Shown: in pieces, positions 1-64,000 of the stretch
Layout: the number at the start of each line of letters is the position of its first letter
Position numbering within the stretch: the stretch's first letter is position 1
From: Bacillota bacterium
GTDB taxonomy: Bacteria > Bacillota > Sulfobacillia > DUSP01 > DYEP01
DNA: 64,000 nt
Reading direction: 5' to 3'
Assembly (NCBI GenBank): GCA_040755615.1
Contig: JBFMAL010000003.1
Coordinates: 8,507 to 72,506 of the forward strand
Made by a program: the position numbers and the translations under genes
The notes under the pieces: model-generated
Told to the model about the DNA's origin: nothing
What the model saw: only the letters and a program-made list of their open reading frames with translations
Database searches by the model: none

Positions 1-634
1 TTGCGATCGCATCAACAAGTTGCACGAAGGGCGGCTTACCCAGTTCCTCCAGGTTCACGATGTCGCGTACGATAATCTGTCGCACGACCTCCGCAAACAG
101 CGTGCGTACCTTGAGGAGTTCCTTCTTGACGATGAGTCCGGGAGGTCCTGTAACGTCCACCGCGACATCGAGTTCGGTTTGTTTCACTACTTTGACGAAT
201 ACCTGTACAATAACGGTGACGGAGAGCTTCTTGGCAGCCGGCTCTCCAGGCGCCCTGATCAGTTCGACGCTGACGTCCTCGACTTCAGCCCTGATGATCA
301 CCCTGGCCCCGGGTTCAATACCATCGATGACAACCGAGTCAGAGAACGGTATGATAAGGTCCACCACAAACACAGGCTGTGTAGGCACTGCAGCTTCGTA
401 CACTATCTTTACGAAGACTTCCCCGTCGAATATTACTCGGTTGCCCACGATCCTCTGTCTGGTGATCCTCACCGTGGCTATCACGTCGATGATCTGCGTA
501 ACCGGGGGTTTGCCCAGAGCGACCACATCTACGACGCCCCTCGCAATGGTCTGCTTGACAACTTCCCCCAGCACTTCCTCAAAACTCAATCTCTCCGTGC
601 GGACCACGCATAGGTTTCTTATCAGATCAGTCAC
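1..634 (-). CDS. DUF3794-domain protein, partial. The 3' end lies outside the window. Candidate GTG start at 632-634 with a GGGGGGAG ribosome-binding site.
   Basis: The reverse-strand frame is open for the whole 634 nt with protein-like composition (…GVVDVVALGKPPVTQIIDVIATVRITRQ…VVDLIIPFSDSVVIDGIEPGARVII…), typical of the repeated beta-rich DUF3794 or spore-coat-associated proteins. The ORF track does not list it because it runs off the window edge. Confidence 0.45.
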   Translation of the reverse strand, partial: MTDLIRNLCVVRTERLSFEEVLGEVVKQTIARGVVDVVALGKPPVTQIIDVIATVRITRQRIVGNRVIFDGEVFVKIVYEAAVPTQPVFVVDLIIPFSDSVVIDGIEPGARVIIRAEVEDVSVELIRAPGEPAAKKLSVTVIVQVFVKVVKQTELDVAVDVTGPPGLIVKKELLKVRTLFAEVVRQIIVRDIVNLEELGKPPFVQLVDAIA

Positions 635-1007
635 TCGTCTCCCCCCTTTCGTTCCATAGTAATATATGCCTCGGGGAGACCATCTGTCACATAACGTGCC
701 TTTGGAACAATACCACATACCCCGGATATGGCACGCTTTCCTTCAACATGTTTCCCACCCGGAAACAGCGGCAAAGTATACAGGTCTGATTGTCCGAAAG
801 CAAGCTGGGTGTGTCGACAGCAGCCTGTTTTCTGCACGGTGACTCCGACCGGGGTCATACCGCTGCTTTGGCCACTGGAGATGAGCGGTCAAGCAAATAT
901 GCACAGGCGGGAGAATGCAGACCTTCCCCGCCCTTCTGGTAACGCCGTCCCGGGGGAACGCGTGCGCGGGACAGGATGGAGTGTAGTGTGTGAGGAGCCC
1001 TGCAGAA

Positions 1008-1046
1008 AGCAAAAACCCGCCCATTTTCACACAGGCGGGCCCTCTT
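1008..1046 (-). terminator. Rho-independent terminator downstream of the nifU-like gene
   Basis: On the minus strand: GGGCCCGCC-tgtgtgaaaat-GGCGGG followed by TTTTTGCTTTCTG. Confidence 0.55.
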
Positions 1047-1056
1047 GAGAAACAAG

Positions 1057-1287
1057 TTATACCGATAGCACTTCTTTCACGCCCGGGATCTCTTGCTTCA
1101 GCAGGCGTTCGATGCCGTTCTTCAAGGTCATCGCCGACATCGGGCATCCGCCGCATGCACCCTTCAGCCGCACCTTGACCACACCGTCATCCTCAACGGA
1201 CACCAGCTCCACATCGCCACCATCCGCCTGAAGCATCGGACGGATCTTGCCCAGCGCTCTTTCCACTTGCTCTTTCAAGAAATGCAC
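1057..1287 (-). CDS. NifU-like Fe-S cluster assembly domain protein (Nfu type)
   Basis: 76 aa, …[38 protein letters not shown]…, the canonical NifU C-terminal CxxC motif. Confidence 0.8.
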
Positions 1288-1357
1288 CTCCTTCAGTCCT
1301 CTTCAGGATACTATACCCCGAGGTAGTTGTCCAGACACAGACTGCAAAACCCACATG

Positions 1358-2389
1358 TCACGTCCGCCCGGCTGAGCGCATCCGGGCGGCGGCCTCTTTG
1401 GCTTTCCAGAGCTCATCGCCCAGCGGAGGCAACAGAGGCATCTCCGTGCTACCTTCGACGACTGTTCGCCTTCCGTCGTCCGTAAAATGCCCGATAATAG
1501 CTCCCGAAATCCCCTCTTTCGCGAGTTCTGAAAGAACCTGCTCCGGGGTAGAGGTGGCGATCAACATGCTGCCACTGGATATAAGGCGCAGCGGGTCGAT
1601 GCCGAAGAAGCGGCAGATCTGCATGGTCTCATCTCTCAACGGGATCCTGTCTGCCCACACGCGTACGCCTAAGCCGGCCCCGTACGACATCTCATACACC
1701 CCGCCTAACACGCCGCCTTCGGTTACATCGTGCATGGCGCGTGCCCCACCCAGGATACCGCATGTGCCATCTTTTACCACGCTGATCTCGCGGCTGAATG
1801 CCCTGGCGCGTTCGAGCATCTCGGGGGGAAACTCCGCCGATAACAGGTCATGACAATCAACAGCGAGAATGGCGGTGCCTTCAAGTCCCGCCGCCTTGCT
1901 CAGCACGAGGCTGTCGCCCGGGCGAGCTCCCAGCGCCGTTACGTACCGGCCCTTCTTGGCTTTCCCTACCGCGGTGCAAGAAAATACCATGGATGGAAGA
2001 CCTGCCGTCACCTCAGTGTGCCCTCCGAGTATCTCAATACCCAGTTCAGATGCAGCCCGCACCGCGCTCTCCATGGCGTGCTCCAGGTCGTCGGGCCTTG
2101 AGTCAGGTGGAGCGAGGATGGTCAGCATCACTCCTACGGGCTCCGCACCTGTGGCAGCCACATCGTTACAGCTCACATGCACCGCGTACCAGCCCCCGTC
2201 GGCCTCTGCGCCCGTAATCGGGTCTGTAGACATCACGCACACCCATTCCCCAAAATCGATGATAGCACAATCTTCTCCGGGCGCCGGTCGGAGCAGCACT
2301 TCCGGTCGCCTCGGCGTCACTTTGTCAAGTACCAGCTTCTGCAAAAGTTCAAGCGGCAGTTTTCCCACGTGCACGTTTAGATCACACAC
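1358..2389 (-). CDS. AIR-synthase-related protein (PurM/HypE-like fold)
   Basis: GKLPLELLQKLV… N-terminus, DCAIIDFGE, and glycine-rich PurM-like motifs. Overlaps the downstream gene by 8 nt. Confidence 0.65.
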   Translation of the reverse strand: MCDLNVHVGKLPLELLQKLVLDKVTPRRPEVLLRPAPGEDCAIIDFGEWVCVMSTDPITGAEADGGWYAVHVSCNDVAATGAEPVGVMLTILAPPDSRPDDLEHAMESAVRAASELGIEILGGHTEVTAGLPSMVFSCTAVGKAKKGRYVTALGARPGDSLVLSKAAGLEGTAILAVDCHDLLSAEFPPEMLERARAFSREISVVKDGTCGILGGARAMHDVTEGGVLGGVYEMSYGAGLGVRVWADRIPLRDETMQICRFFGIDPLRLISSGSMLIATSTPEQVLSELAKEGISGAIIGHFTDDGRRTVVEGSTEMPLLPPLGDELWKAKEAAARMRSAGRT

Positions 2390-4586
2390 CCCTTATCCTT
2401 TGACCAACTTGATCCTTATCATACTTGCTTGCCCCTGCACTTGCCACCAGCGCCTGAGCCGTATGCTGCACCTCCAGGCGGATGCCCGCCCGCTCAAGAC
2501 CGCCCCGTATCTGAAGCAGGCATCCCGGGCAATCAACGAATACCGTCCCCGCGCCGGTTTGCTTTATGCAGTCCAGTTTCCGCCTCATTATCCGGTAGCT
2601 TATCCCGGGATGTTTCAGGAGATAAGAACCGCCAAAGCCGCAGCAGACGTCGGATTCCTTCATCTCGTGCAGCCGGTAGCCCAGCGCCCGTAAGACCTCC
2701 CTGGGCTCATCCGTTACGCCCAGGCTTCGTTTCATATGGCAGGAATCGTGGTACGTCGCGGGCGCCCCGTCCGCCACCGGTTCTAAGTCACGCCCGATCA
2801 GTCGGTGCGCCAGGCTCGCAAAGTCCCATGTCCTGGCGGATACGGTCTCCGCCATCGGAGCGAGTTCCGCGTCCAATGACAGTACCTCAGGGTACAGAGT
2901 CTTAAGCGCTACCGCGCAGGTAGGACAGGCCGTGACGATCCAATGAGGCTCCTCGGCAGCCAGTGCTCGTACGTTCTGCGCAGCCATTATGCAGAGCATC
3001 TCCCTGTCCCCAAGATAGTGCGCGGGTATACCGCAGCATGACTGTGCCTCAGGAAACGTGACGCAAAGCCCAAGACGCCTGAGCACGGATGCCATCGCCT
3101 CCCCGATCTCCGGGTAGACGAAATCCACCAGACAGCCGGCGAACACTGCGACTGTGTCGGACCCGGCCTCGCCGGGTTCAAACCGGTCGCGAAACGGCTG
3201 CCGTGCCAGAGCAGGCAGGCTCATACCTCGTGACACCTCGTCAAACACCAGGGGCAGGTGCCTGATGAACCCGCGCCGCGTGGTCACCGGAGCCTGCATG
3301 CGGGACACGACGCGTAAGAGGCCGTGCAACAGTCTTCTATCCGGAAGCACCTTGCGCAGGATGAAGTTAGTAGTCGCGGGCAACCCGCGGGCAGCCACCT
3401 GTTCTTCTCTAAGTGCAAGCACCAGCCTGGGGATGTCCACCTTCGCCGGACAATACTGGACGCATCGCCTGCAGCCCAGGCAAAACTCACCGATTCTTGC
3501 TCCGTCCTCTTTCGACTGGAAAAACGCGGTCAACACCGATCCGATACCGCCGGAGTAGACCTCGCCGTAGACTTGACCACCGATGAGGCGGTACACAGGG
3601 CACACGTTCAGGCAGGCTGAACATCTAATGCACTTCATCGCTTCCCTGAATACTGGGTGCTCTGACATCTTCAGTCTTCCGTTGTCTATGAGTACAATGT
3701 GCAGCTCCTTGGGCTTTCGCCCGTTGCACGTCTCCACTTCGGTCGGACCCGTTATAATGCTGACGTAGCTGGTGATGCGCTGGGCCGTGGCACTCCGGGG
3801 AAGTACCTGGAGCAAGGGGACGAGCTCATCAATGTCGGCAACAAGCTTTTCATATCCCACCAGCACGACGTGAACCGGTGGCAGTGTGGTGATGAGCCTG
3901 CCGTTACCCTCATTGGTGAGCAGCATTACGCTGCCTGTGCTTGCCACCGCCGCGTTCGCTCCTGATATCCCCATGTCCGCCTCAAGAAACCGGTTCCGGA
4001 GTTCCCTGCGCGCCACCGCAACGAGCTCGGAGATCTCATTCCCCACAGATGTCTTCAGGTGATCCGAAAACAGCCTCGCTACTTCCTTACGCGTCATGTG
4101 GATGGCGGGCATCACCATGTGAGAAGGCCTCTGTCCGGCGAGCTGGATGATCCATTCCCCAAGGTCAGTCTCAGTGACCTGGATACCCGCCCGGGCGAGC
4201 ACAGGGTTTAGCCCGATCTCCTCCGAGATCATCGACTTGGACTTCACCACCGTGCAAATACCTCGCTCCAGCGCAAGCTTGTGTACGTATTCCACGGCAG
4301 ATGACGCGTCGGGCGCCCGGTACACATTGGCGCCTGACGCGCGTGCCCGCTGCTCGAACATGTCGGCCAGCTGGCGTATGCGAGATATGTTGTGCTGCCT
4401 GATGGCAGAGATGCGGTCCGCGAGCGCCTCGAACGCGACCCCTGCCAGCGCCTCCTCCCGCGCGGGCAGGTACGCTTCGGAGAAGCGGTGAAGCGCGGCG
4501 GAGAGTTGCGGGTCTGCCAGCGCTCGCCTGGCTTCGGCTGCCAGATCACGGCTGCAGTCCATCGCATGCACCTCCATCACCGTCAC
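2382..4586 (-). CDS. LutB-LutA fusion protein: Fe-S lactate-utilization subunit B (LUD domain plus 2x4Fe-4S) fused to a C-terminal LutA-like CCG-domain module
   Basis: N-terminal half: HMVMPAIH…, CIRCSACLNVCP…CLGCRRCVQYCP. C-terminal approx. 270 aa: cysteine-rich CCG repeats (VTACPTC…, YHDSCH…, FVDCPGC…). Confidence 0.75.
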   Translation of the reverse strand: MTVMEVHAMDCSRDLAAEARRALADPQLSAALHRFSEAYLPAREEALAGVAFEALADRISAIRQHNISRIRQLADMFEQRARASGANVYRAPDASSAVEYVHKLALERGICTVVKSKSMISEEIGLNPVLARAGIQVTETDLGEWIIQLAGQRPSHMVMPAIHMTRKEVARLFSDHLKTSVGNEISELVAVARRELRNRFLEADMGISGANAAVASTGSVMLLTNEGNGRLITTLPPVHVVLVGYEKLVADIDELVPLLQVLPRSATAQRITSYVSIITGPTEVETCNGRKPKELHIVLIDNGRLKMSEHPVFREAMKCIRCSACLNVCPVYRLIGGQVYGEVYSGGIGSVLTAFFQSKEDGARIGEFCLGCRRCVQYCPAKVDIPRLVLALREEQVAARGLPATTNFILRKVLPDRRLLHGLLRVVSRMQAPVTTRRGFIRHLPLVFDEVSRGMSLPALARQPFRDRFEPGEAGSDTVAVFAGCLVDFVYPEIGEAMASVLRRLGLCVTFPEAQSCCGIPAHYLGDREMLCIMAAQNVRALAAEEPHWIVTACPTCAVALKTLYPEVLSLDAELAPMAETVSARTWDFASLAHRLIGRDLEPVADGAPATYHDSCHMKRSLGVTDEPREVLRALGYRLHEMKESDVCCGFGGSYLLKHPGISYRIMRRKLDCIKQTGAGTVFVDCPGCLLQIRGGLERAGIRLEVQHTAQALVASAGASKYDKDQVGQRIRGV

Positions 4587-5121
4587 GCGTTAATAATAGG
4601 AAGATCACGAGTCTGCCTGGGCCGTGCACTCCAAGGGTCAGCTCGCGTTCAATATCGGCGGTCCTGCTCGGACCGGTCACCATCGCCACGTATGCCGGAG
4701 GCCGCGGTCGCACGTACATACGGGAAAGCGCTGTGGCCATATCAGGTACGAGGTCATCCGAGTTCAGGATCGCCACGTGCACGGGCGGAAGTGATGAAAC
4801 CAGCCGGGCGTCGTACGTGCTGGCGTCAGCCACCAGGGTCCCCGTATCCGCCACGCCCATTTCATAGCAGCATATCCCGAGCGCTGCGCCCGCGGCCGAA
4901 CATTTGTCAACGGGCAAGACTTCCACTCCCGCCTCACGAAGCGCTTCCTCGACCTTGCGCTCTATCAGTCCGCCCCCGCCTACCACAGCGGAAGAAAGCC
5001 CATGATCCCGTGCCAGGCACACGATCTGTGCGCTGAGCTCACCGAGGCCCCGCGACTCTTTCACCTCTGCCGAAGCCGCCGAAGCTGATTTCTTAAAGAC
5101 CTCTACCAGATCCCCGCTCAT
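4546..5121 (-). CDS. lutC: LutC-like LUD-domain protein. Start placed at the internal ATG (MSGDLVEV…).
   Basis: LUD/DUF162 signature …GVADTGTLV…; lies in operon with lutB/lutA. The longer ORF (start 5187) overlaps the upstream gene by 95 nt. Confidence 0.6.
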   Translation of the reverse strand: MSGDLVEVFKKSASAASAEVKESRGLGELSAQIVCLARDHGLSSAVVGGGGLIERKVEEALREAGVEVLPVDKCSAAGAALGICCYEMGVADTGTLVADASTYDARLVSSLPPVHVAILNSDDLVPDMATALSRMYVRPRPPAYVAMVTGPSRTADIERELTLGVHGPGRLVIFLLLTRDGDGGACDGLQP

Positions 5122-6403
5122 AGCCCTGGTCTTCCCTACCTTCCGCCCTGTACGACATGGCGACAAGTTCCAGCGTGTGCATGACACGGGTTCCTATACC
5201 CGCCTGGTGTGATGCATCCTCGATCTGCATTCGGCACGCGCCGCACCCAGTCGCGACCGCGGCGGCTCTGGTCTCCCGTATACTCCGGAGCTTTTGCTCC
5301 GTGATGGAAAGCGATAATGCGTAATGAGACAGCGAAAACGACCCGGCTCCTCCGCAACATCTATCTGCCAACGCCATCTCGCGAAACTCCATGCCCGGGA
5401 TAGCTGCAAGCAGCCGTCGCGGCGCCTCGTACACACCCTGCCCGCGCAACAGATGACACGGGTCATGGTAGGTGACGCTCATCGAAATCCTTCCCTCTGG
5501 AGGGCGGTACCCAGCCTTCACCAGGTACTCGGAGATGTCGTACGTCCTTGCCGCCCACCGTCTCGCGGCATCCTCCATGGGCCCCCCCTCGCATAGCGCG
5601 GGGTAATGCTTCTTCAGCGCGCTGCCGCACGTAGCGCACGCCGTGACTATCGCATCAGGCCTGTACTTTTCAACAACCTGCAGGTTATATCCGGCCATTT
5701 GACGCGCTGTGATTACATCTCCGTTAGTAAACACGGGCGTGCCGCAACAATGCTGCTCCCCAGGCAGCAACACCCGGGCACCGTTTCTCTCCAACACCTC
5801 GAGCACAGCTCGCCCGACCCCGGTGTACACGTAGTTGATAAGACAACCTGTGAAGAACAGCACCCGAGCACCGCGCGCACCCCGGTCCTCATTCACGGTA
5901 GCGGATTTCAGAAAGGGGGTGGGCGCAAGCCTCGGCACGACCCGCCGCATGCTAATACCCAGCGGTAGCCTGGGCCTTCCGCCTGGCCCCGGATCCGACC
6001 GGAACAGAAGCGGCCATGTTCGCGCACCCGCATGGAGCAGGGCGCGAAACAGCGAAGGGTTATGAAGCAACCCCCGGAACACAAGCCACCGGAGCCCACC
6101 GAGGCCTCTCTGCCTCGCAGCCTGGACCCTGGCACCAAGGAAGATCTCCTCGGTCATCACTCCGGTGGGGCATCCGGCAGCGCATCCAAGACACAACGTG
6201 CATGTATAAAGCCTGTCCACCGCTGTGCGCGACCAGGCCATCTCGCCGTCCCTCACCGCCTTCACCAGCCTGATCTTGCCCCTGGCCGCTACTGACTCGG
6301 TGAACAGTCTCTTGTATATGGGGCAGTGGGCCTGGCAGAAACCGCACCTGACACACTGCTTCAGCATCCTGTCAAGCAGGGCGGGGTCATCGAAATAGCT
6401 CAT
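5093..6403 (-). CDS. GlcF-like Fe-S subunit (2x4Fe-4S plus two CCG domains) of a glycolate/D-lactate oxidase
   Basis: CVRCGFCQAHCP…CTLCLGCAAGCP, then CCG-type cysteine motifs (FFTGCL…, VTACATC…, YHDPCH…, CCGGAG). Confidence 0.75.
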   Translation of the reverse strand: MSYFDDPALLDRMLKQCVRCGFCQAHCPIYKRLFTESVAARGKIRLVKAVRDGEMAWSRTAVDRLYTCTLCLGCAAGCPTGVMTEEIFLGARVQAARQRGLGGLRWLVFRGLLHNPSLFRALLHAGARTWPLLFRSDPGPGGRPRLPLGISMRRVVPRLAPTPFLKSATVNEDRGARGARVLFFTGCLINYVYTGVGRAVLEVLERNGARVLLPGEQHCCGTPVFTNGDVITARQMAGYNLQVVEKYRPDAIVTACATCGSALKKHYPALCEGGPMEDAARRWAARTYDISEYLVKAGYRPPEGRISMSVTYHDPCHLLRGQGVYEAPRRLLAAIPGMEFREMALADRCCGGAGSFSLSHYALSLSITEQKLRSIRETRAAAVATGCGACRMQIEDASHQAGIGTRVMHTLELVAMSYRAEGREDQGYERGSGRGL

Positions 6404-6406
6404 GTG

Positions 6407-7795
6407 TCACACCTCCCCGACCAGCTTGCCGGGGTTGAAAAGGCCCTTTGGATCCAGCGCCCGCTTCACCGCCCTCATAGCCGAAAGCGCCGCCTGGGAA
6501 AACTCCATCTCCATGTACTTCTGCTTGGTACGCCCGATCCCGTGCTCGCCGGAAAGCGTACCTCCGAGCTTCAGTGCCGCTGCATAGACCTCGTCGATAG
6601 CCTGCCTTACCCGCACCATCTCCTGCTCATCGCTGATGTCCGTCAGTATCGTGGGGTGAAGGTTGCCGTCTCCCGCGTGCCCCATCGTACCTATGATGAC
6701 CCCATACTTCTCCGCTATCGTCCTGATTTCTTTTAGCATCTCGGGCACCCGGTTTCTTGGTACCGTAGCGTCCTCTACCATCATGGAGGGACGCACCCGG
6801 GACAGCGCAGGCAGCGCGGTCCGCCTCGCCGTCCAGAGCTGCTCTCTTTCCCTTTCAGTCTCCGCAAGACGCACAAAAGAGGCGCCCGAGTCAAGCAGCG
6901 CGGCCATGACTTTCGCAGCTTCTCGCTCCACTGCCTCTTTCACCCCGTCTACCTCAATGAGGAGTATTGCAGCCGCGTCCAGCGGTAGCCCGCACCTGTT
7001 ATATTCCTCAACTGCGCGTATCGTGGTGTTGTCGAGTATCTCCAGCGTCGCGGGGATCACGCGGCCCTCAATGATCCGCGCGACAGCCCTTCCCGCAGAG
7101 TCAAGGTCCAAAAAGGCTGCCATCATCGTCCGACGATACTCGGGCAAAGGCAGCAGCTTGACGGTGATTTCGGTGATGATCCCCAGCGTACCTTCGCTCC
7201 CGGTAAAGAGGTGCACCATGTCATAGCCGCTCACGTTCTTCACCGTCTTACCGCCGAACCGGGCCATTTCACCATCAGGCAGTACAACCGAGAGCCCAAG
7301 CACATAGTGCTTGGTCACCCCGTACTTCAATCCCCGCAACCCGCCGGAACACTCGGCGACGCTGCCGCCCATTGTGGCCTGGGCCACAGTCCCCGGATCC
7401 GGAGGATACATCAGGCCATACGGCGCGCACGCGTCGTTTAAGTCCTGAATGATCACGCCAGGCTCCACTGTGGCAGTGAGGTTGTCGGTGTCCACTTCGA
7501 GAATGCGGTTCATCCTGAGCAGGGAAACCACCACCCCGCCCCGCTCGGGCAGGGTGCCTCCGCTCAAGTTGGTGCCCGACCCCCTCGGGTACACAGGTAG
7601 AGAGTACCTGTCCGCTATACGTACCACGGCCTGTACCTCGCCTGCGGTCTCGGGCATCACGATCACACCCGGGACGTGCTCGTCGAGACCGCCCGCCGCG
7701 TCAAACGCGTAGCACACCAGGTCCTCGATGTCCGTCAGCACTCTGTCTCTGCCCAGCGCGTCGCGCAGTTCCCTTATCACTTCAAAGGAGAGCAT
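6407..7795 (-). CDS. glcD: FAD-linked oxidase, GlcD / D-lactate dehydrogenase family
   Basis: FAD-binding PCMH motifs (…VYPRGSGTNLSGG…), C-terminal GTLSGEHGIG. Start moved to the internal ATG at 7795, which has a GGAGGTG ribosome-binding site. Confidence 0.8.
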   Translation of the reverse strand: MLSFEVIRELRDALGRDRVLTDIEDLVCYAFDAAGGLDEHVPGVIVMPETAGEVQAVVRIADRYSLPVYPRGSGTNLSGGTLPERGGVVVSLLRMNRILEVDTDNLTATVEPGVIIQDLNDACAPYGLMYPPDPGTVAQATMGGSVAECSGGLRGLKYGVTKHYVLGLSVVLPDGEMARFGGKTVKNVSGYDMVHLFTGSEGTLGIITEITVKLLPLPEYRRTMMAAFLDLDSAGRAVARIIEGRVIPATLEILDNTTIRAVEEYNRCGLPLDAAAILLIEVDGVKEAVEREAAKVMAALLDSGASFVRLAETEREREQLWTARRTALPALSRVRPSMMVEDATVPRNRVPEMLKEIRTIAEKYGVIIGTMGHAGDGNLHPTILTDISDEQEMVRVRQAIDEVYAAALKLGGTLSGEHGIGRTKQKYMEMEFSQAALSAMRAVKRALDPKGLFNPGKLVGEV

Positions 7796-7934
7796 GAGCG
7801 ACACCTCCAGTCCGAAAGTCCCCGCTGTATGGATTCCATGCCGGATTTCCGTTTTCCTGTCCCCCCGGTCTTGAAAGGCCTGCAGGAGATCGGGGAATAC
7901 ATTAAGAAACATGAAAAGACTGGAGGTGTGGTAC

Positions 7935-8774
7935 ATGGAGCAGTTTGTGGCGAGTGCAGTTCAAATCAGCGCATCGCCCATGGCCGTTGATGATAACATG
8001 GAGAAGGTCATCTCCTGGTACAGGGAGGTCAGGTCTTCCCGCAACGCGGACTTGATTGTATTTCCCGAGACCGTCACAACCGGGTTCAACCCGGGAAACA
8101 GGGCAGGCGAGCTATGGGAACTCGTCGACACCATACCCGGCAAGCTCACCGAGCGCATCGAGAAAGAAATGAAAAGAAGCGGGGGTTACGTGGTGTTCCC
8201 CACCTACGAACGCGGATCTCTGCCGGGGGTCGTGTACAACGCGGCGGTGCTCATCGGTAGCGAGGGCATCGTCGGCGTCTACAGGAAGACCCACCCGTTC
8301 CCCGGGGAAAAATGCTGGGTCACGCCTGGACAGGAGGCGCAGGTATTTGAGACCAGCCTGGGCCGCATTGGTATGATCATCTGCTATGACGGGGACTTTC
8401 CCGAGCTCTCGCGGCTGCTTAAGCTGAAAGGCGCCGAGATCATCGTGCGCCCCTCTGCGTTCCTCAGAGACCACGGGCTGTGGTCGCTGACAAACCAGGC
8501 ACGCGCATATGACAACCAGGTGTGGGTAGTCGCCACCAACAGTATCGGCACTGACGCGGCAGGCTATCACTACTTCGGCCACAGCATGATCGTATCCCCG
8601 CACGGCCAGGTGGTGGCGTCGGCGCGCGGGGTGGAAGAGTCCGTGGAAGCGCTAATCGGTCCGGGCGTAGATCCGCGTCACGGCAAGACCATCCCACTGG
8701 TGGATCACGTGGGGGATCTGAACTCAAGGGTGCTCTCTGAGCTTGCCGGCATCTACGGGCAGATGAAGGACTAG
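7935..8774 (+). CDS. Carbon-nitrogen hydrolase family protein (nitrilase/amidase superfamily)
   Basis: …LIVFPE… (Glu), …RKTHPF… (Lys), …MIICYDGDFPE… (Cys). ATG at 7935 sits behind GGAGGTG. Confidence 0.75.
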   Translation: MEQFVASAVQISASPMAVDDNMEKVISWYREVRSSRNADLIVFPETVTTGFNPGNRAGELWELVDTIPGKLTERIEKEMKRSGGYVVFPTYERGSLPGVVYNAAVLIGSEGIVGVYRKTHPFPGEKCWVTPGQEAQVFETSLGRIGMIICYDGDFPELSRLLKLKGAEIIVRPSAFLRDHGLWSLTNQARAYDNQVWVVATNSIGTDAAGYHYFGHSMIVSPHGQVVASARGVEESVEALIGPGVDPRHGKTIPLVDHVGDLNSRVLSELAGIYGQMKD

Positions 8775-8942
8775 CCGGGCGGGAAGTCACATCTTATCTG
8801 CCTGATGATCCGCCCGCGTCACAGTTTATGTCCACTATCTGTCCTGCAGCATACCCGACAGGATCTCCCGCAGCGCTGTGGGCGTTACCTTCCTGCCTCT
8901 GCGCGCGTGACTGGGAACACTCACGTAAGAAGGAGAACTTTC

Positions 8943-9539
8943 ATGTCCAGCTTGTTCTACAGCGCAGTCGCCGGGTTATATGATACGCTGGCAGGCAGAT
9001 ACATTCAGTCAAGGCTTATCTCTGGCCTTTCTCTCCTCGGGGATATTGCCGGTCAGCGCGTGCTAGACGTAGGTACTGGCACAGGAATAGTCGCCGCATC
9101 GCTTGCCGAGTCAGGCGCCATCGTCACTGGCGTGGACCTGTCTGAACCTATGCTGCGTAGGGCCCGCAGCAAGCGCATACCTGGTGCGACGTTTCTCCGT
9201 ATGGATGCGAAGGAGCTCGCCTTCCCCGATGCTTCGTTTCACGTATCCACCATCTCCATGGTGCTTCACGAGATGTCCCCATCCGACCGCAAGAGGATTC
9301 TATCGGAGATGATCAGAGTGACGCAAAAGTCCCTGCTGGTTATCGAGTTTGCGGCAAGGCCGAGCGGCGTCATTATCCCTTTGTTTCTCTCCCTGCTTGA
9401 AATTGGTCACTCCGCATACTACCGGGATTTCATACGGCGTGGTCCCATCAGCGTCATCTCGGAAAACGGCCTCGTGATCGCCAGAACGCTACAAAGCGGT
9501 CTTCTTGGGTTTTACCTCTGCCAGCCGGAGCGCCGTTAG
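8943..9539 (+). CDS. Class I SAM-dependent methyltransferase
   Basis: VLDVGTGTGI motif (motif I), then DLSEPML; ribosome-binding site AAGGAGA before ATG 8943. Confidence 0.75.
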   Translation: MSSLFYSAVAGLYDTLAGRYIQSRLISGLSLLGDIAGQRVLDVGTGTGIVAASLAESGAIVTGVDLSEPMLRRARSKRIPGATFLRMDAKELAFPDASFHVSTISMVLHEMSPSDRKRILSEMIRVTQKSLLVIEFAARPSGVIIPLFLSLLEIGHSAYYRDFIRRGPISVISENGLVIARTLQSGLLGFYLCQPERR

Positions 9540-9589
9540 AGTACCCCAGGTCCAGATTTCACAACCCCCTTGCCACACCCGTATAACCT

Positions 9590-10255
9590 TTGTATAATGC
9601 AACTAACGGGGGTGGCGCATTGTCAAAGGAAAGTATACGCCTGAGAAACCTGCTTCTTAGGTTATCTAAAGGATACCTTTCGCTGGAAAAGGCGATGATG
9701 TCCCAATGCTGCAAGCTGAACGCATCCTCAGCATATATCCTTGAAGCGCTAGGACGGCTCGGCCCCACGACCCCCGGGGAACTGGCGGAGGAGCTGGGGC
9801 TTGCCCCTTCCACCGTGACCCGCCAGCTCGACGCAGTGGCCAGAGAAGGTCTGATCGAAAGAACATCCAGAGAGACGGACAGGCGCGTCCAGCAGCTGTC
9901 TCTTACACCCGCGGGAAGACGGATGCTGTCCACGCTGCAGACCGCAAGCCAAGAGGTCACGAAACGGCTCATCCGGAGGATACCGAACGGCGCGATGCCA
10001 TGGGTATTCGAGGCGCTCTCGCTCCTCGCCCGGGCTGTCGGGGAAGAACTAGGAACAGACTGGGAAGAATCTATCGTGGACGAAAAGGCGATTCAACACA
10101 AGGTTTCAGAAAAGTACTCGCTGCTTACTGCGTCGGTTGCAGGGTGCTGCTGCCAGCCGCATACGGGGGAATGTACTTCGAAGGCGCCTATCAGCTCCGA
10201 CCTCTACTCATCAGAAGAAGCAGCCGCGCTGCCGGCGGAGGCGCTCAGCATCTAG
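9590..10255 (+). CDS. MarR-type winged-helix regulator fused in-frame to the N-terminal As(III)-binding segment of an arsenite methyltransferase (ArsM). Truncated by a TAG at 10253.
   Basis: N-terminal MarR-like HTH (…ILEALGRLGPTTPGELAEELGLAPSTVTRQLD…). C-terminal …SEKYSLLTASVAGCCCQ…SSDLYSSEEAAALPAEALSI* matches the ArsM N-terminus (…CC…LYD…LPAEA…ASLGCGNP). Confidence 0.5.
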   Translation: MYNATNGGGALSKESIRLRNLLLRLSKGYLSLEKAMMSQCCKLNASSAYILEALGRLGPTTPGELAEELGLAPSTVTRQLDAVAREGLIERTSRETDRRVQQLSLTPAGRRMLSTLQTASQEVTKRLIRRIPNGAMPWVFEALSLLARAVGEELGTDWEESIVDEKAIQHKVSEKYSLLTASVAGCCCQPHTGECTSKAPISSDLYSSEEAAALPAEALSI

Positions 10256-10410
10256 CTGGGCTGCGGCAATCCCACAGCGCTTGCCCGCTTGAAGGAAGGA
10301 GAACACGGTGTCAACTGCCACGAGCAGCTCCCCGCGCTTTCTCCCGAGGACATAAAAGCGCTTGACGGCAAGTTCTTCGCCGCCTTCATCGAGGCGAAAA
10401 AACCGGAGTA
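10256..10410 (+). pseudogene. arsM remnant (continuation after the in-frame stop, with a large internal deletion)
   Basis: Directly after the TAG the same frame reads LGCGNPTALARLKEGE…, the conserved start of the ArsM methyltransferase domain. It then diverges and ends after 50 codons; no SAM-binding core is present. Confidence 0.45.
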
Positions 10411-10497
10411 AAAGGCGCTCCGGGGCAGCATCCCTGAGGGCCGGAGTTATCTTCCGCAAAAGCCTTTGACCTCAGCTGTCGTTGCACGTAAGAACAC

Positions 10498-10532
10498 CGC
10501 CTCTGCTGTCACGTACGTTCGGCAGAGGCGGT
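10498..10532 (-). terminator. Stem-loop (10-bp stem) downstream of livF; likely transcription terminator
   Basis: CCGCCTCTGC-N15-GCAGAGGCGG perfect inverted repeat 8 nt beyond the livF stop. Confidence 0.4.
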
Positions 10533-10539
10533 GAGACTT

Positions 10540-11268
10540 TCAGCTCCCGAGCTTCACCCGTTCAACATGAAGGTACGACTGCTGCACAATACTTGAATCG
10601 AGCAGTTCTTCAGCCGTCCCTTCCAGCACGATCTGCCCTTTTTGCATAATGTATCCGCGATCCGCCACCGACAGCGCCTTTTTGGCGTTCTGCTCGACCA
10701 GCAGGATAGTCACTTTTTTCTCGTTTTTGATGTGCGCTATGCTCTTGAACACCTCATCGACGAGCACGGGGGCGAGGCCGAGCGATGGTTCGTCCATGAG
10801 TATGAGCTCAGGCTCAGAGAGAAGGCCCCTGGCGATGGAAAGCATGGTCCTTTCCCCGCCGCTCAGCGTTCCTGCCTTCTGCGAAAGCCGCTCGCGAAGC
10901 CTTGGAAACAGGCTGAACACGCTTTCCAGCCGGGCCCTGATCTTTGAATCGTCCCTTTCGAAATAGGCGCCGAGCCGGAGGTTGCTTTCAACCGTCATCT
11001 TCGGAAACAATCCCTCGCCCTGCGGTACCATGGAGACGCCGGAGGCGACGATCCGGTGAGTGGGCATGTTATCGATGCGCTGTCCCTTGAAGTGTATGGT
11101 GCCTTCCGTGGGTCTGACCAGCCCTAGAATGGTCTTCAGCGTGGTGGTCTTCCCCGCTCCATTCGCCCCGAGGATGCACACCACCTCCCCCGGGTCCACG
11201 CGCATGCTCACGTTCCTCAGCATGGGTATTTTCCCGTAGTTCGTGGATACATTCGTCAGAGTCAACAT
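10540..11268 (-). CDS. livF: Branched-chain amino acid ABC transporter ATP-binding protein (LivF type)
   Basis: Walker A GANGAGKTT, LSGGE signature, Walker B ILMDEPS. Confidence 0.85.
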   Translation of the reverse strand: MLTLTNVSTNYGKIPMLRNVSMRVDPGEVVCILGANGAGKTTTLKTILGLVRPTEGTIHFKGQRIDNMPTHRIVASGVSMVPQGEGLFPKMTVESNLRLGAYFERDDSKIRARLESVFSLFPRLRERLSQKAGTLSGGERTMLSIARGLLSEPELILMDEPSLGLAPVLVDEVFKSIAHIKNEKKVTILLVEQNAKKALSVADRGYIMQKGQIVLEGTAEELLDSSIVQQSYLHVERVKLGS

Positions 11269-12044
11269 GCGGTCGCCTCACCTCCCAAGTAAGCCCGTAT
11301 AACCTCTTCGTTCCTCGATATCTCCGAGAAGGTGCCTTCCGCGATCTTCGTACCCGCGTTAAATACCACGACTCTCTCCGTAACCTCGGATATGACGTCC
11401 ATGTCGTGCTCGATGATGACGATGCTGATGTCTTTGTTCCTTTCCCTTATCCGCCCGATGTCGTCCATCATCTCCATGGTTTCCTGCGGGTTTAAGCCTG
11501 CCGAAGGTTCATCAAGCAGCAGGAGTTCGGGGTCTGAGACCAGCGCACGGCAGATCTCGATCCTGCGCCTGTCTATATGGGGTATGTTCCGGACTCTCTC
11601 GTATCGCCTGTCTATCAAGTCCTCGTTGAAGTAGCGCAGGAACTCGACAGAGATTTCGATACTTCTCTCTAGCTCGGCGTTGGATATCCGCGGCTTGAAA
11701 ATGGCGTCATACCAGCCGGTTCTCTGCCTGGCATAAAGGCCTATCAGAACGTTGTCGAGCACGCTCAGGTTCCAGCACAGCCGGCTCGATTGAAATGTGC
11801 GGGAAATCCCCATCCGCTTCACCTCGTATGCGGGCAGTCCCGAGATATCCCGCCCCTTGAACACGATGGATCCACGGGTGGGCTTATAGATACCGCTTAC
11901 CAGGTTGAAGAAAGTGGTCTTTCCCGAACCGTTAGGCCCGATGAGCCCAACTATCTCGCCGCGACACACAGAGAAGTCCACCCGATCCACCGCCCACAGC
12001 CCGCCGAAGTTGATGGAGACTTCGCTGGTCTTCAAAAGTTCCAT
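11262..12044 (-). CDS. livG: Branched-chain amino acid ABC transporter ATP-binding protein (LivG type)
   Basis: GPNGSGKTT, LLLDEPSAGLNPQE, characteristic LivG C-terminal extension. Confidence 0.85.
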   Translation of the reverse strand: MELLKTSEVSINFGGLWAVDRVDFSVCRGEIVGLIGPNGSGKTTFFNLVSGIYKPTRGSIVFKGRDISGLPAYEVKRMGISRTFQSSRLCWNLSVLDNVLIGLYARQRTGWYDAIFKPRISNAELERSIEISVEFLRYFNEDLIDRRYERVRNIPHIDRRRIEICRALVSDPELLLLDEPSAGLNPQETMEMMDDIGRIRERNKDISIVIIEHDMDVISEVTERVVVFNAGTKIAEGTFSEISRNEEVIRAYLGGEATAC

Positions 12045-12076
12045 GTCAATCCCCCTGAAACAGTATTTGCAGGCCT

Positions 12077-14353
12077 TTACAGATCACCCTTCATCGCGCG
12101 GAGCACTTTCTCCGGCGTGGCCGGAAGGCTTTTTATCCTAACGCCCACCGCATCGTATATGGCGTTCGTGATGGCGGGGGCGATGGAATTGCACGAAGGC
12201 TCGCCCAGCCCCTTTGCCCCGTACGGACCTAGACCGTCCCCGTACTCCAGCATGATGCACGTCACGTCCGGAGCATCGGCTGACGTCGGGATCAGATATT
12301 CAGAAAGACTGGGGGTGCGGGTGATGCCCCTGTCCATCACCACCTCTTCCATCAACGCGTAGCCCATGCAGTATATAGCGCCGCCCTCCAGCTGGCCCTC
12401 AGCGCTCAGTGGGTTGATGGCACGGCCCACATCGTAGCAGGAAACAATGCGGAGCACCCGAGTCATGCCAGTCTCGGTATCCACAGCCACCTCCACAGCG
12501 TGAGCCCCAAAGGTGAAGTCAGGGAAAATCTGTCCTTTGATGTCCGAAAGATCGGGCACTTCGCAAAACGGCGCATTGAACTGGGCTTCTGAGAACAGCT
12601 CCTGCCCTTCGTTGGCGCACGCGGCAATCACCTTGACAAGCGGCAGCCGCCTGGTCTCGCCCTCTACAATCACGCTGCCTTCCTTGAGATCCAGCCGGTC
12701 AGAACTCACTCCAAGCATCTCCGCAGCCTTGCTGAGGAGCCGTCCCCGCAGCTCTCTTGCAGCCTTCAGGGTGGCGTTTCCTGACATATACAGTTGACGC
12801 GTGGCGGTAGTCGTGCCCGCAAGCGGGGTGAGCGCCGTGTCACTTACATAAATATTCACGTTTGACATATCCACACCCAGTTCTTCGGCGACTATTTGGC
12901 AGAGCGACGAGGACTGGCCGCCGCCTATGTCCGGTACGCCGCACCTTACGGTGACGCTGCCATCCATCTCCACTCTGACGTGAGACCTCGACGTGTCGTG
13001 CAGGAACATGAGCCGACCGTAGCTCATCATGCCCACGGCCACCCCTATTCCTACCTTCCACGGGGCCGGCATTGAAGTGGGTTCACCGAGCGCTTCCCGG
13101 GCGCGTTCGGCTACTTCGGGAAGGGCCACGTAGCGATCGATCTTCCAACCAGTGGACATGGTGCTGCCCTTCTTAATGCAGTTTATCCTTCTGATCTCGA
13201 GCGGATCAATACCCAGCCTCCGGGCCAGTTCATCCATCTGGGACTCGTATGCGAAATTGGGCTGTATGGCTCCAAAGCCCCTGTTTGCGCTCGTAAACGT
13301 GTTATTGGTGAGCACTGTCATGGCAGTGATGTCCACGTTATCCACTTCGTATGGCCCTGTCGCGTTTACCGCAGAATACATCAGCACCCAGGGACTCAGG
13401 TACACGTAGGCGCCCGCGTCTGAAATCAGATCGGCCTTTAGCGCTACAATTTTCCCGTCTGCCATCGCGCCCGTGGTATACCTCATCACGTAGGGATGCC
13501 TCTTGCTGTGCGAGAGGATGGATTCCTCTCGCGTCCATGTCATCTTACAGGGCCGCCCGGTCTTTCGGACGAGGAGTGCGAGGTATGTCTCCACAGTGAT
13601 GTCTTCCTTGCCGCCGAAGCCTCCCCCAGCAAATGTGCCGATGATCCTCACCTTGTTGTGCGGTACTCCGAGAACCGCTGCTACCCCCCGGAAATGCTCG
13701 ATCACCTGAGTGGACACCCTGATGTTGATCACACCGTTTTCATCAAGCCACGCCACACCGGACTCGGGTTCAAGGTAGGCATGGTCGACAAAGGGAACGC
13801 GGTAGGTACCCTCGATCACCACGTCGGCGTGGCGCAGCGCTTCATCCGCATCGCCGCGACGGATCCGGTACCTCGCGATGACGTTGCTCTCGCTCTCCCC
13901 CACAGGATACGCGCCCGGTCTGGCCGCTTCCTCGGGGTCAAACACGCCGGGCAGCGGTTCGTAGTCCACTTCGATGAGCTCGAGCGCCTCCTGTGCGATC
14001 CGTTCGGTCTCGGCGGCCACTAGCGCGACAGCTTCCCCCATGAACCGCACCTTCTTGTCCGCCAAGACCCTGTACATTCCTTCAAAACCGCTTCCCACGT
14101 CCCGGCTCTGGCCGAATTTAGTGACAGTCTCATTGTTGGGCACGTCCTTTGCGGTCAATACGGCGTGTACCCCGGGCAGCGCTTCCGCCTTTTTCGTGTC
14201 GATCGAGAGGATACGGGCCGCAGGATACCGGCTTCTCAGTACCTTCCCGTAAAGCATGCCGGGTAAGCTGAAGTCATCGGCGTACACCACGTCTCCCCTG
14301 GCTTTCGCCCACGCGTCATGCCTCGGCATCGGTTTTCCTATTACCCCGGACAC
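12077..14353 (-). CDS. Xanthine-dehydrogenase-family molybdopterin-binding large subunit (set 1)
   Basis: …VIGKPMPRHDAWAKARG…, GGGFGGK, Mo-pterin-binding motifs. GTG start at 14353 preceded by GGGGAGGTG. Confidence 0.8.
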   Translation of the reverse strand: MSGVIGKPMPRHDAWAKARGDVVYADDFSLPGMLYGKVLRSRYPAARILSIDTKKAEALPGVHAVLTAKDVPNNETVTKFGQSRDVGSGFEGMYRVLADKKVRFMGEAVALVAAETERIAQEALELIEVDYEPLPGVFDPEEAARPGAYPVGESESNVIARYRIRRGDADEALRHADVVIEGTYRVPFVDHAYLEPESGVAWLDENGVINIRVSTQVIEHFRGVAAVLGVPHNKVRIIGTFAGGGFGGKEDITVETYLALLVRKTGRPCKMTWTREESILSHSKRHPYVMRYTTGAMADGKIVALKADLISDAGAYVYLSPWVLMYSAVNATGPYEVDNVDITAMTVLTNNTFTSANRGFGAIQPNFAYESQMDELARRLGIDPLEIRRINCIKKGSTMSTGWKIDRYVALPEVAERAREALGEPTSMPAPWKVGIGVAVGMMSYGRLMFLHDTSRSHVRVEMDGSVTVRCGVPDIGGGQSSSLCQIVAEELGVDMSNVNIYVSDTALTPLAGTTTATRQLYMSGNATLKAARELRGRLLSKAAEMLGVSSDRLDLKEGSVIVEGETRRLPLVKVIAACANEGQELFSEAQFNAPFCEVPDLSDIKGQIFPDFTFGAHAVEVAVDTETGMTRVLRIVSCYDVGRAINPLSAEGQLEGGAIYCMGYALMEEVVMDRGITRTPSLSEYLIPTSADAPDVTCIMLEYGDGLGPYGAKGLGEPSCNSIAPAITNAIYDAVGVRIKSLPATPEKVLRAMKGDL

Positions 14354-14367
14354 TGAACCCACCTCCC

Positions 14368-14841
14368 CTACTCGTTCCGTCTGGCCACCGCTTGTGTGGC
14401 GTCCACGATCTTTTTGTATCCCGTACACCTGCAAAGATTGCCTGACAGTGCCCTGCGTATGTCATCCCTCGAAGGGTTTTTGTGCTCATTTAGGTAGCTG
14501 GCTGCCGTAAGGATCATGCCCGGAGTGCAAAAGCCGCACTGCACCGCACCGTGAGTGACGAAGCTCTCCTGCAGTGCTTTAACCAGCGGTTCATTCTGCA
14601 TGCCGGACAGCGTCTTTACGTCTTTTCCGTCAGCGGAAGCAGCGAGTACGATGCATGACTTCACGGGCAGTCCGTCAAGCAACACCGTACATGTCCCGCA
14701 GTCCCCCTTGCCACAGCCTGACTTGGCGTCGATAATGCGGAGCTGCGTCCTGAGGAACTCAAGCAGCGTCTCATCAGCGCGTACCTCTGCGGAAACCTGC
14801 CTGCCATTTACCGTGAGTTCTATGGCGTAACCTTCCGTCAT
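14368..14841 (-). CDS. (2Fe-2S)-binding small subunit of molybdenum hydroxylase (set 1)
   Basis: CGKGDCGTCTV plant-type cluster plus QCGFCTPG…CRCTGY second cluster. Confidence 0.85.
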   Translation of the reverse strand: MTEGYAIELTVNGRQVSAEVRADETLLEFLRTQLRIIDAKSGCGKGDCGTCTVLLDGLPVKSCIVLAASADGKDVKTLSGMQNEPLVKALQESFVTHGAVQCGFCTPGMILTAASYLNEHKNPSRDDIRRALSGNLCRCTGYKKIVDATQAVARRNE

Positions 14842-15698
14842 GACATGCCACCCCCGAGCGCCATCTTGATTGCCCTGCCGAGCAGTACTCCGGAAATGTG
14901 TCTCCGGTAGCTTTCTGTTGCCCTCACGTCGCTGATGGGGCGTACCTCCCGTGACGCCACCTGCCGGGCCTCATCCAGCACTTCCGCCGTTAGTTTCTTC
15001 CCAACGAGGAATTCTTCAGTCCGAAAGCCCCTCATTGGGGTTGGTGCCACGGCCCCAAAAGCCACCCTCGCGTACGCCACTTCATCTTTCTGAATCCTAA
15101 GCTCCACTCCAACGCTCACCAGCGAGATGGCCATGGCCTCCCTGAGTCCGAATTTGATGAAGGCCTTCTGATTTTCACTATCCGACGGAAACCTTACCGC
15201 GCGTATCAGCTCATCCCGTTCCAGCACCGTCTTTCCCGGCCCGGTGAAGAACGATGAAAGCGGCACCTCCCGCTCTCCGCGCGCGCTGCATATATCAAGC
15301 ACCGCGTCCAGCGCGAGAAGGGGTACGGCGCTGTCCGCGGCGGGAGACGCGTTGGCGAGGTTGCCGCCGATGGTCGCCCTGTTGCGCACCAGGGGATCAG
15401 CGAATCTCTGCGCCGCCTGGTGAAGTATGCCCGCGTTAAGCTCGATGTCGCGGGAGGCCAAAAGCTCGTTGATTGTAGTTAACGCACCGACAGTCACCAC
15501 GTCGCCGTCTGCGTGTATGCCTTTCAGTTCCCCCAGCTTCTCTATGCTCAAAAGTAGCGAGGGTCTGATCTTTTTCGCCCTCAGATCAGGCAGTACGTTG
15601 GTACTTCCAGCCACAACATACACACCCTCCCTCTCCTCGCCAAGAAGGCGGAGCGCCTCAGTGAGAGTCCGAGGTGCGGCATAGCGCATCTTATACAT
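14838..15698 (-). CDS. FAD-binding medium subunit (CoxM/XdhB-like) of molybdenum hydroxylase (set 1)
   Basis: …VVAGSTNV…, …ATIGGNLANASPAADS…. Start taken at MYKMRYAAP (15698), giving a TAATG stop/start overlap with the upstream small-subunit gene. Confidence 0.8.
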   Translation of the reverse strand: MYKMRYAAPRTLTEALRLLGEEREGVYVVAGSTNVLPDLRAKKIRPSLLLSIEKLGELKGIHADGDVVTVGALTTINELLASRDIELNAGILHQAAQRFADPLVRNRATIGGNLANASPAADSAVPLLALDAVLDICSARGEREVPLSSFFTGPGKTVLERDELIRAVRFPSDSENQKAFIKFGLREAMAISLVSVGVELRIQKDEVAYARVAFGAVAPTPMRGFRTEEFLVGKKLTAEVLDEARQVASREVRPISDVRATESYRRHISGVLLGRAIKMALGGGMS

Positions 15699-16174
15699 TA
15701 CGCCCCCTCCTTTTCTTGCGCGCAGGATAAAATGGCAGAAACGATGCTGGTGTAACCGGTACACCTGCAGATGTTACCCCTGATGTATTCGCGGACCTCC
15801 TCTTCCGAGGGCGAGGGGTTTTCATCCAGCAGAGACCTGGCGGTCATGATCATCCCTGGAGTACAGAACCCGCACTGCACTGCCCCATGGTCCAAGAAAG
15901 CCTCCTGGAGTGGGTCCAGCTCATCTCCCCGGGCGAGGCCCTCTACAGTGACCACCTCTTTGCCATCTATGGCAACAGCCAGCGTCAAGCAGGCAAGCGC
16001 AGGCCTTCCGTCTATGAGCACTGTGCACGCCCCGCACTCCCCGATACCGCAGCCGTACTTGGCACCGGTCAGAAAGAGTCTATCCCTGAGTACGTTCAGC
16101 AACAGCTCATTGGGCCTTACGCGCAAAGTCTTCTTCTTCCCGTTCAGCGTCAGAGTAATGCTCGTCTCCGTCAT
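15698..16174 (-). CDS. (2Fe-2S)-binding small subunit of molybdenum hydroxylase (set 2)
   Basis: CGIGECGACTV and QCGFCTPG…CRCTGY motifs. Confidence 0.85.
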   Translation of the reverse strand: MTETSITLTLNGKKKTLRVRPNELLLNVLRDRLFLTGAKYGCGIGECGACTVLIDGRPALACLTLAVAIDGKEVVTVEGLARGDELDPLQEAFLDHGAVQCGFCTPGMIMTARSLLDENPSPSEEEVREYIRGNICRCTGYTSIVSAILSCAQEKEGA

Positions 16175-17082
16175 CTCGGCACCTCACCTCCCGACCTCAC
16201 CCAGGCCGCCTGCATGGCCTCTTCCGCAAGAATGCGGGAGATGGCCTTCCTGTACTCCGCCGTTGAGCGCGCATCCGTAATCGGCGCGATAGCATCCTCC
16301 ACCATCCGGCCAGCCTCCGACAGGACCTGTCTCGACATTGTCGACCCCTTGAGAAAGGACACAACGGAATCAAGAAGCAGCGGGGTCGGGGCTACCGAAC
16401 CCACCGCAACGCGGCAATCTGCGACCCGGTCACCGTCTCTCTCGAGGTATACAGCAATGTTGACTTTGGCGATATCCGCACTCACCCTCCCTATTTTCAA
16501 GAAACTGCTCCCGCTGTCCGGGCGCACTCCATCTACCAAGAGCTCGGTGAGCATCTCGCCTGGGAGCAGCGCAGTCCGGCCGGGCCCGAGGAAGAAGTCG
16601 CAGAGTTTCAGCCGCCTTTCGCCGGCCACCGAAGAGAGCGTGCACACCGTCCCTAGCACCATGAGCGCCGGCGCCGTATCTGCGGCGGGGGAGCCGTTGC
16701 AGAGATTGCCCCCTACTGTCGCCATGTTCCTCACCGCCGGAGCCGCCATGGACCGGAGAGCCTCGTACAGGGCTGAATAACCGGACCTTATCGCAGGAAG
16801 GCGTAGAAGTGCCGCGAGCGTGGTGACTGCTCCGATGTGAAGGGCCCCGTTAATCTGCCTGACGCCTGAGAGCTCCTTTATGTCTTTTACGTTGACCAGG
16901 TATCGGGGAGAAAGCGCCCCTGTCTTCATCTTCACGATCAGGTCCGTTCCTCCTGCCAGTATGTGCACGTTTTTGTCCCTGTGTTGGTCGAGAAAGTGGA
17001 GCGCCTCGGCTTTCGTTTCGGGTCTTAAGTATTCAAATTCGGGCAGGAGCAACCTAGTGTTCGTTTGATTCTGTGCGTTCAT
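16171..17082 (-). CDS. FAD-binding medium subunit of molybdenum hydroxylase (set 2)
   Basis: …ILAGGTDL…, …ATVGGNLCNGSPAADT…. 4-nt overlaps on both sides. Confidence 0.8.
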   Translation of the reverse strand: MNAQNQTNTRLLLPEFEYLRPETKAEALHFLDQHRDKNVHILAGGTDLIVKMKTGALSPRYLVNVKDIKELSGVRQINGALHIGAVTTLAALLRLPAIRSGYSALYEALRSMAAPAVRNMATVGGNLCNGSPAADTAPALMVLGTVCTLSSVAGERRLKLCDFFLGPGRTALLPGEMLTELLVDGVRPDSGSSFLKIGRVSADIAKVNIAVYLERDGDRVADCRVAVGSVAPTPLLLDSVVSFLKGSTMSRQVLSEAGRMVEDAIAPITDARSTAEYRKAISRILAEEAMQAAWVRSGGEVPR

Positions 17083-19430
17083 CTGGCAACACCTTCTCTC
17101 AGCGCTTCCAGCACACGTTCGGGCGTCACGGGAAGCTTCTTAAAGCGGATACCGGTCGCATTGTATATCGCGTTAACAATGGCGGAGGCCGCGGAGTTGA
17201 GCGCTGCCTCCCCGATGCCCTTTGCGCCCAGGGGCCCGGAAGGTTCATAGGTGTTGGCGAACCCCACCATGATATCGTCTATGGCAGGCATCTCGCAGGC
17301 TGTGGGCAACTTGTAGTCGGTAAGGTAGCCTCCGCATACGAGCCTCCCTGTATTACTGTCGTATGCCGTCTCCTCAAGCAGGGCAAAAGCAAGCCCGCGG
17401 CACAGTCCCCCGATCAGCTGCCCCTTCACCATGTCCGGGTTTATAGGGGTACCACAATCGCCGAGGAGCGCAGCGCGCACGATCCGCACCCTGCCCGTTC
17501 TCTTTTCGACCTCCACCTCGACGAAATGGGTGACGAAACACGGTGGGCAGTTCTTCTGCCTGTAGCTGTCCGTCGCAGCGATGGTGCCCCAGCTTTTAAT
17601 CTGCGCCGTTTTGGCCACCTCGCCCAGCGTGATGTATCTGTCAGGCAGACCTGTCGGATAGATCACCGCCTGCCCTATCTCCTCGTTTCTCGCAAGGCTT
17701 AAGTCCCTAGGGTTCTGCTCGAGTATGCGCGCGGCAAATTCGAGGATCTTTTGCCTTACCTGTTCGGCCACGTGGTGTACCGCGCCCACCCCGCAGTACA
17801 CGCCCCGGGTAGCATGTGTGCACACGTCGTAGCCCGTAGTCCTCGTGTCAGAAGGCGAGATGCCCACCATGTCAAGCGGCACCTTCAGCACCTCTGCTAC
17901 CACCTTGGCGGCGGCTTCCCACGTACCGCCCCCCTGGTCCATGACCGGCGTGATCAGGTCCACTGACCCGTCTTCGTTGACCTTTATCGTAGCGCTTGAG
18001 TAGTCGATGACCTCGCCGGGCTTGGGACCGCCCGTACCAGAGGTGTGAAACCCTCGCGCCACGCCTATCCCGCGCACCACGTCACCGCTCTTCTGCGACG
18101 GGTGAACTCTCCGATCCCAGCCGATCATGGCCGCCCCACGCGAGAGCATCTCTTCCACGCCGCAGCTTTTGATGATAGACCTGACTGTTGGACCCTGGCC
18201 CCAGAACTCGTCTCCCACGCCCACGTAGTTCATGAGCCGGAGTTGTATCGGGTCGATCCCGAGCTCCTCTGCAAGCATATCCATGAGGCTTTCCACAGCG
18301 AAGTTGGTCTGCGGGTTACCGTAGCCCTGCATGGCGCAGGCGGGTACCTTGTTGGTGTACACGGCCCTGCCCTCAAAAAGAAGGTTCTGGAATTTGTAAA
18401 GCGATGCAAACCAGCCCGCTATGCACCCGAGCAAAGGGTACGCCTGGATATTGTGAGCGCCGATGTCCACCAGCGCTTTCATGTGAGCAGCCACAAGCCG
18501 CCCGTCCTTTTTCGCCCCGAACTTCAGCCAGAACCTGACCGGGTACTTCACGTGGTCGTACATGTCCTCTTCCCTGGAAGTCACAAGCTTCACGGGCCGC
18601 TTCGCCCTGAGTGCAAGACCCACGCAGATTGGCGTTATAGAGTTCATCTGGATGCTCGAGCCGAACGCACCGCCCAAGGCGATCCGCTTCACGTTCACTT
18701 TGTGAAGCGGCAGGCTGAATATCTGGCCCAGTAGTTGCCTGACATTATGGATAGTCTGGGTCGTAGTCCAGACAGTGATGCCGCCGTCCGGTTCGGGTGC
18801 GCACACCGCCGCCTTAGTCTCCATCTGGGCGTGGTACATCCTTTGCGCCTCGAACTCGCTCTCTACCGTGATGTCCGCCTGCCGGAAGCCATCCTCCACG
18901 TCCCCCACCGCTATGCTCCTCTCACAGGCGATGTTGTTCTTCACCTGGATGCATTCGCCCCCGAGAAACACGGTATCGTAGAGCCTCGCCCCGCGGGCTT
19001 CTACCATCGCGTCCTTTACGTCGAGCGCAGAAGGCAGCTCTTTGTACTGTACCTTTACCTTGGAAAGAGCCAGCATGGCAAGCTCTTCCGTATCATGTGC
19101 CACTGCCAGCACCGCTTCTCCAACATGCCTCACCTTCTTTGGCAGCACCGTCCGATCCCTGTAAGTCTTCTCAGGGATGCTCACCGTACGTTCGTTGTAT
19201 ACTGTGTCCGGTACGTCAAACGGGGTAAGGCAGACCGCGCCCATCCGCTCTGCTTCGCTCACGTCCACGTCCACAATTTCCGCGTGTGGATGGGGGCTCC
19301 GCAACACCACAGCGTGCATCATACCCGGCAGGTACACGTCGGAAGAATATATCTCGCGACCAGTGACTTTCGCTATGCCGTCCTTTCTTCGAGCGCGCCT
19401 GCCGGCAACCTCAAATTGCCTGGTCTCCAT
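17079..19430 (-). CDS. Xanthine-dehydrogenase-family molybdopterin-binding large subunit (set 2)
   Basis: …GIAKVTGREIYSSD…, GGAFGS, …GEAALNSAASAIVNAI…. Start set at METRQFEV (19430, ribosome-binding site GGGGTGGA) rather than the 5'-extended ORF that would overlap livM. Confidence 0.8.
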   Translation of the reverse strand: METRQFEVAGRRARRKDGIAKVTGREIYSSDVYLPGMMHAVVLRSPHPHAEIVDVDVSEAERMGAVCLTPFDVPDTVYNERTVSIPEKTYRDRTVLPKKVRHVGEAVLAVAHDTEELAMLALSKVKVQYKELPSALDVKDAMVEARGARLYDTVFLGGECIQVKNNIACERSIAVGDVEDGFRQADITVESEFEAQRMYHAQMETKAAVCAPEPDGGITVWTTTQTIHNVRQLLGQIFSLPLHKVNVKRIALGGAFGSSIQMNSITPICVGLALRAKRPVKLVTSREEDMYDHVKYPVRFWLKFGAKKDGRLVAAHMKALVDIGAHNIQAYPLLGCIAGWFASLYKFQNLLFEGRAVYTNKVPACAMQGYGNPQTNFAVESLMDMLAEELGIDPIQLRLMNYVGVGDEFWGQGPTVRSIIKSCGVEEMLSRGAAMIGWDRRVHPSQKSGDVVRGIGVARGFHTSGTGGPKPGEVIDYSSATIKVNEDGSVDLITPVMDQGGGTWEAAAKVVAEVLKVPLDMVGISPSDTRTTGYDVCTHATRGVYCGVGAVHHVAEQVRQKILEFAARILEQNPRDLSLARNEEIGQAVIYPTGLPDRYITLGEVAKTAQIKSWGTIAATDSYRQKNCPPCFVTHFVEVEVEKRTGRVRIVRAALLGDCGTPINPDMVKGQLIGGLCRGLAFALLEETAYDSNTGRLVCGGYLTDYKLPTACEMPAIDDIMVGFANTYEPSGPLGAKGIGEAALNSAASAIVNAIYNATGIRFKKLPVTPERVLEALREGVAR

Positions 19431-19458
19431 TCGTGAATCCACCCCAAACGTTTTCGAT

Positions 19459-20679
19459 TTAAGCTTGATACCCTGTTTCGTGTCGTCCGGATCCGTGTGC
19501 TTTGCGCCAGGCCCTGCCAAAGACCAGCTCGTATCTTCTCACGCGTTTCGGGATGAGCCCCTCAGGCCGGAGCAGCAGCACTGTAAGCAGGATCACGCCA
19601 TACAAAAGCATCCTGTAGTCGGTGAAATCGCGGAGCTTTTCGTCGATAAGGGTGAGTAGCACTGCGCCTACTGTCACGCCGGTCACGTTGTCCATCCCTC
19701 CAAGGATAACCATACAGATTATCATAAGGGATTTTGTGAAATCAAAGTCTTCCGGACCGATGAAACTGATGTAATGAGCATAGATGGCGCCCGCTGCTCC
19801 CGCGAAGGCACCACCCGCGCAGAACGCTAAAAGCTTGGCGGAGGCCGGGTTTATCCCCTGGCAGCGCGCCGCTATCTCGTCCTCCCCAATAGTATTCCAG
19901 CAAAGCCCCAGGCGGGAGATGTGAAGTCTTGAGGCCACGTAGCCTGCACACATCAACACCAGCGCGGAGAGGTAGAAGTAGTGGGCCTGGTAGGGTAACC
20001 TGTAGCCAAACAGCCAAAGCGGCGAGCGAAAGGAATAGCTGCCGAGAGAATAGGGCGTGATCCCCGCCACCCCGTTCGGCCCGCCCACCCATTCGGTGTT
20101 GATGATGAGGAGCGTGAACACTGTCTGCATGGCGATGGTCACCAGCGACAGGTAGTACCCCCTTGTCCTCAGCGTAGGAAGGCCGATAAGGTAGGCGAGA
20201 AGCACCGTCATAACCATGGCCGCGGGGATGCCAAACCAGGGGTTAAGGCCTATCTTCATATTGAGCAATGCGGAGGTGTAAGCGCCCATGCCGAAGAACG
20301 CGCCTCCCGCGAAGTTGGTCATGTCGGTGCTTCCCATCTGGAAGTTAAGGCCCAGCGCAGTAATGGCATAAAGGCATGCCATCACTGCGATGTGCACGAG
20401 ATAGGGGCTTTTCCGTATGGTAAAGGGAAACAAAAACAGGATTATGGAAAGCGCAAGGAGCGCAGCGCGCCTGTTTTGTGAGTACAGCCGAAACAGCTCA
20501 TCGATAAGCCCCACCCGCTCAAGGCAGATAAGGCCTGTCACGATCAACGCCACGGCGCTCATGGACACGTAGAACCGGCCTGTCACCACCGCATATACGA
20601 GGGCGGCGGAGACTGCGTTGATCGCCACCACGAGCGCAGGTTCCCACTTCGGGTTCAGTCTCGCAATCAATCTTGACAT
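19459..20679 (-). CDS. livM: Branched-chain amino acid ABC transporter permease (LivM type)
   Basis: Polytopic membrane protein with a LivM-like conserved loop. Confidence 0.8.
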   Translation of the reverse strand: MSRLIARLNPKWEPALVVAINAVSAALVYAVVTGRFYVSMSAVALIVTGLICLERVGLIDELFRLYSQNRRAALLALSIILFLFPFTIRKSPYLVHIAVMACLYAITALGLNFQMGSTDMTNFAGGAFFGMGAYTSALLNMKIGLNPWFGIPAAMVMTVLLAYLIGLPTLRTRGYYLSLVTIAMQTVFTLLIINTEWVGGPNGVAGITPYSLGSYSFRSPLWLFGYRLPYQAHYFYLSALVLMCAGYVASRLHISRLGLCWNTIGEDEIAARCQGINPASAKLLAFCAGGAFAGAAGAIYAHYISFIGPEDFDFTKSLMIICMVILGGMDNVTGVTVGAVLLTLIDEKLRDFTDYRMLLYGVILLTVLLLRPEGLIPKRVRRYELVFGRAWRKAHGSGRHETGYQA

Positions 20680-20726
20680 GGTTTCACGGACCCCTTTCGT
20701 TCATGCCGGCTTGGACCACTCACGCC

Positions 20727-21647
20727 CTACACCTTCTCCACTGTCTTTTCGCCGAGGATGCCTTCCGGCTTGAATATCATGAACAGCACGACGACCATGA
20801 AGGCGAATACGCTGGCGTACGCTGTGCCCCCGTGGATGTACCCGGAGACGAACACCTCGACGAAAGCGATGAGCATGGAGCCGACGATGGCTCCGTAGGT
20901 GTTGCCGAGCCCGCCCACCACGGCTGCGGAAAACCCTTTCAGACCGTACAGCGCGCCCATGTCAAACCTGATGATGCTGTAATAGGAGCCGATCAGGAAG
21001 CCGCCGATACCAAGCAGCAATCCCCCAATAACGAAGGTCAGTGTGACGATGGCACCGGGGTTGATCCCTATCATGCACGCGGCTTCCTTGTTCTGGGATA
21101 TCGCCTGCATGGACTTGCCTGTCTTGGTGCGGTTCACAAACAGAAACAAAAGCGTCAAAAGGACCAAGGTTGTACCCAAGATGATGAGGTTTCTGTACGA
21201 GAGGATGGCCATATCAGACAGCGCTCCCCCGGGCAGGAGCCTTGGAAACACGTGCGGGTTTCTGCCCTGCGGGTAAAACAGCCCGATGAGCTCACGTATC
21301 ACCACGCCAAGAGCGATCGTGCTGAGGAGCGGCATGAGCGAGGGTCTTCCCTCAAATGGTTTCACCCCCACCCTGTGCGTCGTCACGCTGAGAAGTGCGC
21401 AAAGCATGGTCCCTCCGAGCACTACTGCGAGCGTTAACAGCCACACGGGAACACCAGCCACGAGCCCGCCCGCTACTGCCAGGGAGTAAATCGCAAGTAC
21501 GCCGAATGCTCCGAAGATAGCGATATCCCCTACACAGAAGATCACTGTATCAATGACCCCGAAAAACAGCGAATACCCTATGGCAGCCAGGGTGTAGCAG
21601 CTACCAAGTAGCAACGCGTTCATAACCTGCTCGGTGAAAACAGACAC
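20727..21647 (-). CDS. livH: Branched-chain amino acid ABC transporter permease (LivH type)
   Basis: Polytopic membrane protein; LivH-like. Confidence 0.8.
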   Translation of the reverse strand: MSVFTEQVMNALLLGSCYTLAAIGYSLFFGVIDTVIFCVGDIAIFGAFGVLAIYSLAVAGGLVAGVPVWLLTLAVVLGGTMLCALLSVTTHRVGVKPFEGRPSLMPLLSTIALGVVIRELIGLFYPQGRNPHVFPRLLPGGALSDMAILSYRNLIILGTTLVLLTLLFLFVNRTKTGKSMQAISQNKEAACMIGINPGAIVTLTFVIGGLLLGIGGFLIGSYYSIIRFDMGALYGLKGFSAAVVGGLGNTYGAIVGSMLIAFVEVFVSGYIHGGTAYASVFAFMVVVLFMIFKPEGILGEKTVEKV

Positions 21648-21729
21648 TTCGTATTATCCTCCTCCGGCGTCTTGTTTGCCAAAAACCCTATAGAAATAAA
21701 AAACGGGGAAACGGGGCCGTCCTTAAAAC

Positions 21730-22944
21730 CTATTTGGGAAGGGTCCTCTTCCCTGTGGCGTATTCAGAGTCATCCCACGGTACCCATTTACCATCCTGGA
21801 CCACCAGTATGGTAGCTATGGCGTTGGTCGTCTGGCCGACCGAGTTGAACTTGGTCGTACCCAAAAGGCCTGAATACTCTATCTTGGCTATGGCGTCGAT
21901 GAGTTTGTCCCTGTCAGGTCCGACCTGCTTCAAAGCGGCCAGTATAATGCCTGCCGCATCATAAGCGTAAGGCCCGTACACGCCGAAAGGCTCTTTAAAT
22001 CCTGCCTTCTCATATTCAGCCACGAACTGAGCCCCGCCGGGGAGCTTGTCAATGCTCTTTCCGGGCTTGCTGCTAATGGTGCCTTCAGCGTTGGCTCCTG
22101 CGACCTCGATATACTTCTCCGAGCCGATACCGGATATGGCTGCCATGGGCACCGTGATCCCGAGCTCAGCCATTTGCTGCTTGATCAGCGCGCCTTCCAT
22201 TACCACGCCGCCAAAGTACACTGCGTCGGGGTTCAAACTCTTGATCTTGGTTAGAATCGGACGGAAATCTGTCTGGCCTACCTGGATTTCGTCCACGCTC
22301 AGGATCTCCGCGCCGGCTCGTTTGCCCACTTCGTCTTTCCATGCCGCGGTGTTGTTCTTTCCATAAACGCTGGTGTCAGAAATGATAACCCACTTTTTTA
22401 GGCCCATCTGGTCAATAGCGAAGTTGGCCAGCGGGATGTTCTCCTGAACGGAGGTGGGGCACACGCGCGTGACAATGGGGTAGTTCTCCGCAGTTGTCAA
22501 AGTCGGAGAGATGGCCCCCCAGATGACAAACGGTATGCCTGCCTGTTTGAAGACGGGAATGGTCGCTTCCGCCACCGGGCTGTTCCAATGTCCGCTGGCA
22601 GCCACCACATCCGGGTCGGATGTGATTTTAAGCGCAGCTGATACGCCGGTTGCCGGCGTGGAGGCGTCATCCATCTCAATTACTTCGATCTTGAAAGGGA
22701 ATTGTCCGGATTCGTTCGCCAGCTTAATGGCAAGGTTGAATGCATTCCTCGCACCTGTCCCCTGATACGCGTTAGGCCCTGTGAGAGGTCCAATGAAGCC
22801 GATTTTGACAACCTTGGGTGTCTCGGGAGCTGTGTCTTTTGGTGCCGCTGCATCCCTGCCGCAGCCAGTCAGGCTGAAGCCAAAAAACAGGGCGACCACT
22901 ATCAACAAGCCGGTCAGTCTGACAGTCTTGCGCGAAGCAACCAT
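21730..22944 (-). CDS. Liv-type ABC transporter substrate-binding lipoprotein (periplasmic binding protein family I)
   Basis: Signal peptide with lipobox …FSLTGCG…, then …KIGFIGPLTGPNAYQG…. Start at MVASRK (22944) behind GGAGG; the longer ORF upstream is discounted. Confidence 0.75.
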   Translation of the reverse strand: MVASRKTVRLTGLLIVVALFFGFSLTGCGRDAAAPKDTAPETPKVVKIGFIGPLTGPNAYQGTGARNAFNLAIKLANESGQFPFKIEVIEMDDASTPATGVSAALKITSDPDVVAASGHWNSPVAEATIPVFKQAGIPFVIWGAISPTLTTAENYPIVTRVCPTSVQENIPLANFAIDQMGLKKWVIISDTSVYGKNNTAAWKDEVGKRAGAEILSVDEIQVGQTDFRPILTKIKSLNPDAVYFGGVVMEGALIKQQMAELGITVPMAAISGIGSEKYIEVAGANAEGTISSKPGKSIDKLPGGAQFVAEYEKAGFKEPFGVYGPYAYDAAGIILAALKQVGPDRDKLIDAIAKIEYSGLLGTTKFNSVGQTTNAIATILVVQDGKWVPWDDSEYATGKRTLPK

Positions 22945-23344
22945 CTGTTTTCCTCCCTCTTCCTCCCATAATTGTGTGATAACCCAACAAGACACCTTCA
23001 ATCTGACTTGACGCCCTCTTTGAATACCGCTGCAAGGCCAGCCCCGTTCCCCGCTTGCAAGCCTTACGGTTGCTAATCTCCGCGCCCCACCCCCTATTTG
23101 CCCAGCATATCCTGCTCTTCCTTGCGTCATTTCTTCATTGAGTCGACTTAACCTCTTTTTGACCCCGCAGCCTGGGCCCAGAAACACTTATCCATCTCGC
23201 CCTGGCTCGCCTCGCGCGCCCCGGGCTGTCGGGCACAAACTGCCCACAGAGCCTAAAGCACCATCTCGCGGGCTTTCTTATGAAGCGATGATCTCTTTGA
23301 CCACCGCGCGCAGCGAGATCGGTCTTCTCTTTATTACTACTTCA

Positions 23345-23360
23345 GCAACAACTGTGCCAC
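23345..23360 (-). promoter_or_regulatory. Sigma-54 (RpoN) -24/-12 promoter driving the livK / Mo-hydroxylase / livGF operon
   Basis: Minus strand reads G-TGGCAC-AGTTG-TTGC-T, a near-perfect match to TGGCAC-N5-TTGCW. It lies about 400 nt upstream of the livK ATG and divergent from the sigma-54 activator gene. Confidence 0.6.
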
Positions 23361-23397
23361 CGGAGGAAAACGGCCTCCGTAAGCCTAACGTGCAGGA

Positions 23398-23418
23398 ATT
23401 CTCTCGGAAAAAGAGAAT
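23398..23418. promoter_or_regulatory. Candidate enhancer (UAS) palindrome for the sigma-54 activator
   Basis: ATTCTCT-N7-AGAGAAT perfect 7-bp inverted repeat about 40 bp upstream of the -24 element. An adjacent CGGAGG-aaaacgg-CCTCCG hairpin lies at 23361-23378. Confidence 0.3.
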
Positions 23419-23587
23419 CATGAAAAAACACTAAACAACATAATCATAAGCCTTTGATTCTATTACGACTTAACCACCCGGAGCCTTGTGTCATCTCGAG
23501 CTGGTTTGATACCTGCATTCACTGGGTTTTATTGCGGACCGGCTCGTACGGCGCGTCTAATGCACAGCTGACTTATTCATTGGGGAG

Positions 23588-25327
23588 TTGTCACTGCTTA
23601 TGAAGATCCGAACTTTTATGAAGCTGGCTGACACTGCGGAAATCGGCATCCTGATACTCGGACGCGAGGGCTGCGTGTCCTGTGTCAACAACACCGCGGC
23701 TCAACTTCTGTGGCAGAAAAGTGCTCTGCCGGCTACGCAAAAGACCCTGCCTCCTGCGCTCCTCACCCTGTTTTGCCCGCCTCAGGGTAAGGGGAGAGCG
23801 ACCGTTGTCGCGCGCGGGCGGGTTGAGCTCCCGGGCGGGACGGTGTCGGCGCGGGGCGGAGTGACATTCAGCTCGGGTGTGATTCAGCACGCGTTTCTTT
23901 GCTTGGTGAGAGCTACCGATGATACAGCGAAAGATCAGATCAGCGCGCTGGAGGAACGGCTGAGTACGCTCGAGCAGATTCTCCAGGCCTCCTACGATGA
24001 AGTGTTGGCCACCGATGGCAACGGCGTTGTGTTTTTCGCGAATCACGCCTTTGAAACCCACTACGGCGTGCCCGTATCGGACGTGATCGGGCGTCACGTC
24101 AAGGACCTTGAAAAGGACGGGTTATGGGAGAATTCGGTCACTCCAATGGTGATCTCCAGCAAGCAGCGCATAACCATCCAGCAACGCACTGCGATCGGTA
24201 AGACCATGATCGTCACCGGTACGCCTGTACTTGATTCAAACGGGGAAGTGAAGATGGTGGTGTGCAACGCGCGGGACGTTACCGAGATGAACAAGCTGCA
24301 CTCCGAGCTTGAGAAAACCAAGGACCTGGTGAGGATCTACCAGAAGCAGCTGGCGCTCCAGAGCGAGGGGGAGTTCATCGTATCCCGCAGTGCAAAAATG
24401 CAAGCCGTGCTGGAAACAATGGAGAAGGTGGCCAGGACCGACGTGACCGTGCTGCTGCGCGGCGAATCAGGCGTGGGAAAAGACGTGATCGCCCGGGCAA
24501 TCCACAAAATGGGGTCAAGGCGGGACAAGCTGTTCCTGAAGGTAAGTTGCGCGTCTATCCCCGAGCACCTGATTGAGGCAGAGCTGTTCGGTTACAAGCC
24601 CGGAGCATTTACCGGCGCGCAGAAACAGGGTAAAGCAGGCCTTTTGGAGATCGCGCAAGGCGGAACCATATTCCTTGACGAGATAGGCGAACTGCCCATG
24701 GGGCTTCAGGCAAAGCTCTTGCAAGTACTTGACGAGAAGCAGTTCTTGAAGCTGGGCGATACGAAGCCGACTCGTGTCGATGTCCGGGTGATCACCGCAA
24801 CTAACAGGGATCTCGAAACCATGATTGACCAGGCACTGTTCCGCAGGGACCTCTACCACAGGCTCGGCACGGTCACCATCTTCATACCCCCTCTCAGGGA
24901 GAGACCCGAGGACGTGCTGGCGTTTCTCCATTACTACCTTGACTCCCTGAACAGGAAGTACCAGACACAAAAGCGGTTTGACCCAAAAGCCATTAACGCA
25001 CTTCTGTCTTACCGATGGCCCGGCAACGTGAGGGAGCTCGCCAACCTGCTCGAACAGCTCGTGGTCACGGTGGACGACGACGTTATTGGGCTTTGCAGCC
25101 TGCCCCCTGACATCGTGGTCCAGACCGAAAACGGTGCTTTGCCAGGCCTTCGCGGGGCAGGCTCCCTGGCGGAAGCGCTTGAGTCGGTGGAAGCTACCAT
25201 CATACGCGAGGCATACAGGCGTTACGGCAGCAGCTACCAGGTCGCGCGGGCGCTGGGCCTCAGCCAGTCGGCCGCTTATAGAAAGTACCAAAAGTACGTG
25301 GTAGGTGAAGGTACCGGCCAAAGGTAG
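23588..25327 (+). CDS. Sigma-54-dependent transcriptional activator (PAS sensor, AAA+ sigma-54 interaction domain, Fis-type HTH)
   Basis: GESGVGKDVIARAIH Walker A, GAFTGA motif (…KPGAFTGAQ…), and C-terminal HTH …YGSSYQVARALGLSQSAAYRKYQKY. Confidence 0.85.
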   Translation: MSLLMKIRTFMKLADTAEIGILILGREGCVSCVNNTAAQLLWQKSALPATQKTLPPALLTLFCPPQGKGRATVVARGRVELPGGTVSARGGVTFSSGVIQHAFLCLVRATDDTAKDQISALEERLSTLEQILQASYDEVLATDGNGVVFFANHAFETHYGVPVSDVIGRHVKDLEKDGLWENSVTPMVISSKQRITIQQRTAIGKTMIVTGTPVLDSNGEVKMVVCNARDVTEMNKLHSELEKTKDLVRIYQKQLALQSEGEFIVSRSAKMQAVLETMEKVARTDVTVLLRGESGVGKDVIARAIHKMGSRRDKLFLKVSCASIPEHLIEAELFGYKPGAFTGAQKQGKAGLLEIAQGGTIFLDEIGELPMGLQAKLLQVLDEKQFLKLGDTKPTRVDVRVITATNRDLETMIDQALFRRDLYHRLGTVTIFIPPLRERPEDVLAFLHYYLDSLNRKYQTQKRFDPKAINALLSYRWPGNVRELANLLEQLVVTVDDDVIGLCSLPPDIVVQTENGALPGLRGAGSLAEALESVEATIIREAYRRYGSSYQVARALGLSQSAAYRKYQKYVVGEGTGQR

Positions 25328-25383
25328 CCAGCACTCAGCAAATGCCTGCTGCAGCCGGAATCTGACTTAATCTCAGAAAAAGG

Positions 25384-25716
25384 GTGACCATTATGTCTGA
25401 GCGAGAGACCGTTCTGGTAACCGGGTATTCCAAGGCGCCTCAGGGCACTGTCATGCACGAGGTATATCGTTTGTGCGGCGTAGTGCTGGAGATCGATCCT
25501 GAAACCAACGTGATCGTCGATGCAGAACTGACATTCATCACTGACCTGGCGCAGCGCTTTTTCCACAAGCTGATCGTGGGTTACAACCTGTCTGACGGCA
25601 TCGACGGCCTGGTTGAAAGGATCAGAAAGCGCTATCTGGCCCCTTCGGACGAAGCGATGATAGCGGCCCTCAAGACCGCCATCCAACGCTTCATGGAAAC
25701 ATATGGCAGGAAATAA
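25384..25716 (+). CDS. Small conserved protein of unknown function (110 aa), first gene of the CoA-transferase operon
   Basis: Clean ORF with protein-like composition in the expected operon position. Possibly a DUF3870-type protein; that rests on memory only. Confidence 0.4.
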   Translation: MTIMSERETVLVTGYSKAPQGTVMHEVYRLCGVVLEIDPETNVIVDAELTFITDLAQRFFHKLIVGYNLSDGIDGLVERIRKRYLAPSDEAMIAALKTAIQRFMETYGRK

Positions 25717-25933
25717 CCGCTGCAGAATCTTGTTCAAGCAGAAGGAAAAATGGATAATTCGGAGAATATGTGTAGTTAACAAAACCCTATACAGTCCACG
25801 CAGGAGCAGTTTACCTGTCCTGGGCCGGTAACCCCGGAGCAGAAAAACAGGTGAAACCTAGCCCTCCTTCAACTCGCAAGAGTGTTGGAGCAGGTGCTAG
25901 GTTTTTGTGTTTTGATGAAGGAGGGAGCGATGT

Positions 25934-26845
25934 ATGAAGCAGGCCAAGGTTATGAACCTGGCCAGAGCAGTCAGCGAGCTGGTGCACGACGGAGACACAG
26001 TGTACCTGGCCGGGTTCACCCATCTCATTCCGTTCGCTGCAGGCCACGAAATCATCAGGCAACGAAAGCGTAACCTCACACTCTGCAGAGCCACTCCTGA
26101 CCTGATCTACGACCAGATGGTGGCAGCCGGATGCGCGAAGAAACTGGTGTTCAGTTGGGCAGGAAACCCGGGAGTGGGGCTTTTGCGCTCGATCCGCAAA
26201 GCGCTGGAACAAGGCGAGCTGGAGATCGAAGAGTACACGCATTACGGCATGACCGCACGGCTGATGGCGGGCGCCACAAACATGCCGTTTTACCCCCTCA
26301 GGTCAAATCTCGGATCAGACCTTCCCAGCGTGAATAAGGAGATAAAGTACGTGACCTGCCCCTACACCGGCAAGCGTATCAGCGTGGTACCCGCCCTGAA
26401 CCCCGACGTGTCCATCATCCACGTGCAGAGGGCGGACCGCCATGGCAACGCTCACATCTGGGGTATCGTGGGCGAACAGAAAGAGGCGGCCTTCGCGGCC
26501 TCCAGGGTGATCCTGACAGCAGAGGAGATCGTGCCGGATGAAGTCATCGCTTCCGACCCCAACCGCACGCTGATCCCCGGCATGATCGTGGACGCAGTGG
26601 TAGAAGTGCCGTGGTGCGCCCATCCTTCCTACGCCCAGGGGTATTACGACAGGGACAACCAGTTCTATATCGAGTACGAGGAGATCACCAAGGACCCCGG
26701 CGGGCTTTCAAGGTGGCTCGATACGTGGGTGTACGGTGTGGCTGACCGGCGAGAGTACATGGAGCGCCTGCCCGCAGCCCGCGTGCTCGCCCTGCAAGGC
26801 CGTAGGAGGTACAGCTATCCTGTAGACTACGGGTATTATGCGTGA
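25934..26845 (+). CDS. CoA-transferase subunit A (glutaconate / 3-oxoacid CoA-transferase family I)
   Basis: …VHDGDTVYLAGF…, …SWAGNPGVG…, family-I alpha-subunit layout. Confidence 0.75.
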   Translation: MKQAKVMNLARAVSELVHDGDTVYLAGFTHLIPFAAGHEIIRQRKRNLTLCRATPDLIYDQMVAAGCAKKLVFSWAGNPGVGLLRSIRKALEQGELEIEEYTHYGMTARLMAGATNMPFYPLRSNLGSDLPSVNKEIKYVTCPYTGKRISVVPALNPDVSIIHVQRADRHGNAHIWGIVGEQKEAAFAASRVILTAEEIVPDEVIASDPNRTLIPGMIVDAVVEVPWCAHPSYAQGYYDRDNQFYIEYEEITKDPGGLSRWLDTWVYGVADRREYMERLPAARVLALQGRRRYSYPVDYGYYA

Positions 26846-26857
26846 GGAGGAAGTACC

Positions 26858-27625
26858 GTGAAGTATACCAGTGCAGAAATGATGGTCGTGACCGCAGCGC
26901 GCATGTTGAAAAACGGTGACAGGGTGTTTGTCGGTATCGGCATGCCCAACCTCGCCGTAAACCTGGCCAGGAGGCTTCATGCGCCGGACATTCACATGAT
27001 CTTCGAAGCGGGAGTGATCGGTGCCAAGCCCTCACGGCTGCCTCTCTCCATCGGGGACCCGTGTCTTGTGACCGGTGCCGGCTCCGTATGCAGCATGTTC
27101 GACGTCTTCGCCTTTTATCTCCAGCGGGGCCTTATCGATATAGGGTTTCTTGGTGCGGCCCAGGTAGACAGATACGGAAACCTGAACAGCACGGTCATCG
27201 GGCCGTACGACCGGCCCAAGGCAAGACTTGCCGGAAGCGGCGGAGCGTGCGATATCGCGTGCCTTGCAAAGAAGGTCTTCGTGCTTATACCGCATGAGAA
27301 GCGCCGCCTGCCCGAAAAGGTGGACTTCATCACGAGCCCTGGTTTTCTCGGCGGAAGAGCAGAGCGGGAAGCGCTCGGCCTTGAAGGAGGGCCTGATACC
27401 GTCATCACCAACAAAGGGGTACTCCGGTATGACGAGACCGGAGAGATGATACTCACATCCATACATCCCGGCGTGACCGTCGGCGAGGTGCTAGCCAACA
27501 CCGGATGGGAACTGAAGGTATCCCGCACGCTTGAGATCACCCCCGACCCCAATGACGAAGAACTCAGAATCCTGAGGGAGGAGTTGGACCCAGCAGGGGT
27601 GTACCTGGGAGGCGCTATCGCATGA
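26858..27625 (+). CDS. CoA-transferase subunit B
   Basis: …VFVGIGMPN…, …LAGSGGACDIA…, conserved catalytic Glu region …FEAG…. 4-nt overlap with the next gene. Confidence 0.75.
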   Translation: MKYTSAEMMVVTAARMLKNGDRVFVGIGMPNLAVNLARRLHAPDIHMIFEAGVIGAKPSRLPLSIGDPCLVTGAGSVCSMFDVFAFYLQRGLIDIGFLGAAQVDRYGNLNSTVIGPYDRPKARLAGSGGACDIACLAKKVFVLIPHEKRRLPEKVDFITSPGFLGGRAEREALGLEGGPDTVITNKGVLRYDETGEMILTSIHPGVTVGEVLANTGWELKVSRTLEITPDPNDEELRILREELDPAGVYLGGAIA

Positions 27626-28791
27626 GGCGAGTGGCCATCGTGGGAGCAGGTCAGAGCAGGTTCGGCGATTTCCCCGGCATGAGCATTAAGGAACTGTTCG
27701 CAGAGGCATATGCCGAATGCGCCGCATCGGTGGACCGAGGCATCCCTCCTCGGGCGATAGATGCGGTATTCCTCGGTACGCTCGGCACGGGCGGATTCCA
27801 GCTCGGCCAGCCGGCCGCACTGCTGACGAGTTATGTCGGCCTTGCCGCTGTACCCTCCGTACGCATAGAGAACGCGTGCGCTTCAGGCGGGTTCGCGCTG
27901 CTGTCCGCGGTGCACGCTGTATGCGCGGGAGTCTACCGTACGGTGCTGGTGGCGGGAGTGGAGAAAATGAGAGACCTCTCGGCTGATCACGTCAGGTATT
28001 GGCTCGGAGTATCGGGTGACACAGAGTACGAGCGCCTCGCCGGACTCACGTTCGCAGGGATTTATGCCATGATGGCAAGGCACTACCTGGCCCGATACAA
28101 CGTCCCTAGAATCTACCTTTCTAAAGTGGCTGAAAAGAACCATGCGCACGGAGTGCTTAACAAGAAGGCCCACCTGAGACGTCAGATATCGTTGGAAGAA
28201 GCACAGAGCGCCCCCATGGTCGCGGACCCGCTGAACCTATTTGACTGCTCGCCTACAAGCGATGGTGCAGCGTGCGTGCTCATCACCTCGGAGGATCATG
28301 CAGACCGTTTCACTGACAGACCGGTATGGATCCTTGGCTACGGAGCCGGAGGCGACCACCTGGCACTTCACGACAGGCAGGACTGGTGCAGCCTTGCAGC
28401 CACCCGGGATGCGTCCAGGAGAGCATACGAAATGGCAGGTCTCGGGCCCTTAGACATCGACCTGGCTGAAGTGCACGACTGCTTTACCATAGCAGAGCTC
28501 CTGGCTTACGAAGACCTGGGCTTCTGCAACCGGGGTGAGGCACCTTCGCTGCTTGACAAAGGCGTTACCCGCATCGGCGGTTCGCTGCCGGTGAATCTCG
28601 GCGGCGGACTGAAGTCCAAAGGGCATCCCCTCGGGGCTACGGGTGTCGCCCAGGTCGCGGAGATGTTCTTCCAGCTCCGGGGACAGGCGGGCGAGCGCCA
28701 GGCATCTAAGCACCGCACTGGGCTCACCCACAATGTGGGCGGATCGGGCGGGACTGCGGTGGTCTTCATCCTGGGGAGGGATCTAGATTGA
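27622..28791 (+). CDS. Thiolase, SCP-x / non-specific lipid-transfer-protein type
   Basis: MRRVAIVGAGQSRFG…, active-site …ENACASGG…, …NLGGGLKSKGHPLGATG…, the typical SCP-x thiolase signature. Confidence 0.75.
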   Translation: MRRVAIVGAGQSRFGDFPGMSIKELFAEAYAECAASVDRGIPPRAIDAVFLGTLGTGGFQLGQPAALLTSYVGLAAVPSVRIENACASGGFALLSAVHAVCAGVYRTVLVAGVEKMRDLSADHVRYWLGVSGDTEYERLAGLTFAGIYAMMARHYLARYNVPRIYLSKVAEKNHAHGVLNKKAHLRRQISLEEAQSAPMVADPLNLFDCSPTSDGAACVLITSEDHADRFTDRPVWILGYGAGGDHLALHDRQDWCSLAATRDASRRAYEMAGLGPLDIDLAEVHDCFTIAELLAYEDLGFCNRGEAPSLLDKGVTRIGGSLPVNLGGGLKSKGHPLGATGVAQVAEMFFQLRGQAGERQASKHRTGLTHNVGGSGGTAVVFILGRDLD

Positions 28792-29795
28792 ATAGCGCTC
28801 ACATTACTGCTGCATGGGTATATACACCCGCGTACCGGATCCGGAAAGAGGAATACCTGAGCGCTCTCGGCGCGTTCTCCGCTCCCGGTATTACGGAGAA
28901 GTCGGTTGCGGGCCCGGACGAGGACCCGCTCACCATGGCAGTGGAGGCGGTCCGCGGTCTGCTGGAGGCATCGGGAACCGATCCATCGCGAATCCGCGCC
29001 ATGTGCCTTGCATCCACCACCTGGCCGTACCTCCACAAACACCCTGGCGGAGCGGTCGCGGAAGCGACCGGCCTTCCGAGCAATATCTTTACTACATGCC
29101 ACTTCGCCTCCGGAAGAGCGGGGACCGAGGCGCTGCTCACAGCGGTGCTGACCACACACTCGCTCGGCCCTAGCCTCGCTGTGATCTCCGATACCCCGGT
29201 CTTCTCCCCTGCCGATCCCCGCGAACACGGCCAAGGAGCGGCCGCGGTGGCCCTGCTTGTTGAACCGAGAGAGGGCGATGCCATCCTCTCTGTCAACGCC
29301 TGGGCAAGCACGACCAGAGAGAGCCTCGGTACCCTGTGCGCCGAAAGAGGCAACCCTTATCCATCAGAACAGCGCAACCAGGGGCATGCAGATCAGGAGC
29401 TCAGAGACACCATCGTCCCGTGCGTGAGGAACCTTTTTGAAAGCTCCGGCACCGACGAGAGCGCTTTTTTATCACTGTCGGTAAATGAGACGGATGCGAA
29501 AGAACCCGCCAGGTACAAAAACGCCCTGGGGTTTTCAAGTGCCAGGGCGCATACCGGCCCTGTCGTCTTCCTCGGACATACAGGCGCGTGCAGCGGACTT
29601 CTGTCGCTGCTTCACGCCGCCTCAGGTGCCGCTGCCGGCAGTCGGCTGCTGCTTGTTTCGTACGGGTACGGGGCTGCGTGTGACGCCATATCGTTCACAG
29701 TGAAAACTCCGTCTGCCGCGTGGGCCGGGCAGCTTCGCCCGTCCATCTACCTGACTTATACGGAATACCTGAGGTACCGCGGCCTCTTGCCCTAG
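28788..29795 (+). CDS. HMG-CoA-synthase-like thiolase-fold condensing-enzyme homologue
   Basis: 335 aa, initiation-condensing-enzyme fold features (…AVISDTPVFS…, …GAAAVALLV…). Sits in the thiolase / HMGCS / DUF35 gene order known from archaeal mevalonate pathways. Confidence 0.5.
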   Translation: MNSAHITAAWVYTPAYRIRKEEYLSALGAFSAPGITEKSVAGPDEDPLTMAVEAVRGLLEASGTDPSRIRAMCLASTTWPYLHKHPGGAVAEATGLPSNIFTTCHFASGRAGTEALLTAVLTTHSLGPSLAVISDTPVFSPADPREHGQGAAAVALLVEPREGDAILSVNAWASTTRESLGTLCAERGNPYPSEQRNQGHADQELRDTIVPCVRNLFESSGTDESAFLSLSVNETDAKEPARYKNALGFSSARAHTGPVVFLGHTGACSGLLSLLHAASGAAAGSRLLLVSYGYGAACDAISFTVKTPSAAWAGQLRPSIYLTYTEYLRYRGLLP

Positions 29796-29868
29796 AAAGG
29801 AGGGTATCACCCTGGGAGCCCACGTTTCCGTTCCGAATTACCAGAGAACTATCAGGCAGAGATACCGG

Positions 29869-30228
29869 ATGAAAGCATGCAGGTGCAGGGAGTGTGGCTT
29901 GGTCCTCTTCCCCCCGAAAGGCGCATGTCCCCGCTGCCAGAGTCAGGCGCTGGCCGAGTTCGCGCTATCAGGCTATGGCAAGGTCGGGACGTATACGGTA
30001 ATCGGACAGGGAGGAGCCCCGCCCGAGTTCGCGGAGCTCGCCCGCACCCTCGGCAGCTATGTAGTCGCCATCGTGAACCTGGATGAAGGGCCTTCAGTCT
30101 GCGGCCAGGTGGTCGACGTAAACCCGGGCGATGTCCGGGAAGGGATGCGGGTGCGGCAGGTATTCCGCAAGCTTTACGTACAGGAAGGCGTTACCCGGTA
30201 CGGCTATAAGTTCAGGCCCGTTGATTGA
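29869..30228 (+). CDS. DUF35 Zn-ribbon / OB-fold protein (thiolase-complex scaffold)
   Basis: CRECGLVLFPPKGACPRCQS zinc ribbon followed by an OB-fold. Confidence 0.75.
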   Translation: MKACRCRECGLVLFPPKGACPRCQSQALAEFALSGYGKVGTYTVIGQGGAPPEFAELARTLGSYVVAIVNLDEGPSVCGQVVDVNPGDVREGMRVRQVFRKLYVQEGVTRYGYKFRPVD

Positions 30229-30243
30229 CCGTAAAAAGGAGGA

Positions 30244-30639
30244 TTGTTGCCAGTGGCGCTTCAGACTGTCTCGGAAAAGTGTTCAGGGTGCAGGCTGTGC
30301 CAGCTGTTCTGTGCGTTGGTGCATTTCGGCGAGAACAACCCGGCGAAGGGCGCGCTCCGCATAACCGGCGTCTTCCCCGATCCCGGGCAGTACACGGTTA
30401 CGGTGTGCGACCAGTGCGGGCTGTGCGCTGAAGAATGCCCGGAAGAAGCCATCATCCTTAAACACAACAACTACGTAGTGCTGGAAGACAGGTGTACAAA
30501 GTGCGGCATATGCGTTGACGTATGTCCGACCCGGTCTATCTTCTTAAGAGACGATGAACCGGCGGCCATCAAGTGCGACGGCTGCCTTGAGTGTGTACCC
30601 TACTGCCCGCGCGAAGCGTTACTGCCCAAGGAGGTGTAA
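30244..30639 (+). CDS. 4Fe-4S ferredoxin (multi-cluster), TTG start
   Basis: Four CxxCxxC(x)nCP motifs (CSGCRLCQLFC, CDQCGLCAEECP, CTKCGICVDVCP, CDGCLECVPYCP). Ribosome-binding site AAAGGAGG 7 nt upstream. Confidence 0.75.
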   Translation: MLPVALQTVSEKCSGCRLCQLFCALVHFGENNPAKGALRITGVFPDPGQYTVTVCDQCGLCAEECPEEAIILKHNNYVVLEDRCTKCGICVDVCPTRSIFLRDDEPAAIKCDGCLECVPYCPREALLPKEV

Positions 30640-30642
30640 GCC

Positions 30643-32490
30643 ATGTCAGTTCTTTATGGATACGGGGGGAGCATCCTCGACATCGACCTATCGACTCAGA
30701 GAGTGTCGAAGTCCCGCCTGGAGCCTGATTTTGCCAGGAAATACATCGGAGGCCGCGGGTTCGTGGCAAGGCTGCTCTGGGACCTCATCCCGAAAGGAGC
30801 CGACCCGCTCGGGCCGGACAACGTGGCAGTGGTGGCCGCAGGTCCTCTGACCGGTGCGTTCCTGCCCTCCCCGAGCAAGGTGGAGTTCGGGGCGAAATCC
30901 CCAGCCACAGGAGGATACGGGGACAGCAACATGGGCGGCCACTTCGGGCCAGCGATGAAGCACGCGGGGTACGACGTGTTTATCATAAGGGGCGCCTCCG
31001 CCACTCCCGTTTATATCGCCATCGACGATGACACCGTGCTGATCAGGGATGCCTCCCACCTGTGGGGAAAGGGCTCGTATGCCACCGAGAAAGCGCTGAA
31101 AGAGGAACTGGGAGACGATTTCCAGATCGCGGTCATCGGGCCGGCCGGCGAAAACCTGGTAAAGATCGCCTGTATCACGCATGATTTCGGGCGCCAGGCC
31201 GGAAGGTGCGGCATCGGGGCGGTATGGGGCTCCAAGCGACTGAAGGCAGTTGCGGTGAGGGGAAGCCGGGGCTTCCCGGTGGCCGATCCGGCGGCCATGT
31301 TCAAAAAGGGCAAGGAGATGTTTGATATCATCTTCAAACTGCCCGGCTTTAAGGAGTGGACTCCGTACGGCACCGCGGAAATCACCGACTGGTGCAACGT
31401 ATCGGGGGTTTTCCCGACAAGGAACTTCTATACGGGCTATTTCCCGCACTACGAGCAGATCAACGGCAGAGCGCTCCGGCAGCCCATCGTCACGCTGGAC
31501 AAAGGTTGCTTCGGATGCCCGATTCCCTGCGGGAAGTACTCGCACGTGAACCTTCCCCAAGGCTCAGCCAGGGTAGAAGGCCCTGAATACGAGACGGTGG
31601 CGCTGTTTGGCGGAAACTGCGAGCTGTCGCGTATTGAGGAGATCGCCTACGCGAACTGGCTGTTCGACGACCTCGGCATGGATACCATCTCCGGCGGTAA
31701 CATCGTCGCCTTCGCCATCGAGTGTTTTGAGAAAGGCATCATCTCCCAGGGCGACCTGGGGGGAAGGGCGGTCAGCTTCGGGGATCTCGATTCGGTCATC
31801 CATATCGGAAAACTCATCGCAAACAGGGAACATATCGGTGATCTCCTGGCCGAAGGGGTGAAGGCCGCGAGCGCACGCCTCGGCAAGGGCTCGGAGCATT
31901 TTGCCATTCACGTGAAGGGGCTTGAGGTCAGCGGGTATGAGCCGCGGTATGCAGCCGCCATGCTCCTTGCCTACATGACCTGCGACGTCGGCGCCCACCA
32001 TAATAGAGCCTGGGCAATCACCTACGATATCTCCGTCGGGCGCGACAAGCTGGAGGGAAAGGCTGCAAAGGTAGTTGAACTTCAGCACCTCCGTCCCCTG
32101 CTCGATGCGCTGGGGATATGCCGATTCCCCTGGATCGAGGTGGGTTTTGAGCTCAGGCACTATGCGGAGATTTTCCCGATGATCACCGGAAGCAAAGAGA
32201 CCTGGGAGGAGCTGAACAGGTTGTCTGAGAGGATATGGAACCTGACACGGGCGTTCTGGGTCCGGGAGGTGCCGGGTTTTGGCCGCTCGTGGGACAGAGC
32301 TCCAGGCCGGTTTCTCACCGAGCCGGTCCCATCAGGCGCCGCTCATGGCAAGCTCCTGGGAGAGGAGATCACAGAGCGGTTGCTAGACGAGTACTACCGG
32401 CTGAGGGGCTGGGATGAGCAGGGTGTACCAAAGAGAGAGAAACTGTTGGAACTTGGCCTTTCCGACGTGGCTTCTGTACTTTACGGATGA
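30643..32490 (+). CDS. Aldehyde:ferredoxin oxidoreductase (tungsten-containing AOR family)
   Basis: N-terminal …GGRG…, AOR domain-1 features, 4Fe-4S Cys ligands (…CFGCPIPCGK…), 615 aa. Confidence 0.85.
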   Translation: MSVLYGYGGSILDIDLSTQRVSKSRLEPDFARKYIGGRGFVARLLWDLIPKGADPLGPDNVAVVAAGPLTGAFLPSPSKVEFGAKSPATGGYGDSNMGGHFGPAMKHAGYDVFIIRGASATPVYIAIDDDTVLIRDASHLWGKGSYATEKALKEELGDDFQIAVIGPAGENLVKIACITHDFGRQAGRCGIGAVWGSKRLKAVAVRGSRGFPVADPAAMFKKGKEMFDIIFKLPGFKEWTPYGTAEITDWCNVSGVFPTRNFYTGYFPHYEQINGRALRQPIVTLDKGCFGCPIPCGKYSHVNLPQGSARVEGPEYETVALFGGNCELSRIEEIAYANWLFDDLGMDTISGGNIVAFAIECFEKGIISQGDLGGRAVSFGDLDSVIHIGKLIANREHIGDLLAEGVKAASARLGKGSEHFAIHVKGLEVSGYEPRYAAAMLLAYMTCDVGAHHNRAWAITYDISVGRDKLEGKAAKVVELQHLRPLLDALGICRFPWIEVGFELRHYAEIFPMITGSKETWEELNRLSERIWNLTRAFWVREVPGFGRSWDRAPGRFLTEPVPSGAAHGKLLGEEITERLLDEYYRLRGWDEQGVPKREKLLELGLSDVASVLYG

Positions 32491-32503
32491 TGGAGGAGAT
32501 CTG

Positions 32504-33844
32504 ATGGGCCGGGACTTTGTGTTTTACAGAGATACGAAAAAGCAGATGCCGGTGATCGCCAGGGGTGAGGGCATCTACCTCTGGGACACGGAAGGTAAGA
32601 GATACATCGACGGGTGTTCAGGAGCGCTGGTGTCGTCCATCGGACACGGGCGGACCGAGATCTCTGACGCCATTCGGGAAGCGGCCAGCCAGGTGGCATT
32701 CGTCCACCTGTCGCAGTTCACCAACAAGTACTTGCAGCATCTGTCAGCCGAGATAGCGTCGATCACCCCGGGCGATCTCAACTGGTGCTACTTCGTGTCG
32801 GGCGGGTCTGAAGCGGCGGACACCGCCATTAAGATGGCGCGTCAGTATCACCTGGAGCGAGGTCAGCCCTCCCGTTACAAGGTCATCGGCAGGTGGCAGG
32901 CATTTCACGGCAATACCATAGGTGCGATGTCAGTGGGCGGGCACACCGCGCGGAGGAAGATGTACGCGCCGCTTCTCCTTGACTTCCCGCACGCCGTCCC
33001 CGGGTACTGCTACCGGTGCCCCTACGGCCGCGCCTACCCGGAATGCTCCCTGGCCTGCGCGGACGACGTGGAGCGCATCATTCTGCAGGAGGGCCCGGAA
33101 AACATCGCCGCTTTTATGTGTGAAATCGTGTCGGGAGCCTCCGCGCCGGGAGTGCATCCGCCTGCAGGCTACTACGAAAAGATACGCGAAGTGTGCGACG
33201 CCCACGGAGTGCTGTTCATCGCGGACGAGGTGATGACTGGATTCGGCCGTACGGGAGAGTACTTCGCGTGCCAGCACTATGACGCGATCCCCGATATCAT
33301 CATGTGCGCCAAGGGCATGAGCGCAGGCTATGCGCCCATAGGGGCCGTGCTCGCCTCGGAGCGGGTATACCAGGCGTTTCATCAGGGCTCGGGCAGGTTC
33401 GTTCACGGCTATACGTATGGCGGCAACCCGGTGTCGGCTGCCGCGTCGCTCCGGGTGATCACCTTCCTGAAAGAACATGGCGTCCTGGAGAACGTGAAGT
33501 CCACCGGCAGGTATCTAAAGGACCGGCTTTCCGCACTCGCCGGCGAACACCGGATCATCGGAGATGTGAGAGGTCTTGGTTTAATGCAAGGCATTGAACT
33601 GGTCGCGTGCAAGGAGACCAGGGAACCGTTTCCACAGCGACTCGAAGTCACAAACAGGCTGAAGGCAGTCGCGTTCCAGAAAGGTCTCCTCGTATACCCC
33701 GGAGCAGGCTGCGTAAACGGCCGGGATGGCGACGCGGTGTTGATCGCCCCGCCGCTTACCATCACCGTAAAGGAGGTGGATGAACTGCTTGACGTCTTTG
33801 AGGACGCGTTAAGTCTCGTTGAGTCAGAGCTTCTTAATTCCTGA
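32504..33844 (+). CDS. Class-III (omega) aminotransferase, aspartate-aminotransferase-family PLP enzyme
   Basis: …GSEAADTAIKMARQY…, …FIADEVMTGFGRTG…, PLP Lys context …AKGMSAGYAPIGA…. ATG 32504 behind GGAGG. Confidence 0.85.
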   Translation: MGRDFVFYRDTKKQMPVIARGEGIYLWDTEGKRYIDGCSGALVSSIGHGRTEISDAIREAASQVAFVHLSQFTNKYLQHLSAEIASITPGDLNWCYFVSGGSEAADTAIKMARQYHLERGQPSRYKVIGRWQAFHGNTIGAMSVGGHTARRKMYAPLLLDFPHAVPGYCYRCPYGRAYPECSLACADDVERIILQEGPENIAAFMCEIVSGASAPGVHPPAGYYEKIREVCDAHGVLFIADEVMTGFGRTGEYFACQHYDAIPDIIMCAKGMSAGYAPIGAVLASERVYQAFHQGSGRFVHGYTYGGNPVSAAASLRVITFLKEHGVLENVKSTGRYLKDRLSALAGEHRIIGDVRGLGLMQGIELVACKETREPFPQRLEVTNRLKAVAFQKGLLVYPGAGCVNGRDGDAVLIAPPLTITVKEVDELLDVFEDALSLVESELLNS

Positions 33845-33861
33845 CAGGGAGGTTAGCGAAA

Positions 33862-34071
33862 ATGACTGATCGCGGGTTCTTTCCTCTGGAGAAGAAGTAC
33901 GCTGCGGCCCTCATCACGTATATCGCTCTGGCGGTCGTATTCTTCCTTCCTTGGGCGCGCCAGCACAGCGTGTACGGCGTCTCGCTGTTCGGATGGCTCA
34001 TGGGTGCGTTTATGTTTGTAGCGCCTCTCATCAATTTGCTGCTGCTACGGTCTGATAACACGGGGAAGTAG
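33862..34071 (+). CDS. Small two-TM membrane protein, putative auxiliary subunit of the sodium:solute symporter (DUF4212-like)
   Basis: 69 aa, two hydrophobic helices, sits immediately upstream of and is co-oriented with the SSS transporter. Confidence 0.5.
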   Translation: MTDRGFFPLEKKYAAALITYIALAVVFFLPWARQHSVYGVSLFGWLMGAFMFVAPLINLLLLRSDNTGK

Positions 34072-34084
34072 GAGGTGTCTTGAA

Positions 34085-35515
34085 ATGAGAACGACCGAAC
34101 TCGCTGTGACACTCATTTATATCGTGGTGTGTATCGGTATCGGGCTGTGGGCAAGAAGCAAGGTGCGCGAGTCCAAGGACGATTACTGGGTAGCGGGCAG
34201 GAGAGTTGGCGTATTCACCAATACCTGGGCGATCATGGCTGCGCTGGCAAGCGGCGGGTCCATCCTCGGAGTAACAGGCCTCGGCTACAGGCTGGGCCTG
34301 CCTTATGTGTTCTCGATGTACGCAGGAGCGGTAGTAGGGTTCCCCATAGCAGCCATCCTGGTCGCCAAACCCCTCGTAAACTTGGGAAAATACACGATCA
34401 CTGACTTTTTGACGGAAAGATTCGATTCAAAACTCCTGAAGGTAGTCATACCGCTGATCATCCTTATCTCAATGGGCACCTACATCGTGGCCCAGATGAA
34501 AGCCGCAGGTGTGGCTGCGCAGTACCTCCTTGCCATCTCCTACAATCATGCGATCATTCTGACATCGATAGTGTTCATACTGTACGTTTCCATCGGAGGA
34601 ATGTGGGCTGTCACGGTTACCGACGTGCTGCAGGGTATCATCATGGTAGGTATGATGCTGCTGGTAGCCGTGATCTCTCTGGCACGCTTCGGCGGGCTGG
34701 GCGGCCTTCTGACGCAGGCAACCGCGGTAGCTCCGAACATCGGTCAACTGGTGAACATGCCGATGTCCTCATATGTGGGCGCCTTTGTGGTATGGGCAGC
34801 AGCGATTCCTGTCATCCCTCACATCGTGATGCGTATCTACACGTCCAAGGATGTGAAGTCGGCAAGGCTATCGCTGAATTACGCCATGCTCATCTACGCC
34901 TTCATGATATTCTTCGGGGTGGTTGGGATCTCGGCAGGAGGTCACCTCCTGGCGCCGGGACTGAAAGACGCGGACACGGTCTACCTGATCATGGTGGAGA
35001 ATTTCCTGCCGCGGGTGCTCGGCGGGCTGGCGCTGGCCGCGGTGATGGCAGCCGTGATGTCCACTACAGACGCACTGCTGCTGGCCTGTGCCAGCGCTGT
35101 TTCGCACGACCTCTATGAGCGGGTCATCAATCCCAAGGCTTCGGATAAGACCCTCGTAAACATCAGCCTTGTGACCACGTGGGTGATCGGGCTGCTTGCC
35201 ATGTTCTTCGCGTTCAACCCTCCGAAGCTTCTCACGATGCTGTACACGGCCGCTGTGGGTCTTATCGTGTCATCGCTCTTTGTACCGACTATCCTTGGCA
35301 TCTGGTGGAAAGGGACGAACACGCAGGGAGCAACTGCTGGCGTCCTGGTAGGCGCCGTATCATACCTCTGGCTGCTCTGGTTCACAAAGATGCCGGCGCT
35401 GTCCCACGTGCTTGTGTCGCTGCCCCTCTGCCTCGCTGTGACGGTCATCGTCAGCTTGCTGTCTCCGCCTCCCAGCGCGGCCACTCTTGAGAGAGTACAG
35501 CAGCTTCACAGGTAA
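34085..35515 (+). CDS. Sodium:solute symporter family (SSS) transporter
   Basis: …WVAGRRVGVFTNTWAIMAALASGGSILGVTG…, 13-TM topology typical of PutP/ActP-type SSS carriers. Confidence 0.85.
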   Translation: MRTTELAVTLIYIVVCIGIGLWARSKVRESKDDYWVAGRRVGVFTNTWAIMAALASGGSILGVTGLGYRLGLPYVFSMYAGAVVGFPIAAILVAKPLVNLGKYTITDFLTERFDSKLLKVVIPLIILISMGTYIVAQMKAAGVAAQYLLAISYNHAIILTSIVFILYVSIGGMWAVTVTDVLQGIIMVGMMLLVAVISLARFGGLGGLLTQATAVAPNIGQLVNMPMSSYVGAFVVWAAAIPVIPHIVMRIYTSKDVKSARLSLNYAMLIYAFMIFFGVVGISAGGHLLAPGLKDADTVYLIMVENFLPRVLGGLALAAVMAAVMSTTDALLLACASAVSHDLYERVINPKASDKTLVNISLVTTWVIGLLAMFFAFNPPKLLTMLYTAAVGLIVSSLFVPTILGIWWKGTNTQGATAGVLVGAVSYLWLLWFTKMPALSHVLVSLPLCLAVTVIVSLLSPPPSAATLERVQQLHR

Positions 35516-35525
35516 CCTCAGCTTT

Positions 35526-35557
35526 TTTGGGGACCCGCCTCTTCAGGGCGGGTCCTC
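35526..35557 (+). terminator. Stem-loop terminator after the symporter gene
   Basis: GGGACCCGCC-tcttcag-GGCGGGTCC followed by TCTCTCT; flanked 5' by a T6 run, so it could act bidirectionally. Confidence 0.45.
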
Positions 35558-36174
35558 TCTCTGAACAAAAGCCGGCAGCCGCTTCACACGCTCTGGTAAT
35601 ATACGCTGATAACTGAACTATTGAATGAAGGCATTAATTCGTTCAGCCAGGAAGACCCGTGAATCGAGCGAGTGTTATTGCTGAGAATTGACGTTCCGCA
35701 ATCCGTTTTTTAAGGGATTTACCCTTCTTTGTGTAACAATGAGCAGGCACTCATCCAGAATTCTGAACTCGACCCTGTCGTTTTCCTTAAGCAATGTCAT
35801 TTCAAGAATTGCTTTGGCAACCTAACAGCTTGGCTATTCCCCTGCTTTAATTGTCATATAGATACTAAAACCAAAACATACCAACCTGCTTTTCACGGCC
35901 GCTTTCCGGGTGGTCATGCTGGGGAAACAAAGCAGTTCTCTTGGGGGGCACTAGAGACAGGGCGGGGTCCGAGAGGCGATATACGTGAAGCCTGATTACC
36001 GGTCCCAACCTGGATATGCCTGCAAAGAAGCAGGTCCTATTCGCATCCGGCATGCCTGCCGGTTTCAAGTTGGAGCAAACCACCAAAGGTCTTCACAACA
36101 GACTACCGGCGGCAAACAGGTACACTCAGCAACCACGAAGGTACCGCCGGCAACCCCTTAGCCGCGGCCCAAGA

Positions 36175-36650
36175 CTTAAAACCATCGACCCAACCAGTGC
36201 CTTTCAAATGCCACCTAGGCCTAGGAGGCGGCTCTTGTCGGTTCCAGCAGAGTGAACAGCGGCGGATCCTGAAGATAGCGGATGGAGGAGTACCGGGCGT
36301 TCCCGTGGCCCGAAAACATCATCAGCGCACCCTCCCCCGTCTACGCAAAGCCCGGGCCTTTACCATGTATGTGGCGGCTGATGTTCCTCGCCACGACCTC
36401 CGCCTGGTCGTGGGCGAATATGCCGCCGTTTGCGTCCGTCCGTAAGACCCGTCGATTGTATCACCGATGGCGGTCTATGGAGCACAATGCCGACACGCAC
36501 AGAGCGAGTGGACAAGCCTTCCTGGTTTTCCTCAAACACCGTGAGGGCGCTTGGAGGTATTGTAGCTTCACCTTTAGATCCCGGCTCTGGAAACAGACCA
36601 GGATCTACTAGTTTAGAGGCAACCAAAGCTGTTACCATTCCATACCAGCT
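36175..36650 (-). pseudogene. Duplicated, degenerate 3' fragment of the SQR-like oxidoreductase gene
   Basis: About 80% nucleotide identity to 37300-37780 over roughly 300 bp, then decaying; a 14-aa tract (…PPSVIQSTGLTDGR… vs …APSVIQSTGLADAD…) is conserved. No start codon and the 5' two-thirds are missing. Confidence 0.6.
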
Positions 36651-37301
36651 ATGGTTGAAATAAGCCGATAGGTTTGTATCGGCATTTAAAGAGAAAACTC
36701 CTTTGGTAGCACCCATAAGCTTTCCTATCCTTCGTACAGCGCAACCCATGCAAAGTGCCCAAAGCCTAATCCTTCTATGGCAGCGTGGTCCTTTCCCAGT
36801 ATACCGAAGTACGTATGCTATTGGGATGCCATATGGCCCCGAGCGAAAAATCAGCTATTGTTCCGACAAGCAGACCAATCGGCTTCTCCCCATCTCTTTT
36901 TTGTCATGAAGAGGCCTGCGGCAATCTCCAAAGGGATAGTGATCTTTAAATGTCTACCTGAGATGCCCTGAAACTCCTGTAACAGACTACTCAATATTAT
37001 GTCGGCACTAGGAGTCTACTAATGGTAGAGTCCCTCTATCGTGACATCGATGTTCCCGGAGTGCTCGGTTCAGAAGGAGCTGCGAGGACCCTGAAAATGA
37101 CGTCCTGGACCCGGTGGACCACTGAAAGGTTCAGAAAAACATGGCGCTGCCAGGCTTCGTACTGGGTGCTGGCCGCCTATGGCCGTAAGCAGAGGCCTTG
37201 CGCGTGGCCCTGCTGTGTCACGCTGCCTTGTCGCGTTCGCCCAGCTGGCAGCGGAACCGCCAGAGCCGATGACTCAGGCGACAGGCAGGCGGGCCTTGCA
37301 G

Positions 37302-38447
37302 TTAAAACCATCGACTCAGCCAGTACCTCTCAAATGCCAGCTTGGCCCAGTAGGCGGCTGTTGTCGGTTCAAGCAGAGTGAACAGCGGCGGGTTCTGGAA
37401 GTAGCGGACTGAGGAGTAGCGGGCTTTCCCGGAACCCGAAAACATTATAAGCGCGCCCTTCCCCGTGTACGCAAAGCCCGGGCCCTTACCACGTATGTGG
37501 CGGGTGATGTTCCTCGCCACGACCTCCGCCTGGTAGTGAGCGAATATGCCGGCCTTTGGCGCGTATTCACCTGATGCAGGCATCCGTATCGCTGTTCCAT
37601 CCCCTATGGCATACACGCCGGGACAGCCCGTCTCCAGCGTAGAGGGATGTACTTGCGCCCACCCGTCTGCGTCCGCAAGCCCCGTCGACTGGATGACAGA
37701 TGGCGCTTTGTGAGGTGCAATGCCCAGGAACAGATCGCCTGCTATCCTGGCTCCGTCTTCCGTCACAAGCTCCCCGGGCTCTACTCTGATCACCCTAGTG
37801 CTCGTACGGATTCCGATCTCCCGTTTGTGCAGCATCCGGGTAACGCTTTCTCCCACCAGGGGGCTGGCCTGGGGGAAGGGCCTCGGGTCGAACGTGACAA
37901 GGCTTAACGAGACTCTGTCCCGGATCCCCCTTTGTCTAAAGAACTGGTCGAGCTGGAAGATGAACTCATAGGGCCCCAGCGGAAAGCGAAAACACGGGCC
38001 CGGAACAAAGAGCACAATATGCCCCTGTTTGAACAGCGCAGCCCGGGATGCGGCCCGAACCACATCCTCGAACGCGTAAACGTTAAAAGCATGCTCCGAG
38101 AAACCGGGGATTTCCTGCGGGTAGAACTCCACGCCGGGCGACATCACAAGATAGTCATATGACAGCGGCCCCTGGTTGGTGACCACGGTACGGTTTTCGG
38201 TCTCGACCTCACGGACATCCGCCCGGATAAACTCGATACCCTTCCTCGCCAGGTCACCGAGCCTTCGGGTGATCCTTCGCGGGTTTCTTTCCCCGATCAG
38301 AAGCATCGGATACATCCCTGCGAAATGGTATTCGTCATTTCTGTCTACTATCACTACACGCGCGTCCGGCCCGGCGGCGCGCTTCAGCACGTTAGCCGTA
38401 ACGACGCCTCCCATTCCACCGCCAAGTATTAGCACGGTCTTGAGCAC
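37302..38447 (-). CDS. FAD-dependent pyridine-nucleotide-disulfide oxidoreductase, sulfide:quinone oxidoreductase-like
   Basis: …VLILGGGMGGV… Rossmann motif and …VYAIGDGT… FAD motif near the C-terminus. GTG start at 38447 behind GAGGTGGA. Confidence 0.7.
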   Translation of the reverse strand: MLKTVLILGGGMGGVVTANVLKRAAGPDARVVIVDRNDEYHFAGMYPMLLIGERNPRRITRRLGDLARKGIEFIRADVREVETENRTVVTNQGPLSYDYLVMSPGVEFYPQEIPGFSEHAFNVYAFEDVVRAASRAALFKQGHIVLFVPGPCFRFPLGPYEFIFQLDQFFRQRGIRDRVSLSLVTFDPRPFPQASPLVGESVTRMLHKREIGIRTSTRVIRVEPGELVTEDGARIAGDLFLGIAPHKAPSVIQSTGLADADGWAQVHPSTLETGCPGVYAIGDGTAIRMPASGEYAPKAGIFAHYQAEVVARNITRHIRGKGPGFAYTGKGALIMFSGSGKARYSSVRYFQNPPLFTLLEPTTAAYWAKLAFERYWLSRWF

Positions 38448-38634
38448 ACTAATCCACCTCAGGTGTATTGTGTGCCAGGGAGGACCGCGCATTCAAAAAG
38501 GCGCACCTGCTAGACAGCCTGAGGCTAAAAGGGGCGGTAATCGAACACTATCTCGCCGGTACCCGGGATCTGGGTCCAAGCATCATGATCCCGGTAATTT
38601 CCCGTCGGAGCCGCCCATCGGCGTGCCGGTCTCT

Positions 38635-38881
38635 TTGAGGTATGATATATGTACCGGGGTAATCAGTGTTAACGAGACGAAAAGCCCCGTCTACATCACG
38701 CAAAACGGAGAGGTGAGAGCGGTGTTGCTGGATCCCGCATCTTTAGAGGATTTGAAAAAAGGTCCTCGGGTTGCTGAAGCTGCTAACCCGGGGAGAACGT
38801 GACATTCCTGAAGGGAAGGTCGTTCCGCAAGAGGACGTTTTCTCCAGCATGGACCGCTATTTTGACAATAGCGATGGGTGA
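38635..38881 (+). pseudogene. Phd/YefM-family antitoxin, frameshifted at an A6 run (38755-38760) and N-terminally shortened
   Basis: Frame A: …ISVNETKSPVYITQNGEVRAVLLDPASLEDLKK…. The +1 frame continues …LLKLLTRGERDIPEGKVVPQEDVFSSMDRYFDNSDG*, the canonical YefM C-terminus; removing one A restores a single ORF. Confidence 0.5.
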
Positions 38882-38890
38882 AGCCGGGTT

Positions 38891-39294
38891 ATGTGGACGC
38901 CGGACAGCTCATGGACCCGGCCCTGCCTCAGCCATCTCAGGCACTTCGGGACGGCGCAGCTCCCACCACAGCATCTCGGCACATCTGTGGGTCCTGGTCA
39001 TACCGATCTTTTGCAGGACCCGGATGGATGCGCCGTTATCCGCGCTACACTCTGCCAGCACCCTCCTTACGGTACCCCGCGAGAACTCCCACTGTAGCAG
39101 CGCGCTGCACGCTTCGGAAGCTATCCCATGTTACAGTAGGCAGGGGTGACGCCATAACCCAGGCTCACTGTAGCATGTGCATCCGGCTTTCCTTTGAAGC
39201 CCAGGTCGCCTATGATCGTATTTGTTCCCGGCAGCACCATGAGCCAGACTCCCCACCCGAGCAGCGAAGGGTCGGCCTCAAGCTGCAGGCGTAA
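38891..39294 (+). pseudogene. Possible YoeB/Txe-like toxin remnant, multiply frameshifted
   Basis: Begins VMWTPDSSW… (compare YoeB MKLIWSEESW…). A second frame carries …GPGWMRRYP… (compare …SGFWSRRI…). No single intact ORF. Confidence 0.2.
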
Positions 39295-39471
39295 AACGGC
39301 AAAACGTCCAGGAGTTCATCAGCAGGCCAGCCCTCGACAGGCTGGAAAGGTAGAATCTTCTGCAGAGCACCTTTACACGTAGCGCGCGCCAGCTAGGCCG
39401 GGCAGGGTACAAGTGTGAGTCTTGGCGTCTGCATGACCATCTACACATGCCTCGTATCGTACGTGGGCAAC

Positions 39472-40563
39472 TCAAATCATGCGTCCTCGCGCCTCGATAC
39501 GAAACACCCCTTCGATCCTGTCCTTCCGGCAGGCATACGCCTGGTCAAACAGGTTCACCACAGTGCAGGCGTGGTTTGGTATGATATCGAGCTTCTGTCC
39601 GGTGCTCACGCGTTCCTCCGGGGGGTAGCACAGCACTCCCAGTTCCTCCGACAACCGCTGGATCACTACCCCGGGCCTATTCCGTACCCGTCCAAAGCCC
39701 ACCACCGCGTCAAGCCCGTGAGCACCAGTGTCCAGGGCCAGCGCCTTGCTTCCTGCATCTATCACAGCTCTTCCGGGTTCAGGAGTGCTGATCACCGTCG
39801 CCCTTACTGTAAGGGCACACCTGTCTTCGGGCACTACCCCCAGCGCAACCTGGATCATGTCGTAAAAGACGTAGTTCCCCGGCCTGATCTCTGTGATTCC
39901 CGGGACCCGCCCGGCCACGCGCGCCGTGGGAGTTGAACCCACTGCCACGACCTCGCAGTCAAAACCCGCGTTCTGCAGGTATTCCTTTGCCCTTATCACT
40001 GCTGCCGCTTCTCCCCTGGCGATCTCATCTCTCTGCTCCCCGTGCTTCGCGGCGTACACGTGCCCCGCGTGGGTGGCGACGCCCTTCAGCCTGAGCCTGG
40101 GAAACTTCGCCACGCAGCGTGCGATCCCCGGCGCGTCTTCCGGTTTCACCCCGAGCCGGCGCAGCCCACTGTCGATAATAATGAGCACGTCCAGTTCCTC
40201 AGGTACCTCCGCCAGCTGGCATACCGCCTCTTCGCTATCAACGCTTACGGTCACACGACTCCTCCCGGCCAGGTCGAGCAGGCGTCTTACCTTCTCCTGA
40301 CCGATCACGGGGTATGCGAGGACCACGTCGTCTACCCCGGAATCCACCATAACCTCCGCCTCGCCTATCTTTGCCGCAAGTATGCCCGCAGCGCCGAATT
40401 CCAGCTGCATCCTAGTGACCTCAGGCATCTTGTGGGTCTTGATCATGGGCCGCAGGCGCACGCATGCTTCACCGGCAAAACGTGCCATCTCCCTGATGTT
40501 TCGCTCGAGCAAGTCAAGGTCTATCACCAGCGCCGGGGTATCCAAATCGTCGATGTGCTTCAT
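39472..40563 (-). CDS. Alanine-racemase-fold PLP enzyme, D-serine dehydratase-like / D-threonine aldolase (DSD1/D-TA) family
   Basis: …MIKTHKMPE… PLP-Lys motif, N-terminal TIM barrel plus a C-terminal beta-domain. Confidence 0.7.
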   Translation of the reverse strand: MKHIDDLDTPALVIDLDLLERNIREMARFAGEACVRLRPMIKTHKMPEVTRMQLEFGAAGILAAKIGEAEVMVDSGVDDVVLAYPVIGQEKVRRLLDLAGRSRVTVSVDSEEAVCQLAEVPEELDVLIIIDSGLRRLGVKPEDAPGIARCVAKFPRLRLKGVATHAGHVYAAKHGEQRDEIARGEAAAVIRAKEYLQNAGFDCEVVAVGSTPTARVAGRVPGITEIRPGNYVFYDMIQVALGVVPEDRCALTVRATVISTPEPGRAVIDAGSKALALDTGAHGLDAVVGFGRVRNRPGVVIQRLSEELGVLCYPPEERVSTGQKLDIIPNHACTVVNLFDQAYACRKDRIEGVFRIEARGRMI

Positions 40564-40603
40564 GGTACCACCTCCGATGTTGTGACGTACACTGCAGATG
40601 GAG

Positions 40604-42415
40604 TCACCTTACGACAAGCAGCGTACCCTGCATCGCGAGCACCCGGTCACCTGGTGTCGCCCGCCATGTTATCTCGCCTTTAGTGATCACGATAGGCGAT
40701 ACTGTAGGTTTTCCCGCCGCCCGGATTTTTCCAATGTCAAATTCAAGGAGCAATTGCCCGGCCTTCACGCGCTGCCCCTGGGTGACGTGGGCACAGAACC
40801 CCTCCCCCGCCATCTCGACCGTATCGATCCCTATGTGTATGAGCATCTCCCTGCCCCTTTTGTCCTTCAGCCCGAGGCCATGTCCTCCTGACACCACGGT
40901 AACCACTTCCGCGTCAAACGGTGCATACACCCTGCCTTCCTCAGGTTCGACAGCGATTCCATCACCGACCATTCGCTCTGCGAAAACTGGGTCACCCACA
41001 TCTGAAAGCCCAACAGCACGTCCGGTAATGGGTGACTTGATCAGAAGCTTACCCAGCATATCTTTAACCTCTTCCTTGATGATCTCCGCGCGGGGACCGA
41101 CGACGACCTGTACCACGCCCGGCGCAGGAAAAGTCACCCCATGTACCGCCGGAACGCGCCGGAGCTCCGATGCCTGTACTAAAGAAGGGTCTTCAACGAG
41201 GATCCTGAGCCTGGTCATGCACGCGTCGACGGATACCACGTTTGACGCTCCGCCCAGCGCGCCGACCATGCCCGGCGCCTCCTGTCCCGGATGCTCCGCC
41301 TGAGACGGCAGAGTCCGTGCGTCTTCCACACGTCCGAGCGTCGGTATATTAAATCTGCGAATGGCCCACCTGAACCCGAAGTAGTAGAGCGGGACCGTGG
41401 CGAGCCCGATGGGCACGATGAGCCAGGGGTTTTCCGCCAGCCCCAGGTTAATGAAGAACATGGGCAGCGCAAACCCGAAGTGCCTGACCCCCAGTGAGTA
41501 CGTGAGCCAGAGAGTGAGCCCGGTATAGACGGAGTGAAACAGAAACAGCGCGGGAGCGACGAACATGAATGCAAACTCCGCCGGTTCGGTGATCCCTGTG
41601 ATAGCAGAGGTCAACGCGGCGGTCACCATGATGCCCGTCACTTTCCTCCGGTTCTCGGGAGATGCCTCGTGCGCGATGGCCATGCTCAGCGCTGGTATAG
41701 CGAAAACGCACGTGACGAAGTACCCGGCGAAGAGGTAACCTGCTGCCGGGTCACCCGCATAAAACCTCGGTGCTTCGCCGAAGACTACCTGACCAGTGAC
41801 TGGGTCCGTGTACGAGCCGGCAACAAACATCACCACGTTGTTGACGATGTGGTGTAACCCTGTGGGGATCAAAAACCTGTTGGTCAGCCCGTAGACAAAG
41901 GCGCCCGGCGCCCCCGCAGTCACTATCCATCTCCCGAGCGATGCGATGGCTTCCTGGACCGGGGACCAGATAATCGCGAGCAGCTGGCCGATGATGAGCC
42001 CGGCGGCCGCCGATATAACAGGGACGAAACGTTTACCCGAGAACAATCCCAGGTATTCGGGCAAGCGCACTGTATGGTAGCGGTTATAAAGAATCACAGA
42101 CACCGCTCCGCAGAGTATCCCGCCGATCACCCCTGTATCCAAGTTTGCTCCGGACGCAGACAGAGTACTTTTCATCACCGCCCAGCAAAGACCCGCCGAC
42201 ATTGCTGCTATGCCGTCCTGCTCGCAGTAGGCAATGGCCACTCCAATAGAAAATATCAGGGGCAAATAATCGATTAGGATCGCCCTCCCCGCGGCCTCCA
42301 CCGCAGACAGACCGAGTTGGGTACCCAGCGCAAAGAATATGGCGCCAACAGGCAGGACAACTACAGGAACCATGAGGGCGGCTGGAAGTCTCTCAAGAAC
42401 TGCCCTGGTCCTCAC
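40604..42415 (-). CDS. PTS glucose/N-acetylglucosamine-family EIICBA component
   Basis: EIIC membrane domain; EIIB …NVVSVDACMTRLRILV… (Cys); EIIA …HIGIDTV… (His). Confidence 0.85.
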   Translation of the reverse strand: MRTRAVLERLPAALMVPVVVLPVGAIFFALGTQLGLSAVEAAGRAILIDYLPLIFSIGVAIAYCEQDGIAAMSAGLCWAVMKSTLSASGANLDTGVIGGILCGAVSVILYNRYHTVRLPEYLGLFSGKRFVPVISAAAGLIIGQLLAIIWSPVQEAIASLGRWIVTAGAPGAFVYGLTNRFLIPTGLHHIVNNVVMFVAGSYTDPVTGQVVFGEAPRFYAGDPAAGYLFAGYFVTCVFAIPALSMAIAHEASPENRRKVTGIMVTAALTSAITGITEPAEFAFMFVAPALFLFHSVYTGLTLWLTYSLGVRHFGFALPMFFINLGLAENPWLIVPIGLATVPLYYFGFRWAIRRFNIPTLGRVEDARTLPSQAEHPGQEAPGMVGALGGASNVVSVDACMTRLRILVEDPSLVQASELRRVPAVHGVTFPAPGVVQVVVGPRAEIIKEEVKDMLGKLLIKSPITGRAVGLSDVGDPVFAERMVGDGIAVEPEEGRVYAPFDAEVVTVVSGGHGLGLKDKRGREMLIHIGIDTVEMAGEGFCAHVTQGQRVKAGQLLLEFDIGKIRAAGKPTVSPIVITKGEITWRATPGDRVLAMQGTLLVVR

Positions 42416-42417
42416 TG

Positions 42418-43263
42418 CTACCCGTCCTTTCTGAATATGGAATAACTCAAGAGCTCAAATCCGGCATCAGCAACCATCTTTCGCACTGTGGGAGAGGTCA
42501 TGGTGGCGAGTTCCACTTCCCTGGACCCTGTGAGAGAACTGATGCTTCTCAGTTCATCATCGGCGAATCCCGGATGACAGACCATCTCGAACACCCCATC
42601 ACCCGTTACGCTTAAGGCTTTCTCCATGCGGCCGGGGTCAAGGGCCACACCGTTTGGGGTCAGGCCTATCAGACGGTGGTTGTAGCCAAGACCAGATCGC
42701 TCGACGAGACGTCTTGCCCGTGAGCAGTAGTGCGAGTACAATAAGACCAGTGTGGGCGAAAGATGTAAAACGTCGGGCCGTATATCCTGGCGAGTGCATG
42801 TCCTCATCGCAGGGATCTTGTACTCCCTGGCCAGGTCGACGGCCACCTCTGTCAATCCGGGAATAAAGTGTACATTATGGTGGCTGTCCAGATGGGTTGG
42901 GGTGATCCCAAACGACAGCGCCTGCTCGATCTGGGCCCTCCACTCATCCCTGACCTGTACCCTGTTGACAGACATCAGTCTCCACATGTTCTTCACAAAC
43001 CGCCCGTCCCTGACGAGCGATGGAACCTTCTCAGGGGGACGGACAGGTTTGCCTGCCGTAAGCACGAGGTGCACCCCGACTGACAACCCGGGGACGTCGC
43101 GGGCCATTGATGCCGCTTCACGCGCGGAGGGCATGTTCGCCATCAGGGTGGTGGATGTGACGATGCCGTTTTTATGGCAGTGTATGATGCCCCGGGATAC
43201 CCCTTCGGCCAAACCGAAGTCATCAGCATTTACTATGAGTACGCGCCGTCGGGTTACGTCCAT
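42418..43263 (-). CDS. ChbG/YdjC-family carbohydrate deacetylase
   Basis: …LIVNADDFGL…, …HLDSHHNVH… metal-binding motifs. Start taken at MDVTRRR (43263) behind AGGGGTGAAAG; the 200-codon N-terminal extension of the ORF is discounted. Confidence 0.7.
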   Translation of the reverse strand: MDVTRRRVLIVNADDFGLAEGVSRGIIHCHKNGIVTSTTLMANMPSAREAASMARDVPGLSVGVHLVLTAGKPVRPPEKVPSLVRDGRFVKNMWRLMSVNRVQVRDEWRAQIEQALSFGITPTHLDSHHNVHFIPGLTEVAVDLAREYKIPAMRTCTRQDIRPDVLHLSPTLVLLYSHYCSRARRLVERSGLGYNHRLIGLTPNGVALDPGRMEKALSVTGDGVFEMVCHPGFADDELRSISSLTGSREVELATMTSPTVRKMVADAGFELLSYSIFRKDG

Positions 43264-43822
43264 TTCTTTCACCCCTTGACAAGTATTCAACAAGAGCCCT
43301 CCCCCACCCTCCATTCCGAACCTATCGAACGGTAAGATATGAACGCCCGGCAGGGGCAGTCGCCGGAAACCTGCCAAATGACGCAAAGCAGCAGTGTTGT
43401 CTTCAGATACGTTCAGGAAGCTGGTTTGTTGACGGTATACTCCGCAGTCCAGAGCCTGATGGAGCTGCCCGGCATCGACAGTGTGCAGGTCCTGATAAGG
43501 GAAAGCGTGAAGAGGCTCCGGGGCTACCTGATCATCAGCGAACCTGTCCGGCAAAAGCCCCGCCATGGTGAAGAGTAAGCGGCGTACGTACAGCGGCGGA
43601 ACTTCCGTGATAGCGCTTTCGTCCACATATACTGTAGATTCGTACTGGAAAGCTGAGTATTGACAACACGACGGAATAGTTGCCACATAATGGTGAAACG
43701 TAAGGCAATAAGAGAAGTGTGCAGAGAATGGTCTTGGGGTCACCAGCGAGTACGGAGTCCGGCTCCACAGGAAGTAACGGATGTCAGGTATTGTGATCTT
43801 TTTTGAACCGGGAGTGATACTT

Positions 43823-45046
43823 GTGAACCGTGCAAAAGCTTTTCGTATCACAGTGACTCTGCTCACCGTAACGCTTTTAATCTCAGGTTTGTTATCAGGG
43901 TGTGGTACGGGAAACCCGCCCCGAACAGAACCCCCGTCGAAGAATGACCCGGCTTCAACCCGGCCCCGTTTTGGAGCTCAGGGGCCAAAGCTACCCTTCA
44001 GGCACGAGGATGGCAAAACCATCCTGGGCCCGTTCTCAAGTTGGGTCAGGGGAATCGACTGGTTCTGGTGCAGAGACGGCCAAACCATACTCCTGACTGT
44101 AGAAAAGGACGGTAGCCTGCAGCTCTGGTTAATCGACGCCGGTTCGGGGGATTCACTCTTGCTCCGTGAGGCCGAAGGCCTGGACGCTATGTTCCCCGTT
44201 GCCTGGTATGGTTCCGGAGCAGTTGTTACCCTGGACCTGCCCAGAGTACCCCAGCACCTGACACGCGTGACTGTCACAGACTTTTCTGGAGAGAAAGTGT
44301 TTTCCCGCACAGCGGGGGAGTATGAAGGGTGGTCTAAGTCGCACGCCGCCACAAGCGACGGCCGACTGTTGAGTGTACACCTGGATACGCCCCAGGGCGG
44401 CAAAATCTGGCAGGTTGACATCTCCGCCGGCACTTCGACAGACCTTCTGCAAGGTTTACCAAGTTGGGATGGGCTCTATCCCGTGTGGTTCTCCCCTGAT
44501 GGAAGGCACGCCGTCATGCCTGAACCGGACAGCGCGGGTCAGATGAGACTGCGCCTGTTGGACCTGGTGAATGGGGACGTAAAAGCGCTCGAACCGGTAC
44601 TCGACTCAGTGGATATTGTGAGGTGGAGCGCTTCTGGTAACGCCTTCGCGTATAAAGTTGCCGACGGTAGCCACCGGACTGACATAAACGGTGAAAGCTG
44701 GTCCATTCTGAGTCCCAGGATCCGGGTAATAAGCGCATCAGGCGAAATCGTCGAGGAACTAGTGTTACCCGACGGGCAGCTGGCCGACAACTTGGCCTGG
44801 CTCGATGAAAAGAGCCTGGTGATCAGCACAAGGACTGCAGCGGAGGAATATGGTCCGACATGGACCGTCACACTCGGGTCGGGATTTAAGAAAGCGACGC
44901 CTGAGCAATCTCGGGTTTTCGAGGAAAGGATATTCCCCTACCCCATGGACAAAGGCACAAGTTCCAGGTACAGTGTGGAGATAAGGTTCTGGCAAGACCC
45001 AGGCAAAGCCCCCACGGAAGAGCTGATTATCACGCCGTTGAAATAG
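43823..45046 (+). CDS. Lipoprotein with a WD40-like / TolB-like beta-propeller
   Basis: Signal peptide plus lipobox …LLSGCGTG…; repeated …FSPDG… / …WSASG… propeller blades. GTG 43823 behind GGGAGTGA. Confidence 0.6.
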   Translation: MNRAKAFRITVTLLTVTLLISGLLSGCGTGNPPRTEPPSKNDPASTRPRFGAQGPKLPFRHEDGKTILGPFSSWVRGIDWFWCRDGQTILLTVEKDGSLQLWLIDAGSGDSLLLREAEGLDAMFPVAWYGSGAVVTLDLPRVPQHLTRVTVTDFSGEKVFSRTAGEYEGWSKSHAATSDGRLLSVHLDTPQGGKIWQVDISAGTSTDLLQGLPSWDGLYPVWFSPDGRHAVMPEPDSAGQMRLRLLDLVNGDVKALEPVLDSVDIVRWSASGNAFAYKVADGSHRTDINGESWSILSPRIRVISASGEIVEELVLPDGQLADNLAWLDEKSLVISTRTAAEEYGPTWTVTLGSGFKKATPEQSRVFEERIFPYPMDKGTSSRYSVEIRFWQDPGKAPTEELIITPLK

Positions 45047-45089
45047 AACCTTCAGATGACCGGGGGGGGGCCGCGGGCTCCCCCTTCAC

Positions 45090-46253
45090 TCACGGAAGGT
45101 CTACCAGACGTACAGCCGGTTCTTCGCCTTTGCACCTGAGGTCGGGGTCTGGTTGGGTCATCCCGAGACCGTAGTACTCGTTCACCGCCAGGCAACCCCC
45201 TCCGCATAACCGGCTTACATCACACGCAGCGCACCTTCCCTCGAGCGAAGCCGAACGCGCGCGCAGGCTCTGCAGCAGCGGGCCGTGCCAGGCATCCGGA
45301 AACTCCGAAACATGTCCGAGGGTCAGACTGACGTGGCTGCACGGGTGGACCATCCCGTCACCATCCACCGTAAGAAGCAGGTCACCCGCGATGCAGCCTG
45401 CCGCACCGAACAAGTCCAGGAGCCTGGAGTCGACGCCAGAACAAAGGAGCAGGGGAGCAAGGGCACAATCCAGGTGAAAGGGCAAATTCCACTCACCGCT
45501 CAGGTTGACCAGCCGGGAGATCAACCCTGCCGCCTGTTCCTGTGTCAGTCTTAGCGACTCGTAGCACCGTCTTCCCCGGCCATCAGGTTTTGGGCGCAGG
45601 ATCAAAATGCTGTCGGCTCCCGCCCTCGCCGTCTCCCGGAATACCGTTTCCAGTTCACCTGTAGTCTGATTGGTAACGATGAAATTGACTCCACACGTTA
45701 CGCCCGCATCACGAAGAATAGCCACAGCGCGGCATGTCAGGAATAGGTCCGCCCTGTCGTCCCGTGGACCGCCCTTCACATCCGCACTCACGTTAACACG
45801 AGCAAACAGGGAAGCAGCTGCCCTCGCCCAGGTTGGCGTCACCAGCGTACCATTAGTTGTGGTTGCCGGAATCAGGCCAGACTCCCTGGCTGCTTCTGCT
45901 GCGCAAAGAAGTCCGGGGTACATTAGAGGCTCACCACCACTAAAAGCCACGTGGAAGATGCCCATGCGCGATGCTATCTCAAGCGTGCTCTGGATCAGGG
46001 ATGATTCAGTGTCTTGACGCCCGCCTCCTGAATCCATGTAACAGCAACTGCAGGCCAGGTCACATCGGCCGGTGACCTGGATCTCCAGTTCGACGGGAGC
46101 GCTCAGGTATCCAGGTCCAGGCTCGGACCAAACCTGACCGCCGTCGTAACCCCGCGTCTTGAGGAAATCCCTGTCCACCCAGAACAGCCCTACCGGATCC
46201 TCGGTGGAGATGATACCTCCGAAATGCTCAAACCTGACCTTCTGTAGCTTCAT
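45090..46253 (-). CDS. Radical SAM / SPASM-domain enzyme (peptide- or protein-modifying maturase type)
   Basis: MKLQKVRFEHFGGII… N-terminus, CDLACSCCY (CxxxCxxC), and a C-terminal cysteine-rich SPASM region (…CAACDVSRLCGGGC…). Confidence 0.75.
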   Translation of the reverse strand: MKLQKVRFEHFGGIISTEDPVGLFWVDRDFLKTRGYDGGQVWSEPGPGYLSAPVELEIQVTGRCDLACSCCYMDSGGGRQDTESSLIQSTLEIASRMGIFHVAFSGGEPLMYPGLLCAAEAARESGLIPATTTNGTLVTPTWARAAASLFARVNVSADVKGGPRDDRADLFLTCRAVAILRDAGVTCGVNFIVTNQTTGELETVFRETARAGADSILILRPKPDGRGRRCYESLRLTQEQAAGLISRLVNLSGEWNLPFHLDCALAPLLLCSGVDSRLLDLFGAAGCIAGDLLLTVDGDGMVHPCSHVSLTLGHVSEFPDAWHGPLLQSLRARSASLEGRCAACDVSRLCGGGCLAVNEYYGLGMTQPDPDLRCKGEEPAVRLVDLP

Positions 46254-46815
46254 CAGTGCCACCACGCTGCCGTGACATTCTCCACATTCCCCAGGCGGAG
46301 ACCAGGGTGGGTGCCCCCCAACCCCAAACAGGGAAGAACAAACCAACAGGGTTATAGGTGCCGGTGGAGATGGGTGGGATCGGGAAAAGCAGAATCATTC
46401 CCCCAATCAAGAACACCACGGCGGCCCGAAGCGCCGCGTTCGCACCTGAGCCCGGCCATCCCAGCCTCAATGCGACGCCCGACAACCCGAGGGCCAGTGG
46501 GGCGAAATAGACACCAAGCCCTGCCAGGAGAGTTTGAAAGCTCCATGCCGGTCGGAATAGCAGCGCAGCAGCAATGACCACAAATAGGGCGGCCTTTGCT
46601 CCATATGCAGTTACCTTCACCAGTGCGGAATGCTTTGAGTTCTGGTACACGAGGGGACTCAACAGCAATACGCTGACGGCGGTCATCACGATGAACAGGA
46701 CCCAGGCCTCTTTCTCGCTATTTGGTACGATCAGGCTGAGAAAGATTGCCCACGCGCCTGAGAAGCCCGCCCAGCTCAACCCCCACACAGCAGCTGTAAG
46801 CAGGCGGTTCATCGC
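46228..46815 (-). CDS. Integral membrane protein of unknown function (about 5 TM)
   Basis: Hydrophobic-helix periodicity; start at MNRLLTAAVWG. Overlaps the radical SAM gene by about 25 nt. Confidence 0.45.
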   Translation of the reverse strand, partial: AMNRLLTAAVWGLSWAGFSGAWAIFLSLIVPNSEKEAWVLFIVMTAVSVLLLSPLVYQNSKHSALVKVTAYGAKAALFVVIAAALLFRPAWSFQTLLAGLGVYFAPLALGLSGVALRLGWPGSGANAALRAAVVFLIGGMILLFPIPPISTGTYNPVGLFFPVWGWGAPTLVSAWGMWRMSRQRGGTDEATEGQV

Positions 46816-47084
46816 TTCATACCTCCCCTCTCCTCTTTCAGCGCCCGGTTGAGCCAGGTTTCGATTGCCCCGGCCAGCAACGCCCCCGCTACAGAAAGCG
46901 GAAGGAAGAACATGGCTCCCCACAGAATGCCGTGACCACTGGAATTGGGGTTTATCCCCAGACGCGCCCGCAGCACCCTGCCCCGTCCTATCGACGCGTC
47001 CTCATGTTCACCTGGTACCCCGTCAACGCAGTCTGGGCGCATTTCACCTGTGCCTCCCCCAACAAGGATCCTTCCGATAAACAT
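46809..47084 (-). CDS. Small hypothetical protein with a C-terminal TM helix (start uncertain)
   Basis: 91-codon ORF ending …MFFLPLSVAGALLAGAIETWLNRALKEERGGMKR; translationally coupled to the downstream membrane protein. Confidence 0.3.
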   Translation of the reverse strand: MFIGRILVGGGTGEMRPDCVDGVPGEHEDASIGRGRVLRARLGINPNSSGHGILWGAMFFLPLSVAGALLAGAIETWLNRALKEERGGMKR

Positions 47085-47130
47085 ATTCTCTCACCCATAC
47101 AGGATCTCCTTTGAAAGCTTAAAACCCGTC

Positions 47131-47724
47131 TCACGCCTGCGCAGCTGGCCTCGTGCATTCCTTGCCTGCAAGGGCGTCTAAAGTGGAGAGGATGCGGGGT
47201 CCTGTCTCAATCGCCCAGCCCGCCACCTTCGCGTCAACTTCAGCACCCCGGGCAGCGCGCCTGCATAGTACCAACAGCTGCTGTAGGCCTTCAGCCGCCG
47301 TATGTGACAGGACGCCGCGGTCCCTCAACCGTCGTACTGTATCAGGCAGCGGTATTCGCTCGGGAATACTGTGTTGGGTAGCGAGGGCTCTGAGCCGTTT
47401 TTCCATTTCGATCCTCAAGGCCAACAACGTCAGCGGGGGATCATCTGTAAAGATTTGCAGGTAAGACCCATCAAAGGTCCCAATGCCCTGGTCCTGCACC
47501 AGGCCGGTGACCTTCTCACCGGCGCTAGACACTTCGTGAAACTCTACCTTCCATCCGCCCGGGATCTCCACGCTCTTGATCATCGGCAACAACCAGGGCA
47601 GGGCACCGACCAGTAAGAGAGCTATCGTCACCGAGTCGATGTTCAGCTCAGGCCACGCTATCCGTATGATCGCGAGCAGTATGGCACTGGAAGACATGCA
47701 TATTCCAACGAACCGGTTTTCCAT
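47131..47724 (-). CDS. Hypothetical membrane-anchored protein
   Basis: Two N-terminal TM helices then a soluble domain; no recognisable motif. Confidence 0.4.
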   Translation of the reverse strand: MENRFVGICMSSSAILLAIIRIAWPELNIDSVTIALLLVGALPWLLPMIKSVEIPGGWKVEFHEVSSAGEKVTGLVQDQGIGTFDGSYLQIFTDDPPLTLLALRIEMEKRLRALATQHSIPERIPLPDTVRRLRDRGVLSHTAAEGLQQLLVLCRRAARGAEVDAKVAGWAIETGPRILSTLDALAGKECTRPAAQA

Positions 47725-48004
47725 GGACAGTCCCCGCCTCTCGTAGCAAGATGAAGTGGGGAAACCGCGAAGTCACAAACGAGACCTGTAAACATGGTGG
47801 GGAAGGAACGCTTAACCTCTTGTGGTGGCATGCAGGCGCCTGAAGAAGCCACCCCCTTACTAAATGTACTGCCGGGAGAACCCAAACGTGCCTATCTTGT
47901 TCACGTGTATTTCATTTCAGCGTTTGAATGGAAGTCGCTATGCGTACTCCACTCTCCAGTCTGCGCGATCCGGACGTTCCGGAGTAATAATCCAGCCGTC
48001 GCCG

Positions 48005-48700
48005 TCAGTGCACAGGATGATTATCAGTTGTCCATTCTCCCCCTAATGCCTGAGGGCTCAGTCTGGGAAGGGACAACGCCCGGAACCCTTCCGCATAGGA
48101 TATCTGAGCGGGCCGTCCTCGGAGACGTGCATAGAGCCTTACCAGCAGGTCGTAGACAAGGACTGGTGCTCTCATCCGGCTTTTGTGAGCCAGTACAGCC
48201 CGTATCTTGTCGTGAATCACGGGGGTGATGTTCACAATAACTTTCGTGTCCCGGGTTCCGTAGAAGTATACCGAGGTACCCCGGCCTACCTCGCTGCGAG
48301 CCAGGTTCAGGACGGTTCTCCCGGTAGTGAGGTGATCCGGGTGAATCAGGTAAGGTTCGGGAAAACCAGGGGAAAGGCAAACACCACCTCCGGTCTGAGA
48401 GCATCCCATATCTCTCGCAGGCGTGGTTCGATTTCTCCGATGCGTGAAAGGCTCAAATCCCGAAATCCCAGCTGGTGGACCTTATGGTACCCCAGGATGT
48501 TTGCAGCGTGGCTTTCCTCGAGTCCACGTATTTCCCCCAGATTGCTCCGCCGGGTAATCTGCTGTTGGCGCCCGTCTGACAGTACTACCACCTCGATTTC
48601 ACTGCCTGCAAGTGCCGTCAACCTGAGAGGCCCGCCCGCGACCGCTTCGAGATCATCAGGGTGCGCCGTGACCGCCAGTACCCTCTTGCTTCCCCTGGTC
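48005..48700 (-). pseudogene. PIG-L / LmbE-family N-acetylglucosaminyl deacetylase, disrupted by at least 2 frameshifts
   Basis: …RVLAVTAHPDDLE… in one frame (no start codon in that frame; an ATG lies 1 nt out of frame). The C-terminal half …PEPYLIHPDHL… is in another frame; the frames meet around 48370-48400. Confidence 0.55.
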
Positions 48701-49196
48701 AGGTTCTGGCCTTCGAGCAGTGCCAGTTCGGCATTGGCCGGCCGAAAGTATCGCGTGAGTCACGTCCATCCCAGCCAGACGACGGCTGCAGGTGCAAGAG
48801 CAAGCAGGAACTTGAACGCAGTACCTCTGCGGTTCTCCAACCCATTTCCCTCCACGTACGAGTCTTGAGGCCTCAAACGAAATGAGTAGGTAGGCTTAGG
48901 CTCCCCCTCTTCACCGGGTCATTATTTTCCTGTCCCGCGCGGTAGCCCGAAAAGAGGCATAATGACTATACGCTGGAGGATTTCGCAACCACAATGTAGA
49001 ATTTATTGAAGTAAGACTGTTCATAATATTCTTCCAATATCTCTCAGAAGGTATCAGTGTGAGGTTTCTGATCAAGTGCAACAGGTGAATCAGTCTCATA
49101 AGATAAATGAACACCTCGACGAAAACAAAAGGTGAGGAGCGGGTCAAACGCGACCCCGCCTGAAACAGCAGTGATCGAAAAGAACAAAAGGAGAAG

Positions 49197-49889
49197 ATGG
49201 AATTGGCACAAATAACGTATACAGAGGTTTTCCTCAGACTTTTCCTGGCCGGCTTACTTGGCGGGTTTATCGGTATGGAACGGGAACGCCAGAGCCATCC
49301 GGCCGGTCTCCGGACGCACATTCTCGTGTCACTGGGCTCCGCCCTGATAATGATGGTCTCGTCTTTGGCCTTGCGTACACCGGACGGTACTACCCTTGGT
49401 GACCCAGGGCGCATTGCCGCCCAGGTGGTGTCCGGTATCGGCTTTCTGGGTGCCGGCACCATCATGAGACAAGGGAATACCATCCGTGGGCTCACCACCG
49501 CGGCGAGCCTCTGGGTAGTGGCCGGGATAGGGTTGGCATCAGGTGCAGGCTTTTACTTCGGGGCGGTGGCCACAACGCTCGTAGTCTGGTTGACCCTGAG
49601 CGTTCTCATCCGCATGGAGTTTTTGCAGAACGGGTCAGCTAAGAGAAAAAAGCGCATGACCATCAGGGCAAAGGACAGGATAGGACTCATCGGGGAGATA
49701 GGTTCCATCACAGGCAGGCTGGGCGTAAACATCCAGAGGATCGAACTGAAAGAGGATACGGACGTGGACGATCCGGAAGCACATGTTATCATCAATCTGG
49801 AGCTGGGATTGCCCCAGGAAGTAAAACAGGAGGAGCTGGTGGCCCACTTCAGGCAGGTCAGCGGCGTTGTGTCCATCTCTTCTTCATAA
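49197..49889 (+). CDS. mgtC: MgtC/SapB-family membrane protein
   Basis: …FLRLFLAGLLGGFIGMERE… MgtC signature, C-terminal ACT-like soluble domain. Confidence 0.8.
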   Translation: MELAQITYTEVFLRLFLAGLLGGFIGMERERQSHPAGLRTHILVSLGSALIMMVSSLALRTPDGTTLGDPGRIAAQVVSGIGFLGAGTIMRQGNTIRGLTTAASLWVVAGIGLASGAGFYFGAVATTLVVWLTLSVLIRMEFLQNGSAKRKKRMTIRAKDRIGLIGEIGSITGRLGVNIQRIELKEDTDVDDPEAHVIINLELGLPQEVKQEELVAHFRQVSGVVSISSS

Positions 49890-49993
49890 CTTCCCGAAGG
49901 GCAGGGTCAGTACCCTGCTCTTTTTCTAGTTTATTAGCGCTCAAGGCAAGAATGAATTCTTAACCTGTGTTTTAGCGTCATGGAGGGACTTTT

Positions 49994-50637
49994 GTGATCA
50001 CCACTGTCTTGTTTGACCTCGTTGGAACTCTGCTCGATCTAGATCCGGGTTTCGTTCCAAGGTACCTGGATTCGCTGGCAACCAGGATGGAGAAGTATAT
50101 CCCGAGGTCAGTATTGCTTTACCAGCTCGGGGCTTCCACCTGATACATGCTACATTGTATTAACGGACAGACCAACTCGATTTCTTTTCACGCCTGGGTC
50201 TAGATCCCGCTCTCGAAGACGTCTTCTACGATTTCTTCCAGAACGACTACCCCGCCCTGAAGGGTAGTTCGTGTCCCACAGAAGGAGCCAGAGAGGCCTA
50301 CACGGCTGCGCTGTCACGCGGCATGGACGTTATCATTGCATCCAACCCGGTGGTTCCGCTGGTTGCCATGGAAGAACGGCTTCGTTGGGCCAAGGTGGAT
50401 GACCTGCCGCGGCTTTTTGTTACATCGCTGGAGAACATGACAGCCTGCAAACCCCACACCCAGTATTACCGGGAAATCCTCGATTGGACCGGAAAGTCCG
50501 CCGGAGAGTGCCTCATGGTAGGCAACAATGGCATAGAAGATATCGTTGCATCATCCCTGGGCATAATGACCTTTCACGCGCAACTACAAATGCCCTTAGA
50601 TCGGACAGGTACAAACCAGACGACTCAGGCACTTTAA
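49994..50637 (+). pseudogene. HAD-superfamily hydrolase, frameshifted
   Basis: VITTVLFDLVGTLLDLDP… (HAD motif I DxxGT) stops after 50 codons. The C-terminal motifs (…MVGNNGIEDI…) continue in a different frame. Confidence 0.5.
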
Positions 50638-50690
50638 AGGATCTCACGAAGTTCCTTGAAGAGCTCAAGAGTTATAAACAAAACCGAGAC

Positions 50691-51347
50691 TTACCGGAGG
50701 TCCACCTCCACGTTTAAGGTGGAGGCTATCAGCCGCACCAACGCCTGTCCCAACATACTTTTTATGGTCTTTCTGTTGGACTTGATCTTGATGGGGAACG
50801 GTATGGCATTGCGTTCCACAAAATCGCTTCTCGCCTCCTCAAAATCGGGTTCGTGAAAATCCTGTTGTTCATAAGGACCGATAGCGATATACCCGTCAGG
50901 GAACATTTCGTCATCACCCAGTTTTGAAGCGAGCAAGGCGGTGGCGGCCCCCGAAATCAGGTGGTCAAACAGGCTGAGAGGGCCTGCCAGGCGTCTGGTA
51001 TTTATCCTGCGGCGCCCGAGCCTGGTGGCAGCCCCGTAAGCCCCCAGCCAGGCGACAGCACCTACACCTGCACCTTTAAGCGCAGCGGCGTCCCTCCCTG
51101 TAGTGGTCAGTGTATAGGTTATGGCTACACCAGTCAGGCCTGTCAGCATGGTGTCTCCCAGTGTCCCCAGGGTCTTCACTTCTCTGACAATCTGGGTTTC
51201 ACCATCAGAGATGACGGCAACTCTCTGTCCGTACCTGACGTCGGTAAGTCCACAGCGATATGCCATGGCATTTAGCAACCTGCCTGGCAGCGAACCAATG
51301 ACACCCGCAGTAATTCCGAGTAGGATGGGATCCCTGATTTTCCTCAT
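50691..51347 (-). CDS. Hypothetical protein
   Basis: 218-aa ORF with coding-like composition; no motif recognised. Confidence 0.35.
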   Translation of the reverse strand: MRKIRDPILLGITAGVIGSLPGRLLNAMAYRCGLTDVRYGQRVAVISDGETQIVREVKTLGTLGDTMLTGLTGVAITYTLTTTGRDAAALKGAGVGAVAWLGAYGAATRLGRRRINTRRLAGPLSLFDHLISGAATALLASKLGDDEMFPDGYIAIGPYEQQDFHEPDFEEARSDFVERNAIPFPIKIKSNRKTIKSMLGQALVRLIASTLNVEVDLR

Positions 51348-51533
51348 AGTCAGATGCTCCTTACGCTAGTATTACTATTGTTAGATTTCCCCGGATTCAT
51401 TATGTGCAAAAAGCGGTGAATATAGCGAAGCAGCCCAAAAGGGGAGAAAGTTCTTTGTAGGAAAGGTAGACACCCCGCCCCAGGGTGGAAGTCAGGCAGG
51501 GTGTCTACCGGTTCATGATGGTGGTTTAAACTT

Positions 51534-52046
51534 CTATTCCGTGGTCGTTACAGGCCAGAGCCTTATCGGCGGCTCATATAGTGAACCCAGTGCCGCTGCC
51601 ACGCCCACTTTGGATTGCACGTCGCTTTGATCGAGCAGGTCTATGACAACCAGGTGTTGAAGTCCTTCCAGGGCGGCCAGGCGTGCTTTTGCTGAAACCA
51701 GAATGGCTTCGGCCAATGAATCCGCCAGGGACTCAAGTGCGGCTGTCTTGCGGGTGACCATGACACCGAGGTGTAACGGTGTGCCCGGAATTGCCTCACA
51801 CCGGTTCTCAAAGAACAGAAACGCCTCTTTCACTGTATCATTCAGTGCGATCAACACCTGTACGCTTTCCTTTGCCAGCGCGTACCTGAAGTACAGGTAT
51901 GCCTCTACGTTGCCGCTGTCAATCTCCGTGAAGGTCCGGTTGGGAACTCCGAGTTCCGCCTTTGTCGCCGCATACTCTGCTGCCCGGTTGACCATGGAAC
52001 TTGCGTCTATTCTCTCCAACACTCGACTCATCTCAGACATCGCCAT
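51534..52046 (-). CDS. Hypothetical protein
   Basis: 170-aa ORF immediately upstream of gdh, same strand; no motif recognised. Confidence 0.35.
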   Translation of the reverse strand: MAMSEMSRVLERIDASSMVNRAAEYAATKAELGVPNRTFTEIDSGNVEAYLYFRYALAKESVQVLIALNDTVKEAFLFFENRCEAIPGTPLHLGVMVTRKTAALESLADSLAEAILVSAKARLAALEGLQHLVVIDLLDQSDVQSKVGVAAALGSLYEPPIRLWPVTTTE

Positions 52047-52069
52047 GCTTTCTAAAACCCCCTATCGAC

Positions 52070-53362
52070 CTAAATACCGTTTCTCAGCCGGAGGACTTCC
52101 GCTACGCGACGAATCGCAACCACGTACGCGGCTTTCCGGAGGTTAGTCCCCAGTATCTTTGCCAGTCCCCACACCTCGTTCAGTGCACCCACCAGCATCT
52201 GGTCAAGCCGCTTGATAACCTCGTTAAAATCCCAGGAGTAGCCTTGCAGGTTCTGCACCCATTCGAAGTAAGATACTACCACACCGCCTGCGTTAGCCAG
52301 GATGTCGGGTATAACCACGGTACCCTTACCGGCAAGGGCTGCGTCTGCCTCAGGTACAACAGGCCCATTGGCTCCCTCAACCACGAGTCTTGCTTTCATG
52401 CCGCGCACAACTCTCTCTGTTATCTGGTTCTCCAAGGCTGCTGGAATCAAAACGTCCACATCCAGTGCGAACAGGTCTTCATTGGTAATGTCTTCAACGC
52501 CTGGGCCTGAGTAGTTCCCCAGGACGTTTTCCCGGGAGCTGTTCACGAATTCGAGGACTTCGTCGAGGTCCAGACCGTCGGCCTTGAATTTGCCTCCAGT
52601 TACGTCACAGATCCCCACTATCCGGCATCCTGCTTTTGCAAGCCTCCTGGCCGCCCAGCTTCCCACCTTACCGAATCCCTGGATCGCCACGGTAGTCTGC
52701 TTGGGGTCCTTCCCCAGAGCCTTCAGCGCTTCCAGGGTCACACATCCCACACCATAACCGGTGGATTCCCTTCTGCCGACAGAACCGCCGAGGCCCACCG
52801 GCTTACCGGTGACAATAGGGGCCATATTCTGCCTGTTCAGGATACTAGCCTCGTCCACCATCCACGCCATCATGCGCTCGTCAGTGTTAACGTCAGGTGC
52901 GGGTATATCCAGGCGAGGACCCAAGTTAGGCATGAGCATCCTGACATACCGCCTGGTCACTGCCTCCAGTTCATCAGGGGTCATAACGCCCGGGTCACAA
53001 GAGATCCCCCCCTTGGCACCTCCGTACGGTATGTTCAGGAGTGAACACTTCCATGTCATGAGCGCCGCCAGAGCGGAGACTTCTTCCAGATCCACTTCGG
53101 GGTGGTAACGTATACCTCCCTTGTATGGGCCCCTGACGCTTGAATGCTGCACGCGGTAACCTTTCAGCAGTTGGACGATTCCGTTTATCTTCGCCGGGAT
53201 GTTGACTATCAATACTCGTTCAGGGCTCATCAAAATGTGCCTGTAGCCGTTGTCGAGGTTCAGTTCTTCTGCTGCATCGTTAAAGTACATTTTTACGTTG
53301 TCCAGTAGAGTGGCAGCACACATCCCACCTGAACCCTCCTTGAGCACATCTGTCGGCTCCAT
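52070..53362 (-). CDS. gdhA: Glutamate dehydrogenase (Glu/Leu/Phe/Val dehydrogenase family)
   Basis: …GGAKGG… catalytic Lys region, …AIQGFGKVG… Rossmann motif. Confidence 0.85.
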   Translation of the reverse strand: MEPTDVLKEGSGGMCAATLLDNVKMYFNDAAEELNLDNGYRHILMSPERVLIVNIPAKINGIVQLLKGYRVQHSSVRGPYKGGIRYHPEVDLEEVSALAALMTWKCSLLNIPYGGAKGGISCDPGVMTPDELEAVTRRYVRMLMPNLGPRLDIPAPDVNTDERMMAWMVDEASILNRQNMAPIVTGKPVGLGGSVGRRESTGYGVGCVTLEALKALGKDPKQTTVAIQGFGKVGSWAARRLAKAGCRIVGICDVTGGKFKADGLDLDEVLEFVNSSRENVLGNYSGPGVEDITNEDLFALDVDVLIPAALENQITERVVRGMKARLVVEGANGPVVPEADAALAGKGTVVIPDILANAGGVVVSYFEWVQNLQGYSWDFNEVIKRLDQMLVGALNEVWGLAKILGTNLRKAAYVVAIRRVAEVLRLRNGI

Positions 53363-53614
53363 TTTAGTCGAGCGAGCATAAAGAACACATAAGAGGGTAT
53401 ATGCGAGGCATAAGAATTTCGTAATTATCAGTCACGGGATACAACTGAAGTAACTCGGGCGGGTGGTGCGCAAAAAGGCTGTTCATTGGAAGGAAAGGTC
53501 ATTGTCGGCCATAAAGAGTGCGGCAAAATGCCGTGCAGGTGACGAAGAAGAAATACATCCTGCCACCTCTTTTGGGTATTCGTTGTTCTAGTACACTGAA
53601 ATTGGAGGCTGTCT

Positions 53615-54313
53615 CTATTCGTCGCTCATGTAGTATCCTATCCCCGGTTTGGATAGGATGTACCTTGGCTTGGCGGGGTCGGGTTCCAGCTTCTTGCGAA
53701 GGTTGGAGATGTAGTTCCTCAGGTACTGGTACTCATCCCTGTACTCAATACCCCAGACCCTGGTCAGAAGTTCCTCGTGCAGTAACACCTTCCCGGCGTT
53801 CGTGGCAAGCTGTTGCAGCACATTATATTCCGTTGGGGTCAGGTGGACTTCATGGTCTGCAATGTACACGCGCCGGCGTAGGTAGTCGATCTTCAACTCA
53901 CCCACACTGAACGTCGTGGATCCTTCAGGGGATCTCGCGGCAGAGCTTCTGTTTAAGATGGCTTTCACCCGGGCGCGGAGCTCGGGATAGCTGAAAGGCT
54001 TGGTGACGTAGTCGTCCGCCCCGCACTCAAACCCTTCCAGTTTCTCCGACTCCCGGGACCGGCCCGTTAACATAATTACGGGCACACCGGAGAAGCTTCT
54101 CAGGGTCCTGCAGACCCCGTAACCGTCCAGAGAACCTGGGAGCATGATATCCAGTATGACAAGATCGGGCATCTCATCGCGTACGAGTTCAAGTGCTGAT
54201 CTTCCCTCTCCAGCCATGATAACATGATATCCATCAGCTTCAAGACTCATCTTCAAGAGCCTCATCAGTTTCGGTTCGTCTTCAACCACAAGTATTTTGG
54301 CGTTAGCTGGCAT
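53615..54313 (-). CDS. OmpR-family response regulator, KdpE-like
   Basis: …ILVVEDEPKL…, …DLVILDIMLPG…, winged-helix C-terminus. Confidence 0.8.
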   Translation of the reverse strand: MPANAKILVVEDEPKLMRLLKMSLEADGYHVIMAGEGRSALELVRDEMPDLVILDIMLPGSLDGYGVCRTLRSFSGVPVIMLTGRSRESEKLEGFECGADDYVTKPFSYPELRARVKAILNRSSAARSPEGSTTFSVGELKIDYLRRRVYIADHEVHLTPTEYNVLQQLATNAGKVLLHEELLTRVWGIEYRDEYQYLRNYISNLRKKLEPDPAKPRYILSKPGIGYYMSDE

Positions 54314-55631
54314 TGTTATCCGCCTCCGTATCAGCCAGATCACAGTCAGGGGGAGGCAGCCTGAAGTAGAACGTGGTGCCCTTCCCCACTGTGCTTTCAG
54401 CCCAGATGTTCCCCCCGTGTGCCTCTATGATCCGCCGCGCAATGGGTAGACCGAGGCCTGTACCGCTTACGTGCTTGGATTCCTCGTTTCTGATCCTGTA
54501 AAACCTGTCAAACAGGCGGTTTAGGTGTTCAGGGGCGATTCCGTATCCTTGATCTGCCACCGAGATGAGGATATCGCCTCTGGAAGGCCTTGCCCGGATA
54601 ACGACTAGGCTTCCTTCAGGCGAGTACTTGACCGCATTGTCTATCAGGTTCCTGAACACCTGTTCAAGCCTTACGGGGTCCGCCCACACCTCTCTCGCAT
54701 TAGGCGGGAAATCCAATAGGAAACGGTGTTCCCGGGCGAGGAACGACCGGTCTCGGAGAACCTTTTTCAGTAGAGCAGGTATGAGCACAGGTTCTTTGTG
54801 TACCTTAAAGGCCTCGTCTTCCGTGGTACAGTCGAGTAAGCTGGCTATCAACCTTTCTATGTGGTCACATTCTTCCAGGATGATACGGAAAAACTCCTGG
54901 CGCTGCTTTACATCCAGTTCGTGCTCCTGGCTCATAAGCAGCGTCGCATAGCCCTTGATGCACGCCAGGGGGGTCCGCAGGTCGTGGGATAAGGTACTCA
55001 GGACATCGGTCAGCACCCTCTCTTCCCTCATCTCCCTGAGGAGTTCTTGGATCTTAACGCGCCGTGAAACCAGCCGGGAGAGTTCCTTCAGAACCGACAC
55101 CATCTTCTCAGCGTCCTGGTTAGCCGAGGATGCCATCTTCACCATCAGGCGGCCAAGGTCACCTCCCAGGCAAAGAGGAATAACAACAAACGTGTCAGAA
55201 CCACTCAGTACCAGGAAGGGGCGATCACGCATTGGTTCGGGGACAATCACAGCATCCCAGTTGACGGGTGGCCCGAAGGTTGATTCAATGGAGTCATTGT
55301 TACCATTTTGTACCCTGATACTGAGCGATTCAACGTACGGATACCCGCATACCACTCTTGAGAATGAATCGAAGGCCTTCGTGATATCGGGTTCCATGAG
55401 CGCAATAGCTGCATTGAGTAACAGGTTACTGTACGTGTTATTCACTGAAGAACCCCTTTCGGTGTCGTTGCTCCTTTCACTTACCGAAACAGACGTTACT
55501 TTACACATAGACCGATCCTTTTTGCCTGTATCGTTATTAGACAAAGAGGGCCTATCGTCCTTGTGGTACTTAGTGGTGTTCGGTTCTTGCCACGACACAG
55601 TATACCATTGTTGCCCCGGAACCGGCTGCAC
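54303..55631 (-). CDS. Sensor histidine kinase resembling the KdpD C-terminal GAF-HisKA-HATPase module. Lacks the KdpD N-terminal and TM sensor region; start may be internal at about 55508.
   Basis: H-box …LSHDLRTPLACIKGYATLL…, then N, G1 and G2 boxes (…NLIDNAVKYS…, …DQGYGI…, …GTGLGL…). Confidence 0.7.
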   Translation of the reverse strand: MQPVPGQQWYTVSWQEPNTTKYHKDDRPSLSNNDTGKKDRSMCKVTSVSVSERSNDTERGSSVNNTYSNLLLNAAIALMEPDITKAFDSFSRVVCGYPYVESLSIRVQNGNNDSIESTFGPPVNWDAVIVPEPMRDRPFLVLSGSDTFVVIPLCLGGDLGRLMVKMASSANQDAEKMVSVLKELSRLVSRRVKIQELLREMREERVLTDVLSTLSHDLRTPLACIKGYATLLMSQEHELDVKQRQEFFRIILEECDHIERLIASLLDCTTEDEAFKVHKEPVLIPALLKKVLRDRSFLAREHRFLLDFPPNAREVWADPVRLEQVFRNLIDNAVKYSPEGSLVVIRARPSRGDILISVADQGYGIAPEHLNRLFDRFYRIRNEESKHVSGTGLGLPIARRIIEAHGGNIWAESTVGKGTTFYFRLPPPDCDLADTEADNNAS

Positions 55632-56223
55632 GTGGTTTCAAGTGCATCACATCCACTTTGAGCACCTACCGTCACTGTTACCCGTGTATGGTAACAGTGA
55701 TAACGGGCAAAAGATTGTTGAAAGAAGGCCGGGCAGTGTGGGTAAACAAGTCGAAAGACATGTAATGGTTTTAAATAAAGTGTCCCGTATGTAGGGATAC
55801 ACGTTGGTGGACAGCGTGGCTGCGTGACGTGGTTCATGCGTCCTCAAGCATAATGCATGACTTTGCATCTCATAGTTCACTGCAAGCCATTTCTTGGCAA
55901 TAGATTCCTTGGATCAAAAAGGAAACCCGCTGGACGGCTCTAAATAATCCAAGGAATAAGTGAGGTCCCGGCGCCCACACCTGACCAGGACGTAAGTGGT
56001 GACATTAGTGGGAAAGCCCCGGAGCCACAAAGCCGGGACGATGGCCCCCACCACGGTAAAGGCTTCACCGTGAAACCGCGATCCGATAAATGCGGAAAAG
56101 TCGCATCGGTATCCCAGTGAAGGAGCAGATATCCGGCCAGCTTTTACCTGAAATAGTCCAAAGGATAGGCGCAAGGCTTGTCCGGAATCATCTCAGGATC
56201 CCTGCCGGTGCCCGCACTAAGGT

Positions 56224-56541
56224 TCAGCCCACATCAAACTCCGCGCCGTCCGCAGCTACCGGAAACTCGACCTCTTCCAGCCGCGCGAGAGTCTCCGGGC
56301 CCAGGTGAGTGAGGACTATCTTTGAGGCTCCGAGGCGCTCCTTTCTGGCCGTCAGGACGGCATGGCTGAGGTGGTTTTTCAGTTCCCGATCAATAGTATA
56401 CGCGTCGGCGATCAGGAGATCCGCCCTCCAGGAAGCCTCGATCAAGGTGTCGGTCCAGGCGGTATCGCCCGTATAAGCGATTACCTTGCCCTCCACCGTC
56501 ACCCGCAGGGCGAGTGCGGGAGCGCAGCCGGGATGGTGCAC
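56224..56541 (-). pseudogene. MBL-fold metallo-hydrolase, C-terminal fragment only
   Basis: …GKVIAYTGDTAWTD… and …VLTHLGPE…. The N-terminal half is replaced by the IS66 fragment. Confidence 0.45.
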
Positions 56542-56559
56542 CTCGAAGGGGGTGACGGT

Positions 56560-56863
56560 CAGGGTTGTCCACCATTTTCAGCGTGTGGCCGGGATGCCCT
56601 TTTTGCCCGCCGCTTTTCTTGCCGCTCTTTTCCCTGAGGCTCTTGGTTTTCCTCTTGAAGCCGTCGCTGGAAGGGGGCTTGCTGCTGTTCCTGCTGTTCT
56701 GGTTTAGCTGATTTTCTAGTTGCTTGACCCTTGCCTCAAGGATGGTAATCTGCAGGGCCTGCTGCTGGTAAATGCGCTCAAAGTTTGCGATCAGGCCCTT
56801 CACCAGGGCGACTACTGCCTCGGGTCCCTCATTGTAAACGGCCAGGATTTCCTCCCGTGTCAC
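56560..56863 (-). mobile_element. IS66-family transposase, N-terminal fragment
   Basis: MTREEILAVYNEGPEAVVALVKGL…ILEARVKQLENQL…SSKPPSSDGFKRKTKSL…KSGGQKGHPGHTLKMVDNPD, the hallmark IS66 TnpC N-terminus. It then loses similarity; no DDE domain. Confidence 0.65.
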
Positions 56864-56879
56864 CAGAGATCACCCCCAG

Positions 56880-57655
56880 GCAGGCGTTTTGCCAGAGGAA
56901 GCAGGTACACGGCCTTGACAGGAACCTCAAGATTGTGACAGCGGTCGTTGCGGCTGCGGCCCTTGGTCAGGCCGATGTAGCAGTGCCATGAGCCTCCGGC
57001 GTGCGCCTGGGCTCAAGCGGTACGAAACGGCCTGGACATGGCTTCATAAGCTGCGCCGAGCCATGGTCAAGCCGGGCAGGGATCGTTTGAGCGGCATAAT
57101 CGAGGTGGACGAAACATTCATTGGGGGAGAAGAACCGGGCGTTCGTGGGCGCCAAACGGAGACCAAGGCACTGGTCGTGGTCCCAGGCGAAGTTGATGGC
57201 CGCGGCATAGGTCGAATTCGGATGCAACGCGTTCCAGATGCATCAGCAACAAGTCTTTTGGCTTTCGTAGAGGACGTAGTTGAACGGGGTAGCACTGTCG
57301 TCACAGACGGGTGGGGCGGCTACGCTGAACTCTCCAACCTCGGCTACACCCATGAAGCTAAAGTGCTCCGGGGAAGGGGAAATCGGCTGCGGCCGAACTG
57401 CTGCCACGAGTCCACCGGGCTGTTTCTAATCTCCAGCGGTGGCTATTGGGAACTCACCAGGCAGCTGTTGCACCAAGGCACTTGGATTTCTATCTTGATG
57501 AATTCAACTTTCACTTCAATCGAAGGAAGTCCAGGAGCCGTGGAAAGCTGTTCTACCGCTTACTCCAACAAGCCGTTCAGGTGGATCCGACACCATACCG
57601 GAAACTCATATGGGGTGCCGATGCCGAACCCAAAATTCCCAGTCGTTACCCCTAG
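56880..57655 (+). mobile_element. IS1595-family transposase pseudogene (N-terminal Zn-ribbon lost, frameshift near 57420)
   Basis: …YETAWTWLHKLRRAM…IIEVDETFIGG…VVTDGWGGY… (DDE region). The C-terminal …HLDFYLDEFNFHFNRRKSRSRGKLFYRLL… is in another frame. Confidence 0.6.
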
Positions 57656-57762
57656 ATAGATTCTTCTGAAGAAAGCAGTTTGCCGACTACTCCTCGGCAA
57701 TTGACCCTTGACAATTTGATCATGGTTTGACGTTGCTACCTGGCTTTAGATCAATTTGGCCA

Positions 57763-57864
57763 ATGGCCCCGCCTATCCAACAACGACAACCGGCCAGTCC
57801 CCGGTACAGCGTCCGGTTGAGTCCATATCTCCTTTTCAACGCCCTGAACGAATTAGCGAAGTAG
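57763..57864 (+). pseudogene. Possible truncated RHH-type antitoxin stub upstream of doc
   Basis: MAPPIQQRQPASPRYSVRLSPYLLFNALNELAK* resembles the beta-strand/helix-1 start of CopG/RHH antitoxins (…SVRLxxELYxxLxxLAK…) but stops after 33 aa, 6 nt before the doc ATG. Confidence 0.25.
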
Positions 57865-57870
57865 GGATTT

Positions 57871-58260
57871 ATGAAAGAACCAATCTGGCTGACACGTGAC
57901 ATCATTGAAACAATCCATCTCGACCTGATTAGGGTGCATGGGGGGCATCTTGGTTATCGCGATGAAAACCTGGTTGAAGCCGCGCTTGCCGGACCGCTTC
58001 ACCGGTGGGACTACGATCCTGACTCAGATCTGCCTACGTTAGCTGCCGCCTATGGCTTTGCTTTTGCCAAAAACCACGGGTTCACAGATGGCAATAAGAG
58101 GGTAGCCTTTATGGCCATGTATGTTTTTCTGGGTTTGAACGGTTATGAGATTACGGCCCCGGAACCGGAAGTAGTTAATATCATTCAGCAGCTGAGCAGC
58201 GGTCATTTAACGGAAAGAGACCTGGCTGATTGGTTGCGCACTTCGATCATCGCGTTGTGA
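57871..58260 (+). CDS. doc: Doc (death-on-curing) Fic-family toxin
   Basis: Fic motif HGFTDGNKR (HxFx[D/N]GNKR); 129 aa. Confidence 0.85.
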   Translation: MKEPIWLTRDIIETIHLDLIRVHGGHLGYRDENLVEAALAGPLHRWDYDPDSDLPTLAAAYGFAFAKNHGFTDGNKRVAFMAMYVFLGLNGYEITAPEPEVVNIIQQLSSGHLTERDLADWLRTSIIAL

Positions 58261-58368
58261 GTTTCATCTTCCTTAAGAGATATCTTCTTCGCGTATATCA
58301 ATTTTGGACGAACCAAATCACCCGTTTCTAAAATCTACTTTATGTTTTTTGTCGAAGAGCGTAGCTTC

Positions 58369-59145
58369 TTAGGATGATGACAAACCTGCATAGCGGTAGA
58401 AGGCGTCCACGACCTCCAGTAAATCAGGGGTTAAGATCCGGCGCACTCTTCCCACGATAAAGGGAGGTACCCCTCCGTAAAACGCTTCAGCGATGCCGCC
58501 GGTGATGCACGCGATGGTGTCGCTGTCCCCGCCGATAGAGACGGCTTTGCGGATAGCATCCTCATAGTCCGAGGATTCCAGGAAGGCGATCACGGCCTCG
58601 GGGACCGAGCCCTGGCACGTTCCGTCAAAGCTGTAGCGAGGGCGGATCCGGGCCAGGGTCTGTTCCAGGTTGTAGCCGAATTGAGCGGCCAGGTACTCCC
58701 TTATTTCCTCCTTGCTCTTACCCCGGCGTGCCAGGAATACCGCCGCAGCCACGGCCTGGGCCCCCTTGATCCCTTCAGGGTGGTTATGGGTGACCGCCGC
58801 GCTGCGCCTGGCCTCTCTTAGAACATCTTCCAGGGTGTTAAAGTAAAACCCCACCGGGCTGACCCGCATGGCCGAACCGTTTCCGAAACTGTTATAGGGC
58901 TGCAGGCTGTCGGAGAGCAGCCACCTCAGGAATCTACCCCCGTAGCCCCTGTTCGGGTACCGCCGGCCGTACTCCTTCAGGGTCAGGGCGTAATCCTTCC
59001 CATGGAGGACGCAGTCGGCCACCGCCACCGTCAGCACGGTGTCGTCGGTAAAAGTGGAGCCCGGGTTGAAAAGGGCAAAATCAGTTTTCACATTGTTGGA
59101 CTCAAAAACCGACCCAATGATGTCTCCGGCGATAGCCCCGATCAT
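58369..59145 (-). CDS. ADP-ribosylglycohydrolase family protein (DraG-like)
   Basis: …GAIAGDIIGS…, …FTDDT… and …GGDSDT… metal-binding motifs. ATG 59145 behind AAGGAGGGGAG. Confidence 0.75.
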   Translation of the reverse strand: MIGAIAGDIIGSVFESNNVKTDFALFNPGSTFTDDTVLTVAVADCVLHGKDYALTLKEYGRRYPNRGYGGRFLRWLLSDSLQPYNSFGNGSAMRVSPVGFYFNTLEDVLREARRSAAVTHNHPEGIKGAQAVAAAVFLARRGKSKEEIREYLAAQFGYNLEQTLARIRPRYSFDGTCQGSVPEAVIAFLESSDYEDAIRKAVSIGGDSDTIACITGGIAEAFYGGVPPFIVGRVRRILTPDLLEVVDAFYRYAGLSSS

Positions 59146-59594
59146 AAGACTCCCCTCCTTGGGTATCGTTCTATTAACCGGGTCCAAGCAGCATTGCTCT
59201 TTTTTCCTCCGAGCCGTTTACCGGTCAGTTCTTGGATACTATCGCAGAACCTGCCAAGTTTTCGGGTAGGCATTAAAGCCCAAAAAGCAAGAGGAGTATC
59301 ATTTGTAACAATCTCACCGCGAGGGGACGCACCCTCATTCCACGCAGGTCAGGGCCGCACTGAATTCAAAGCATATTTATCTCCTATAAGAAGAAAAACA
59401 GCACTCTTTCTTCAAGATTACCGTTCCTCTGGGCATGGGGCAAACTTGTTCCCCCCTGCCGAGACTCTTCGGCACCCGTGTATCTGAAAGGTAAGAACCT
59501 TCCGGAAATGGCCATATGGAGGAATTCAGGTTCATCTTGGTGAATGAGTGTTTAACCTTAAAAAGCATACCGCAAAGGAGATAACCCGCCACCG

Positions 59595-60200
59595 ATGATT
59601 GATTTCCGCCAAGAGCTGGCCAAATTCAATTTTGCATCCGTTGATGCCGAGTTTGCCCAGTATCATAATGAGGCAGCACCGCTCATCGAGGCGCTGACCG
59701 CTGTGCTGAAGCGTGTAGGCCGGGAGCTGAACCAGGCCAACCTGCAAATCGAGGAAGCTCTGTCGCTGTTTGCGGAGGAAAAGGAGGCGGAGAGGCGCCT
59801 GGCAGAGCAGAGAAAAATGACCGCCGTTCAGGAAGAAGAGAAACTCTCGCTAATCGAGGCTCTACTGGCTGCCCTGGACCGTCTCGAAGACATCTACCGC
59901 TGTGCCGTGCAAAACGAGTGTGGCAGTTGGTCCGAGCAGATAAAGCTGCTCTGGGACAATACTGCAACAGACCTGCTGGCGCGGGGCATTTTCCGTATCG
60001 AGAGCGAAGGCTCCTTTTTTGACGCGCGAATCCACGCCGCGGTGCAGACTGTGGAGGAGCGCGCCAAGCCGAACGGGACGATCCTCGAGGTGTTACGGTG
60101 CGGGTATATGTACCAGTCGCGCCTACTTCGCAAAGCCCAGGTTGTAGTCAATAAAGTAGATGGAGGTTCTACCAGTAATGAGCAGCATCGTGGGGATTGA
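59595..60200 (+). CDS. grpE: GrpE-like nucleotide-exchange factor (divergent)
   Basis: Long coiled-coil N-terminus and C-terminal beta-domain …GTILEVLRCGYMYQSRLLRKAQVVVNK (compare GrpE …VVEVLQKGY.L.GRVLRPAMVKVAK). Confidence 0.6.
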   Translation: MIDFRQELAKFNFASVDAEFAQYHNEAAPLIEALTAVLKRVGRELNQANLQIEEALSLFAEEKEAERRLAEQRKMTAVQEEEKLSLIEALLAALDRLEDIYRCAVQNECGSWSEQIKLLWDNTATDLLARGIFRIESEGSFFDARIHAAVQTVEERAKPNGTILEVLRCGYMYQSRLLRKAQVVVNKVDGGSTSNEQHRGD

Positions 60201-61893
60201 TCTTGGCACATCCACCTCAGAAATTGCCGTTTTGCGGGACGGAAAGCCGCTGGTCATCCCCAACCACCTGGGGGAATTCGTCACCCCCTCGGTGGTCGGC
60301 CTTTCCGATAACGGGGCCATTGTCGTCGGGAAAGAGGCCCGGGACCAGTTTCTTCTAAAACCCCACCATACGGTCATGGAAGTGAAAAGGCTGATGGGTA
60401 GCGGCGCCACAGTAACCATGGGCGGCAAAGAGTACACTCCGCAGCAGATATCGTCGTTCATTTTGGCCTATCTCATGGACTGCGCCCGCAAGTATCTGGG
60501 TGAAGATATTACCAGGGCGGTGATCACGGTACCCGCCTATTTCTCCGATACCCAGAGACGGGCCACCGTGGAAGCGGGCAAACTCGCCGGGATCACGGTG
60601 GAGCGCATCATCAACGAGCCCACCGCCGCCGCCTTAGATTACGGGATCGAACATATGCGGGAATGCCAGAACATCCTGGTCTATGACCTCGGCGGTGGCA
60701 CCCTCGATGTAACCGTCTTGGAAATGTTCGAAGGCGTTCTCGACGTCAAAGCAAGCAGCGGCAACAACCAACTTGGCGGAAAAGACTTCGACCAGCGGCT
60801 CATGGATTACCTGATGCGCCGCTTTGCCGAGCGGTACACCGCCGATCTTTCACGTGACCCGCGGGCATTGCTGCGCCTGAAAGAAGCAGCGGAGAAATGC
60901 AAGATGGCCTTGAGCGAGCAGGAGGAGTACCACCTGGTGATACCGCTGTTGACTAGCGTAGCGGGCAATCCGGTTTCTCTGGAGGAAACGGTGACCAGGG
61001 AGACTCTGGAAAGCCTGATCAAAGACCTAATCGACTCCACCGCCAAACAGATCCACACGGCGCTGCAAGACTCGCGCCTCAGCGCCGCGGATATCGACCT
61101 GGTCCTCCTGGTGGGCGGCTCCACCCGTATTCCCTATGTACGTCGCTTTATCGAAGAGACGCTGGGGCAGACCCCGCGCTGTCTGGTCGACCCCGACTTG
61201 GCAGTGGTCAGGGGCGCGGCGGTGCAAGGGGGCATTCTCGACGGCCGGCTGTCCGACCGTGGCATTGTGATCACCGATGTGTGCCCGTACACTCTCGGCA
61301 TCTCCGTGCTGGACTACGTCGGCGGTTTCCCCGTTGCCGACGCCTTTGACGTGATTATCCCGCGAAACGTGACCATCCCGGTGATCAAGGAAAAAACCTA
61401 CGGGACGGTGGTCGACAACCAAACCCAGGTGGAGATTAACGTCTACCAGGGCGAATACAGGAAGGCTTCCCTCAATAATTTTCTCGGTAAATTCATGTTG
61501 AAAGGGATCCCGCCGGCTCCAGCTTTTCAGGAGAAAATCGCCGTCTCTTTCGCCTATGACGTAAACGGCATCTTGCAGGTGGAAGGGAAGATAGTCAGCA
61601 CGGGCAAAAAGGCCAACCTGGTCATCGAGACAACAGGCGTGGATATGGTTAACGAGGTCGACCTGGAAGGATGGGAAAAGGCGCCTCACGCCCGGAAATA
61701 CAAGGCCATCATCAAGAGAGCCGAGCGGATGGTGAAAAACGACGAGGCACTGTTTTATGCGCTGGAGATGGAAAGCCTGGTTCGCAAAATCAAGGAAGGA
61801 TTGGTGCGGGGCGACACACCGGAAACCCTCGACCAGTACAAGGAAGAGCTTCACGAGATTATCTATACCCTGACGGAGACACAGGATGATTGA
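60178..61893 (+). CDS. Hsp70-family ATPase, short atypical (HscC-like) form
   Basis: IVGIDLGTSTS, DLGGGTLD, …IDLVLLVGGSTRIP…. Only 571 aa, with a truncated lid/C-terminus. Confidence 0.8.
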   Translation: MSSIVGIDLGTSTSEIAVLRDGKPLVIPNHLGEFVTPSVVGLSDNGAIVVGKEARDQFLLKPHHTVMEVKRLMGSGATVTMGGKEYTPQQISSFILAYLMDCARKYLGEDITRAVITVPAYFSDTQRRATVEAGKLAGITVERIINEPTAAALDYGIEHMRECQNILVYDLGGGTLDVTVLEMFEGVLDVKASSGNNQLGGKDFDQRLMDYLMRRFAERYTADLSRDPRALLRLKEAAEKCKMALSEQEEYHLVIPLLTSVAGNPVSLEETVTRETLESLIKDLIDSTAKQIHTALQDSRLSAADIDLVLLVGGSTRIPYVRRFIEETLGQTPRCLVDPDLAVVRGAAVQGGILDGRLSDRGIVITDVCPYTLGISVLDYVGGFPVADAFDVIIPRNVTIPVIKEKTYGTVVDNQTQVEINVYQGEYRKASLNNFLGKFMLKGIPPAPAFQEKIAVSFAYDVNGILQVEGKIVSTGKKANLVIETTGVDMVNEVDLEGWEKAPHARKYKAIIKRAERMVKNDEALFYALEMESLVRKIKEGLVRGDTPETLDQYKEELHEIIYTLTETQDD

Positions 61894-62464
61894 AAACCTG
61901 TCCCGATGGTATTACAACCAGGGACTGCTCCGGGCCCGATCAGACGAGATCAGCGTGGCGGTGCGCTACCTGGCCAAAGCGGTAAGTTATGACAGCACCA
62001 ACCTGGAGGCCTGGAACCTGGCCGGCCTGTGCTACTACCGGCTGGGCAGCTTTAAGACGGCCGAATTCTGCTGGGCCCGCAGCGTTTCCCTTTGCGGCGA
62101 GGGAAACCCGGCCACAGGCTACTTAAGCGACTTACGGAACGCCCTGGCGGAAAGCGCTCCCCATTTCTCCGCAGTGACCGTACTGTGCGAGCGCGGAGAG
62201 TACGCCCGTGCCGCCGCTGTTGTCGAAGCAGAGCTCTGCACCCGTCTTGGCGAATCGGCAGCCCTGCTCAATTATCTAGGGATCCTGTATGCCCTTGGCC
62301 GTAAGACAAGCGCCGCCCTCCGCTGTTGGACAAACGCCCTGTCCGTCGACAAAGACAATCCCGACACCGCACGCTACCTGGCCGCCATGCAGCGCCGCCT
62401 GAGCTACAAGCTGCTTAAACTGAAGGATAGACTACTGAACAGGAAAGTGGTAACCGACAAATGA
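61886..62464 (+). CDS. TPR-repeat protein
   Basis: Several 34-aa repeats with the W-LG-Y / A-F-A pattern (…[27 protein letters not shown]…). 8-nt overlap upstream and 4-nt overlap downstream. Confidence 0.6.
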
Positions 62465-63810
62465 AGGACTACTACGGCACGCTGAATATCCCCAAAAGCG
62501 CCACGGTTACGGATATCAAAAAGGCCTATTTCGGCCTTGTCCGGAAATACCCACCCGACCGGTACCCCGAGGCCTTTATGAGAATACGGGAGGCCTACGA
62601 GGTCCTGGTGGATGAAAACACCCGCAGGCAGTATGACGAGGTCGACTCCATGCCCGCCGACGTCAAACTTTACTTTGACGCGGGGCGCCAGGCCCTGGAC
62701 CGGGGAGACGCTGCGGAAGCGATCCGGCTTTTGGAATGGGTAGTCAAATCCCACCCGCACTTTTCGGTTGTCAACAGCCTGCTCGGTGAGGCTTATTTGA
62801 AAAACGAAAACAGTGGTAAAGCGATCCGCATCTTTGAGGAGCTGGTGGCACAACAGCCCAACCACGCCGGTTTCGCCCGGCAGCTTGCCCAGGCTTACGC
62901 CATGCGCGGCTGGCATAAGAAAGGCATTGAACAGTACCGCCGGGCGCTGTCCCTCGACGAAGACAACCTTTCCCTCTGGCTGGGGCTGATCGACTGTCAC
63001 CTCGCGGTGAAGGACTTTGCCCAGGCCGTTGAGACAGTCATGGAAGGGCTGGAGGTCAGCAACAGAAAAGGCTGGGACAATCTCGAGCTGTATTACCACA
63101 TGATTCAAATCGACATTTACTCCCAAGATCACTTGAACATGCGCAAGCATCTTGAAGAGATGAAGAACAGGGCCATGCAAAGTGATGTCGATCGAGGCAA
63201 TGTGGCCTGGTTTTTAGCATATCTCTCTCAAAGAATCCATAGCCTCGGCCTGTTCGAAGAGTCGGCGGCGACCATTGACGCCGCCTCGGCTCTGCTTCCT
63301 GATGATGAAGAAATCGCCGAGATCAAGAAGGAGATAGACGTCAAGACCGTAATCCTGGGAGAACTGAAAAAACTTGAAGCGGACCACTCCATCAACAGCC
63401 TTTTGGCGGAAATGCTCGACTTTGAGCTACACATGTGTGGAAACAAATTCTGCCTTGAGTGTCCCATCACGCAGTTTTTCTTCGAGGCGGAGATTGTTGC
63501 GGAGCTTGCGACTTTCCGCCGAGATATCGCGCGCCTGAAATCAGCATATCCCCAGCTCTATAACCTCAAGAAAGAGTTTTTTGATCTTGCTTTAAACCCC
63601 AAAAAAGAAGATTACTTATTTGAAACATGCTACAAGAAATACAAACGCTATAAGAAGCTGGCCCCCAAGATGTTTGAATCTGAGGACGACGAAGAGGAGG
63701 ACGAATTCTTCCCTCAACCGTACACCCGGCCCGGGCCGAAGGTGGGGCGCAACGACCCGTGCCCCTGCGGAAGCGGGAAGAAATACAAGAAGTGTTGCGG
63801 CAGGTCTTGA
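62461..63810 (+). CDS. J-domain protein with TPR repeats and a C-terminal SEC-C metal-binding motif
   Basis: J domain [35 protein letters not shown] (HPD replaced by PPD); central TPRs; C-terminal …[18 protein letters not shown]. Confidence 0.75.
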
Positions 63811-64000
63811 AGTATATCCGCCACGATATCTGCTGTGGATTAGTAGTTTAGCTTTCCCGCCGGGAAGTCCCCGTCCTGAATGCAGTGAAGGGCGGGGATG
63901 ATAGGCAGTTATTGTGCAAACATCTTTTGTGGTATAACATAGTAAAGCGTCTACCTGCAGGCAAGGGGTCGGAATACGAACAGCGTCTTGCAACCCCGTA

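Follow-up and report, generated by a model that had tools for sequence, protein, structure and literature searches.

Pairs of molybdenum hydroxylases acting successively on one ring are known from Bacillus niacini (nicotinate and 6-hydroxynicotinate dehydrogenases) and Mycobacterium sp. INA1 (isonicotinate and 2-hydroxyisonicotinate dehydrogenases). Aerobic degradation of imidazoleacetate in Pseudomonas starts with imidazoleacetate 4-monooxygenase and proceeds through imidazolone acetate and formiminoaspartate to aspartate. Orotate fermentation by Clostridium oroticum, reportedly described by Lieberman and Kornberg in the 1950s, is said to involve 5-carboxymethylhydantoinase (EC 3.5.2.4). To our knowledge, no molybdenum hydroxylase or ABC importer is known from the C. 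oroticum system and its carboxymethylhydantoinase genes are unassigned. The locus described here, found in a 64-kb stretch of an anaerobic Bacillota genome (the window), combines a Liv-type ABC importer with two molybdenum hydroxylases and was compared with approximately 84–90 related loci; the counts below are mostly out of 84.

Organization and control of the operon

The ORF list and Pfam matches revealed 11 minus-strand genes reading in one direction between 10540 and 22944, with the following features in and upstream of the operon:

23588-25327, plus strand, sigma-54 enhancer-binding protein (EBP) with PAS, AAA+ and HTH domains (Pfam), divergent from the operon
23359-23344, minus strand, sigma-54 -24/-12 element TGGCACAGTTGTTGCT, the only zero-mismatch match in the 64-kb window
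22945-23343, minus strand, 5' leader of about 400 nt, from promoter to SBP start
22944-21730, minus strand, SBP, Liv-type substrate-binding lipoprotein, 404 aa (Peripla_BP_6, 179 bits)
21647-20727, minus strand, LivH-like ABC permease (BPD_transp_2; LivH model 128 bits, cut-off 379)
20679-19459, minus strand, LivM-like ABC permease (BPD_transp_2; LivM model 211 bits, cut-off 366)
19430-17079, minus strand, L1, molybdopterin-binding large subunit, 783 aa (Ald_Xan_dh_C, MoCoBD_1, MoCoBD_2)
17082-16171, minus strand, M1, FAD-binding medium subunit (FAD_binding_5, CO_deh_flav_C), 4-nt overlap with L1
16174-15698, minus strand, S1, small subunit with two [2Fe-2S] clusters (Fer2, Fer2_2)
15698-14838, minus strand, M2, FAD-binding medium subunit, 286 aa (Pfam)
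14841-14368, minus strand, S2, small subunit with two [2Fe-2S] clusters (Pfam, cysteine motifs)
14353-12077, minus strand, L2, molybdopterin-binding large subunit, 758 aa (Pfam)
12044-11262, minus strand, LivG-like ABC ATPase (ABC_tran, BCA_ABC_TP_C)
11268-10540, minus strand, LivF-like ABC ATPase (ABC_tran)

The gene content and order given in the initial annotation (SBP-LivH-LivM, L1-M1-S1, M2-S2-L2, LivG-LivF) were thus confirmed. The range assigned to it, 12077-23360, covered the hydroxylases, SBP, permeases and promoter but left both ATPase genes outside. Successive intergenic distances from SBP to LivF were 82, 47, 28, -4, -4, -1, -4, 14, 32 and -7 nt, so the packing is tight overall as claimed, although one gap exceeds the proposed limit of about 50 nt. 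Start and stop codons of neighbouring genes overlap in the hydroxylase block, whose approximately 7.4 kb fill the livM|livG interval. L1 starts at ATG 19430 and L2 at GTG 14353, both with an RBS, and the M2 start was reassigned to the ATG overlapping the S1 stop (TAATG). No excess of promoter- or terminator-like sites was found within the operon, and we infer that the 11 genes are probably co-transcribed as a single transcript.

The predicted sigma-54 promoter divergent from a PAS-containing EBP gene was borne out: by chance, 128 kb should contain only about 0.06 exact matches to TGGCAC-N5-TTGCW, and the element is conserved as TGGCACGGTTGTTGCT (at 362-377) in locus L008, from a Symbiobacterium MAG that is the closest relative (88 % nucleotide identity across 10.9 kb) and has the same operon gene order. 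With about 400 nt separating the element from the SBP start codon, the leader is long. Its 3' 230 nt are highly conserved in L008, and directly after the promoter the two sequences differ by an indel of about 45 nt. The leader had no match in Rfam and folded no better than shuffled sequences (z = +0.99). The EBP likely starts at the ATG at 23600, and its best NCBIfam model was PrdR (402 bits, under the cut-off of 795). No regulator of this type was present in the other 84 loci, which have PucR, IclR, HTH-cupin or HutP instead.

The locus is best explained as a sigma-54/EBP-controlled operon that codes for two different hydroxylases of three subunits each and for a Liv-type ABC importer dedicated to them. 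Its gene order is a lineage-specific version of a catabolic module that is widespread and uncharacterised. L1 and L2 orthologues (L2 at 50 % identity or more) stood side by side in 59 of 84 loci, and in 33 of 38 when only loci of 20 kb or longer are counted, and the L1M1S1 and M2S2L2 pair spans at least 8 phyla. Cultured bacteria carrying the module include Neomoorella humiferrea, Anaeroselena agilis and Desulfosporosinus sp. HMP52. Among the relatives, 27 loci share the L-M-S / M-S-L order, more than any other arrangement. Only in this Symbiobacteriaceae-like lineage were sigma-54 control and the split between livM and livG seen, and a general significance of the split is not supported.

The transporter and the two hydroxylases

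The SBP carries a lipobox (LTGC) and scored 126 bits against the LivJ-type NCBIfam model (cut-off 477). Its identity to solved ligand complexes, including LivJ/K, was about 25 %, too distant for the ligand to be read. In 22 of 84 loci, and in four of four reciprocal look-ups, an orthologue of the SBP (45–78 % identity) adjoins the hydroxylases; the permeases and ATPases are likewise orthologous (45–78 %) to transporter genes accompanying the same hydroxylases in 22 loci and all four look-ups. The LivG-like ATPase showed 58–68 % identity to the ATPases that belong to this transporter in related clusters and the LivF-like one 52–67 % to cluster-linked ATPases in other loci. On this orthology and linkage, the transporter is judged to be dedicated to the hydroxylase pair, which agrees with the view that it does not serve branched-chain amino-acid transport.

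Both enzymes are three-subunit Mo-FAD-2x[2Fe-2S] hydroxylases of the xanthine dehydrogenase (XDH) family, as annotated initially; the two sets are distinct, with 32 % (L1/L2), 36 % (M1/M2) and 50 % (S1/S2) identity. The S1 cysteine motifs are C42/47/50/62 and C101/104/136/138. At the positions of bovine XDH E802/R880/F914/E1261, L1 has I260/K295/Y370/E741, invariant across 10 orthologues, and L2 has E250/R285/F360/E718, the catalytic Glu being kept in both. Orthologues of L1 (57–94 % identity) occur in at least 8 phyla.

The best NCBIfam models were XdhA for L1 and PucD/XdhA for L2, all under their cut-offs, and XDH models in general scored 493–560 bits against cut-offs of 780–916, so canonical XDH was rejected. 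The top full-length PDB match of both large subunits was the 4-hydroxybenzoyl-CoA reductase (4-HBCR) alpha chain 1rm6_A (285 bits for L1, 363 for L2). This identity was also rejected: the HcrA model gave 420 and 516 bits where its cut-off is 995, the HcrB and HcrC models likewise fell far short of theirs, and M1 and M2 are devoid of the four-Cys [4Fe-4S] insertion of HcrB. CO dehydrogenase was rejected as well. Among enzymes of solved structure, L2 comes closest to Eubacterium barkeri nicotinate dehydrogenase (NdhL 304 bits and NdhM 199 bits), and its active-site segment scored 169 bits with this enzyme versus 89 with XDH.

Companion genes and the candidate substrate

The initial annotation held that the substrate could not be read from the sequence. 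This is true of the window alone, where no companion genes of the upstream or downstream type were found within the 64 kb, but the comparative context offers a candidate, imidazole-4-acetate. The pathway assignment for this operon comes entirely through orthology to clusters in other phyla.

A downstream amidohydrolase gene was present in 33 loci; the closest solved structure was L-selective hydantoinase 1gkr (312 bits), ahead of allantoinase (247) and dihydroorotase (222). Aspartate carbamoyltransferase was found in 18–19 loci (TIGR00670, 376 bits; cut-off 237) with the aspartate-binding residues intact (R167, R229, Q231 and K84), carbamate kinase in 19 and aspartase in 7. An M20 N-carbamoyl-amino-acid amidohydrolase, present in 6 loci, seems to stand in for the carbamoyltransferase and kinase in some. 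ErtD/ErtE models ranked among the better matches of both the amidohydrolase and the M20 companions, all under cut-offs. In Atribacterota, upstream companions form one co-directional cluster with L1M1S1, M2S2L2 and cofactor-maturation genes. They include HutP (equivalog, 158 bits against 155; just 2 loci), a HisC-like aminotransferase (343 against 277; 3 loci), IorAB (indolepyruvate:ferredoxin oxidoreductase, IOR) and an ADP-forming acyl-CoA synthetase (ACS). Directly after hutP, both L023 and L049 carry the HutP antiterminator, a NAG-N4-NAG-N4-NAG repeat that shares sequence with a terminator hairpin.

The substrate is probably a heterocyclic carboxylate with an N-C-N unit, whose oxidation would give a cyclic ureide of N-carbamoyl-aspartate. 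There is about an even chance that the specific route is uptake of imidazole-4-acetate, two hydroxylations to hydantoin-5-acetate and conversion through N-carbamoyl-L-aspartate to aspartate and ATP; the substrate, the regiochemistry of hydroxylation and the direction of flux are all inferred. The SBP and transporter would import imidazole-4-acetate, derived from histidine via imidazolepyruvate or from histamine. Each hydroxylase would then add a water-derived oxygen to one ring carbon adjoining nitrogen (C2 and C5), yielding hydantoin-5-acetate (5-carboxymethylhydantoin) and 4 reducing equivalents; the stoichiometry balances (C5H6N2O2 plus two O equals C5H6N2O4). In related genomes, the L-hydantoinase-like amidohydrolase would produce N-carbamoyl-L-aspartate, reverse aspartate carbamoyltransferase with carbamate kinase would give aspartate, ATP, NH3 and CO2, and aspartase would convert aspartate to fumarate. 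We know of no other common natural metabolite that gives a cyclic form of N-carbamoyl-aspartate by two hydroxylations. A literature search found no description of such a pathway, which, if real, would be a widespread route turning a histidine or histamine product into aspartate and ATP.

An unlikely alternative is a six-membered route, in which a pyrimidine-4-carboxylate-type compound would be imported and hydroxylated twice to orotate, for salvage by PyrE or for reverse pyrimidine fermentation through dihydroorotate and N-carbamoyl-aspartate to aspartate and carbamoyl phosphate. Orotate is the more direct fit to the PyrE-type orotate phosphoribosyltransferase genes of 7 loci (pyrE_Therm 184 bits against 150, pyrE 137 against 107) and to the PreA/PyrD-like dehydrogenase of L005 and L084. 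The dihydroorotase-like amidohydrolase of Neomoorella (pyrC_multi, 413 against 279) also speaks for this route, and the carbamoyltransferase, kinase and aspartase suit it equally well. Against it, we know of no abundant natural pyrimidine-4-carboxylate without oxo groups, dihydroorotate dehydrogenase is missing from most loci, the commonest amidohydrolase type is closest to L-hydantoinase, and the Atribacterota HutP/HisC/IOR/ACS context is left unaccounted for.

Equally improbable is import of a purine base that would be oxidised by XDH and a purine/hypoxanthine hydroxylase in the manner of purinolytic clostridia. The best NCBIfam models, the XDH Glu/Arg pair in L2 (E250 and R285), PucR-family regulators (5–9 loci), YqeB/YqeC/XdhC maturation genes (13–19 loci) and an XdhD-like fused enzyme adjoining the Neomoorella locus would suit it, but every XDH model fell far under its cut-off, L1 has I260 and K295 in place of the pair and the L2 active-site segment is nearer nicotinate dehydrogenase. 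Purine breakdown, moreover, gives no N-carbamoyl-aspartate, yet the recurrent companions comprise an aspartate carbamoyltransferase whose aspartate-binding residues are intact, aspartase, HutP, HisC and IOR.

More doubtful still is a pyridine substrate, with M2S2L2 as nicotinate dehydrogenase and L1M1S1 as a second enzyme such as 6-hydroxynicotinate dehydrogenase. The relationship of L2 to E. barkeri NdhL and NdhM, the M2-S2-L2 order, equal to what we take to be the nicotinate dehydrogenase gene order ndhF-ndhS-ndhL(M), and the known successive hydroxylase pairs speak for it. However, pyridines have no N-C-N unit and so cannot be a source of the carbamoyl compounds that the aspartate carbamoyltransferase, carbamate kinase and hydantoinase-like companions imply. 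L2 also has Glu where NdhL has Leu, and no enamidase, mutase or other nicotinate-fermentation gene was identified among gene clusters common to at least 4 of 84 loci.

The initial proposal of a catabolic uptake and hydroxylation module for an N-heterocyclic acid is supported. Its analogy to benzoate or 4-hydroxybenzoate, as an anaerobic aromatic-acid module with 4-HBCR-like enzymes, is very improbable: the top PDB match favours it, but the Hcr models and the missing [4Fe-4S] insertion do not, the L2 NdhL and NdhM sum (503 bits) exceeds the 4-HBCR score, and no CoA ligase or benzoyl-CoA pathway gene was recurrent across the 84 loci. That unrelated oxidoreductase genes interrupt an ordinary transporter for branched-chain amino acids is scarcely credible: domain architecture taken alone matches LivJHMGF, but the low Liv scores, the orthologues linked to hydroxylases, the order kept in L008 and the codon overlaps indicate that the juxtaposition is not due to chance.

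Comparison with known systems

The transporter shares its five-component architecture and Pfam families with LIV-I (LivJHMGF) and Liv-type aromatic-acid importers. It differs from LivJHMGF in the 7.4-kb livM|livG split, in model scores that fall far short of the Liv cut-offs, in an SBP with about 25 % identity to solved LivJ/K and in the genomic linkage of its orthologues to the hydroxylase pair.

The selenium-dependent E. barkeri enzyme NdhF-NdhS-NdhL-NdhM (PDB 3hrd) has about 50 % identity to L2 in the active-site segment and the FAD-FeS-Mo gene order of M2-S2-L2, and hydroxylates a heteroaromatic carboxylate at the carbon beside the ring nitrogen. A further likeness, YqeB/YqeC, is carried by related loci and not by this window. 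In contrast to the split NdhL/NdhM, L2 is one polypeptide, with Glu250 for the NdhL Leu, and nicotinate-fermentation genes do not accompany it. XdhABC, PucCDE and Rhodobacter capsulatus XDH (1jro) have the same three-subunit architecture, the catalytic Glu of L1 and L2 and, in L2, the Glu802, Arg880 and Phe914 equivalents. They differ in the equivalog scores, in the Ile, Lys and Tyr of L1 at these positions and in companions, which here point to aspartate and carbamoyl phosphate and not to purine breakdown.

The B. niacini and Mycobacterium pairs also consist of two distinct XDH-family enzymes, each adding one oxygen before ring cleavage, but they are aerobic and act on pyridines, whereas the module proposed here would act on an imidazole ring and give a hydantoin. 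Anaerobic indoleacetate degradation in Aromatoleum/Azoarcus (iaa) and the ErtD/ErtE steps for ergothioneine resemble it in oxidation of an arylacetate heterocycle beside N and hydantoinase-type opening, and differ in rings and products (2-aminophenylsuccinate; N-carbamoyl-glutamate). The Pseudomonas pathway has the proposed substrate and the same end product, aspartate, but depends on an O2-requiring flavin monooxygenase and releases formamide/formate, while the proposed module would use water-derived oxygen and keep the ureido carbon as carbamoyl phosphate, then ATP. In C. oroticum, the course from cyclic ureide through N-carbamoyl-L-aspartate to aspartate, CO2 and NH3 matches the companion enzymes of the related loci.

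Organization of the operon and its control region

All eleven genes of the cluster, identified from ORF calls and Pfam domains, lie on the minus strand in one direction between 10540 and 22944. Start codons of four genes were reassigned on the basis of RBS context and domain boundaries.

Genes of the operon and the divergent regulator gene (ORF calls and Pfam assignments)
22944-21730, minus: Liv-type substrate-binding lipoprotein (SBP)
21647-20727, minus: BPD_transp_2 permease 1
20679-19459, minus: BPD_transp_2 permease 2
19430-17079, minus: L1, large (Mo) subunit of hydroxylase 1
17082-16171, minus: M1, medium (FAD) subunit of hydroxylase 1
16174-15698, minus: S1, small (2Fe-2S) subunit of hydroxylase 1
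15698-14838, minus: M2, medium subunit of hydroxylase 2
14841-14368, minus: S2, small subunit of hydroxylase 2
14353-12077, minus: L2, large subunit of hydroxylase 2
12044-11262, minus: LivG-like ABC ATPase
11268-10540, minus: LivF-like ABC ATPase
23588/23600-25327, plus, divergent: enhancer-binding protein (EBP) with PAS, AAA+ (Sigma54_activat) and HTH domains

The intergenic distances, in gene order, are 82, 47, 28, -4, -4, -1, -4, 14, 32 and -7 nt. The initial annotation had described a transporter operon split by two hydroxylase gene sets, and both the gene content and the related loci bear this out as a non-random arrangement. The gene order was given correctly, but the assigned range of 12077-23360 ends at 12077 and so leaves out the ATPase genes that it describes.

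The sigma-54 promoter proposed for the operon was also recovered. A perfect TGGCAC-N5-TTGCT element (TGGCACAGTTGTTGCT; 23359-23344, minus strand), about 400 nt upstream of the SBP start, is the sole exact match in the window and is retained in the closest relative, locus L008 of a Symbiobacterium sp. MAG, which has the same gene order (SBP-LivH-LivM-L1-M1-S1-M2-S2-L2) and 88% nucleotide identity over 10.9 kb. The element has the GG-N10-GC spacing of -24/-12 promoters and the EBP gene is adjacent and divergent, hence the operon is predicted to be sigma-54-dependent. With one mismatch allowed, 11 matches were found across the window against 12.6 expected, i.e. no enrichment; this pattern was discarded and only the exact conserved site was used as evidence.

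No additional sigma-54 site was found inside the cluster on the coding strand, and promoter- and terminator-like sites within it are fewer than in shuffled sequence, which makes a single transcript plausible. For the same reason a sigma-70-like site (TTGGCA-18-GATAAT, 10/12 matches) at 21653-21682, in the 82-nt gap between the SBP and the LivH-like permease gene, may be due to chance, or it could be an internal promoter.

The 5' leader (22945-23343, about 400 nt) differs from that of L008 by an indel of about 45 nt directly after the promoter, and roughly the final 230 nt, rich in G and A, match L008 as closely as coding sequence does. A riboswitch in the leader was considered and dropped since Rfam gave no match, either for the whole window at gathering thresholds or for the leader at E <= 1, and the conserved part showed no stable fold, being no better than shuffles (z = +0.99).

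Conservation of the gene set and its transporter

A protein identical to L1 is encoded by a 'Bacillota bacterium' MAG, and L1 belongs to a very large orthologue family (57-94% identity). Searching species-representative genomes with an alignment of L1 yielded 80 loci, and the addition of loci from five context look-ups gave a set of 84 non-redundant loci, all ORFs of which were compared by blastp to the window proteins and to companion genes. The carriers belong to Bacillota, Atribacterota, Desulfobacterota, Acidobacteriota, Chloroflexota, Actinomycetota, Caldisericota and Planctomycetota. An L2 orthologue (at least 50% identity) was present beside L1 in 59 of the 84 loci, including 33 of the 38 loci of at least 20 kb; the corresponding numbers for an SBP orthologue (at least 45% identity) were 22 and 17. 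L1-M1-S1-M2-S2-L2 is the gene order found most often (27 loci), which argues that the 'mirror' arrangement is an ancestral module and no accident of the window genome.

The transporter matches LIV-I in architecture, but identification as the LIV-I branched-chain amino-acid transporter was rejected: the Liv models scored below their cut-offs (LivJ 126 against 477 bits, LivH 128 against 379, LivM 211 against 366), the genes are split by 7.4 kb of hydroxylase genes, and the orthologues track the hydroxylase pair. Comparison of the SBP with solved LivJ/K-type structures (about 25% identity) was uninformative on the ligand. Loci with an SBP orthologue also carry the cognate permeases and ATPases, and in a reciprocal test 4/4 SBP homologues (57-62% identity), chosen solely for the length of their contigs, adjoined L/M/S genes of the xanthine dehydrogenase (XDH) family; the transporter is therefore a dedicated component of the hydroxylase module.

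Transporter and hydroxylase genes are interleaved in several lineages, the order in Anaeroselena and Desulfosporosinus being M2-S2-L2-SBP-L1-M1-S1-LivH-LivM-LivG-LivF. Among the 84 loci, the split between livM and livG and the sigma-54/EBP control are confined to the window lineage; regulators at other loci are PucR, IclR, HTH-cupin or HutP. The transporter split is a lineage-specific rearrangement of modest interest, on its own a curiosity; what deserves attention is the conserved module, apparently an uncharacterised pathway.

Other genes of the window were noted in passing. Directly downstream of the EBP gene (25934-29795) lie genes for CoA-transferase subunits A and B, a thiolase-domain protein (SCP-x type) and an unannotated 335-aa ORF; no tie to the hydroxylase module was found for them in other loci. 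Genes for a CN-hydrolase of the nitrilase superfamily, a SAM methyltransferase and a MarR regulator (7911-10255) converge on the 3' end of the operon, and the CN-hydrolase (7911-8774) gave no equivalog assignment and has no counterpart in the 84 loci. The minus-strand genes at 2382-7936, encoding LutB/LutC/LutA-like proteins (LUD, CCG, 4Fe-4S) and a GlcD-type FAD oxidase, appear to form a lactate/glycolate-utilisation-like cluster unrelated to the operon. At 40604-43866 a fused PTS EIICBA gene adjoins that of a 482-aa protein with a YdjC-like domain as its C-terminal half, and an IS1595/ISXO2-like transposase ORF of 223 aa with a partial DDE domain is located at 56988-57659.

The two molybdenum hydroxylases

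By their domains both enzymes can be assigned to the three-subunit (L-M-S) xanthine dehydrogenase family. L1 and L2 match the Pfam a/b-hammerhead, MoCoBD_1 and MoCoBD_2 domains nearly full length, the M subunits consist of FAD_binding_5 and CO_deh_flav_C, and S1 and S2 each contain 4 + 4 Cys for two [2Fe-2S] clusters. The catalytic Glu (bovine E1261; GxGE motif) is present as E741 in GAKGIGEA of L1 and as E718 in GAKGLGEP of L2; E741 corresponds to E718 in the pairwise BLASTP alignment of L1 and L2, and E718 falls on the GAKGVGEP motif of NdhM, one of the two large-subunit halves (NdhL/NdhM) of nicotinate dehydrogenase. L1 and L2 are old paralogues (32% identity; M1/M2 36%, S1/S2 50%); at just 32% identity between them, a recent tandem duplication was rejected.

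No curated NCBIfam cut-off was reached by either large subunit. L1 scored 493 bits against XdhA (cut-off 780), 420 against HcrA (995) and 258 against CoxL (991); L2 scored 560 against PucD (784), 521 against XdhA, 516 against HcrA and 287 against CoxL. Alignment to solved structures placed E250, R285, F360 and E718 of L2 at bovine XDH Glu802, Arg880, Phe914 and Glu1261, and these residues are kept in 51-56 of 56 L2 orthologues. At the first three positions L1 has I260, K295 and Y370, invariant or nearly so in an alignment of 10 orthologues, with the catalytic Glu retained. Neither protein was accepted as a bona fide xanthine dehydrogenase (XdhA/PucD), given the sub-cut-off scores of both and, in L1, the missing Glu802/Arg880 pair, which L2 possesses. 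Aerobic CO dehydrogenase was rejected as well: CoxL scores are below the cut-off, and ACAMQGYGNPQ (L1) and TSANRGFGAIQ (L2) stand in place of the VAYRCSFR loop. The initial annotation had proposed the CoxL loop and the XDH pair as diagnostic features; on inspection, the loop is absent from both proteins and the pair present in L2 only.

4-Hydroxybenzoyl-CoA reductase (HcrABC) was likewise rejected on the HcrA scores and the lack of the four-Cys insertion that binds [4Fe-4S]. The HcrB model gave 143 and 114 bits against a cut-off of 405 for the FAD subunits, each match falling in two split stretches; mature M2 has a single Cys and M1 lacks the four-Cys loop; both are ordinary FAD subunits. The closest structure to L2 is the nicotinate dehydrogenase of Eubacterium barkeri (NdhL 304 bits, NdhM 199 bits), and the active-site segment of L2 scored 169 bits against nicotinate dehydrogenase and 89 against XDH. 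The E. barkeri large subunit is split and has Leu at the E802 position, whereas L2 is unsplit and has Glu there.

The Mo/Se cofactor genes YqeB (19 loci), YqeC (16 loci), MobA and XdhC are common in the related loci. Neither YqeB nor YqeC was found in the 64-kb window, and its AIR-synthase-like gene (1358-2389) scored below the SelD cut-off.

Companion genes and a candidate route through imidazole-4-acetate

Amidohydrolase, aspartate carbamoyltransferase and carbamate kinase genes were all searched for in the window and none was found, so the function of the module was inferred from the related loci, many of which link a hydantoinase to aspartate carbamoyltransferase and carbamate kinase (or to a carbamoylase). 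Of the cyclic amidohydrolases encoded in 33 loci, the common type has the L-selective hydantoinase 1gkr as its nearest structure (312 bits; allantoinase 247, dihydroorotase 222), and a second type, in Neomoorella, is dihydroorotase-like. The carbamoyltransferase (18-19 loci) scored 376 bits in the curated aspartate carbamoyltransferase model (cut-off 237) and appears to have all aspartate-binding residues of E. coli PyrB (R167, R229, Q231, K84). Further companions are carbamate kinase (19 loci), aspartate ammonia-lyase (7), PEP carboxykinase (a few) and, as an alternative, an M20 N-carbamoyl-amino-acid amidohydrolase (6). In view of these companions the product of the hydroxylations is quite probably a cyclic ureide of N-carbamoyl-L-aspartate and the substrate an N-C-N heterocyclic carboxylate. 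The general idea of the initial annotation, uptake and hydroxylation of an N-heterocyclic acid, is supported.

Variants of the companion set were also observed. In some Desulfobacterota (L038:6558-7500; also L039 and L062) a true ornithine carbamoyltransferase gene (383 bits, cut-off 306) lies between M1 and S1 and adjoins genes for aspartate carbamoyltransferase, carbamate kinase and PyrE. In variants from Desulfobacterota, Acidobacteriota and Planctomycetota (L041:9803-12871, L042, L047, L057-L059) the carbamoyltransferase/carbamate kinase pair is replaced, directly after L2, by genes for an AroM-family protein, a hydantoinase-like amidohydrolase and a second divergent amidohydrolase, 'AmidX'. 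The AroM companion had no match in the PDB; a role as hydantoin racemase, which its Pfam clan might suggest, was not used as evidence.

In Atribacterota the upstream context is a single co-directional cluster that begins with an amino-acid ABC transporter and HutP (equivalog, 158 bits, cut-off 155) and continues with a HisC-type aminotransferase (343 bits, cut-off 277), IorA, IorB, the alpha and beta subunits of an ADP-forming acyl-CoA synthetase, L1-M1-S1, M2-S2-L2 and then YqeC, MobA, YqeB and XdhC. Both of the loci with hutP (L023:4525-5260 and L049:3595-4310) contain after this gene a NAG-N4-NAG-N4-NAG repeat (TAGatgaTAGggggTAG and GAGatatTAGttatTAG, respectively) overlapping the 5' arm of a terminator hairpin followed by a T-run, directly upstream of the hisC-like/iorAB/acs/L1...L2 genes. 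This layout is that of the histidine-responsive hut antiterminator of Bacillus subtilis, and it looks like a hut-type antiterminator placed over a non-Hut histidine operon; these clusters are 'hut' operons without hutHUIG. In other Atribacterota (L019:2840-9936; also L020, L029 and L033) a five-gene Liv-like transporter lies between the alpha and beta synthetase genes, another module split by a transporter within this cluster family.

The Atribacterota enzymes would convert histidine via imidazolepyruvate and imidazoleacetyl-CoA to imidazole-4-acetate with formation of ATP. Addition of two water-derived oxygens to imidazole-4-acetate (C5H6N2O2) would give hydantoin-5-acetate (C5H6N2O4), to be hydrolysed to N-carbamoyl-L-aspartate, from which aspartate carbamoyltransferase acting in reverse and carbamate kinase would yield aspartate and ATP. 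Imidazole-4-acetate connects the upstream and downstream contexts, and its two ring carbons next to nitrogen would call for two different hydroxylases; that it is the specific substrate we hold with evenly balanced confidence. XDH hydroxylates purine C8, which corresponds to imidazole C2, and by analogy one may speculate that L2, with its Glu/Arg pair, takes C2 and L1 takes C5. The role of the operon in the window organism would be to take up imidazole-4-acetate from outside and oxidise it, the later steps being encoded elsewhere or absent.

The reading as a whole is put forward tentatively, as slightly less secure than its substrate: an undescribed, widespread, Hut-independent anaerobic route for histidine, histamine or imidazole-4-acetate, in which two probably selenium-dependent Mo hydroxylases lead through hydantoin-5-acetate and N-carbamoyl-L-aspartate to aspartate and ATP, in Atribacterota (under a histidine-responsive antiterminator of the HutP type), Bacillota, Desulfobacterota, Acidobacteriota, Chloroflexota and other phyla. 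Farther along the plus strand, 5-10 kb past the EBP gene, the window carries an amine-to-aldehyde-to-acid module made up of genes for an aldehyde:ferredoxin oxidoreductase of the tungsten type (30643-32490), an omega (class-III) aminotransferase (32414-33844) and a sodium:solute symporter (34085-35515); that it could in principle produce imidazole-4-acetate from histamine is pure speculation.

A six-membered route forming orotate finds support in PyrE genes (7 loci) and PreA-like genes (2 loci), but such a route has no plausible natural substrate and leaves HutP, HisC and IOR unexplained, and PyrE can be read instead as diverting carbamoyl-aspartate to pyrimidine synthesis. PucR, the YqeBC genes and the Glu/Arg pair that L2 possesses are consistent with a purine role for the two hydroxylases; such a role is at odds with the aspartate-specific carbamoyltransferase, aspartase, the L1 active site and the sub-threshold XDH scores. 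Nicotinate is suggested by the nearest structure of L2, yet carbamoyl compounds are impossible as its products, and no nicotinate-pathway genes were identified among the recurrent gene clusters of the 84 loci. The aromatic, 4-hydroxybenzoate-like reading of the initial annotation fails on the criteria for HcrABC given above.

If the imidazole-4-acetate route is real, the imidazole ring of histidine or histamine would have a new fate under anaerobic conditions, one in which energy is conserved twice, in the steps from acyl-CoA to ATP and from carbamoyl phosphate to ATP. The route would assign functions to two large conserved orthologous groups annotated only as 'xanthine dehydrogenase family protein' and to a Liv-type transporter family now wrongly labelled as binding branched-chain amino acids, and would explain what the long-known 5-carboxymethylhydantoinase activity does physiologically. 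It would also be relevant to how uncultured subsurface phyla, Atribacterota among them, turn over necromass and amino acids, and to the removal by microbes of imidazole-4-acetate, a bioactive metabolite of histamine. The pathway is directly testable in the cultured carriers Neomoorella, Anaeroselena and Desulfosporosinus.

Nothing in the open-access papers searched was found to describe this cluster or an anaerobic Mo-dependent imidazole-acetate pathway, which may be described elsewhere. The recent work on urate and 2,8-dioxopurine (e.g. bioRxiv 10.1101/2025.04.24.650524; PMC12507026) concerns different enzymes, of the fused XdhAC/XdhD type, and a different carbamoyltransferase, YgeW.

Follow-up and report, generated by a model that had tools for sequence, protein, structure and literature searches.

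A block of eleven plus-strand genes in the 64-kb stretch of DNA analysed here (the window), which derives from a Symbiobacterium-like Bacillota MAG, belongs to a cluster that is conserved in several uncultured anaerobic Firmicutes. We tentatively read it as an operon that serves the breakdown of an amino-carboxylic acid taken up by the cell and whose end module would handle a beta-keto acid, a reading to which we give somewhat less than an even chance.

Gene content and layout

The block is present as earlier described apart from small start corrections, and all eleven co-directional genes were found on the plus strand with the identities proposed for them. Two gene pairs overlap by 4 nt (27622-27625 and 28788-28791), GGAGG-type ribosome-binding sites (RBSs) precede most genes, and intergenic gaps are 3-73 nt, the widest standing ahead of the DUF35 gene, apart from 217 nt between the DUF3870 and CoA-transferase genes. 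A hairpin (GGACCCGCC...GGCGGGTCC, 35531-35557) 3' of the symporter gene is probably the operon end. The overlaps and RBSs behind the single operon of the preliminary description are real, but because the 217-nt gap holds a terminator, that term needs to allow for an attenuator inside the operon. As claimed before, beta-oxidation genes are lacking: no ACAD, ECH or HBD homologue was found in the whole window or in related clusters.

The first gene (25384..25716) encodes a DUF3870 protein of 110 aa (107 aa from an alternative ATG at 25393), a candidate regulator or accessory protein. The two subunits of a family-I CoA-transferase follow, an alpha subunit of GctA type (25934..26845; PF01144; PDB 1POI_A, 3.3e-46, with weaker matches to AibA and IpdA) and a beta subunit of GctB type (26858..27625; 1POI_B, 1.2e-58), in which 'MIFEAG' aligns with 'IIVESG' of GctB and retains the Glu that we take to be its catalytic Glu54. 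The SCP-x/archaeal-type thiolase (ACAT; 27622..28791; 6ESQ_A, 9e-84; NCBIfam PRK06064, 452 bits, above cut-off) carries the CAS (ENACASGG), HDxF (EVHDCF) and GHx (KGHPLG) motifs and is predicted to be catalytically intact. Its neighbour (28788..29795) resembles HMGS (6ESQ_I, 4e-24; PhlA, 2e-20), has no Pfam match and scores 151 bits, under the cut-off, with the NCBIfam archaeal HMGS model. Alignment with canonical HMGS showed that its E-C-H-N tetrad is replaced by T-S-N-H, a loss common to the homologues in loci L003, L004 and L042, and the L082 and L084 homologues have lost the Glu and Cys as well. A search of 5.8 billion proteins gave just two close homologues of this protein, which evolves much faster than its partners (identity 31-41% versus 64-69% for the thiolase); by its residues it is predicted to be a dead scaffold. 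The DUF35 protein (29869..30228; PF12172 and PF01796), a zinc ribbon plus OB fold with CxxC...CxxC in its translation, is the third subunit of the thiolase complex. The ACAT/HMGS-DUF35 complex of P. fluorescens, which cleaves acetoacetyl-CoA and performs no condensation, likewise combines intact thiolase motifs with a lost HMGS tetrad (PMC12960953), and the window trio matches this recently characterised bacterial degradative class. Thus no HMG-CoA step is expected; HMG-CoA synthesis by the trio was rejected because the whole tetrad is lost, and with it the HMG-CoA-like step and the leucine-derived substrates once suggested. Of the cleavage or condensation formerly ascribed to the trio, cleavage stands, since the class has been shown only to cleave acetoacetyl-CoA (PMC12960953).

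A polyferredoxin with four CxxCxxCxxxC motifs in its translation (30244..30639; Fer4 families) is the probable electron acceptor of the tungsten-type aldehyde:ferredoxin oxidoreductase (AOR; 30643..32490; AFOR_N and AFOR_C), which its gene also adjoins in L003, L004 and Anaerolineales loci. The AOR has P. furiosus FOR as its nearest characterised relative (1B25, 2.7e-146, versus 1AOR, 2.6e-115), and the cluster cysteines align, as do the equivalents of FOR Glu308, Tyr416 and His437. The class III aminotransferase (AT; 446 aa; 32504..33844; PF00202; NCBIfam PRK07483, 506 bits, above cut-off) falls in the omega-transaminase/YodT-like subgroup and most likely starts at 32504, not at 32414 within the AOR gene, a start that matches the gene call in the 92%-identical locus L001. 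Its top PDB match is 3I4J (4e-102), ahead of omega-, putrescine and GABA:pyruvate transaminases, it falls outside the known aromatic beta-transaminases and the Kat (HemL-like) enzymes, and orthologues occur in L003 (56%), L082 (46%) and L087 (45%). In B. subtilis, yodT, the CoA-transferase genes yodS/yodR and kamA presumably form one operon. B. subtilis YodT shares 3I4J with the window enzyme as closest PDB relative, and its gene lies close to kamA, which encodes lysine 2,3-aminomutase (PMC6522883), a lead towards beta-lysine. The last two genes encode a 69-aa membrane protein (33862..34071), a small symporter partner that matches no family and is conserved beside the symporter in L001 (94%) and L003 (52%), and an SSF sodium:solute symporter (34085..35515; PF00474, 4e-65), which exceeds the cut-off of the NCBIfam sss superfamily model and stays below those of PanF, PutP and VC_2705. 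No paper on an AOR combined with a thiolase/HMGS-like/DUF35 trio was found in the literature, in agreement with the earlier statement that no such characterised pathway was known.

Leader RNA and expression control

A structured leader RNA (25807..25914, plus strand), overlooked in the preliminary description, lies between the DUF3870 and CoA-transferase alpha genes. It consists of an outer stem P0 (25813-25818 paired with 25847-25852), an inner hairpin CCGG-TAACC-CCGG (25825-25837), an AAACC foot (25854-25858) and an intrinsic terminator (25854-25914; stem 25857-25901, U-run 25902-25914), which ends 3 nt ahead of the RBS at 25918-25925 of the CoA-transferase ATG at 25934. The fold has -52.3 kcal/mol (z = -4.47), and pairing of P0 is complete (100%), 4 of its 6 pairs showing compensatory changes across window/L001, L003/L100, L082 and L093. 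The leader is specific to DUF3870 loci; the leader model R2 scores 101 bits in the window and also matches leaders of Ato-type loci, and Rfam gave no match even at E<=1. It is a regulatory RNA not listed before, backed by covariation. In L100 one leader type stands before both the symporter operon, where a copy precedes the homologue of the 69-aa membrane protein, and the CoA-transferase operon.

The sigma-54 enhancer-binding protein (PAS, AAA+ and HTH; 23588..25327, plus strand; Pfam Sigma54_activat, 5e-66, PAS and HTH_50), whose top NCBIfam match is PrdR at 402 bits (cut-off 795), does adjoin the cluster, but the regulatory link implied before did not hold. A perfect sigma-54 promoter, TGGCAC-N5-TTGC, occurs just once, at 23344-23359 on the minus strand, and is directed at the divergent ABC operon; none of the -24/-12 type was found upstream of the cluster at 25000-26000 even with up to 2 mismatches, and the activator is upstream of the cluster in L001/L002 only. 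Hence it probably regulates the divergent minus-strand operon, and we infer that cluster expression probably depends on transcription passing the leader terminator ahead of the CoA-transferase gene rather than on sigma-54.

Recurrence of the gene set

At least three more Firmicutes lineages carry the gene set in rearranged form, at 31-76% identity. When synteny in related genomes was checked, as had been proposed, the set was found again in L001/L002, L003/L089/L090 and L004, which hold all of it in changed order (L004 has its AOR shifted upstream, and L003 has the symporter in inverted orientation), and in L082, arranged DUF3870-AT-CtA-CtB-thiolase trio-AT, where AOR and ALDH are both missing. 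Partial sets are present in L099, L103 and L102, the first two with the order AT-AOR-DUF3870. Elsewhere, functional analogues appear, namely NAD-aldehyde dehydrogenase for the AOR, classical thiolase for the trio and Ato-type for Gct-type CoA-transferase: L087 reads DUF3870-Ato-type CtAB-classical thiolase-AT-AT-amino-acid ABC-ALDH, L110 DUF3870-thiolase-AT-ALDH with the CoA-transferase gene 10 kb off, and L051 ALDH-thiolase-AT-CtAB. Because analogues replace these components, the linkage is functional, and the earlier view of the cluster as a functional unit gains from linkage kept across divergent lineages through rearrangement and non-orthologous replacement. The recurring core is AT, CoA-transferase and thiolase, the thiolase being retained in at least six independent arrangements, and an uptake system accompanies every variant (symporter, or ABC importers in L004, L082 and L087). 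With this recurrence the arrangement exceeds chance.

Proposed pathway and alternatives

The order and direction of the steps that we infer begin with Na+-coupled uptake by the SSF symporter and its 69-aa partner. Deamination by the omega-transaminase-type AT would be followed by oxidation of a (semi)aldehyde to the carboxylate by the FOR-clade AOR, with electrons passing to the co-encoded 4x[4Fe-4S] polyferredoxin, CoA activation by the glutaconate-type CoA-transferase, and direct thiolysis of a 3-oxoacyl-CoA to acetyl-CoA by the ACAT/pseudo-HMGS/DUF35 complex. The order amine, aldehyde, acid, CoA ester, already put forward in the preliminary description, fits, with an aldehyde-oxidising enzyme near 60 of the 80 loci with a Gct-type CoA-transferase (48 ALDH, 12 AOR). 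Because DUF3870 marks family-I CoA-transferase/thiolase modules in general, a connection not noticed before, the CoA-transferase substrate would be a beta-keto acid; two other DUF3870-CtAB-thiolase modules point to such an end module, that in L085 following genes for HMG-CoA-lyase-like enzymes, which would release acetoacetate, and that in L097 being accompanied by PcaC-family (CMD) genes. Moreover, since a dehydrogenase or hydratase is never linked, the 3-oxo group would have to arise when a beta-amino group is transaminated, and a substrate using every enzyme would be a diamino acid with beta- and omega-amino groups, for example beta-lysine. Judged by gene content, beta-lysine via 3-oxoadipyl-CoA would suit best, with 5-aminovalerate via glutaryl-CoA as main rival. 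3,6-Diaminohexanoate could pass through 3-aminoadipate, 3-oxoadipate and 3-oxoadipyl-CoA to succinyl-CoA and acetyl-CoA, or 6-amino-3-oxohexanoyl-CoA could be split into acetyl-CoA and GABA, the latter going via succinate semialdehyde to succinate. Against beta-lysine, two transaminations are needed and only one AT is encoded in the window, this AT belongs to neither the aromatic beta-transaminase nor the Kat type, most Gct-type loci link the CoA-transferase to ALDH without any thiolase, and the FOR and GctAB kinship fits glutarate semialdehyde and glutarate, hence 5-aminovalerate, at least as well. The DUF3870-type loci scanned showed no signature of lysine 2,3-aminomutase, none stood out among the annotated window genes, and the literature gave no paper on a route from beta-lysine to 3-oxoadipate.

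Near to what was first proposed, 5-aminovalerate (or GABA) could instead be taken up and turned by the AT into glutarate (or succinate) semialdehyde; the AOR would oxidise this to the dicarboxylate, from which the Gct-type transferase would make glutaryl-CoA. Acetoacetyl-CoA, the only compound left to the thiolase complex, would then be formed by unlinked glutaryl-CoA dehydrogenase/decarboxylase, crotonase and 3-hydroxybutyryl-CoA dehydrogenase. Stickland fermentation yields 5-aminovalerate abundantly in anaerobic habitats, and glutaconate CoA-transferase, nearest to the window enzyme, also accepts glutarate. GABA/5-aminovalerate-type ATs in L051 and L004 and the frequent ALDH or AOR near Gct-type loci are consistent with this route, as are P. 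furiosus FOR, with its lowest Km for glutaric dialdehyde, glutarate in its crystals and glutaric semialdehyde as proposed substrate (PMC12096430), and acetoacetyl-CoA cleavage as the sole activity shown for the thiolase class (PMC12960953). We nevertheless consider it unlikely: the indispensable ACAD, ECH and HBD are absent from every cluster variant and from the window, ACAD is near only 3 of the 80 Gct-type loci while the thiolase persists, L082 keeps AT, CtAB and thiolase without aldehyde oxidation, and DUF3870-CtAB-thiolase modules elsewhere follow enzymes that would give beta-keto acids.

That two unrelated modules merely adjoin, one for beta-ketoacid (acetoacetate) utilisation (DUF3870, CoA-transferase, trio) and one for amine/aldehyde detoxification (ferredoxin, AOR, AT, symporter), is quite improbable. 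DUF3870-CtAB-thiolase does occur alone in L085, L097 and L113, and Anaerolineales have Fd-AOR pairs beside CtAB without thiolase, but the halves stay linked in at least four lineages despite rearrangement, AT-AOR abuts DUF3870 in L099 and L103, the halves are swapped for analogues rather than lost (L087, L110, L051), symporter and CoA-transferase operons have a common leader type in L100, and the window shows gaps of 3-17 nt with one terminal hairpin. The 73-nt gap lies before DUF35, not between the halves, and lends no positive support. A condensing direction, in which the trio forms a C-C bond by HMG-CoA-like or Friedel-Crafts acyl transfer (PhlACB/MucABC), an aldehyde comes from reduction of an acid by the AOR and the AT turns it into an amine product, has hardly any probability. 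AORs can reduce acids with reduced ferredoxin, and PhlA/MucA have lost the tetrad as the window subunit has; Friedel-Crafts enzymes, however, have lost HDxF (PMC12960953), which the window thiolase keeps, a dead HMGS would preclude HMG-CoA synthesis, PKS, NRPS and other biosynthetic genes are lacking around the cluster, and the uptake systems argue for import. The catabolic reading that we prefer is that of an imported amino-carboxylic acid which, in these uncultured anaerobes, is most likely degraded to acetyl-CoA.

Gene content, regulation and conservation of the cluster

Translations and family assignments placed the eleven plus-strand genes of the cluster (25384–35515) where the preliminary description had put them: DUF3870 (25384–25716), family-I CoA-transferase alpha (25934–26845) and beta (26858–27625), an SCP-x/archaeal-type thiolase (27622–28791), an HMGS-fold protein without a Pfam match (28788–29795), DUF35 (29869–30228), a ferredoxin with four CxxCxxCxxxC motifs (30244–30639), AOR (30643–32490), a class III aminotransferase (446 aa, start most likely at 32504, in agreement with the near-identical locus L001), a 69-aa membrane protein (33862–34071) and an SSF symporter (34085–35515). 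The 4-nt overlaps and ribosome-binding sites claimed earlier are both present, with two such overlaps, gaps of 3–73 nt and sites of the GGAGG type, and a GC-rich hairpin lies 3′ of the symporter gene (35531–35557). All parts belong to known families, and as far as we searched the combination and its leader RNA are undescribed; the preliminary description knew of no characterised combination of this kind, and the literature within our reach on DUF3870, the yod operon, conversion of beta-lysine to 3-oxoadipate, AOR with 5-aminovalerate and antitermination in CoA-transferase operons contained none either, absence being weak evidence here since most subscription journals were outside the search.

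The gene at 23588–25327 encodes a sigma-54 enhancer-binding protein, and control of the cluster by sigma-54 had been implied. We rejected this because no promoter was found upstream: the region 25000–26000 contains no TGGCAC-N5-TTGC element with up to two mismatches, and no GG-N10-GC site scoring at least 8/11 precedes the cluster in the window or in L001, L003, L004 and L082, four of the compared loci from other genomes. The sole perfect −24/−12 element in the window, TGGCACAGTTGTTGCT (23344–23359, minus strand), stands before a divergent LivK-type ABC operon. The minus-strand genes at 10540–23187 encode this transporter and then two sets of xanthine-dehydrogenase-family molybdenum enzymes (12077–14434, 14838–15764, 16171–17082 and 17079–19520), and this operon, which perhaps serves an N-heterocycle, is probably the real target of the activator.

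On the 3′ side, a 1.7-kb stretch without credible ORFs (35560–37300) separates the symporter gene from that of an SQR-like flavoprotein and is missing from L001. It contains a copy of the 3′ end of the flavoprotein gene (direct repeat 36176–36432/37302–37558, 257 nt, 87% identity) and so has the look of what a partial duplication left behind. The flavoprotein itself (Pyr_redox_2; 37302–38492, minus strand) is kept beside the cluster in L001, and its best NCBIfam match is ‘type III sulfide:quinone reductase, selenoprotein subtype’, at 195 bits and below the cut-off.

To follow the linkage, CtB, the CoA-transferase beta subunit, was used to scan one genome per species, and each of the resulting 80 loci was searched with all window proteins. 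The closest locus to the window was that of a Symbiobacterium sp. MAG; L001 shows 83–97% identity, and L002 carries the full gene set at 82–97%. The full set is also present in L003 (Firmicutes UBA3576), at 76% identity for CtB, 68% for the thiolase, 63% for AOR, 56% for the aminotransferase and 36% for the HMGS-like protein, with the symporter inverted and upstream, and two marine-sediment contigs (L089, L090) have the same form. In the Clostridia MAG L004 the set is present with the ferredoxin–AOR pair shifted upstream, the aminotransferase replaced by a GABA-AT-type enzyme (34%) and the symporter by a LivK-type ABC importer; the LivK-type system upstream of the cluster in the window was rejected as orthologue of this importer, their identity being only 30%. 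An unexpected gene in L004, a bacterium without a known H4MPT pathway, is a methenyl-tetrahydromethanopterin cyclohydrolase homologue (5722–6738, between AOR and DUF3870; TIGR03120, 302 bits, above cut-off), whose substrate may be a different cyclic amidine.

Further variants came from homologues of the thiolase and of DUF3870. L082 reads DUF3870, aminotransferase, CtA, CtB, thiolase, HMGS-like, DUF35 and aminotransferase, followed by a peptide ABC system and C45 and M20 peptidases, with neither AOR nor ALDH in the cluster; L087 (Paenibacillaceae) reads DUF3870, acetoacetate-type (Ato-type) CtAB, classical thiolase, two aminotransferases, amino-acid ABC and ALDH. Shorter orders are DUF3870–thiolase–aminotransferase–ALDH (L110), aminotransferase–AOR–DUF3870 (L099, L103), thiolase trio–DUF3870 (L102) and ALDH, classical thiolase, aminotransferase, CtAB (L051). 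Two aminotransferase subfamilies alternate or co-occur among the variants. Functions thus stay linked while the proteins performing them are swapped, which is the signature of a pathway. Conserved linkage, the absence of which would have refuted the preliminary description, was found across these loci, and the cluster is a real catabolic unit that has been conserved among uncultured anaerobic Firmicutes.

The haloarchaeal locus L042 (Saliphagus) counts as no more than weak evidence of linkage, as riboflavin genes lie in between; it encodes a thiolase and an HMGS–DUF35 fusion without the catalytic tetrad (3679–6407), 3 kb from a glutaconate-type (Gct-type) CoA-transferase, so that pseudo-HMGS thiolase complexes exist in archaea too, beside canonical mevalonate enzymes. 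Separately, Anaerolineales loci (L033, L039–L041, L043–L046, L079) have an alpha/beta-hydrolase gene between Gct-type CtA and CtB, with a divergent ferredoxin–AOR pair (∼50% identity to the window AOR) and a P5C-dehydrogenase-like ALDH alongside; the link between AOR and Gct-type transferase hence reaches beyond Firmicutes.

Predicted chemistry of the cluster enzymes

The adjacent genes at 27622–30228 encode an SCP-x-type thiolase, an HMGS-fold protein and DUF35. The thiolase is nearest to archaeal acetoacetyl-CoA thiolase (6ESQ_A, 9e-84) and keeps the CxS (ENACASGG), HDxF (EVHDCF) and GHx (KGHPLG) motifs, and the HMGS-like protein is nearest to archaeal HMGS (4e-24) and also matches PhlA. On alignment to canonical HMGS, the tetrad E-C-H-N reads T-S-N-H in the window, and it is also lost in the homologues of L003, L004 and L042. 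Pseudo-HMGS evolves far faster than its thiolase partner (31–41% versus 64–69% identity), as expected for a scaffold.

Three states of such complexes have been distinguished (Nat Commun 2026, PMC12960953): archaeal complexes possess the tetrad, which is essential, and catalyse condensation; PhlACB and MucABC, in which tetrad and HDxF are both gone, carry out Friedel-Crafts acylation; and an ‘intermediate’ complex of P. fluorescens, with the tetrad lost and Cys, HDxF and GHx kept, only cleaves acetoacetyl-CoA. By motif state, the window trio would belong to this last, degradative class. The nearest solved relative of the window thiolase and HMGS-like protein, the M. thermolithotrophicus thiolase/HMG-CoA synthase/DUF35 complex (PDB 6ESQ/6ET9), comes from the same gene trio but condenses acetyl-CoA to HMG-CoA and needs its tetrad (E82, C114, H238, N270); since that tetrad is lost in the window, the trio is not a mevalonate-pathway enzyme. 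For the same reason a condensing complex was rejected despite the shared gene trio, and the HMG-CoA-like step and leucine-derived substrates put forward in the preliminary description fall away: there is no HMG-CoA step, and with it no reason for leucine. A Friedel-Crafts acyltransferase was rejected too, as HDCF is kept and the neighbours are catabolic and transport genes. The P. fluorescens complex shares the three families and the motif state and likewise lies outside any biosynthetic gene cluster, but its HMGS-like and DUF35 parts are fused where those of the window are separate genes, and its thiolysis of acetoacetyl-CoA without condensation was shown, that of the window complex being a prediction. 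Moreover, unlike that complex, the window trio shares an operon with CoA-transferase, AOR, aminotransferase and symporter, and its physiological 3-oxoacyl-CoA may therefore differ.

The CoA-transferase is of the glutaconate type (1POI_A 3e-46, 1POI_B 1e-58), with two subunits of ∼300 and ∼255 aa, and CtB keeps the catalytic Glu, that of MIFEAG aligning with that of IIVESG in GctB. None of the annotated window genes encodes the hydroxyglutarate-pathway enzymes 2-hydroxyglutaryl-CoA dehydratase or glutaconyl-CoA decarboxylase. The AOR is nearer to P. furiosus FOR (2.7e-146) than to AOR (2.6e-115); it has AFOR_N and AFOR_C domains, and the four [4Fe-4S] Cys and the Glu/Tyr/His equivalents near the metal align, so that domains and residues assign it to the FOR clade of the tungsten AOR family. 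The equivalents of FOR Arg481 and Arg492 are conserved as well, and we draw no conclusion on glutarate from them. A 2025 review (PMC12096430) reports that FOR has its lowest Km with glutaric dialdehyde and binds glutarate, from which glutaric semialdehyde was proposed as its substrate. P. furiosus FOR (PDB 1B25/1B4N) is the best structural relative, with C4–C6 (semi)aldehydes from amino-acid catabolism as proposed natural substrates; the window AOR differs in being bacterial and in being encoded together with a polyferredoxin as part of a defined catabolic operon, and its tungsten and its C4–C6 semialdehyde substrate are putative. The aminotransferase groups with omega-amino acid/amine:pyruvate transaminases and has 3I4J as its nearest structure, as does B. 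subtilis YodT (PMC6522883).

A candidate regulatory RNA downstream of DUF3870

In all 16 compiled loci with a same-strand gene downstream, a leader of 100–185 nt lies behind the DUF3870 stop codon, and its 3′ end is a strong intrinsic terminator abutting the ribosome-binding site of the next gene. Ato-type leaders have a hairpin of 8–9 bp with loop YAACC; the spacer between it and the AAACC foot of the terminator is exactly 11 nt long, except in two cases of 12 and 16 nt. Pairing in this hairpin is 93%, and 7/9 pairs show double compensatory changes; none of 500 shuffles reached its value, and slid controls gave 49–62%. In the leader of the window (25807–25914, plus strand; fold z = −4.47) and its group, an outer stem (25813–25818/25847–25852) encloses CCGG-TAACC-CCGG, and the AAACC foot and terminator come next; pairing in the outer stem is 100%, and 4/6 of its pairs show compensatory changes among four lineages. 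Further leaders lie in L003 (2853–2960), L082 (6635–6744), L087 (7976–8099) and L110 (10337–10465). L110 has an extra copy before a second CoA-transferase gene (20092–20131), L100 one before a homologue of the 69-aa symporter partner (692–802, minus strand), and in L114 the leader (3011–3049) precedes a gene that DUF3870 follows.

Run on 0.5 Mb of DUF3870-type loci, a covariance model of the Ato-type leaders matched 12 times at E<0.01, against no match in 1.24 Mb of loci that lack DUF3870; within the 64 kb of the window it scored highest, though weakly (18.4 bits, E 0.36), on the window leader, and the window-group model recovered Ato-type leaders too. In Rfam 15, the region 23000–38600 had no match at gathering score and 25700–25940 none at E≤1, and the L087 leader gave chance miRNA-like matches only. 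The leader hence looks like a candidate new attenuator or riboswitch family, confined to DUF3870 loci and supported by covariation. A second, ANTAR-like small hairpin overlapping the terminator foot was rejected, not being consistently present. Nor do we claim that the segment 5′ of the outer stem pairs with the 5′ arm of the terminator as an antiterminator; by eye, such pairing amounts to only ∼5 bp in the window.

In protein-dependent attenuation, as in hutP–hut and pyrR–pyr, the regulator gene lies inside the regulated operon. The present loci resemble these systems and terminator-type riboswitches in having a small conserved protein gene beside a leader hairpin and intrinsic terminator, in the position of the terminator directly before the ribosome-binding site of catabolic genes, and in the several leader copies of some loci. 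However, DUF3870 has neither sequence nor fold similarity to HutP or PyrR; its fold matches are generic only, and it is a candidate RNA binder. The effector may be either DUF3870, by a hutP/pyrR-like logic, or a ligand sensed by the RNA itself. Some loci have DUF3870 as their final gene, with a CMD-family gene before it and no leader 3′ of it; in L096, L097, L104–L106, L109 and L117 it is often last, directly behind a two-domain CMD-family (PcaC/AhpD) protein (e.g. L097, 9208–10342). The L097 operon, which reads CtA–CtB–thiolase–LivK ABC–Zn-ADH–cyclase–SDR–CMD–DUF3870, recalls the final part of a beta-ketoadipate-type pathway.

Pathway and candidate substrates

Within 10 kb, NAD-ALDH was found in 48 and AOR in 12 of the 80 Gct-type loci; a class III aminotransferase was present in 24/80 and an acyl-CoA dehydrogenase in only 3/80, and the whole 64-kb window has no homologue of ACAD, ECH or HBD. 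These observations support the order aldehyde, acid, CoA ester. The interpretation in the preliminary description was thus partly right: its order of amine, aldehyde, acid, CoA ester and C–C cleavage is supported, and the absence of beta-oxidation that it noted holds throughout the 64 kb.

AtoDA–AtoB, for acetoacetate, and PcaIJ–PcaF, for 3-oxoadipate, are end modules in which a beta-keto acid is activated by a two-subunit family-I CoA-transferase and then cleaved by a thiolase. The window shares this logic, its genes for a two-subunit family-I CoA-transferase standing directly before that of the thiolase, and DUF3870 loci with Ato-type enzymes, HMG-CoA-lyase-like or PcaC-family genes have such a module too. 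The window differs in having a glutaconate-type transferase and an SCP-x-type thiolase complex, and neither AtoC-type nor PcaR-type control is evident there. The thiolase is kept in at least six arrangements, all without beta-oxidation enzymes; L082 dispenses with aldehyde oxidation; and the DUF3870–CoA-transferase–thiolase module stands behind HMG-CoA-lyase-like genes in L085 and PcaC-family genes in L097, contexts that, judged by gene content, would deliver acetoacetate or 3-oxoadipate. These points favour a beta-ketoacid module at the end of the window pathway, a reading that we hold tentatively, with the case for it nearly as strong as that against. The CoA-transferase would then act either on a 3-oxo acid or on a 3-amino acid whose transamination takes place at the level of the CoA ester, and the thiolase would act directly on the product. 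As there is no dehydrogenase, the 3-oxo group must derive from a beta-amino group, and a terminal amine must be the origin of the aldehyde.

A beta,omega-diamino acid such as beta-lysine, which we infer as a candidate substrate, would use every enzyme and give acetyl-CoA with succinyl-CoA or succinate; the methanogen osmolyte N-epsilon-acetyl-beta-lysine is a possible source. The window encodes only one transaminase, which counts against this route, the DUF3870-type loci scanned showed no KamA motif, and we found no paper on a route from beta-lysine to 3-oxoadipate. The B. subtilis operon yodT–yodS–yodR–(yodQ–yodP–kamA) encodes a YodT-type aminotransferase, a two-subunit CoA-transferase, a lysine 2,3-aminomutase, an M20 deacylase and a GNAT protein; the window shares the adjacency of aminotransferase and CtAB, the aminotransferases being likened through their common relative 3I4J, and L082 carries M20 and GNAT genes as well. 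Variant lysine fermentation in uncultured anaerobes, with the 3-aminobutyryl-CoA aminotransferase Kat encoded beside acetoacetyl-CoA thiolase and AtoAD, a CoA-transferase of the same pathway, is a precedent for beta-transamination feeding a thiolase (PMC3149608). Kat is HemL-like, whereas the window aminotransferase is omega-transaminase/YodT-like, and the window lacks kamDE, kdd and kce and has AOR.

Omega-amino acid catabolism proceeds through GabT–GabD or DavT–DavD, and syntrophic degradation of cadaverine and 5-aminovalerate through glutarate and glutaryl-CoA. Here too a class III aminotransferase and semialdehyde oxidation are followed, in anaerobes, by CoA transfer to a dicarboxylate, so that the cluster might instead take 5-aminovalerate (or GABA) through glutarate semialdehyde and glutarate to glutaryl-CoA, with unlinked enzymes acting before the thiolase. 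This accords better with the nearest characterised relatives of AOR and CoA-transferase but less well with the gene content. The window differs from these pathways in that a ferredoxin-linked tungsten AOR takes the place of an NAD(P) dehydrogenase, neither glutaryl-CoA dehydrogenase nor beta-oxidation is encoded, and a thiolase complex is built in. We consider the glutaryl-CoA route, the chief alternative, rather unlikely. In its boldest form the beta-ketoacid reading would have beta-lysine, or a beta,omega-diamino acid like it, degraded anaerobically by a route not yet described. One promiscuous transaminase together with a FOR-type tungsten AOR would give 3-oxoadipate or 6-amino-3-oxohexanoate, from which CoA-transferase and the pseudo-HMGS thiolase complex would yield acetyl-CoA and succinyl-CoA or succinate, and DUF3870 would be the effector of a new attenuator RNA family and a new kind of RNA-binding antiterminator; taken jointly, these propositions are improbable.

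If our main reading holds, bacterial amino-acid catabolism would offer a defined physiological role for a tungsten FOR-type AOR, what FOR acts on in nature having been an open question since 1999, and about one thousand uncharacterised bacterial thiolase/pseudo-HMGS/DUF35 loci would gain a metabolic context. The orphan family DUF3870 would be tied to beta-ketoacid CoA-transferase/thiolase modules, and one more candidate cis-regulatory RNA, a hairpin with a terminator that is absent from Rfam, would be added. Since the host organisms are uncultured, the cluster would also suggest a substrate for enrichment attempts.

Follow-up and report, generated by a model that had tools for sequence, protein, structure and literature searches.

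What does a set of proteins of the archaeal thiolase/HMGCS/DUF35 type do in a bacterial catabolic operon? Three tightly packed ORFs in the same direction, at 27622–30228 of the window (the whole 64,000-nucleotide stretch of Bacillota DNA that was analysed), encode an SCP2/archaeal-type thiolase, an HMG-CoA synthase (HMGCS)-fold protein and a DUF35 protein. A sequence-only reading had described an archaeal-type trio in a catabolic operon, flanked by a CoA-transferase and an aldehyde oxidoreductase (AOR) instead of HMG-CoA reductase. This is borne out by the ORFs, the domain and PDB matches and the neighbours. Upstream are the genes of a two-subunit CoA-transferase and downstream those of a ferredoxin and the AOR, and the scanned window ORFs included neither HMG-CoA reductase nor any other mevalonate gene. 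We consider it probable that the thiolase, a dead HMGCS-like subunit and the DUF35 protein make up one heteromeric degradative β-ketothiolase in an operon for amino-acid breakdown.

The operon and its flanking genes

The complete operon of the window is also present in L001/L008 (Symbiobacterium sp.) and L003/L009 (Firmicutes UBA3576). The features of the locus are as follows.

23588..25327, + strand: sigma-54-dependent activator with a PAS sensor domain, likely the regulator of the locus (Pfam Sigma54_activat, PAS, AAA_lid_14, HTH_50; same position in L001)
25393..25716, + strand: DUF3870 protein, conserved companion of the module (Pfam PF12986, E=3e-27; precedes the module in L001, L003/L009 and L172)
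25800..25925, + strand: conserved 5' leader ending in a terminator-like hairpin and U-run (alignment with L001 and L003; fold z-score -3.4)
25934..26845, + strand: CoA-transferase subunit A, GctA-like (Pfam CoA_trans; top PDB match 1poi_A, E=3e-46)
26858..27625, + strand: CoA-transferase subunit B, GctB-like (Pfam CoA_trans; top PDB match 1poi_B, E=1e-58)
27622..28791, + strand: SCP2/archaeal-type thiolase, predicted catalytic subunit (Pfam, NCBIfam, PDB alignment 6esq_A)
28788..29795, + strand: HMG-CoA-synthase-fold protein without the E-C-H-N tetrad, proposed non-catalytic structural subunit (alignments, AF2, Foldseek, dN/dS)
29812..30228, + strand: DUF35 protein with rubredoxin-like Zn ribbon and OB fold (Pfam zf-ChsH2, OB_ChsH2_C; probable CTG start)
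30244..30639, + strand: poly-[4Fe-4S] ferredoxin, presumed electron acceptor of the AOR (Pfam Fer4 family; same position in L001 and L003)
30643..32490, + strand: tungsten-type aldehyde:ferredoxin oxidoreductase, FOR clade (Pfam AFOR_N, AFOR_C; PDB)
32504..33844, + strand: class-III (ω-/β-amino acid type) aminotransferase (Pfam Aminotran_3; NCBIfam PRK07483, 506 bits, cutoff 485)
33862..34071, + strand: small hydrophobic protein of 69 aa ahead of the symporter (hydrophobicity by inspection of the translation)
34085..35515, + strand: sodium:solute symporter (SSF), presumed substrate importer (Pfam SSF; TIGR00813, 206 bits, cutoff 184)

The 5' leader lies directly upstream of the CoA-transferase gene and is a possible attenuator; it has no Rfam match. 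No convincing sigma-54 promoter was found ahead of the operon. The CoA-transferase, whose subunit A has thousands of homologs at 60–73% identity, is closest to the dicarboxylate-using GctAB according to the PDB matches. The top PDB match of the AOR is P. furiosus FOR (1b25, E=3e-146), compared with 3e-115 for AOR 1aor. The probable native substrates of FOR are dicarboxylate semialdehydes (PMC12096430). The PDB matches of the aminotransferase are ω-transaminases, and its 446-aa form agrees with that in L001. The 69-aa protein has no Pfam match and is 94% identical in L001 and 53% in L003.

The three subunits

The thiolase has Thiolase_N/Thiolase_C_1 domains (Pfam) and scores 452 bits against NCBIfam PRK06064 (cutoff 420). 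Its top PDB match is 6esq_A (E=9e-84), compared with E=2e-44 for BbsB and just 3e-30 for PhlC. All of the catalytic motifs are kept, namely Cys86 (CAS), His285-Asp-Cys287-Phe (HDCF) and Gly-His335-Pro (GHP), and their residues are invariant in the multiple alignment of relatives. The dN/dS against L001 is 0.073, and that of the DUF35 protein is 0.077. All four Zn-ribbon cysteines of the DUF35 protein (C25, C28, C39, and C42) are likewise invariant in the alignment. Its start is most likely the CTG at 29812, 57 nt upstream of 29869, since the resulting 19-aa N-terminal extension is conserved and a distant ortholog (L003) has ATG at the same codon.

The start codon of the HMGCS-like protein (335 aa) is a TTG, giving a 4-nt overlap with the thiolase stop. 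The protein has no Pfam match and scores 152 bits against the archaeal HMGCS model PRK04262, below the cutoff of 244. A PDB sequence search returned 6esq_I (4e-24) and PhlA (2e-20). With the AF2 model (pLDDT 91), Foldseek gave 6esq_I/J as the best match (TM 0.88), then PhlA, then MucA, with free HMGCS and FabH behind them and FabH only from the 35th place on. As Foldseek favours 6esq_I/J over FabH, the protein has HMGCS-family affinity and is not simply a FabH paralog.

The sequence-only reading had noted an unusual sequence at the expected catalytic Cys, and the alignment confirms it. It is the whole E-C-H-N tetrad that is gone, and not the Cys alone: E82 is replaced by T77, C114 by G109 (S108 in the HMMER register), H238 by N233 and N270 by H264. 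H264 is itself not conserved, since the closest homolog (83% identical) has Tyr there. Across the tetrad-less family the catalytic-Cys position varies (G, S, D, T, or A), as do the His and Asn positions. With the Glu, Cys, His, and Asn of the active site lost, the protein should be unable to make HMG-CoA. Among 26 tetrad-less relatives, at least 90% have Ser108, and K38, D44-E45-D46, H147, and E178 are further invariant positions in the family. A local motif, FASGRAGT, resembles FSGKSGT of PhlA.

The HMGCS-like protein is the fastest-evolving member of the operon, at about three times the rate of its neighbours. Its identity to the ortholog in L003 is 36%, compared with 69% for the thiolase, 72–76% for the CoA-transferase, 63% for the AOR and 58% for the DUF35 protein; the same pattern, again with the HMGCS-like protein fastest, was seen in the comparison with L172. 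Its dN/dS against L001 is 0.23, which shows a gene under purifying selection, with relaxed constraint and not decaying. Loss of the whole tetrad and the fastest evolution fit a non-catalytic scaffold role, which supports the earlier suggestion of a non-canonical or inactive scaffold. Natural HMGCS-like–DUF35 fusions occur in 52 of the 150 best relatives, with the domains in the order of the genes in the window. From homology and these fusions we infer that the three adjacent gene products most likely form one C-C bond-cleaving complex; its reaction direction and substrate, discussed below, are likewise proposals.

Gene order, neighbourhoods and known systems

The earlier reading had taken the gene order to be exactly the archaeal one, which does not hold. 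Among the loci fetched, the canonical archaeal loci have the order HMGCS-thiolase-DUF35 and carry the tetrad in 83 of 84 cases, whereas the order thiolase-HMGCS-like-DUF35 is found in 21/21 loci of the tetrad-less class, so that gene order cleanly splits the two classes. The window thiolase is 34–48% identical to thiolases of canonical loci and 53–69% to those inside the tetrad-less class, which is found in archaea as well as bacteria. Tetrad-less trios lie inside β-oxidation operons in L002 and in Carboxydothermus islandicus (L014), and the arrangement CoAT_A-CoAT_B-thiolase-HMGCS-like-DUF35 is present in Odin-, Baldr- and Bathyarchaeia. In L088–L092, which are likely archaeal, a lysine 2,3-aminomutase (KamA; TIGR03820, 592 bits, cutoff 525) adjoins a trio-CoAT_AB-aminotransferase set, the aminotransferase being of the HemL-like type. 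In Bacillota, the trio recurrently forms a module with class-III aminotransferase(s) and a GctAB-like CoA-transferase, e.g., as DUF3870-AT-CoAT_AB-trio-AT in L172; to this the window copy adds the FOR-type tungsten AOR.

Both large subunits have their best relatives, by sequence and by fold, in the archaeal complex of Methanothermococcus thermolithotrophicus (6ESQ/6ET9), where the same three families are encoded together and the thiolase motifs are identical. The window differs from it in the absent tetrad, the thiolase-first instead of HMGCS-first order and the catabolic context without mevalonate genes. The sequence-only reading had also pointed to bacterial uses in steroid and alkylsuccinate pathways that run in the retro-Claisen direction. 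The direction agrees with the assay of a Pseudomonas fluorescens homolog (PMC12960953), but the precedents do not, as the steroid and benzylsuccinate systems are thiolase/aldolase-DUF35 pairs and not trios (PMC12960953 and background on the PDB entries). The benzoylsuccinyl-CoA thiolase BbsAB (7PXP) and other SCP2-thiolase/DUF35 pairs resemble the window in having an HDxF thiolase with DUF35 and in working thiolytically in anaerobic catabolism, yet they have two components without an HMGCS-like third subunit. Similarity to them is also much lower (NCBIfam BbsB 167 bits, cutoff 750; BbsA 23 bits, cutoff 250).

True trio precedents are PhlACB, MucABC, and PfACAT/HMGS-DUF35. PhlACB (Pseudomonas protegens, 5M3K/5MG5) and MucABC (Streptococcus macacae, 9VBO) share with the window three subunits, a tetrad-less HMGS-like protein and a DUF35 bridge. 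Their genes, which belong to antibiotic clusters, are arranged as A(HMGS-like)-C/B(thiolase)-DUF35, and PhlC and MucB do not cleave acetoacetyl-CoA. The window trio fits a class of bacterial HMGS/ACAT/DUF35 loci, about 1,000 in number and termed “minimal,” that was described in 2026 with PfACAT/HMGS-DUF35 of P. fluorescens as its representative (Liao et al., Nat Commun 2026, PMC12960953). That complex cleaves acetoacetyl-CoA in vitro, synthesises neither acetoacetyl-CoA nor HMG-CoA, and depends on the His of HDxF (PMC12960953). As in the window, its HMGS-like part is tetrad-less, its thiolase has CxS, HDxF, and GHx, and no PKS/NRPS genes are nearby; its activity, acetoacetyl-CoA thiolysis only, is the mechanism we propose for the window trio. 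The HMGS-like and DUF35 parts are fused in P. fluorescens and encoded by separate genes in the window.

Reaction, substrate and alternatives

The thiolase would be the sole catalyst, with Cys86 taking the acyl group, the HDCF loop acting as acid/base and the GHP His335 polarising the thioester. The DUF35 and HMGCS-fold proteins would serve as structural partners, a legacy of the archaeal thiolase/HMGCS/DUF35 complex, with the HMGCS-like subunit probably kept to build the oligomer and a shared CoA-binding chamber. With a single catalyst and a dead HMGCS-like subunit, the complex would therefore run thiolytically only (3-oxoacyl-CoA + CoA -> acetyl-CoA + shorter acyl-CoA). In the operon, the SSF symporter would bring in an amino acid and the class-III aminotransferase would deaminate it. 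A terminal aldehyde, if formed, would be oxidised by the FOR-type tungsten enzyme with the adjoining ferredoxin, and the GctAB-like transferase would put the 3-oxoacid onto CoA, with one thiolysis product as CoA donor. As the last step, the trio would cleave the 3-oxoacyl-CoA.

Our preferred, though tentative, candidate for the substrate is a β,ω-diamino acid such as β-lysine, because only this type uses every operon enzyme and needs no other. β-Lysine would be converted via 3-aminoadipate semialdehyde, 3-aminoadipate, 3-oxoadipate and 3-oxoadipyl-CoA to acetyl-CoA and succinyl-CoA, or in an equivalent order of steps via 6-amino-3-oxohexanoyl-CoA, GABA and succinate semialdehyde. Two points count against such a substrate: the window yielded no aminomutase, and its aminotransferase is of the ω-TA type, unlike the HemL-like type of the KamA loci. 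The variant lysine fermentation of “Ca. Cloacamonas acidaminovorans” offers a parallel (Perret et al., 2011, PMC3149608). Like the window, it groups the genes for a class-III aminotransferase (Kat), a two-subunit CoA-transferase (AtoAD) and a thiolase, here an acetoacetyl-CoA thiolase. A set of this type acts on β-amino/β-keto C4 units, and related loci (L088–L092) have the adjacent aminomutase. This Kat variant also offers a conventional reading of the KamA loci, as its acetoacetate/acetoacetyl-CoA end (PMC3149608), which is a further point against our preferred reading. The window differs in its ω-TA aminotransferase, its Gct- instead of Ato-type transferase, its three-part thiolase, and its extra AOR and ferredoxin. 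No kamDE, kdd, or kce was found in the neighbourhoods examined.

Degradation of 5-aminovalerate (or cadaverine/GABA-type ω-amines) is a less likely but plausible alternative, to which the FOR and Gct similarities are equally well suited. 5-Aminovalerate would be converted to glutarate semialdehyde by the aminotransferase, which groups with ω-amino-acid transaminases, then to glutarate by the AOR and to glutaryl-CoA by the Gct-like enzyme with acetyl-CoA as donor. The best relative of the transferase is GctAB, and GctAB accepts glutarate. The best structural relative of the AOR is FOR, whose crystals bind glutarate and whose presumed native substrate is glutaric semi-/dialdehyde (PMC12096430). 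Enzymes encoded elsewhere (glutaryl-CoA dehydrogenase, crotonase, and 3-hydroxybutyryl-CoA dehydrogenase) would then yield acetoacetyl-CoA, which the trio would cleave, regenerating the acetyl-CoA donor; the sole assayed trio homolog does cleave acetoacetyl-CoA. However, the scanned window ORFs and the gene lists for the orthologous operons showed no glutaryl-CoA dehydrogenase, enoyl-CoA hydratase or 3-hydroxyacyl-CoA dehydrogenase. The operon would thus hold the generic step without the pathway-specific one, and the tight cross-domain CoAT_AB-trio linkage and the aminomutase neighbours would be left unexplained.

The other alternatives concern the trio itself. It is rather unlikely that the HMGCS-like protein is more than a scaffold and has gained a different catalytic or substrate-handling role, such as acyl transfer or hydrolysis through Ser108, a decarboxylation, or the binding of an acyl-CoA or 3-oxoacid and its presentation to the thiolase. 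Some residual or new activity is conceivable because Ser108 is nearly invariant and the dN/dS reflects real constraint; the other invariant positions and the catalytic subunit of MucABC, inactive by itself (PMC12960953), point the same way, while the variable Cys, His, and Asn positions, the Tyr in place of H264 and the fast evolution speak against it. A Friedel-Crafts-type C-acyltransferase like PhlACB/MucABC, moving acetyl from acetyl-CoA to a small-molecule acceptor with no cleavage of 3-oxoacyl-CoA, would agree with the tetrad-less PhlA and MucA as next-best matches and with the PhlA-like motif. We regard it as very improbable, as the window thiolase keeps the HDxF lost in PhlC and MucB (PMC12960953) and is much closer to the archaeal thiolase than to PhlC, the surrounding genes encode catabolic enzymes, and no PKS/NRPS genes were found among the window ORFs scanned. 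Least probable is a canonical mevalonate or otherwise biosynthetic complex, making acetoacetyl-CoA from acetyl-CoA (and from it HMG-CoA, or acetoacetate via the transferase). Homology to the archaeal complex would allow this, thiolase reactions are reversible and the condensation could be drawn forward by a CoA-transferase, as happens when clostridia form acetone. Yet all four HMGS catalytic residues and, in the scanned ORFs, the mevalonate genes are absent, the assayed tetrad-less homolog made neither product, and the importer, aminotransferase, and aldehyde oxidoreductase are catabolic.

The degradative β-ketothiolase proposed here would be of a complex type known since 2026. For the authors of that study, the minimal class is an evolutionary intermediate that no pathway has so far recruited (PMC12960953). 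Unlike the class as published, the window trio belongs to a defined catabolic operon, alongside genes for a GctAB-like transferase, a FOR-type AOR and an aminotransferase. This operon context of a tetrad-less trio, and with it the placement in a probable operon for anaerobic amino-acid breakdown, is new.

Operon layout and neighbouring loci

The thiolase, HMGCS-like and DUF35 genes (the trio) are part of a single co-directional string of genes on the + strand.

Genes of the operon region (window positions, strand, product)
23588–25327, +, PAS/sigma-54 activator
25393–25716, +, DUF3870 protein
25934–26845, +, CoA-transferase subunit A
26858–27625, +, CoA-transferase subunit B
27622–28791, +, thiolase
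28788–29795, +, HMGCS-like protein, 335 aa, without Pfam match
29812–30228, +, DUF35 protein
30244–30639, +, poly-ferredoxin
30643–32490, +, aldehyde:ferredoxin oxidoreductase (AOR)
32504–33844, +, class-III aminotransferase
33862–34071, +, hydrophobic protein, 69 aa
34085–35515, +, SSF symporter

The operon and its flanking genes are the same in the closest genome, Symbiobacterium sp. Tomsk_54_12, and the full arrangement, including ferredoxin, AOR, aminotransferase and symporter, is present in three lineages. The HMGCS-like gene has a TTG start and a 4-nt overlap with the thiolase stop codon. The start of the DUF35 gene appears to be a CTG at 29812–29814 (6232–6234 in the Symbiobacterium locus L001), 7 nt after the ribosome binding site AAAGGAGGG. 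The 19-aa N-terminal stretch that follows, GAHVSVPNYQRTIRQRYR, is conserved, and a distant orthologue in the Firmicutes UBA3576 locus L003 has ATG at the same codon. The public gene call in L001 starts later, so that the first zinc-ribbon CxxC is lost.

A leader of roughly 125 nt (25800–25925) lies between the DUF3870 and CoA-transferase genes, and its nucleotide sequence is conserved in L001 and in the UBA3576 loci L003/L009. It reads CAGGTGAAACCTAGCCC...GGTGCTAGGTTTTTGTGTTTT and has a terminator-like hairpin and a U-run, with a fold z-score of -3.4. An Rfam search with the leader gave no match. Judged from three sequences, a role as attenuator, or as an undescribed riboswitch responding to the operon substrate, is possible.

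Adjoining the sigma-54 activator gene is a near-consensus sigma-54 -24/-12 element, TGGCACAGTTGTTGCT, at 23344–23359 (-), upstream of divergent Liv-type ABC transporter genes (21730–23187 onward, -). A search for a sigma-54 promoter before the + strand operon found no comparable element, the divergent ABC-transporter site being the only good one. The region 10540–23187 (-) encodes two molybdenum hydroxylase large subunits of the xanthine dehydrogenase family (12077–14434 and 17079–19520), two FAD-binding subunits (14838–15764 and 16171–17082) and a complete Liv-type ABC transporter. This cluster is possibly a degradation system of its own, for N-heterocycles or amino compounds, under the same activator. 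Elsewhere in the window, 2382–7936 (-) encodes a LUD-domain/CCG/4Fe-4S protein, a second CCG/4Fe-4S protein and an FAD-linked oxidase, and resembles a lactate- or glycolate-type oxidoreductase cluster. A radical SAM/SPASM protein (45090–46346, -) adjoins a 421-aa ORF without Pfam match (43781–45046, +), and together they may form a peptide-modification locus (43781–46346). No PKS/NRPS or other secondary-metabolite genes were found among the window ORFs of 200 aa or longer that were scanned with Pfam.

The HMGCS-like protein and its lost tetrad

In sequence searches against the PDB the best matches of the HMGCS-like protein are archaeal HMGCS (6esq_I, 4e-24) and then PhlA (2e-20 and 2e-18), while FabH entries are found only at E > 5e-4 and the NCBIfam KAS III models reach the protein only at E > 1e-3. 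An AlphaFold2 model built with 26 relatives (mean pLDDT 91, pTM 0.91) gave the same picture when it was compared with the PDB using Foldseek. The top hits were 6esq_J/I (TM 0.88), followed by PhlA, MucA and free HMG-CoA synthases, with FabH from rank 35 onward at a TM of about 0.76. As archaeal HMGCS, PhlA and MucA are ahead of FabH in these rankings, and as the Cys-His-Asn triad is absent, a plain FabH/KAS III paralogue was rejected, and the HMGCS-family affinity proposed in the sequence-only reading stands.

None of the residues of the HMGS catalytic tetrad (Glu-Cys-His-Asn, E-C-H-N) is in place. In Methanothermococcus thermolithotrophicus numbering, E82 corresponds to T77 of the window protein, H238 to N233 and N270 to H264, while C114 falls on G109 in the ungapped MAFFT register and on S108 in the gapped HMMER register, with no Cys in either. 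Canonical bacterial and archaeal HMGCS keep E/C/H/N throughout in the same alignment. Cys104 (TTCHF) was considered as a displaced nucleophile and rejected, since most relatives have Glu there and only the 83%-identical homologue shares it. A swapped His/Asn pair (H264/N233) with retained decarboxylase chemistry was also rejected, because that same closest homologue has Tyr for H264.

When 1.84 billion cluster representatives were searched exhaustively with HMMER, 954 relatives were identified, the nearest non-self one sharing only 39% identity with the HMGCS-like protein. The tetrad was absent in all 50 of the 50 best. One tetrad-less protein (6548–7564 of L088, a likely archaeal locus) scores 260 bits on the PRK04262 'hydroxymethylglutaryl-CoA synthase' equivalog, above its cutoff of 244, and automatic annotation is therefore likely to name dead copies of this kind as active HMG-CoA synthases.

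Gene order was compared across 80 genome loci, found with the HMGCS-like alignment, and 80 metagenome loci, found with the thiolase, onto which the operon proteins were mapped by tblastn. The genome scan used a 4-sequence alignment (A2) and also retrieved canonical archaeal HMGCS, which served as a control. The canonical archaeal order HMGCS-thiolase-DUF35 goes with an intact E-C-H-N in 83 of 84 loci, whereas with the order of the window, thiolase-HMGCS-like-DUF35, the tetrad is lost in 21 of 21 (kept in 0/21). The trio had earlier been described as having exactly the archaeal order; this is therefore wrong, and the order is instead diagnostic. The tetrad-less class extends beyond bacteria, as it was also found in Odinarchaeota, Baldrarchaeota and Bathyarchaeia MAGs.

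Compared with the other operon proteins, the HMGCS-like protein is poorly conserved.

Amino acid identity of operon proteins to the window in L003 (UBA3576), L172 (a DUF3870/aminotransferase/CoA-transferase/trio locus) and L001 (Symbiobacterium sp.)
CoA-transferase: L003 72–76%, L172 67–74%, L001 94–95%
SSF symporter: L003 70%, L172 not present, L001 97%
Thiolase: L003 69%, L172 66%, L001 93%
AOR: L003 63%, L172 not present, L001 92%
DUF35: L003 58%, L172 58%, L001 91–93%
Aminotransferase: L003 56%, L172 46% (AT1), L001 92%
HMGCS-like: L003 36%, L172 36%, L001 83%

Between the window and L001 the operon proteins other than the HMGCS-like protein are 90–100% identical. By the Nei-Gojobori method the HMGCS-like gene has a dN/dS of 0.23 against L001, compared with 0.073 for the thiolase gene, 0.077 for the DUF35 gene and 0.03–0.15 for the others. 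Constraint on the HMGCS-like gene is therefore relaxed about threefold, yet the gene is still maintained and clearly shows no decay. Natural fusions with a C-terminal DUF35 domain occur in 52 of the 150 best HMGCS-like relatives, with a domain order equal to the gene order of the window. This Rosetta-stone evidence suggests that the HMGCS-like and DUF35 proteins associate physically. The two are encoded separately in the window and fused in the reference Pseudomonas fluorescens complex (PfACAT/HMGS-DUF35). Apart from the gene order and the DUF35 start, the earlier observation holds, and sequence, fold, evolutionary rate and fusions all support its core idea, an inactive HMGCS serving as a scaffold.

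The thiolase and relation to known complexes

The window thiolase passes the NCBIfam subfamily model PRK06064 (452 bits, cutoff 420) and, at 406 bits, does not reach the 600-bit cutoff of the archaeal acetoacetyl-CoA thiolase equivalog. Among solved structures the best match is to the thiolase of the archaeal complex (6esq_A, E = 9e-84), with far weaker matches to BbsB (2e-44) and PhlC (3e-30). The alignment places the nucleophile Cys86 in ENACASGG, an SCP2-type HDCF loop at 285–288 and GHP at 334–336 (His335). The CxS, HDxF and GHx motifs are thus represented by C86-A-S, H285-D-C-F and G-H335-P, which are invariant in alignment A4; these motifs are needed for thiolase chemistry in the HMGS/ACAT/DUF35 complex family (PMC12960953).

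Liao et al. (2026) found HMGS, ACAT and DUF35 genes co-localised at 1,030 bacterial loci, of which 1,001 are without biosynthetic neighbours (PMC12960953). In their representative, from P. fluorescens, the tetrad is missing and Cys, HDxF and GHx are retained; this enzyme cleaves acetoacetyl-CoA and makes neither acetoacetyl-CoA nor HMG-CoA, and mutation of the HDxF His abolishes its activity (PMC12960953). In PhlACB and MucABC HDxF is lost as well, giving C-acyltransferases (PMC12960953). The tetrad-less bacterial complexes were recognised only in 2026, with no physiological role given except for these two antibiotic-tailoring acyltransferases, and the authors see the P. fluorescens type as an 'evolutionary intermediate' awaiting recruitment to a defined specialised pathway (PMC12960953).

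The window trio combines an HMGCS-like protein without E-C-H-N and a thiolase with Cys, HDxF and GHx, and has no adjacent PKS/NRPS genes among the ORFs scanned, all as in PfACAT/HMGS-DUF35. Matching this type residue for residue, it is by its sequence a member of the class described in 2026. The canonical thiolase/HMGCS/DUF35 complex shares the thiolase CxS, HDxF and GHx motifs but differs in having the E-C-H-N tetrad and the HMGCS-first order; a canonical mevalonate complex was rejected on these two grounds and because no mevalonate genes were found among the window ORFs scanned. Unlike the window thiolase with its HDCF at 285–288, PhlACB and MucABC have lost HDxF, and they lie in type III PKS or NRPS-PKS antibiotic clusters, whereas the window trio has a CoA-transferase, an AOR, an aminotransferase and a transporter as neighbours. 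BbsAB and Ltp2-ChsH2 are two-subunit systems, in contrast to the window with its third, HMGCS-like gene between thiolase and DUF35, and the window proteins are far below the cutoffs of the BbsB and BbsA NCBIfam models.

Catabolic contexts and the predicted pathway

All tetrad-less trios examined lie in catabolic operons. Two are of a beta-oxidation type. In L002 the trio is found with 3-hydroxyacyl-CoA dehydrogenase, enoyl-CoA hydratase, acyl-CoA dehydrogenase, MaoC and a family III CoA-transferase, and in Carboxydothermus islandicus (L014) the layout is Fe-ADH, AOR, then IclR, then ACAD-trio-HADH-ECH-ACAD-ECH. The arrangement CoAT_A-CoAT_B-trio was found in four archaeal MAGs (CoA-transferase identity 54–59%). 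In the likely archaeal loci L088–L092, trio-CoAT_A-CoAT_B-HemL-like aminotransferase lies divergent to the gene of a lysine 2,3-aminomutase, which scores 592 bits on the AblA equivalog model, above the cutoff of 525; S58 and M20 peptidases are close by. L172 has DUF3870-AT-CoAT_A-CoAT_B-trio-AT among GNAT, M20 and oligopeptide-transporter genes. The closest thiolases in the metagenome scan (55–59%) belong exactly to the aminomutase-linked and CoA-transferase-linked loci. L173 (Ignavibacteriales) has no more than an Ato-type transferase and a lone thiolase beside a transposase, and the locus is uninformative. New here is that the tetrad-less class, shared by Bacteria and Archaea, is assigned to defined catabolic operons.

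Genes for S58 peptidases (the DmpA/BapA beta-aminopeptidase family) and M20 peptidases recur beside the CoA-transferase/trio module in L088–L091 and in a Bathyarchaeia locus (L013, 1272–6978), where an MttB-family methyltransferase is immediately upstream. The recurrence hints at a substrate derived from beta-amino acids or peptides. In an uncultured relative (L007, 1023–6394) a 3.7-kb insertion splits the CoA-transferase A and B genes; it contains two AAA_15 ATPase/DUF4276 gene pairs, which have the appearance of a defence-type cassette.

The trio is probably a beta-ketothiolase working only in thiolysis, with one catalytic and two structural subunits. Among the other enzymes, the CoA-transferase has glutaconate CoA-transferase 1poi as best relative (E = 3e-46 for the A and 1e-58 for the B subunit), and the aminotransferase falls among omega-/beta-amino-acid transaminases. 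The AOR, a tungsten enzyme, belongs to the FOR clade by sequence similarity, with P. furiosus FOR 1b25 closest (E = 3e-146) and weaker matches to 1aor (3e-115), WOR5 (1e-74) and BamB (6e-63). An amino acid would be imported and transaminated, with W-dependent oxidation of a terminal aldehyde if there is one; CoA would then be transferred onto the 3-oxoacid, and thiolysis would end the route. One acyl-CoA product could be reused as CoA donor, following the logic of PcaIJ/PcaF or AtoDA/AtoB.

A substrate of the beta-lysine type, converted via 3-oxoadipyl-CoA to acetyl-CoA and succinyl-CoA, is our tentative preference, because no substrate type other than a beta,omega-diamino acid would employ all enzymes of the operon without calling for further ones. 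It also agrees with the aminomutase neighbours and with the two aminotransferases of L172. An equivalent order of steps would pass through 6-amino-3-oxohexanoyl-CoA, GABA and succinate semialdehyde. We consider it improbable that the operon instead converts 5-aminovalerate via glutarate to glutaryl-CoA. Such a route matches the Gct and FOR similarities, the native substrate of FOR being taken as glutaric semi- or dialdehyde and FOR crystals binding glutarate (2025 review, PMC12096430), but the glutaryl-CoA dehydrogenase, hydratase and dehydrogenase that it needs are all missing from the operon copies examined. A caveat for the beta-lysine type is that the aminomutase loci also permit a conventional reading, in which they would form the acetoacetate/acetoacetyl-CoA end of a known route, the Kat variant of lysine fermentation (PMC3149608).

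Returning to the beta-lysine type, the module of aminotransferase(s), GctAB-like CoA-transferase and trio is accompanied by DUF3870 in bacteria, by the FOR-type AOR in Bacillota and by lysine 2,3-aminomutase in L088–L092. An as yet undescribed anaerobic route, with beta-lysine or its osmolyte form N-epsilon-acetyl-beta-lysine as substrate, could possibly have this module as its core. Transamination at C3 and C6, aldehyde oxidation, CoA transfer and thiolysis would give acetyl-CoA and succinyl-CoA or succinate, bypassing the B12-dependent 5,6-aminomutase/Kdd/Kce pathway. Our literature search found no described pathway combining AOR, Gct, aminotransferase and thiolase, or beta-lysine with thiolase and CoA-transferase.

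For annotation, a thiolase-first order signals a lost tetrad and separates real from dead HMG-CoA synthases. The trio probably provides a natural example of an enzyme retained as a structural subunit once its catalysis is lost, and the catabolic contexts provide concrete, testable substrates for the orphan tetrad-less class. If the proposed route is true, about 1,000 'orphan' tetrad-less HMGS/ACAT/DUF35 loci would gain a physiological role and would not be evolutionary leftovers.
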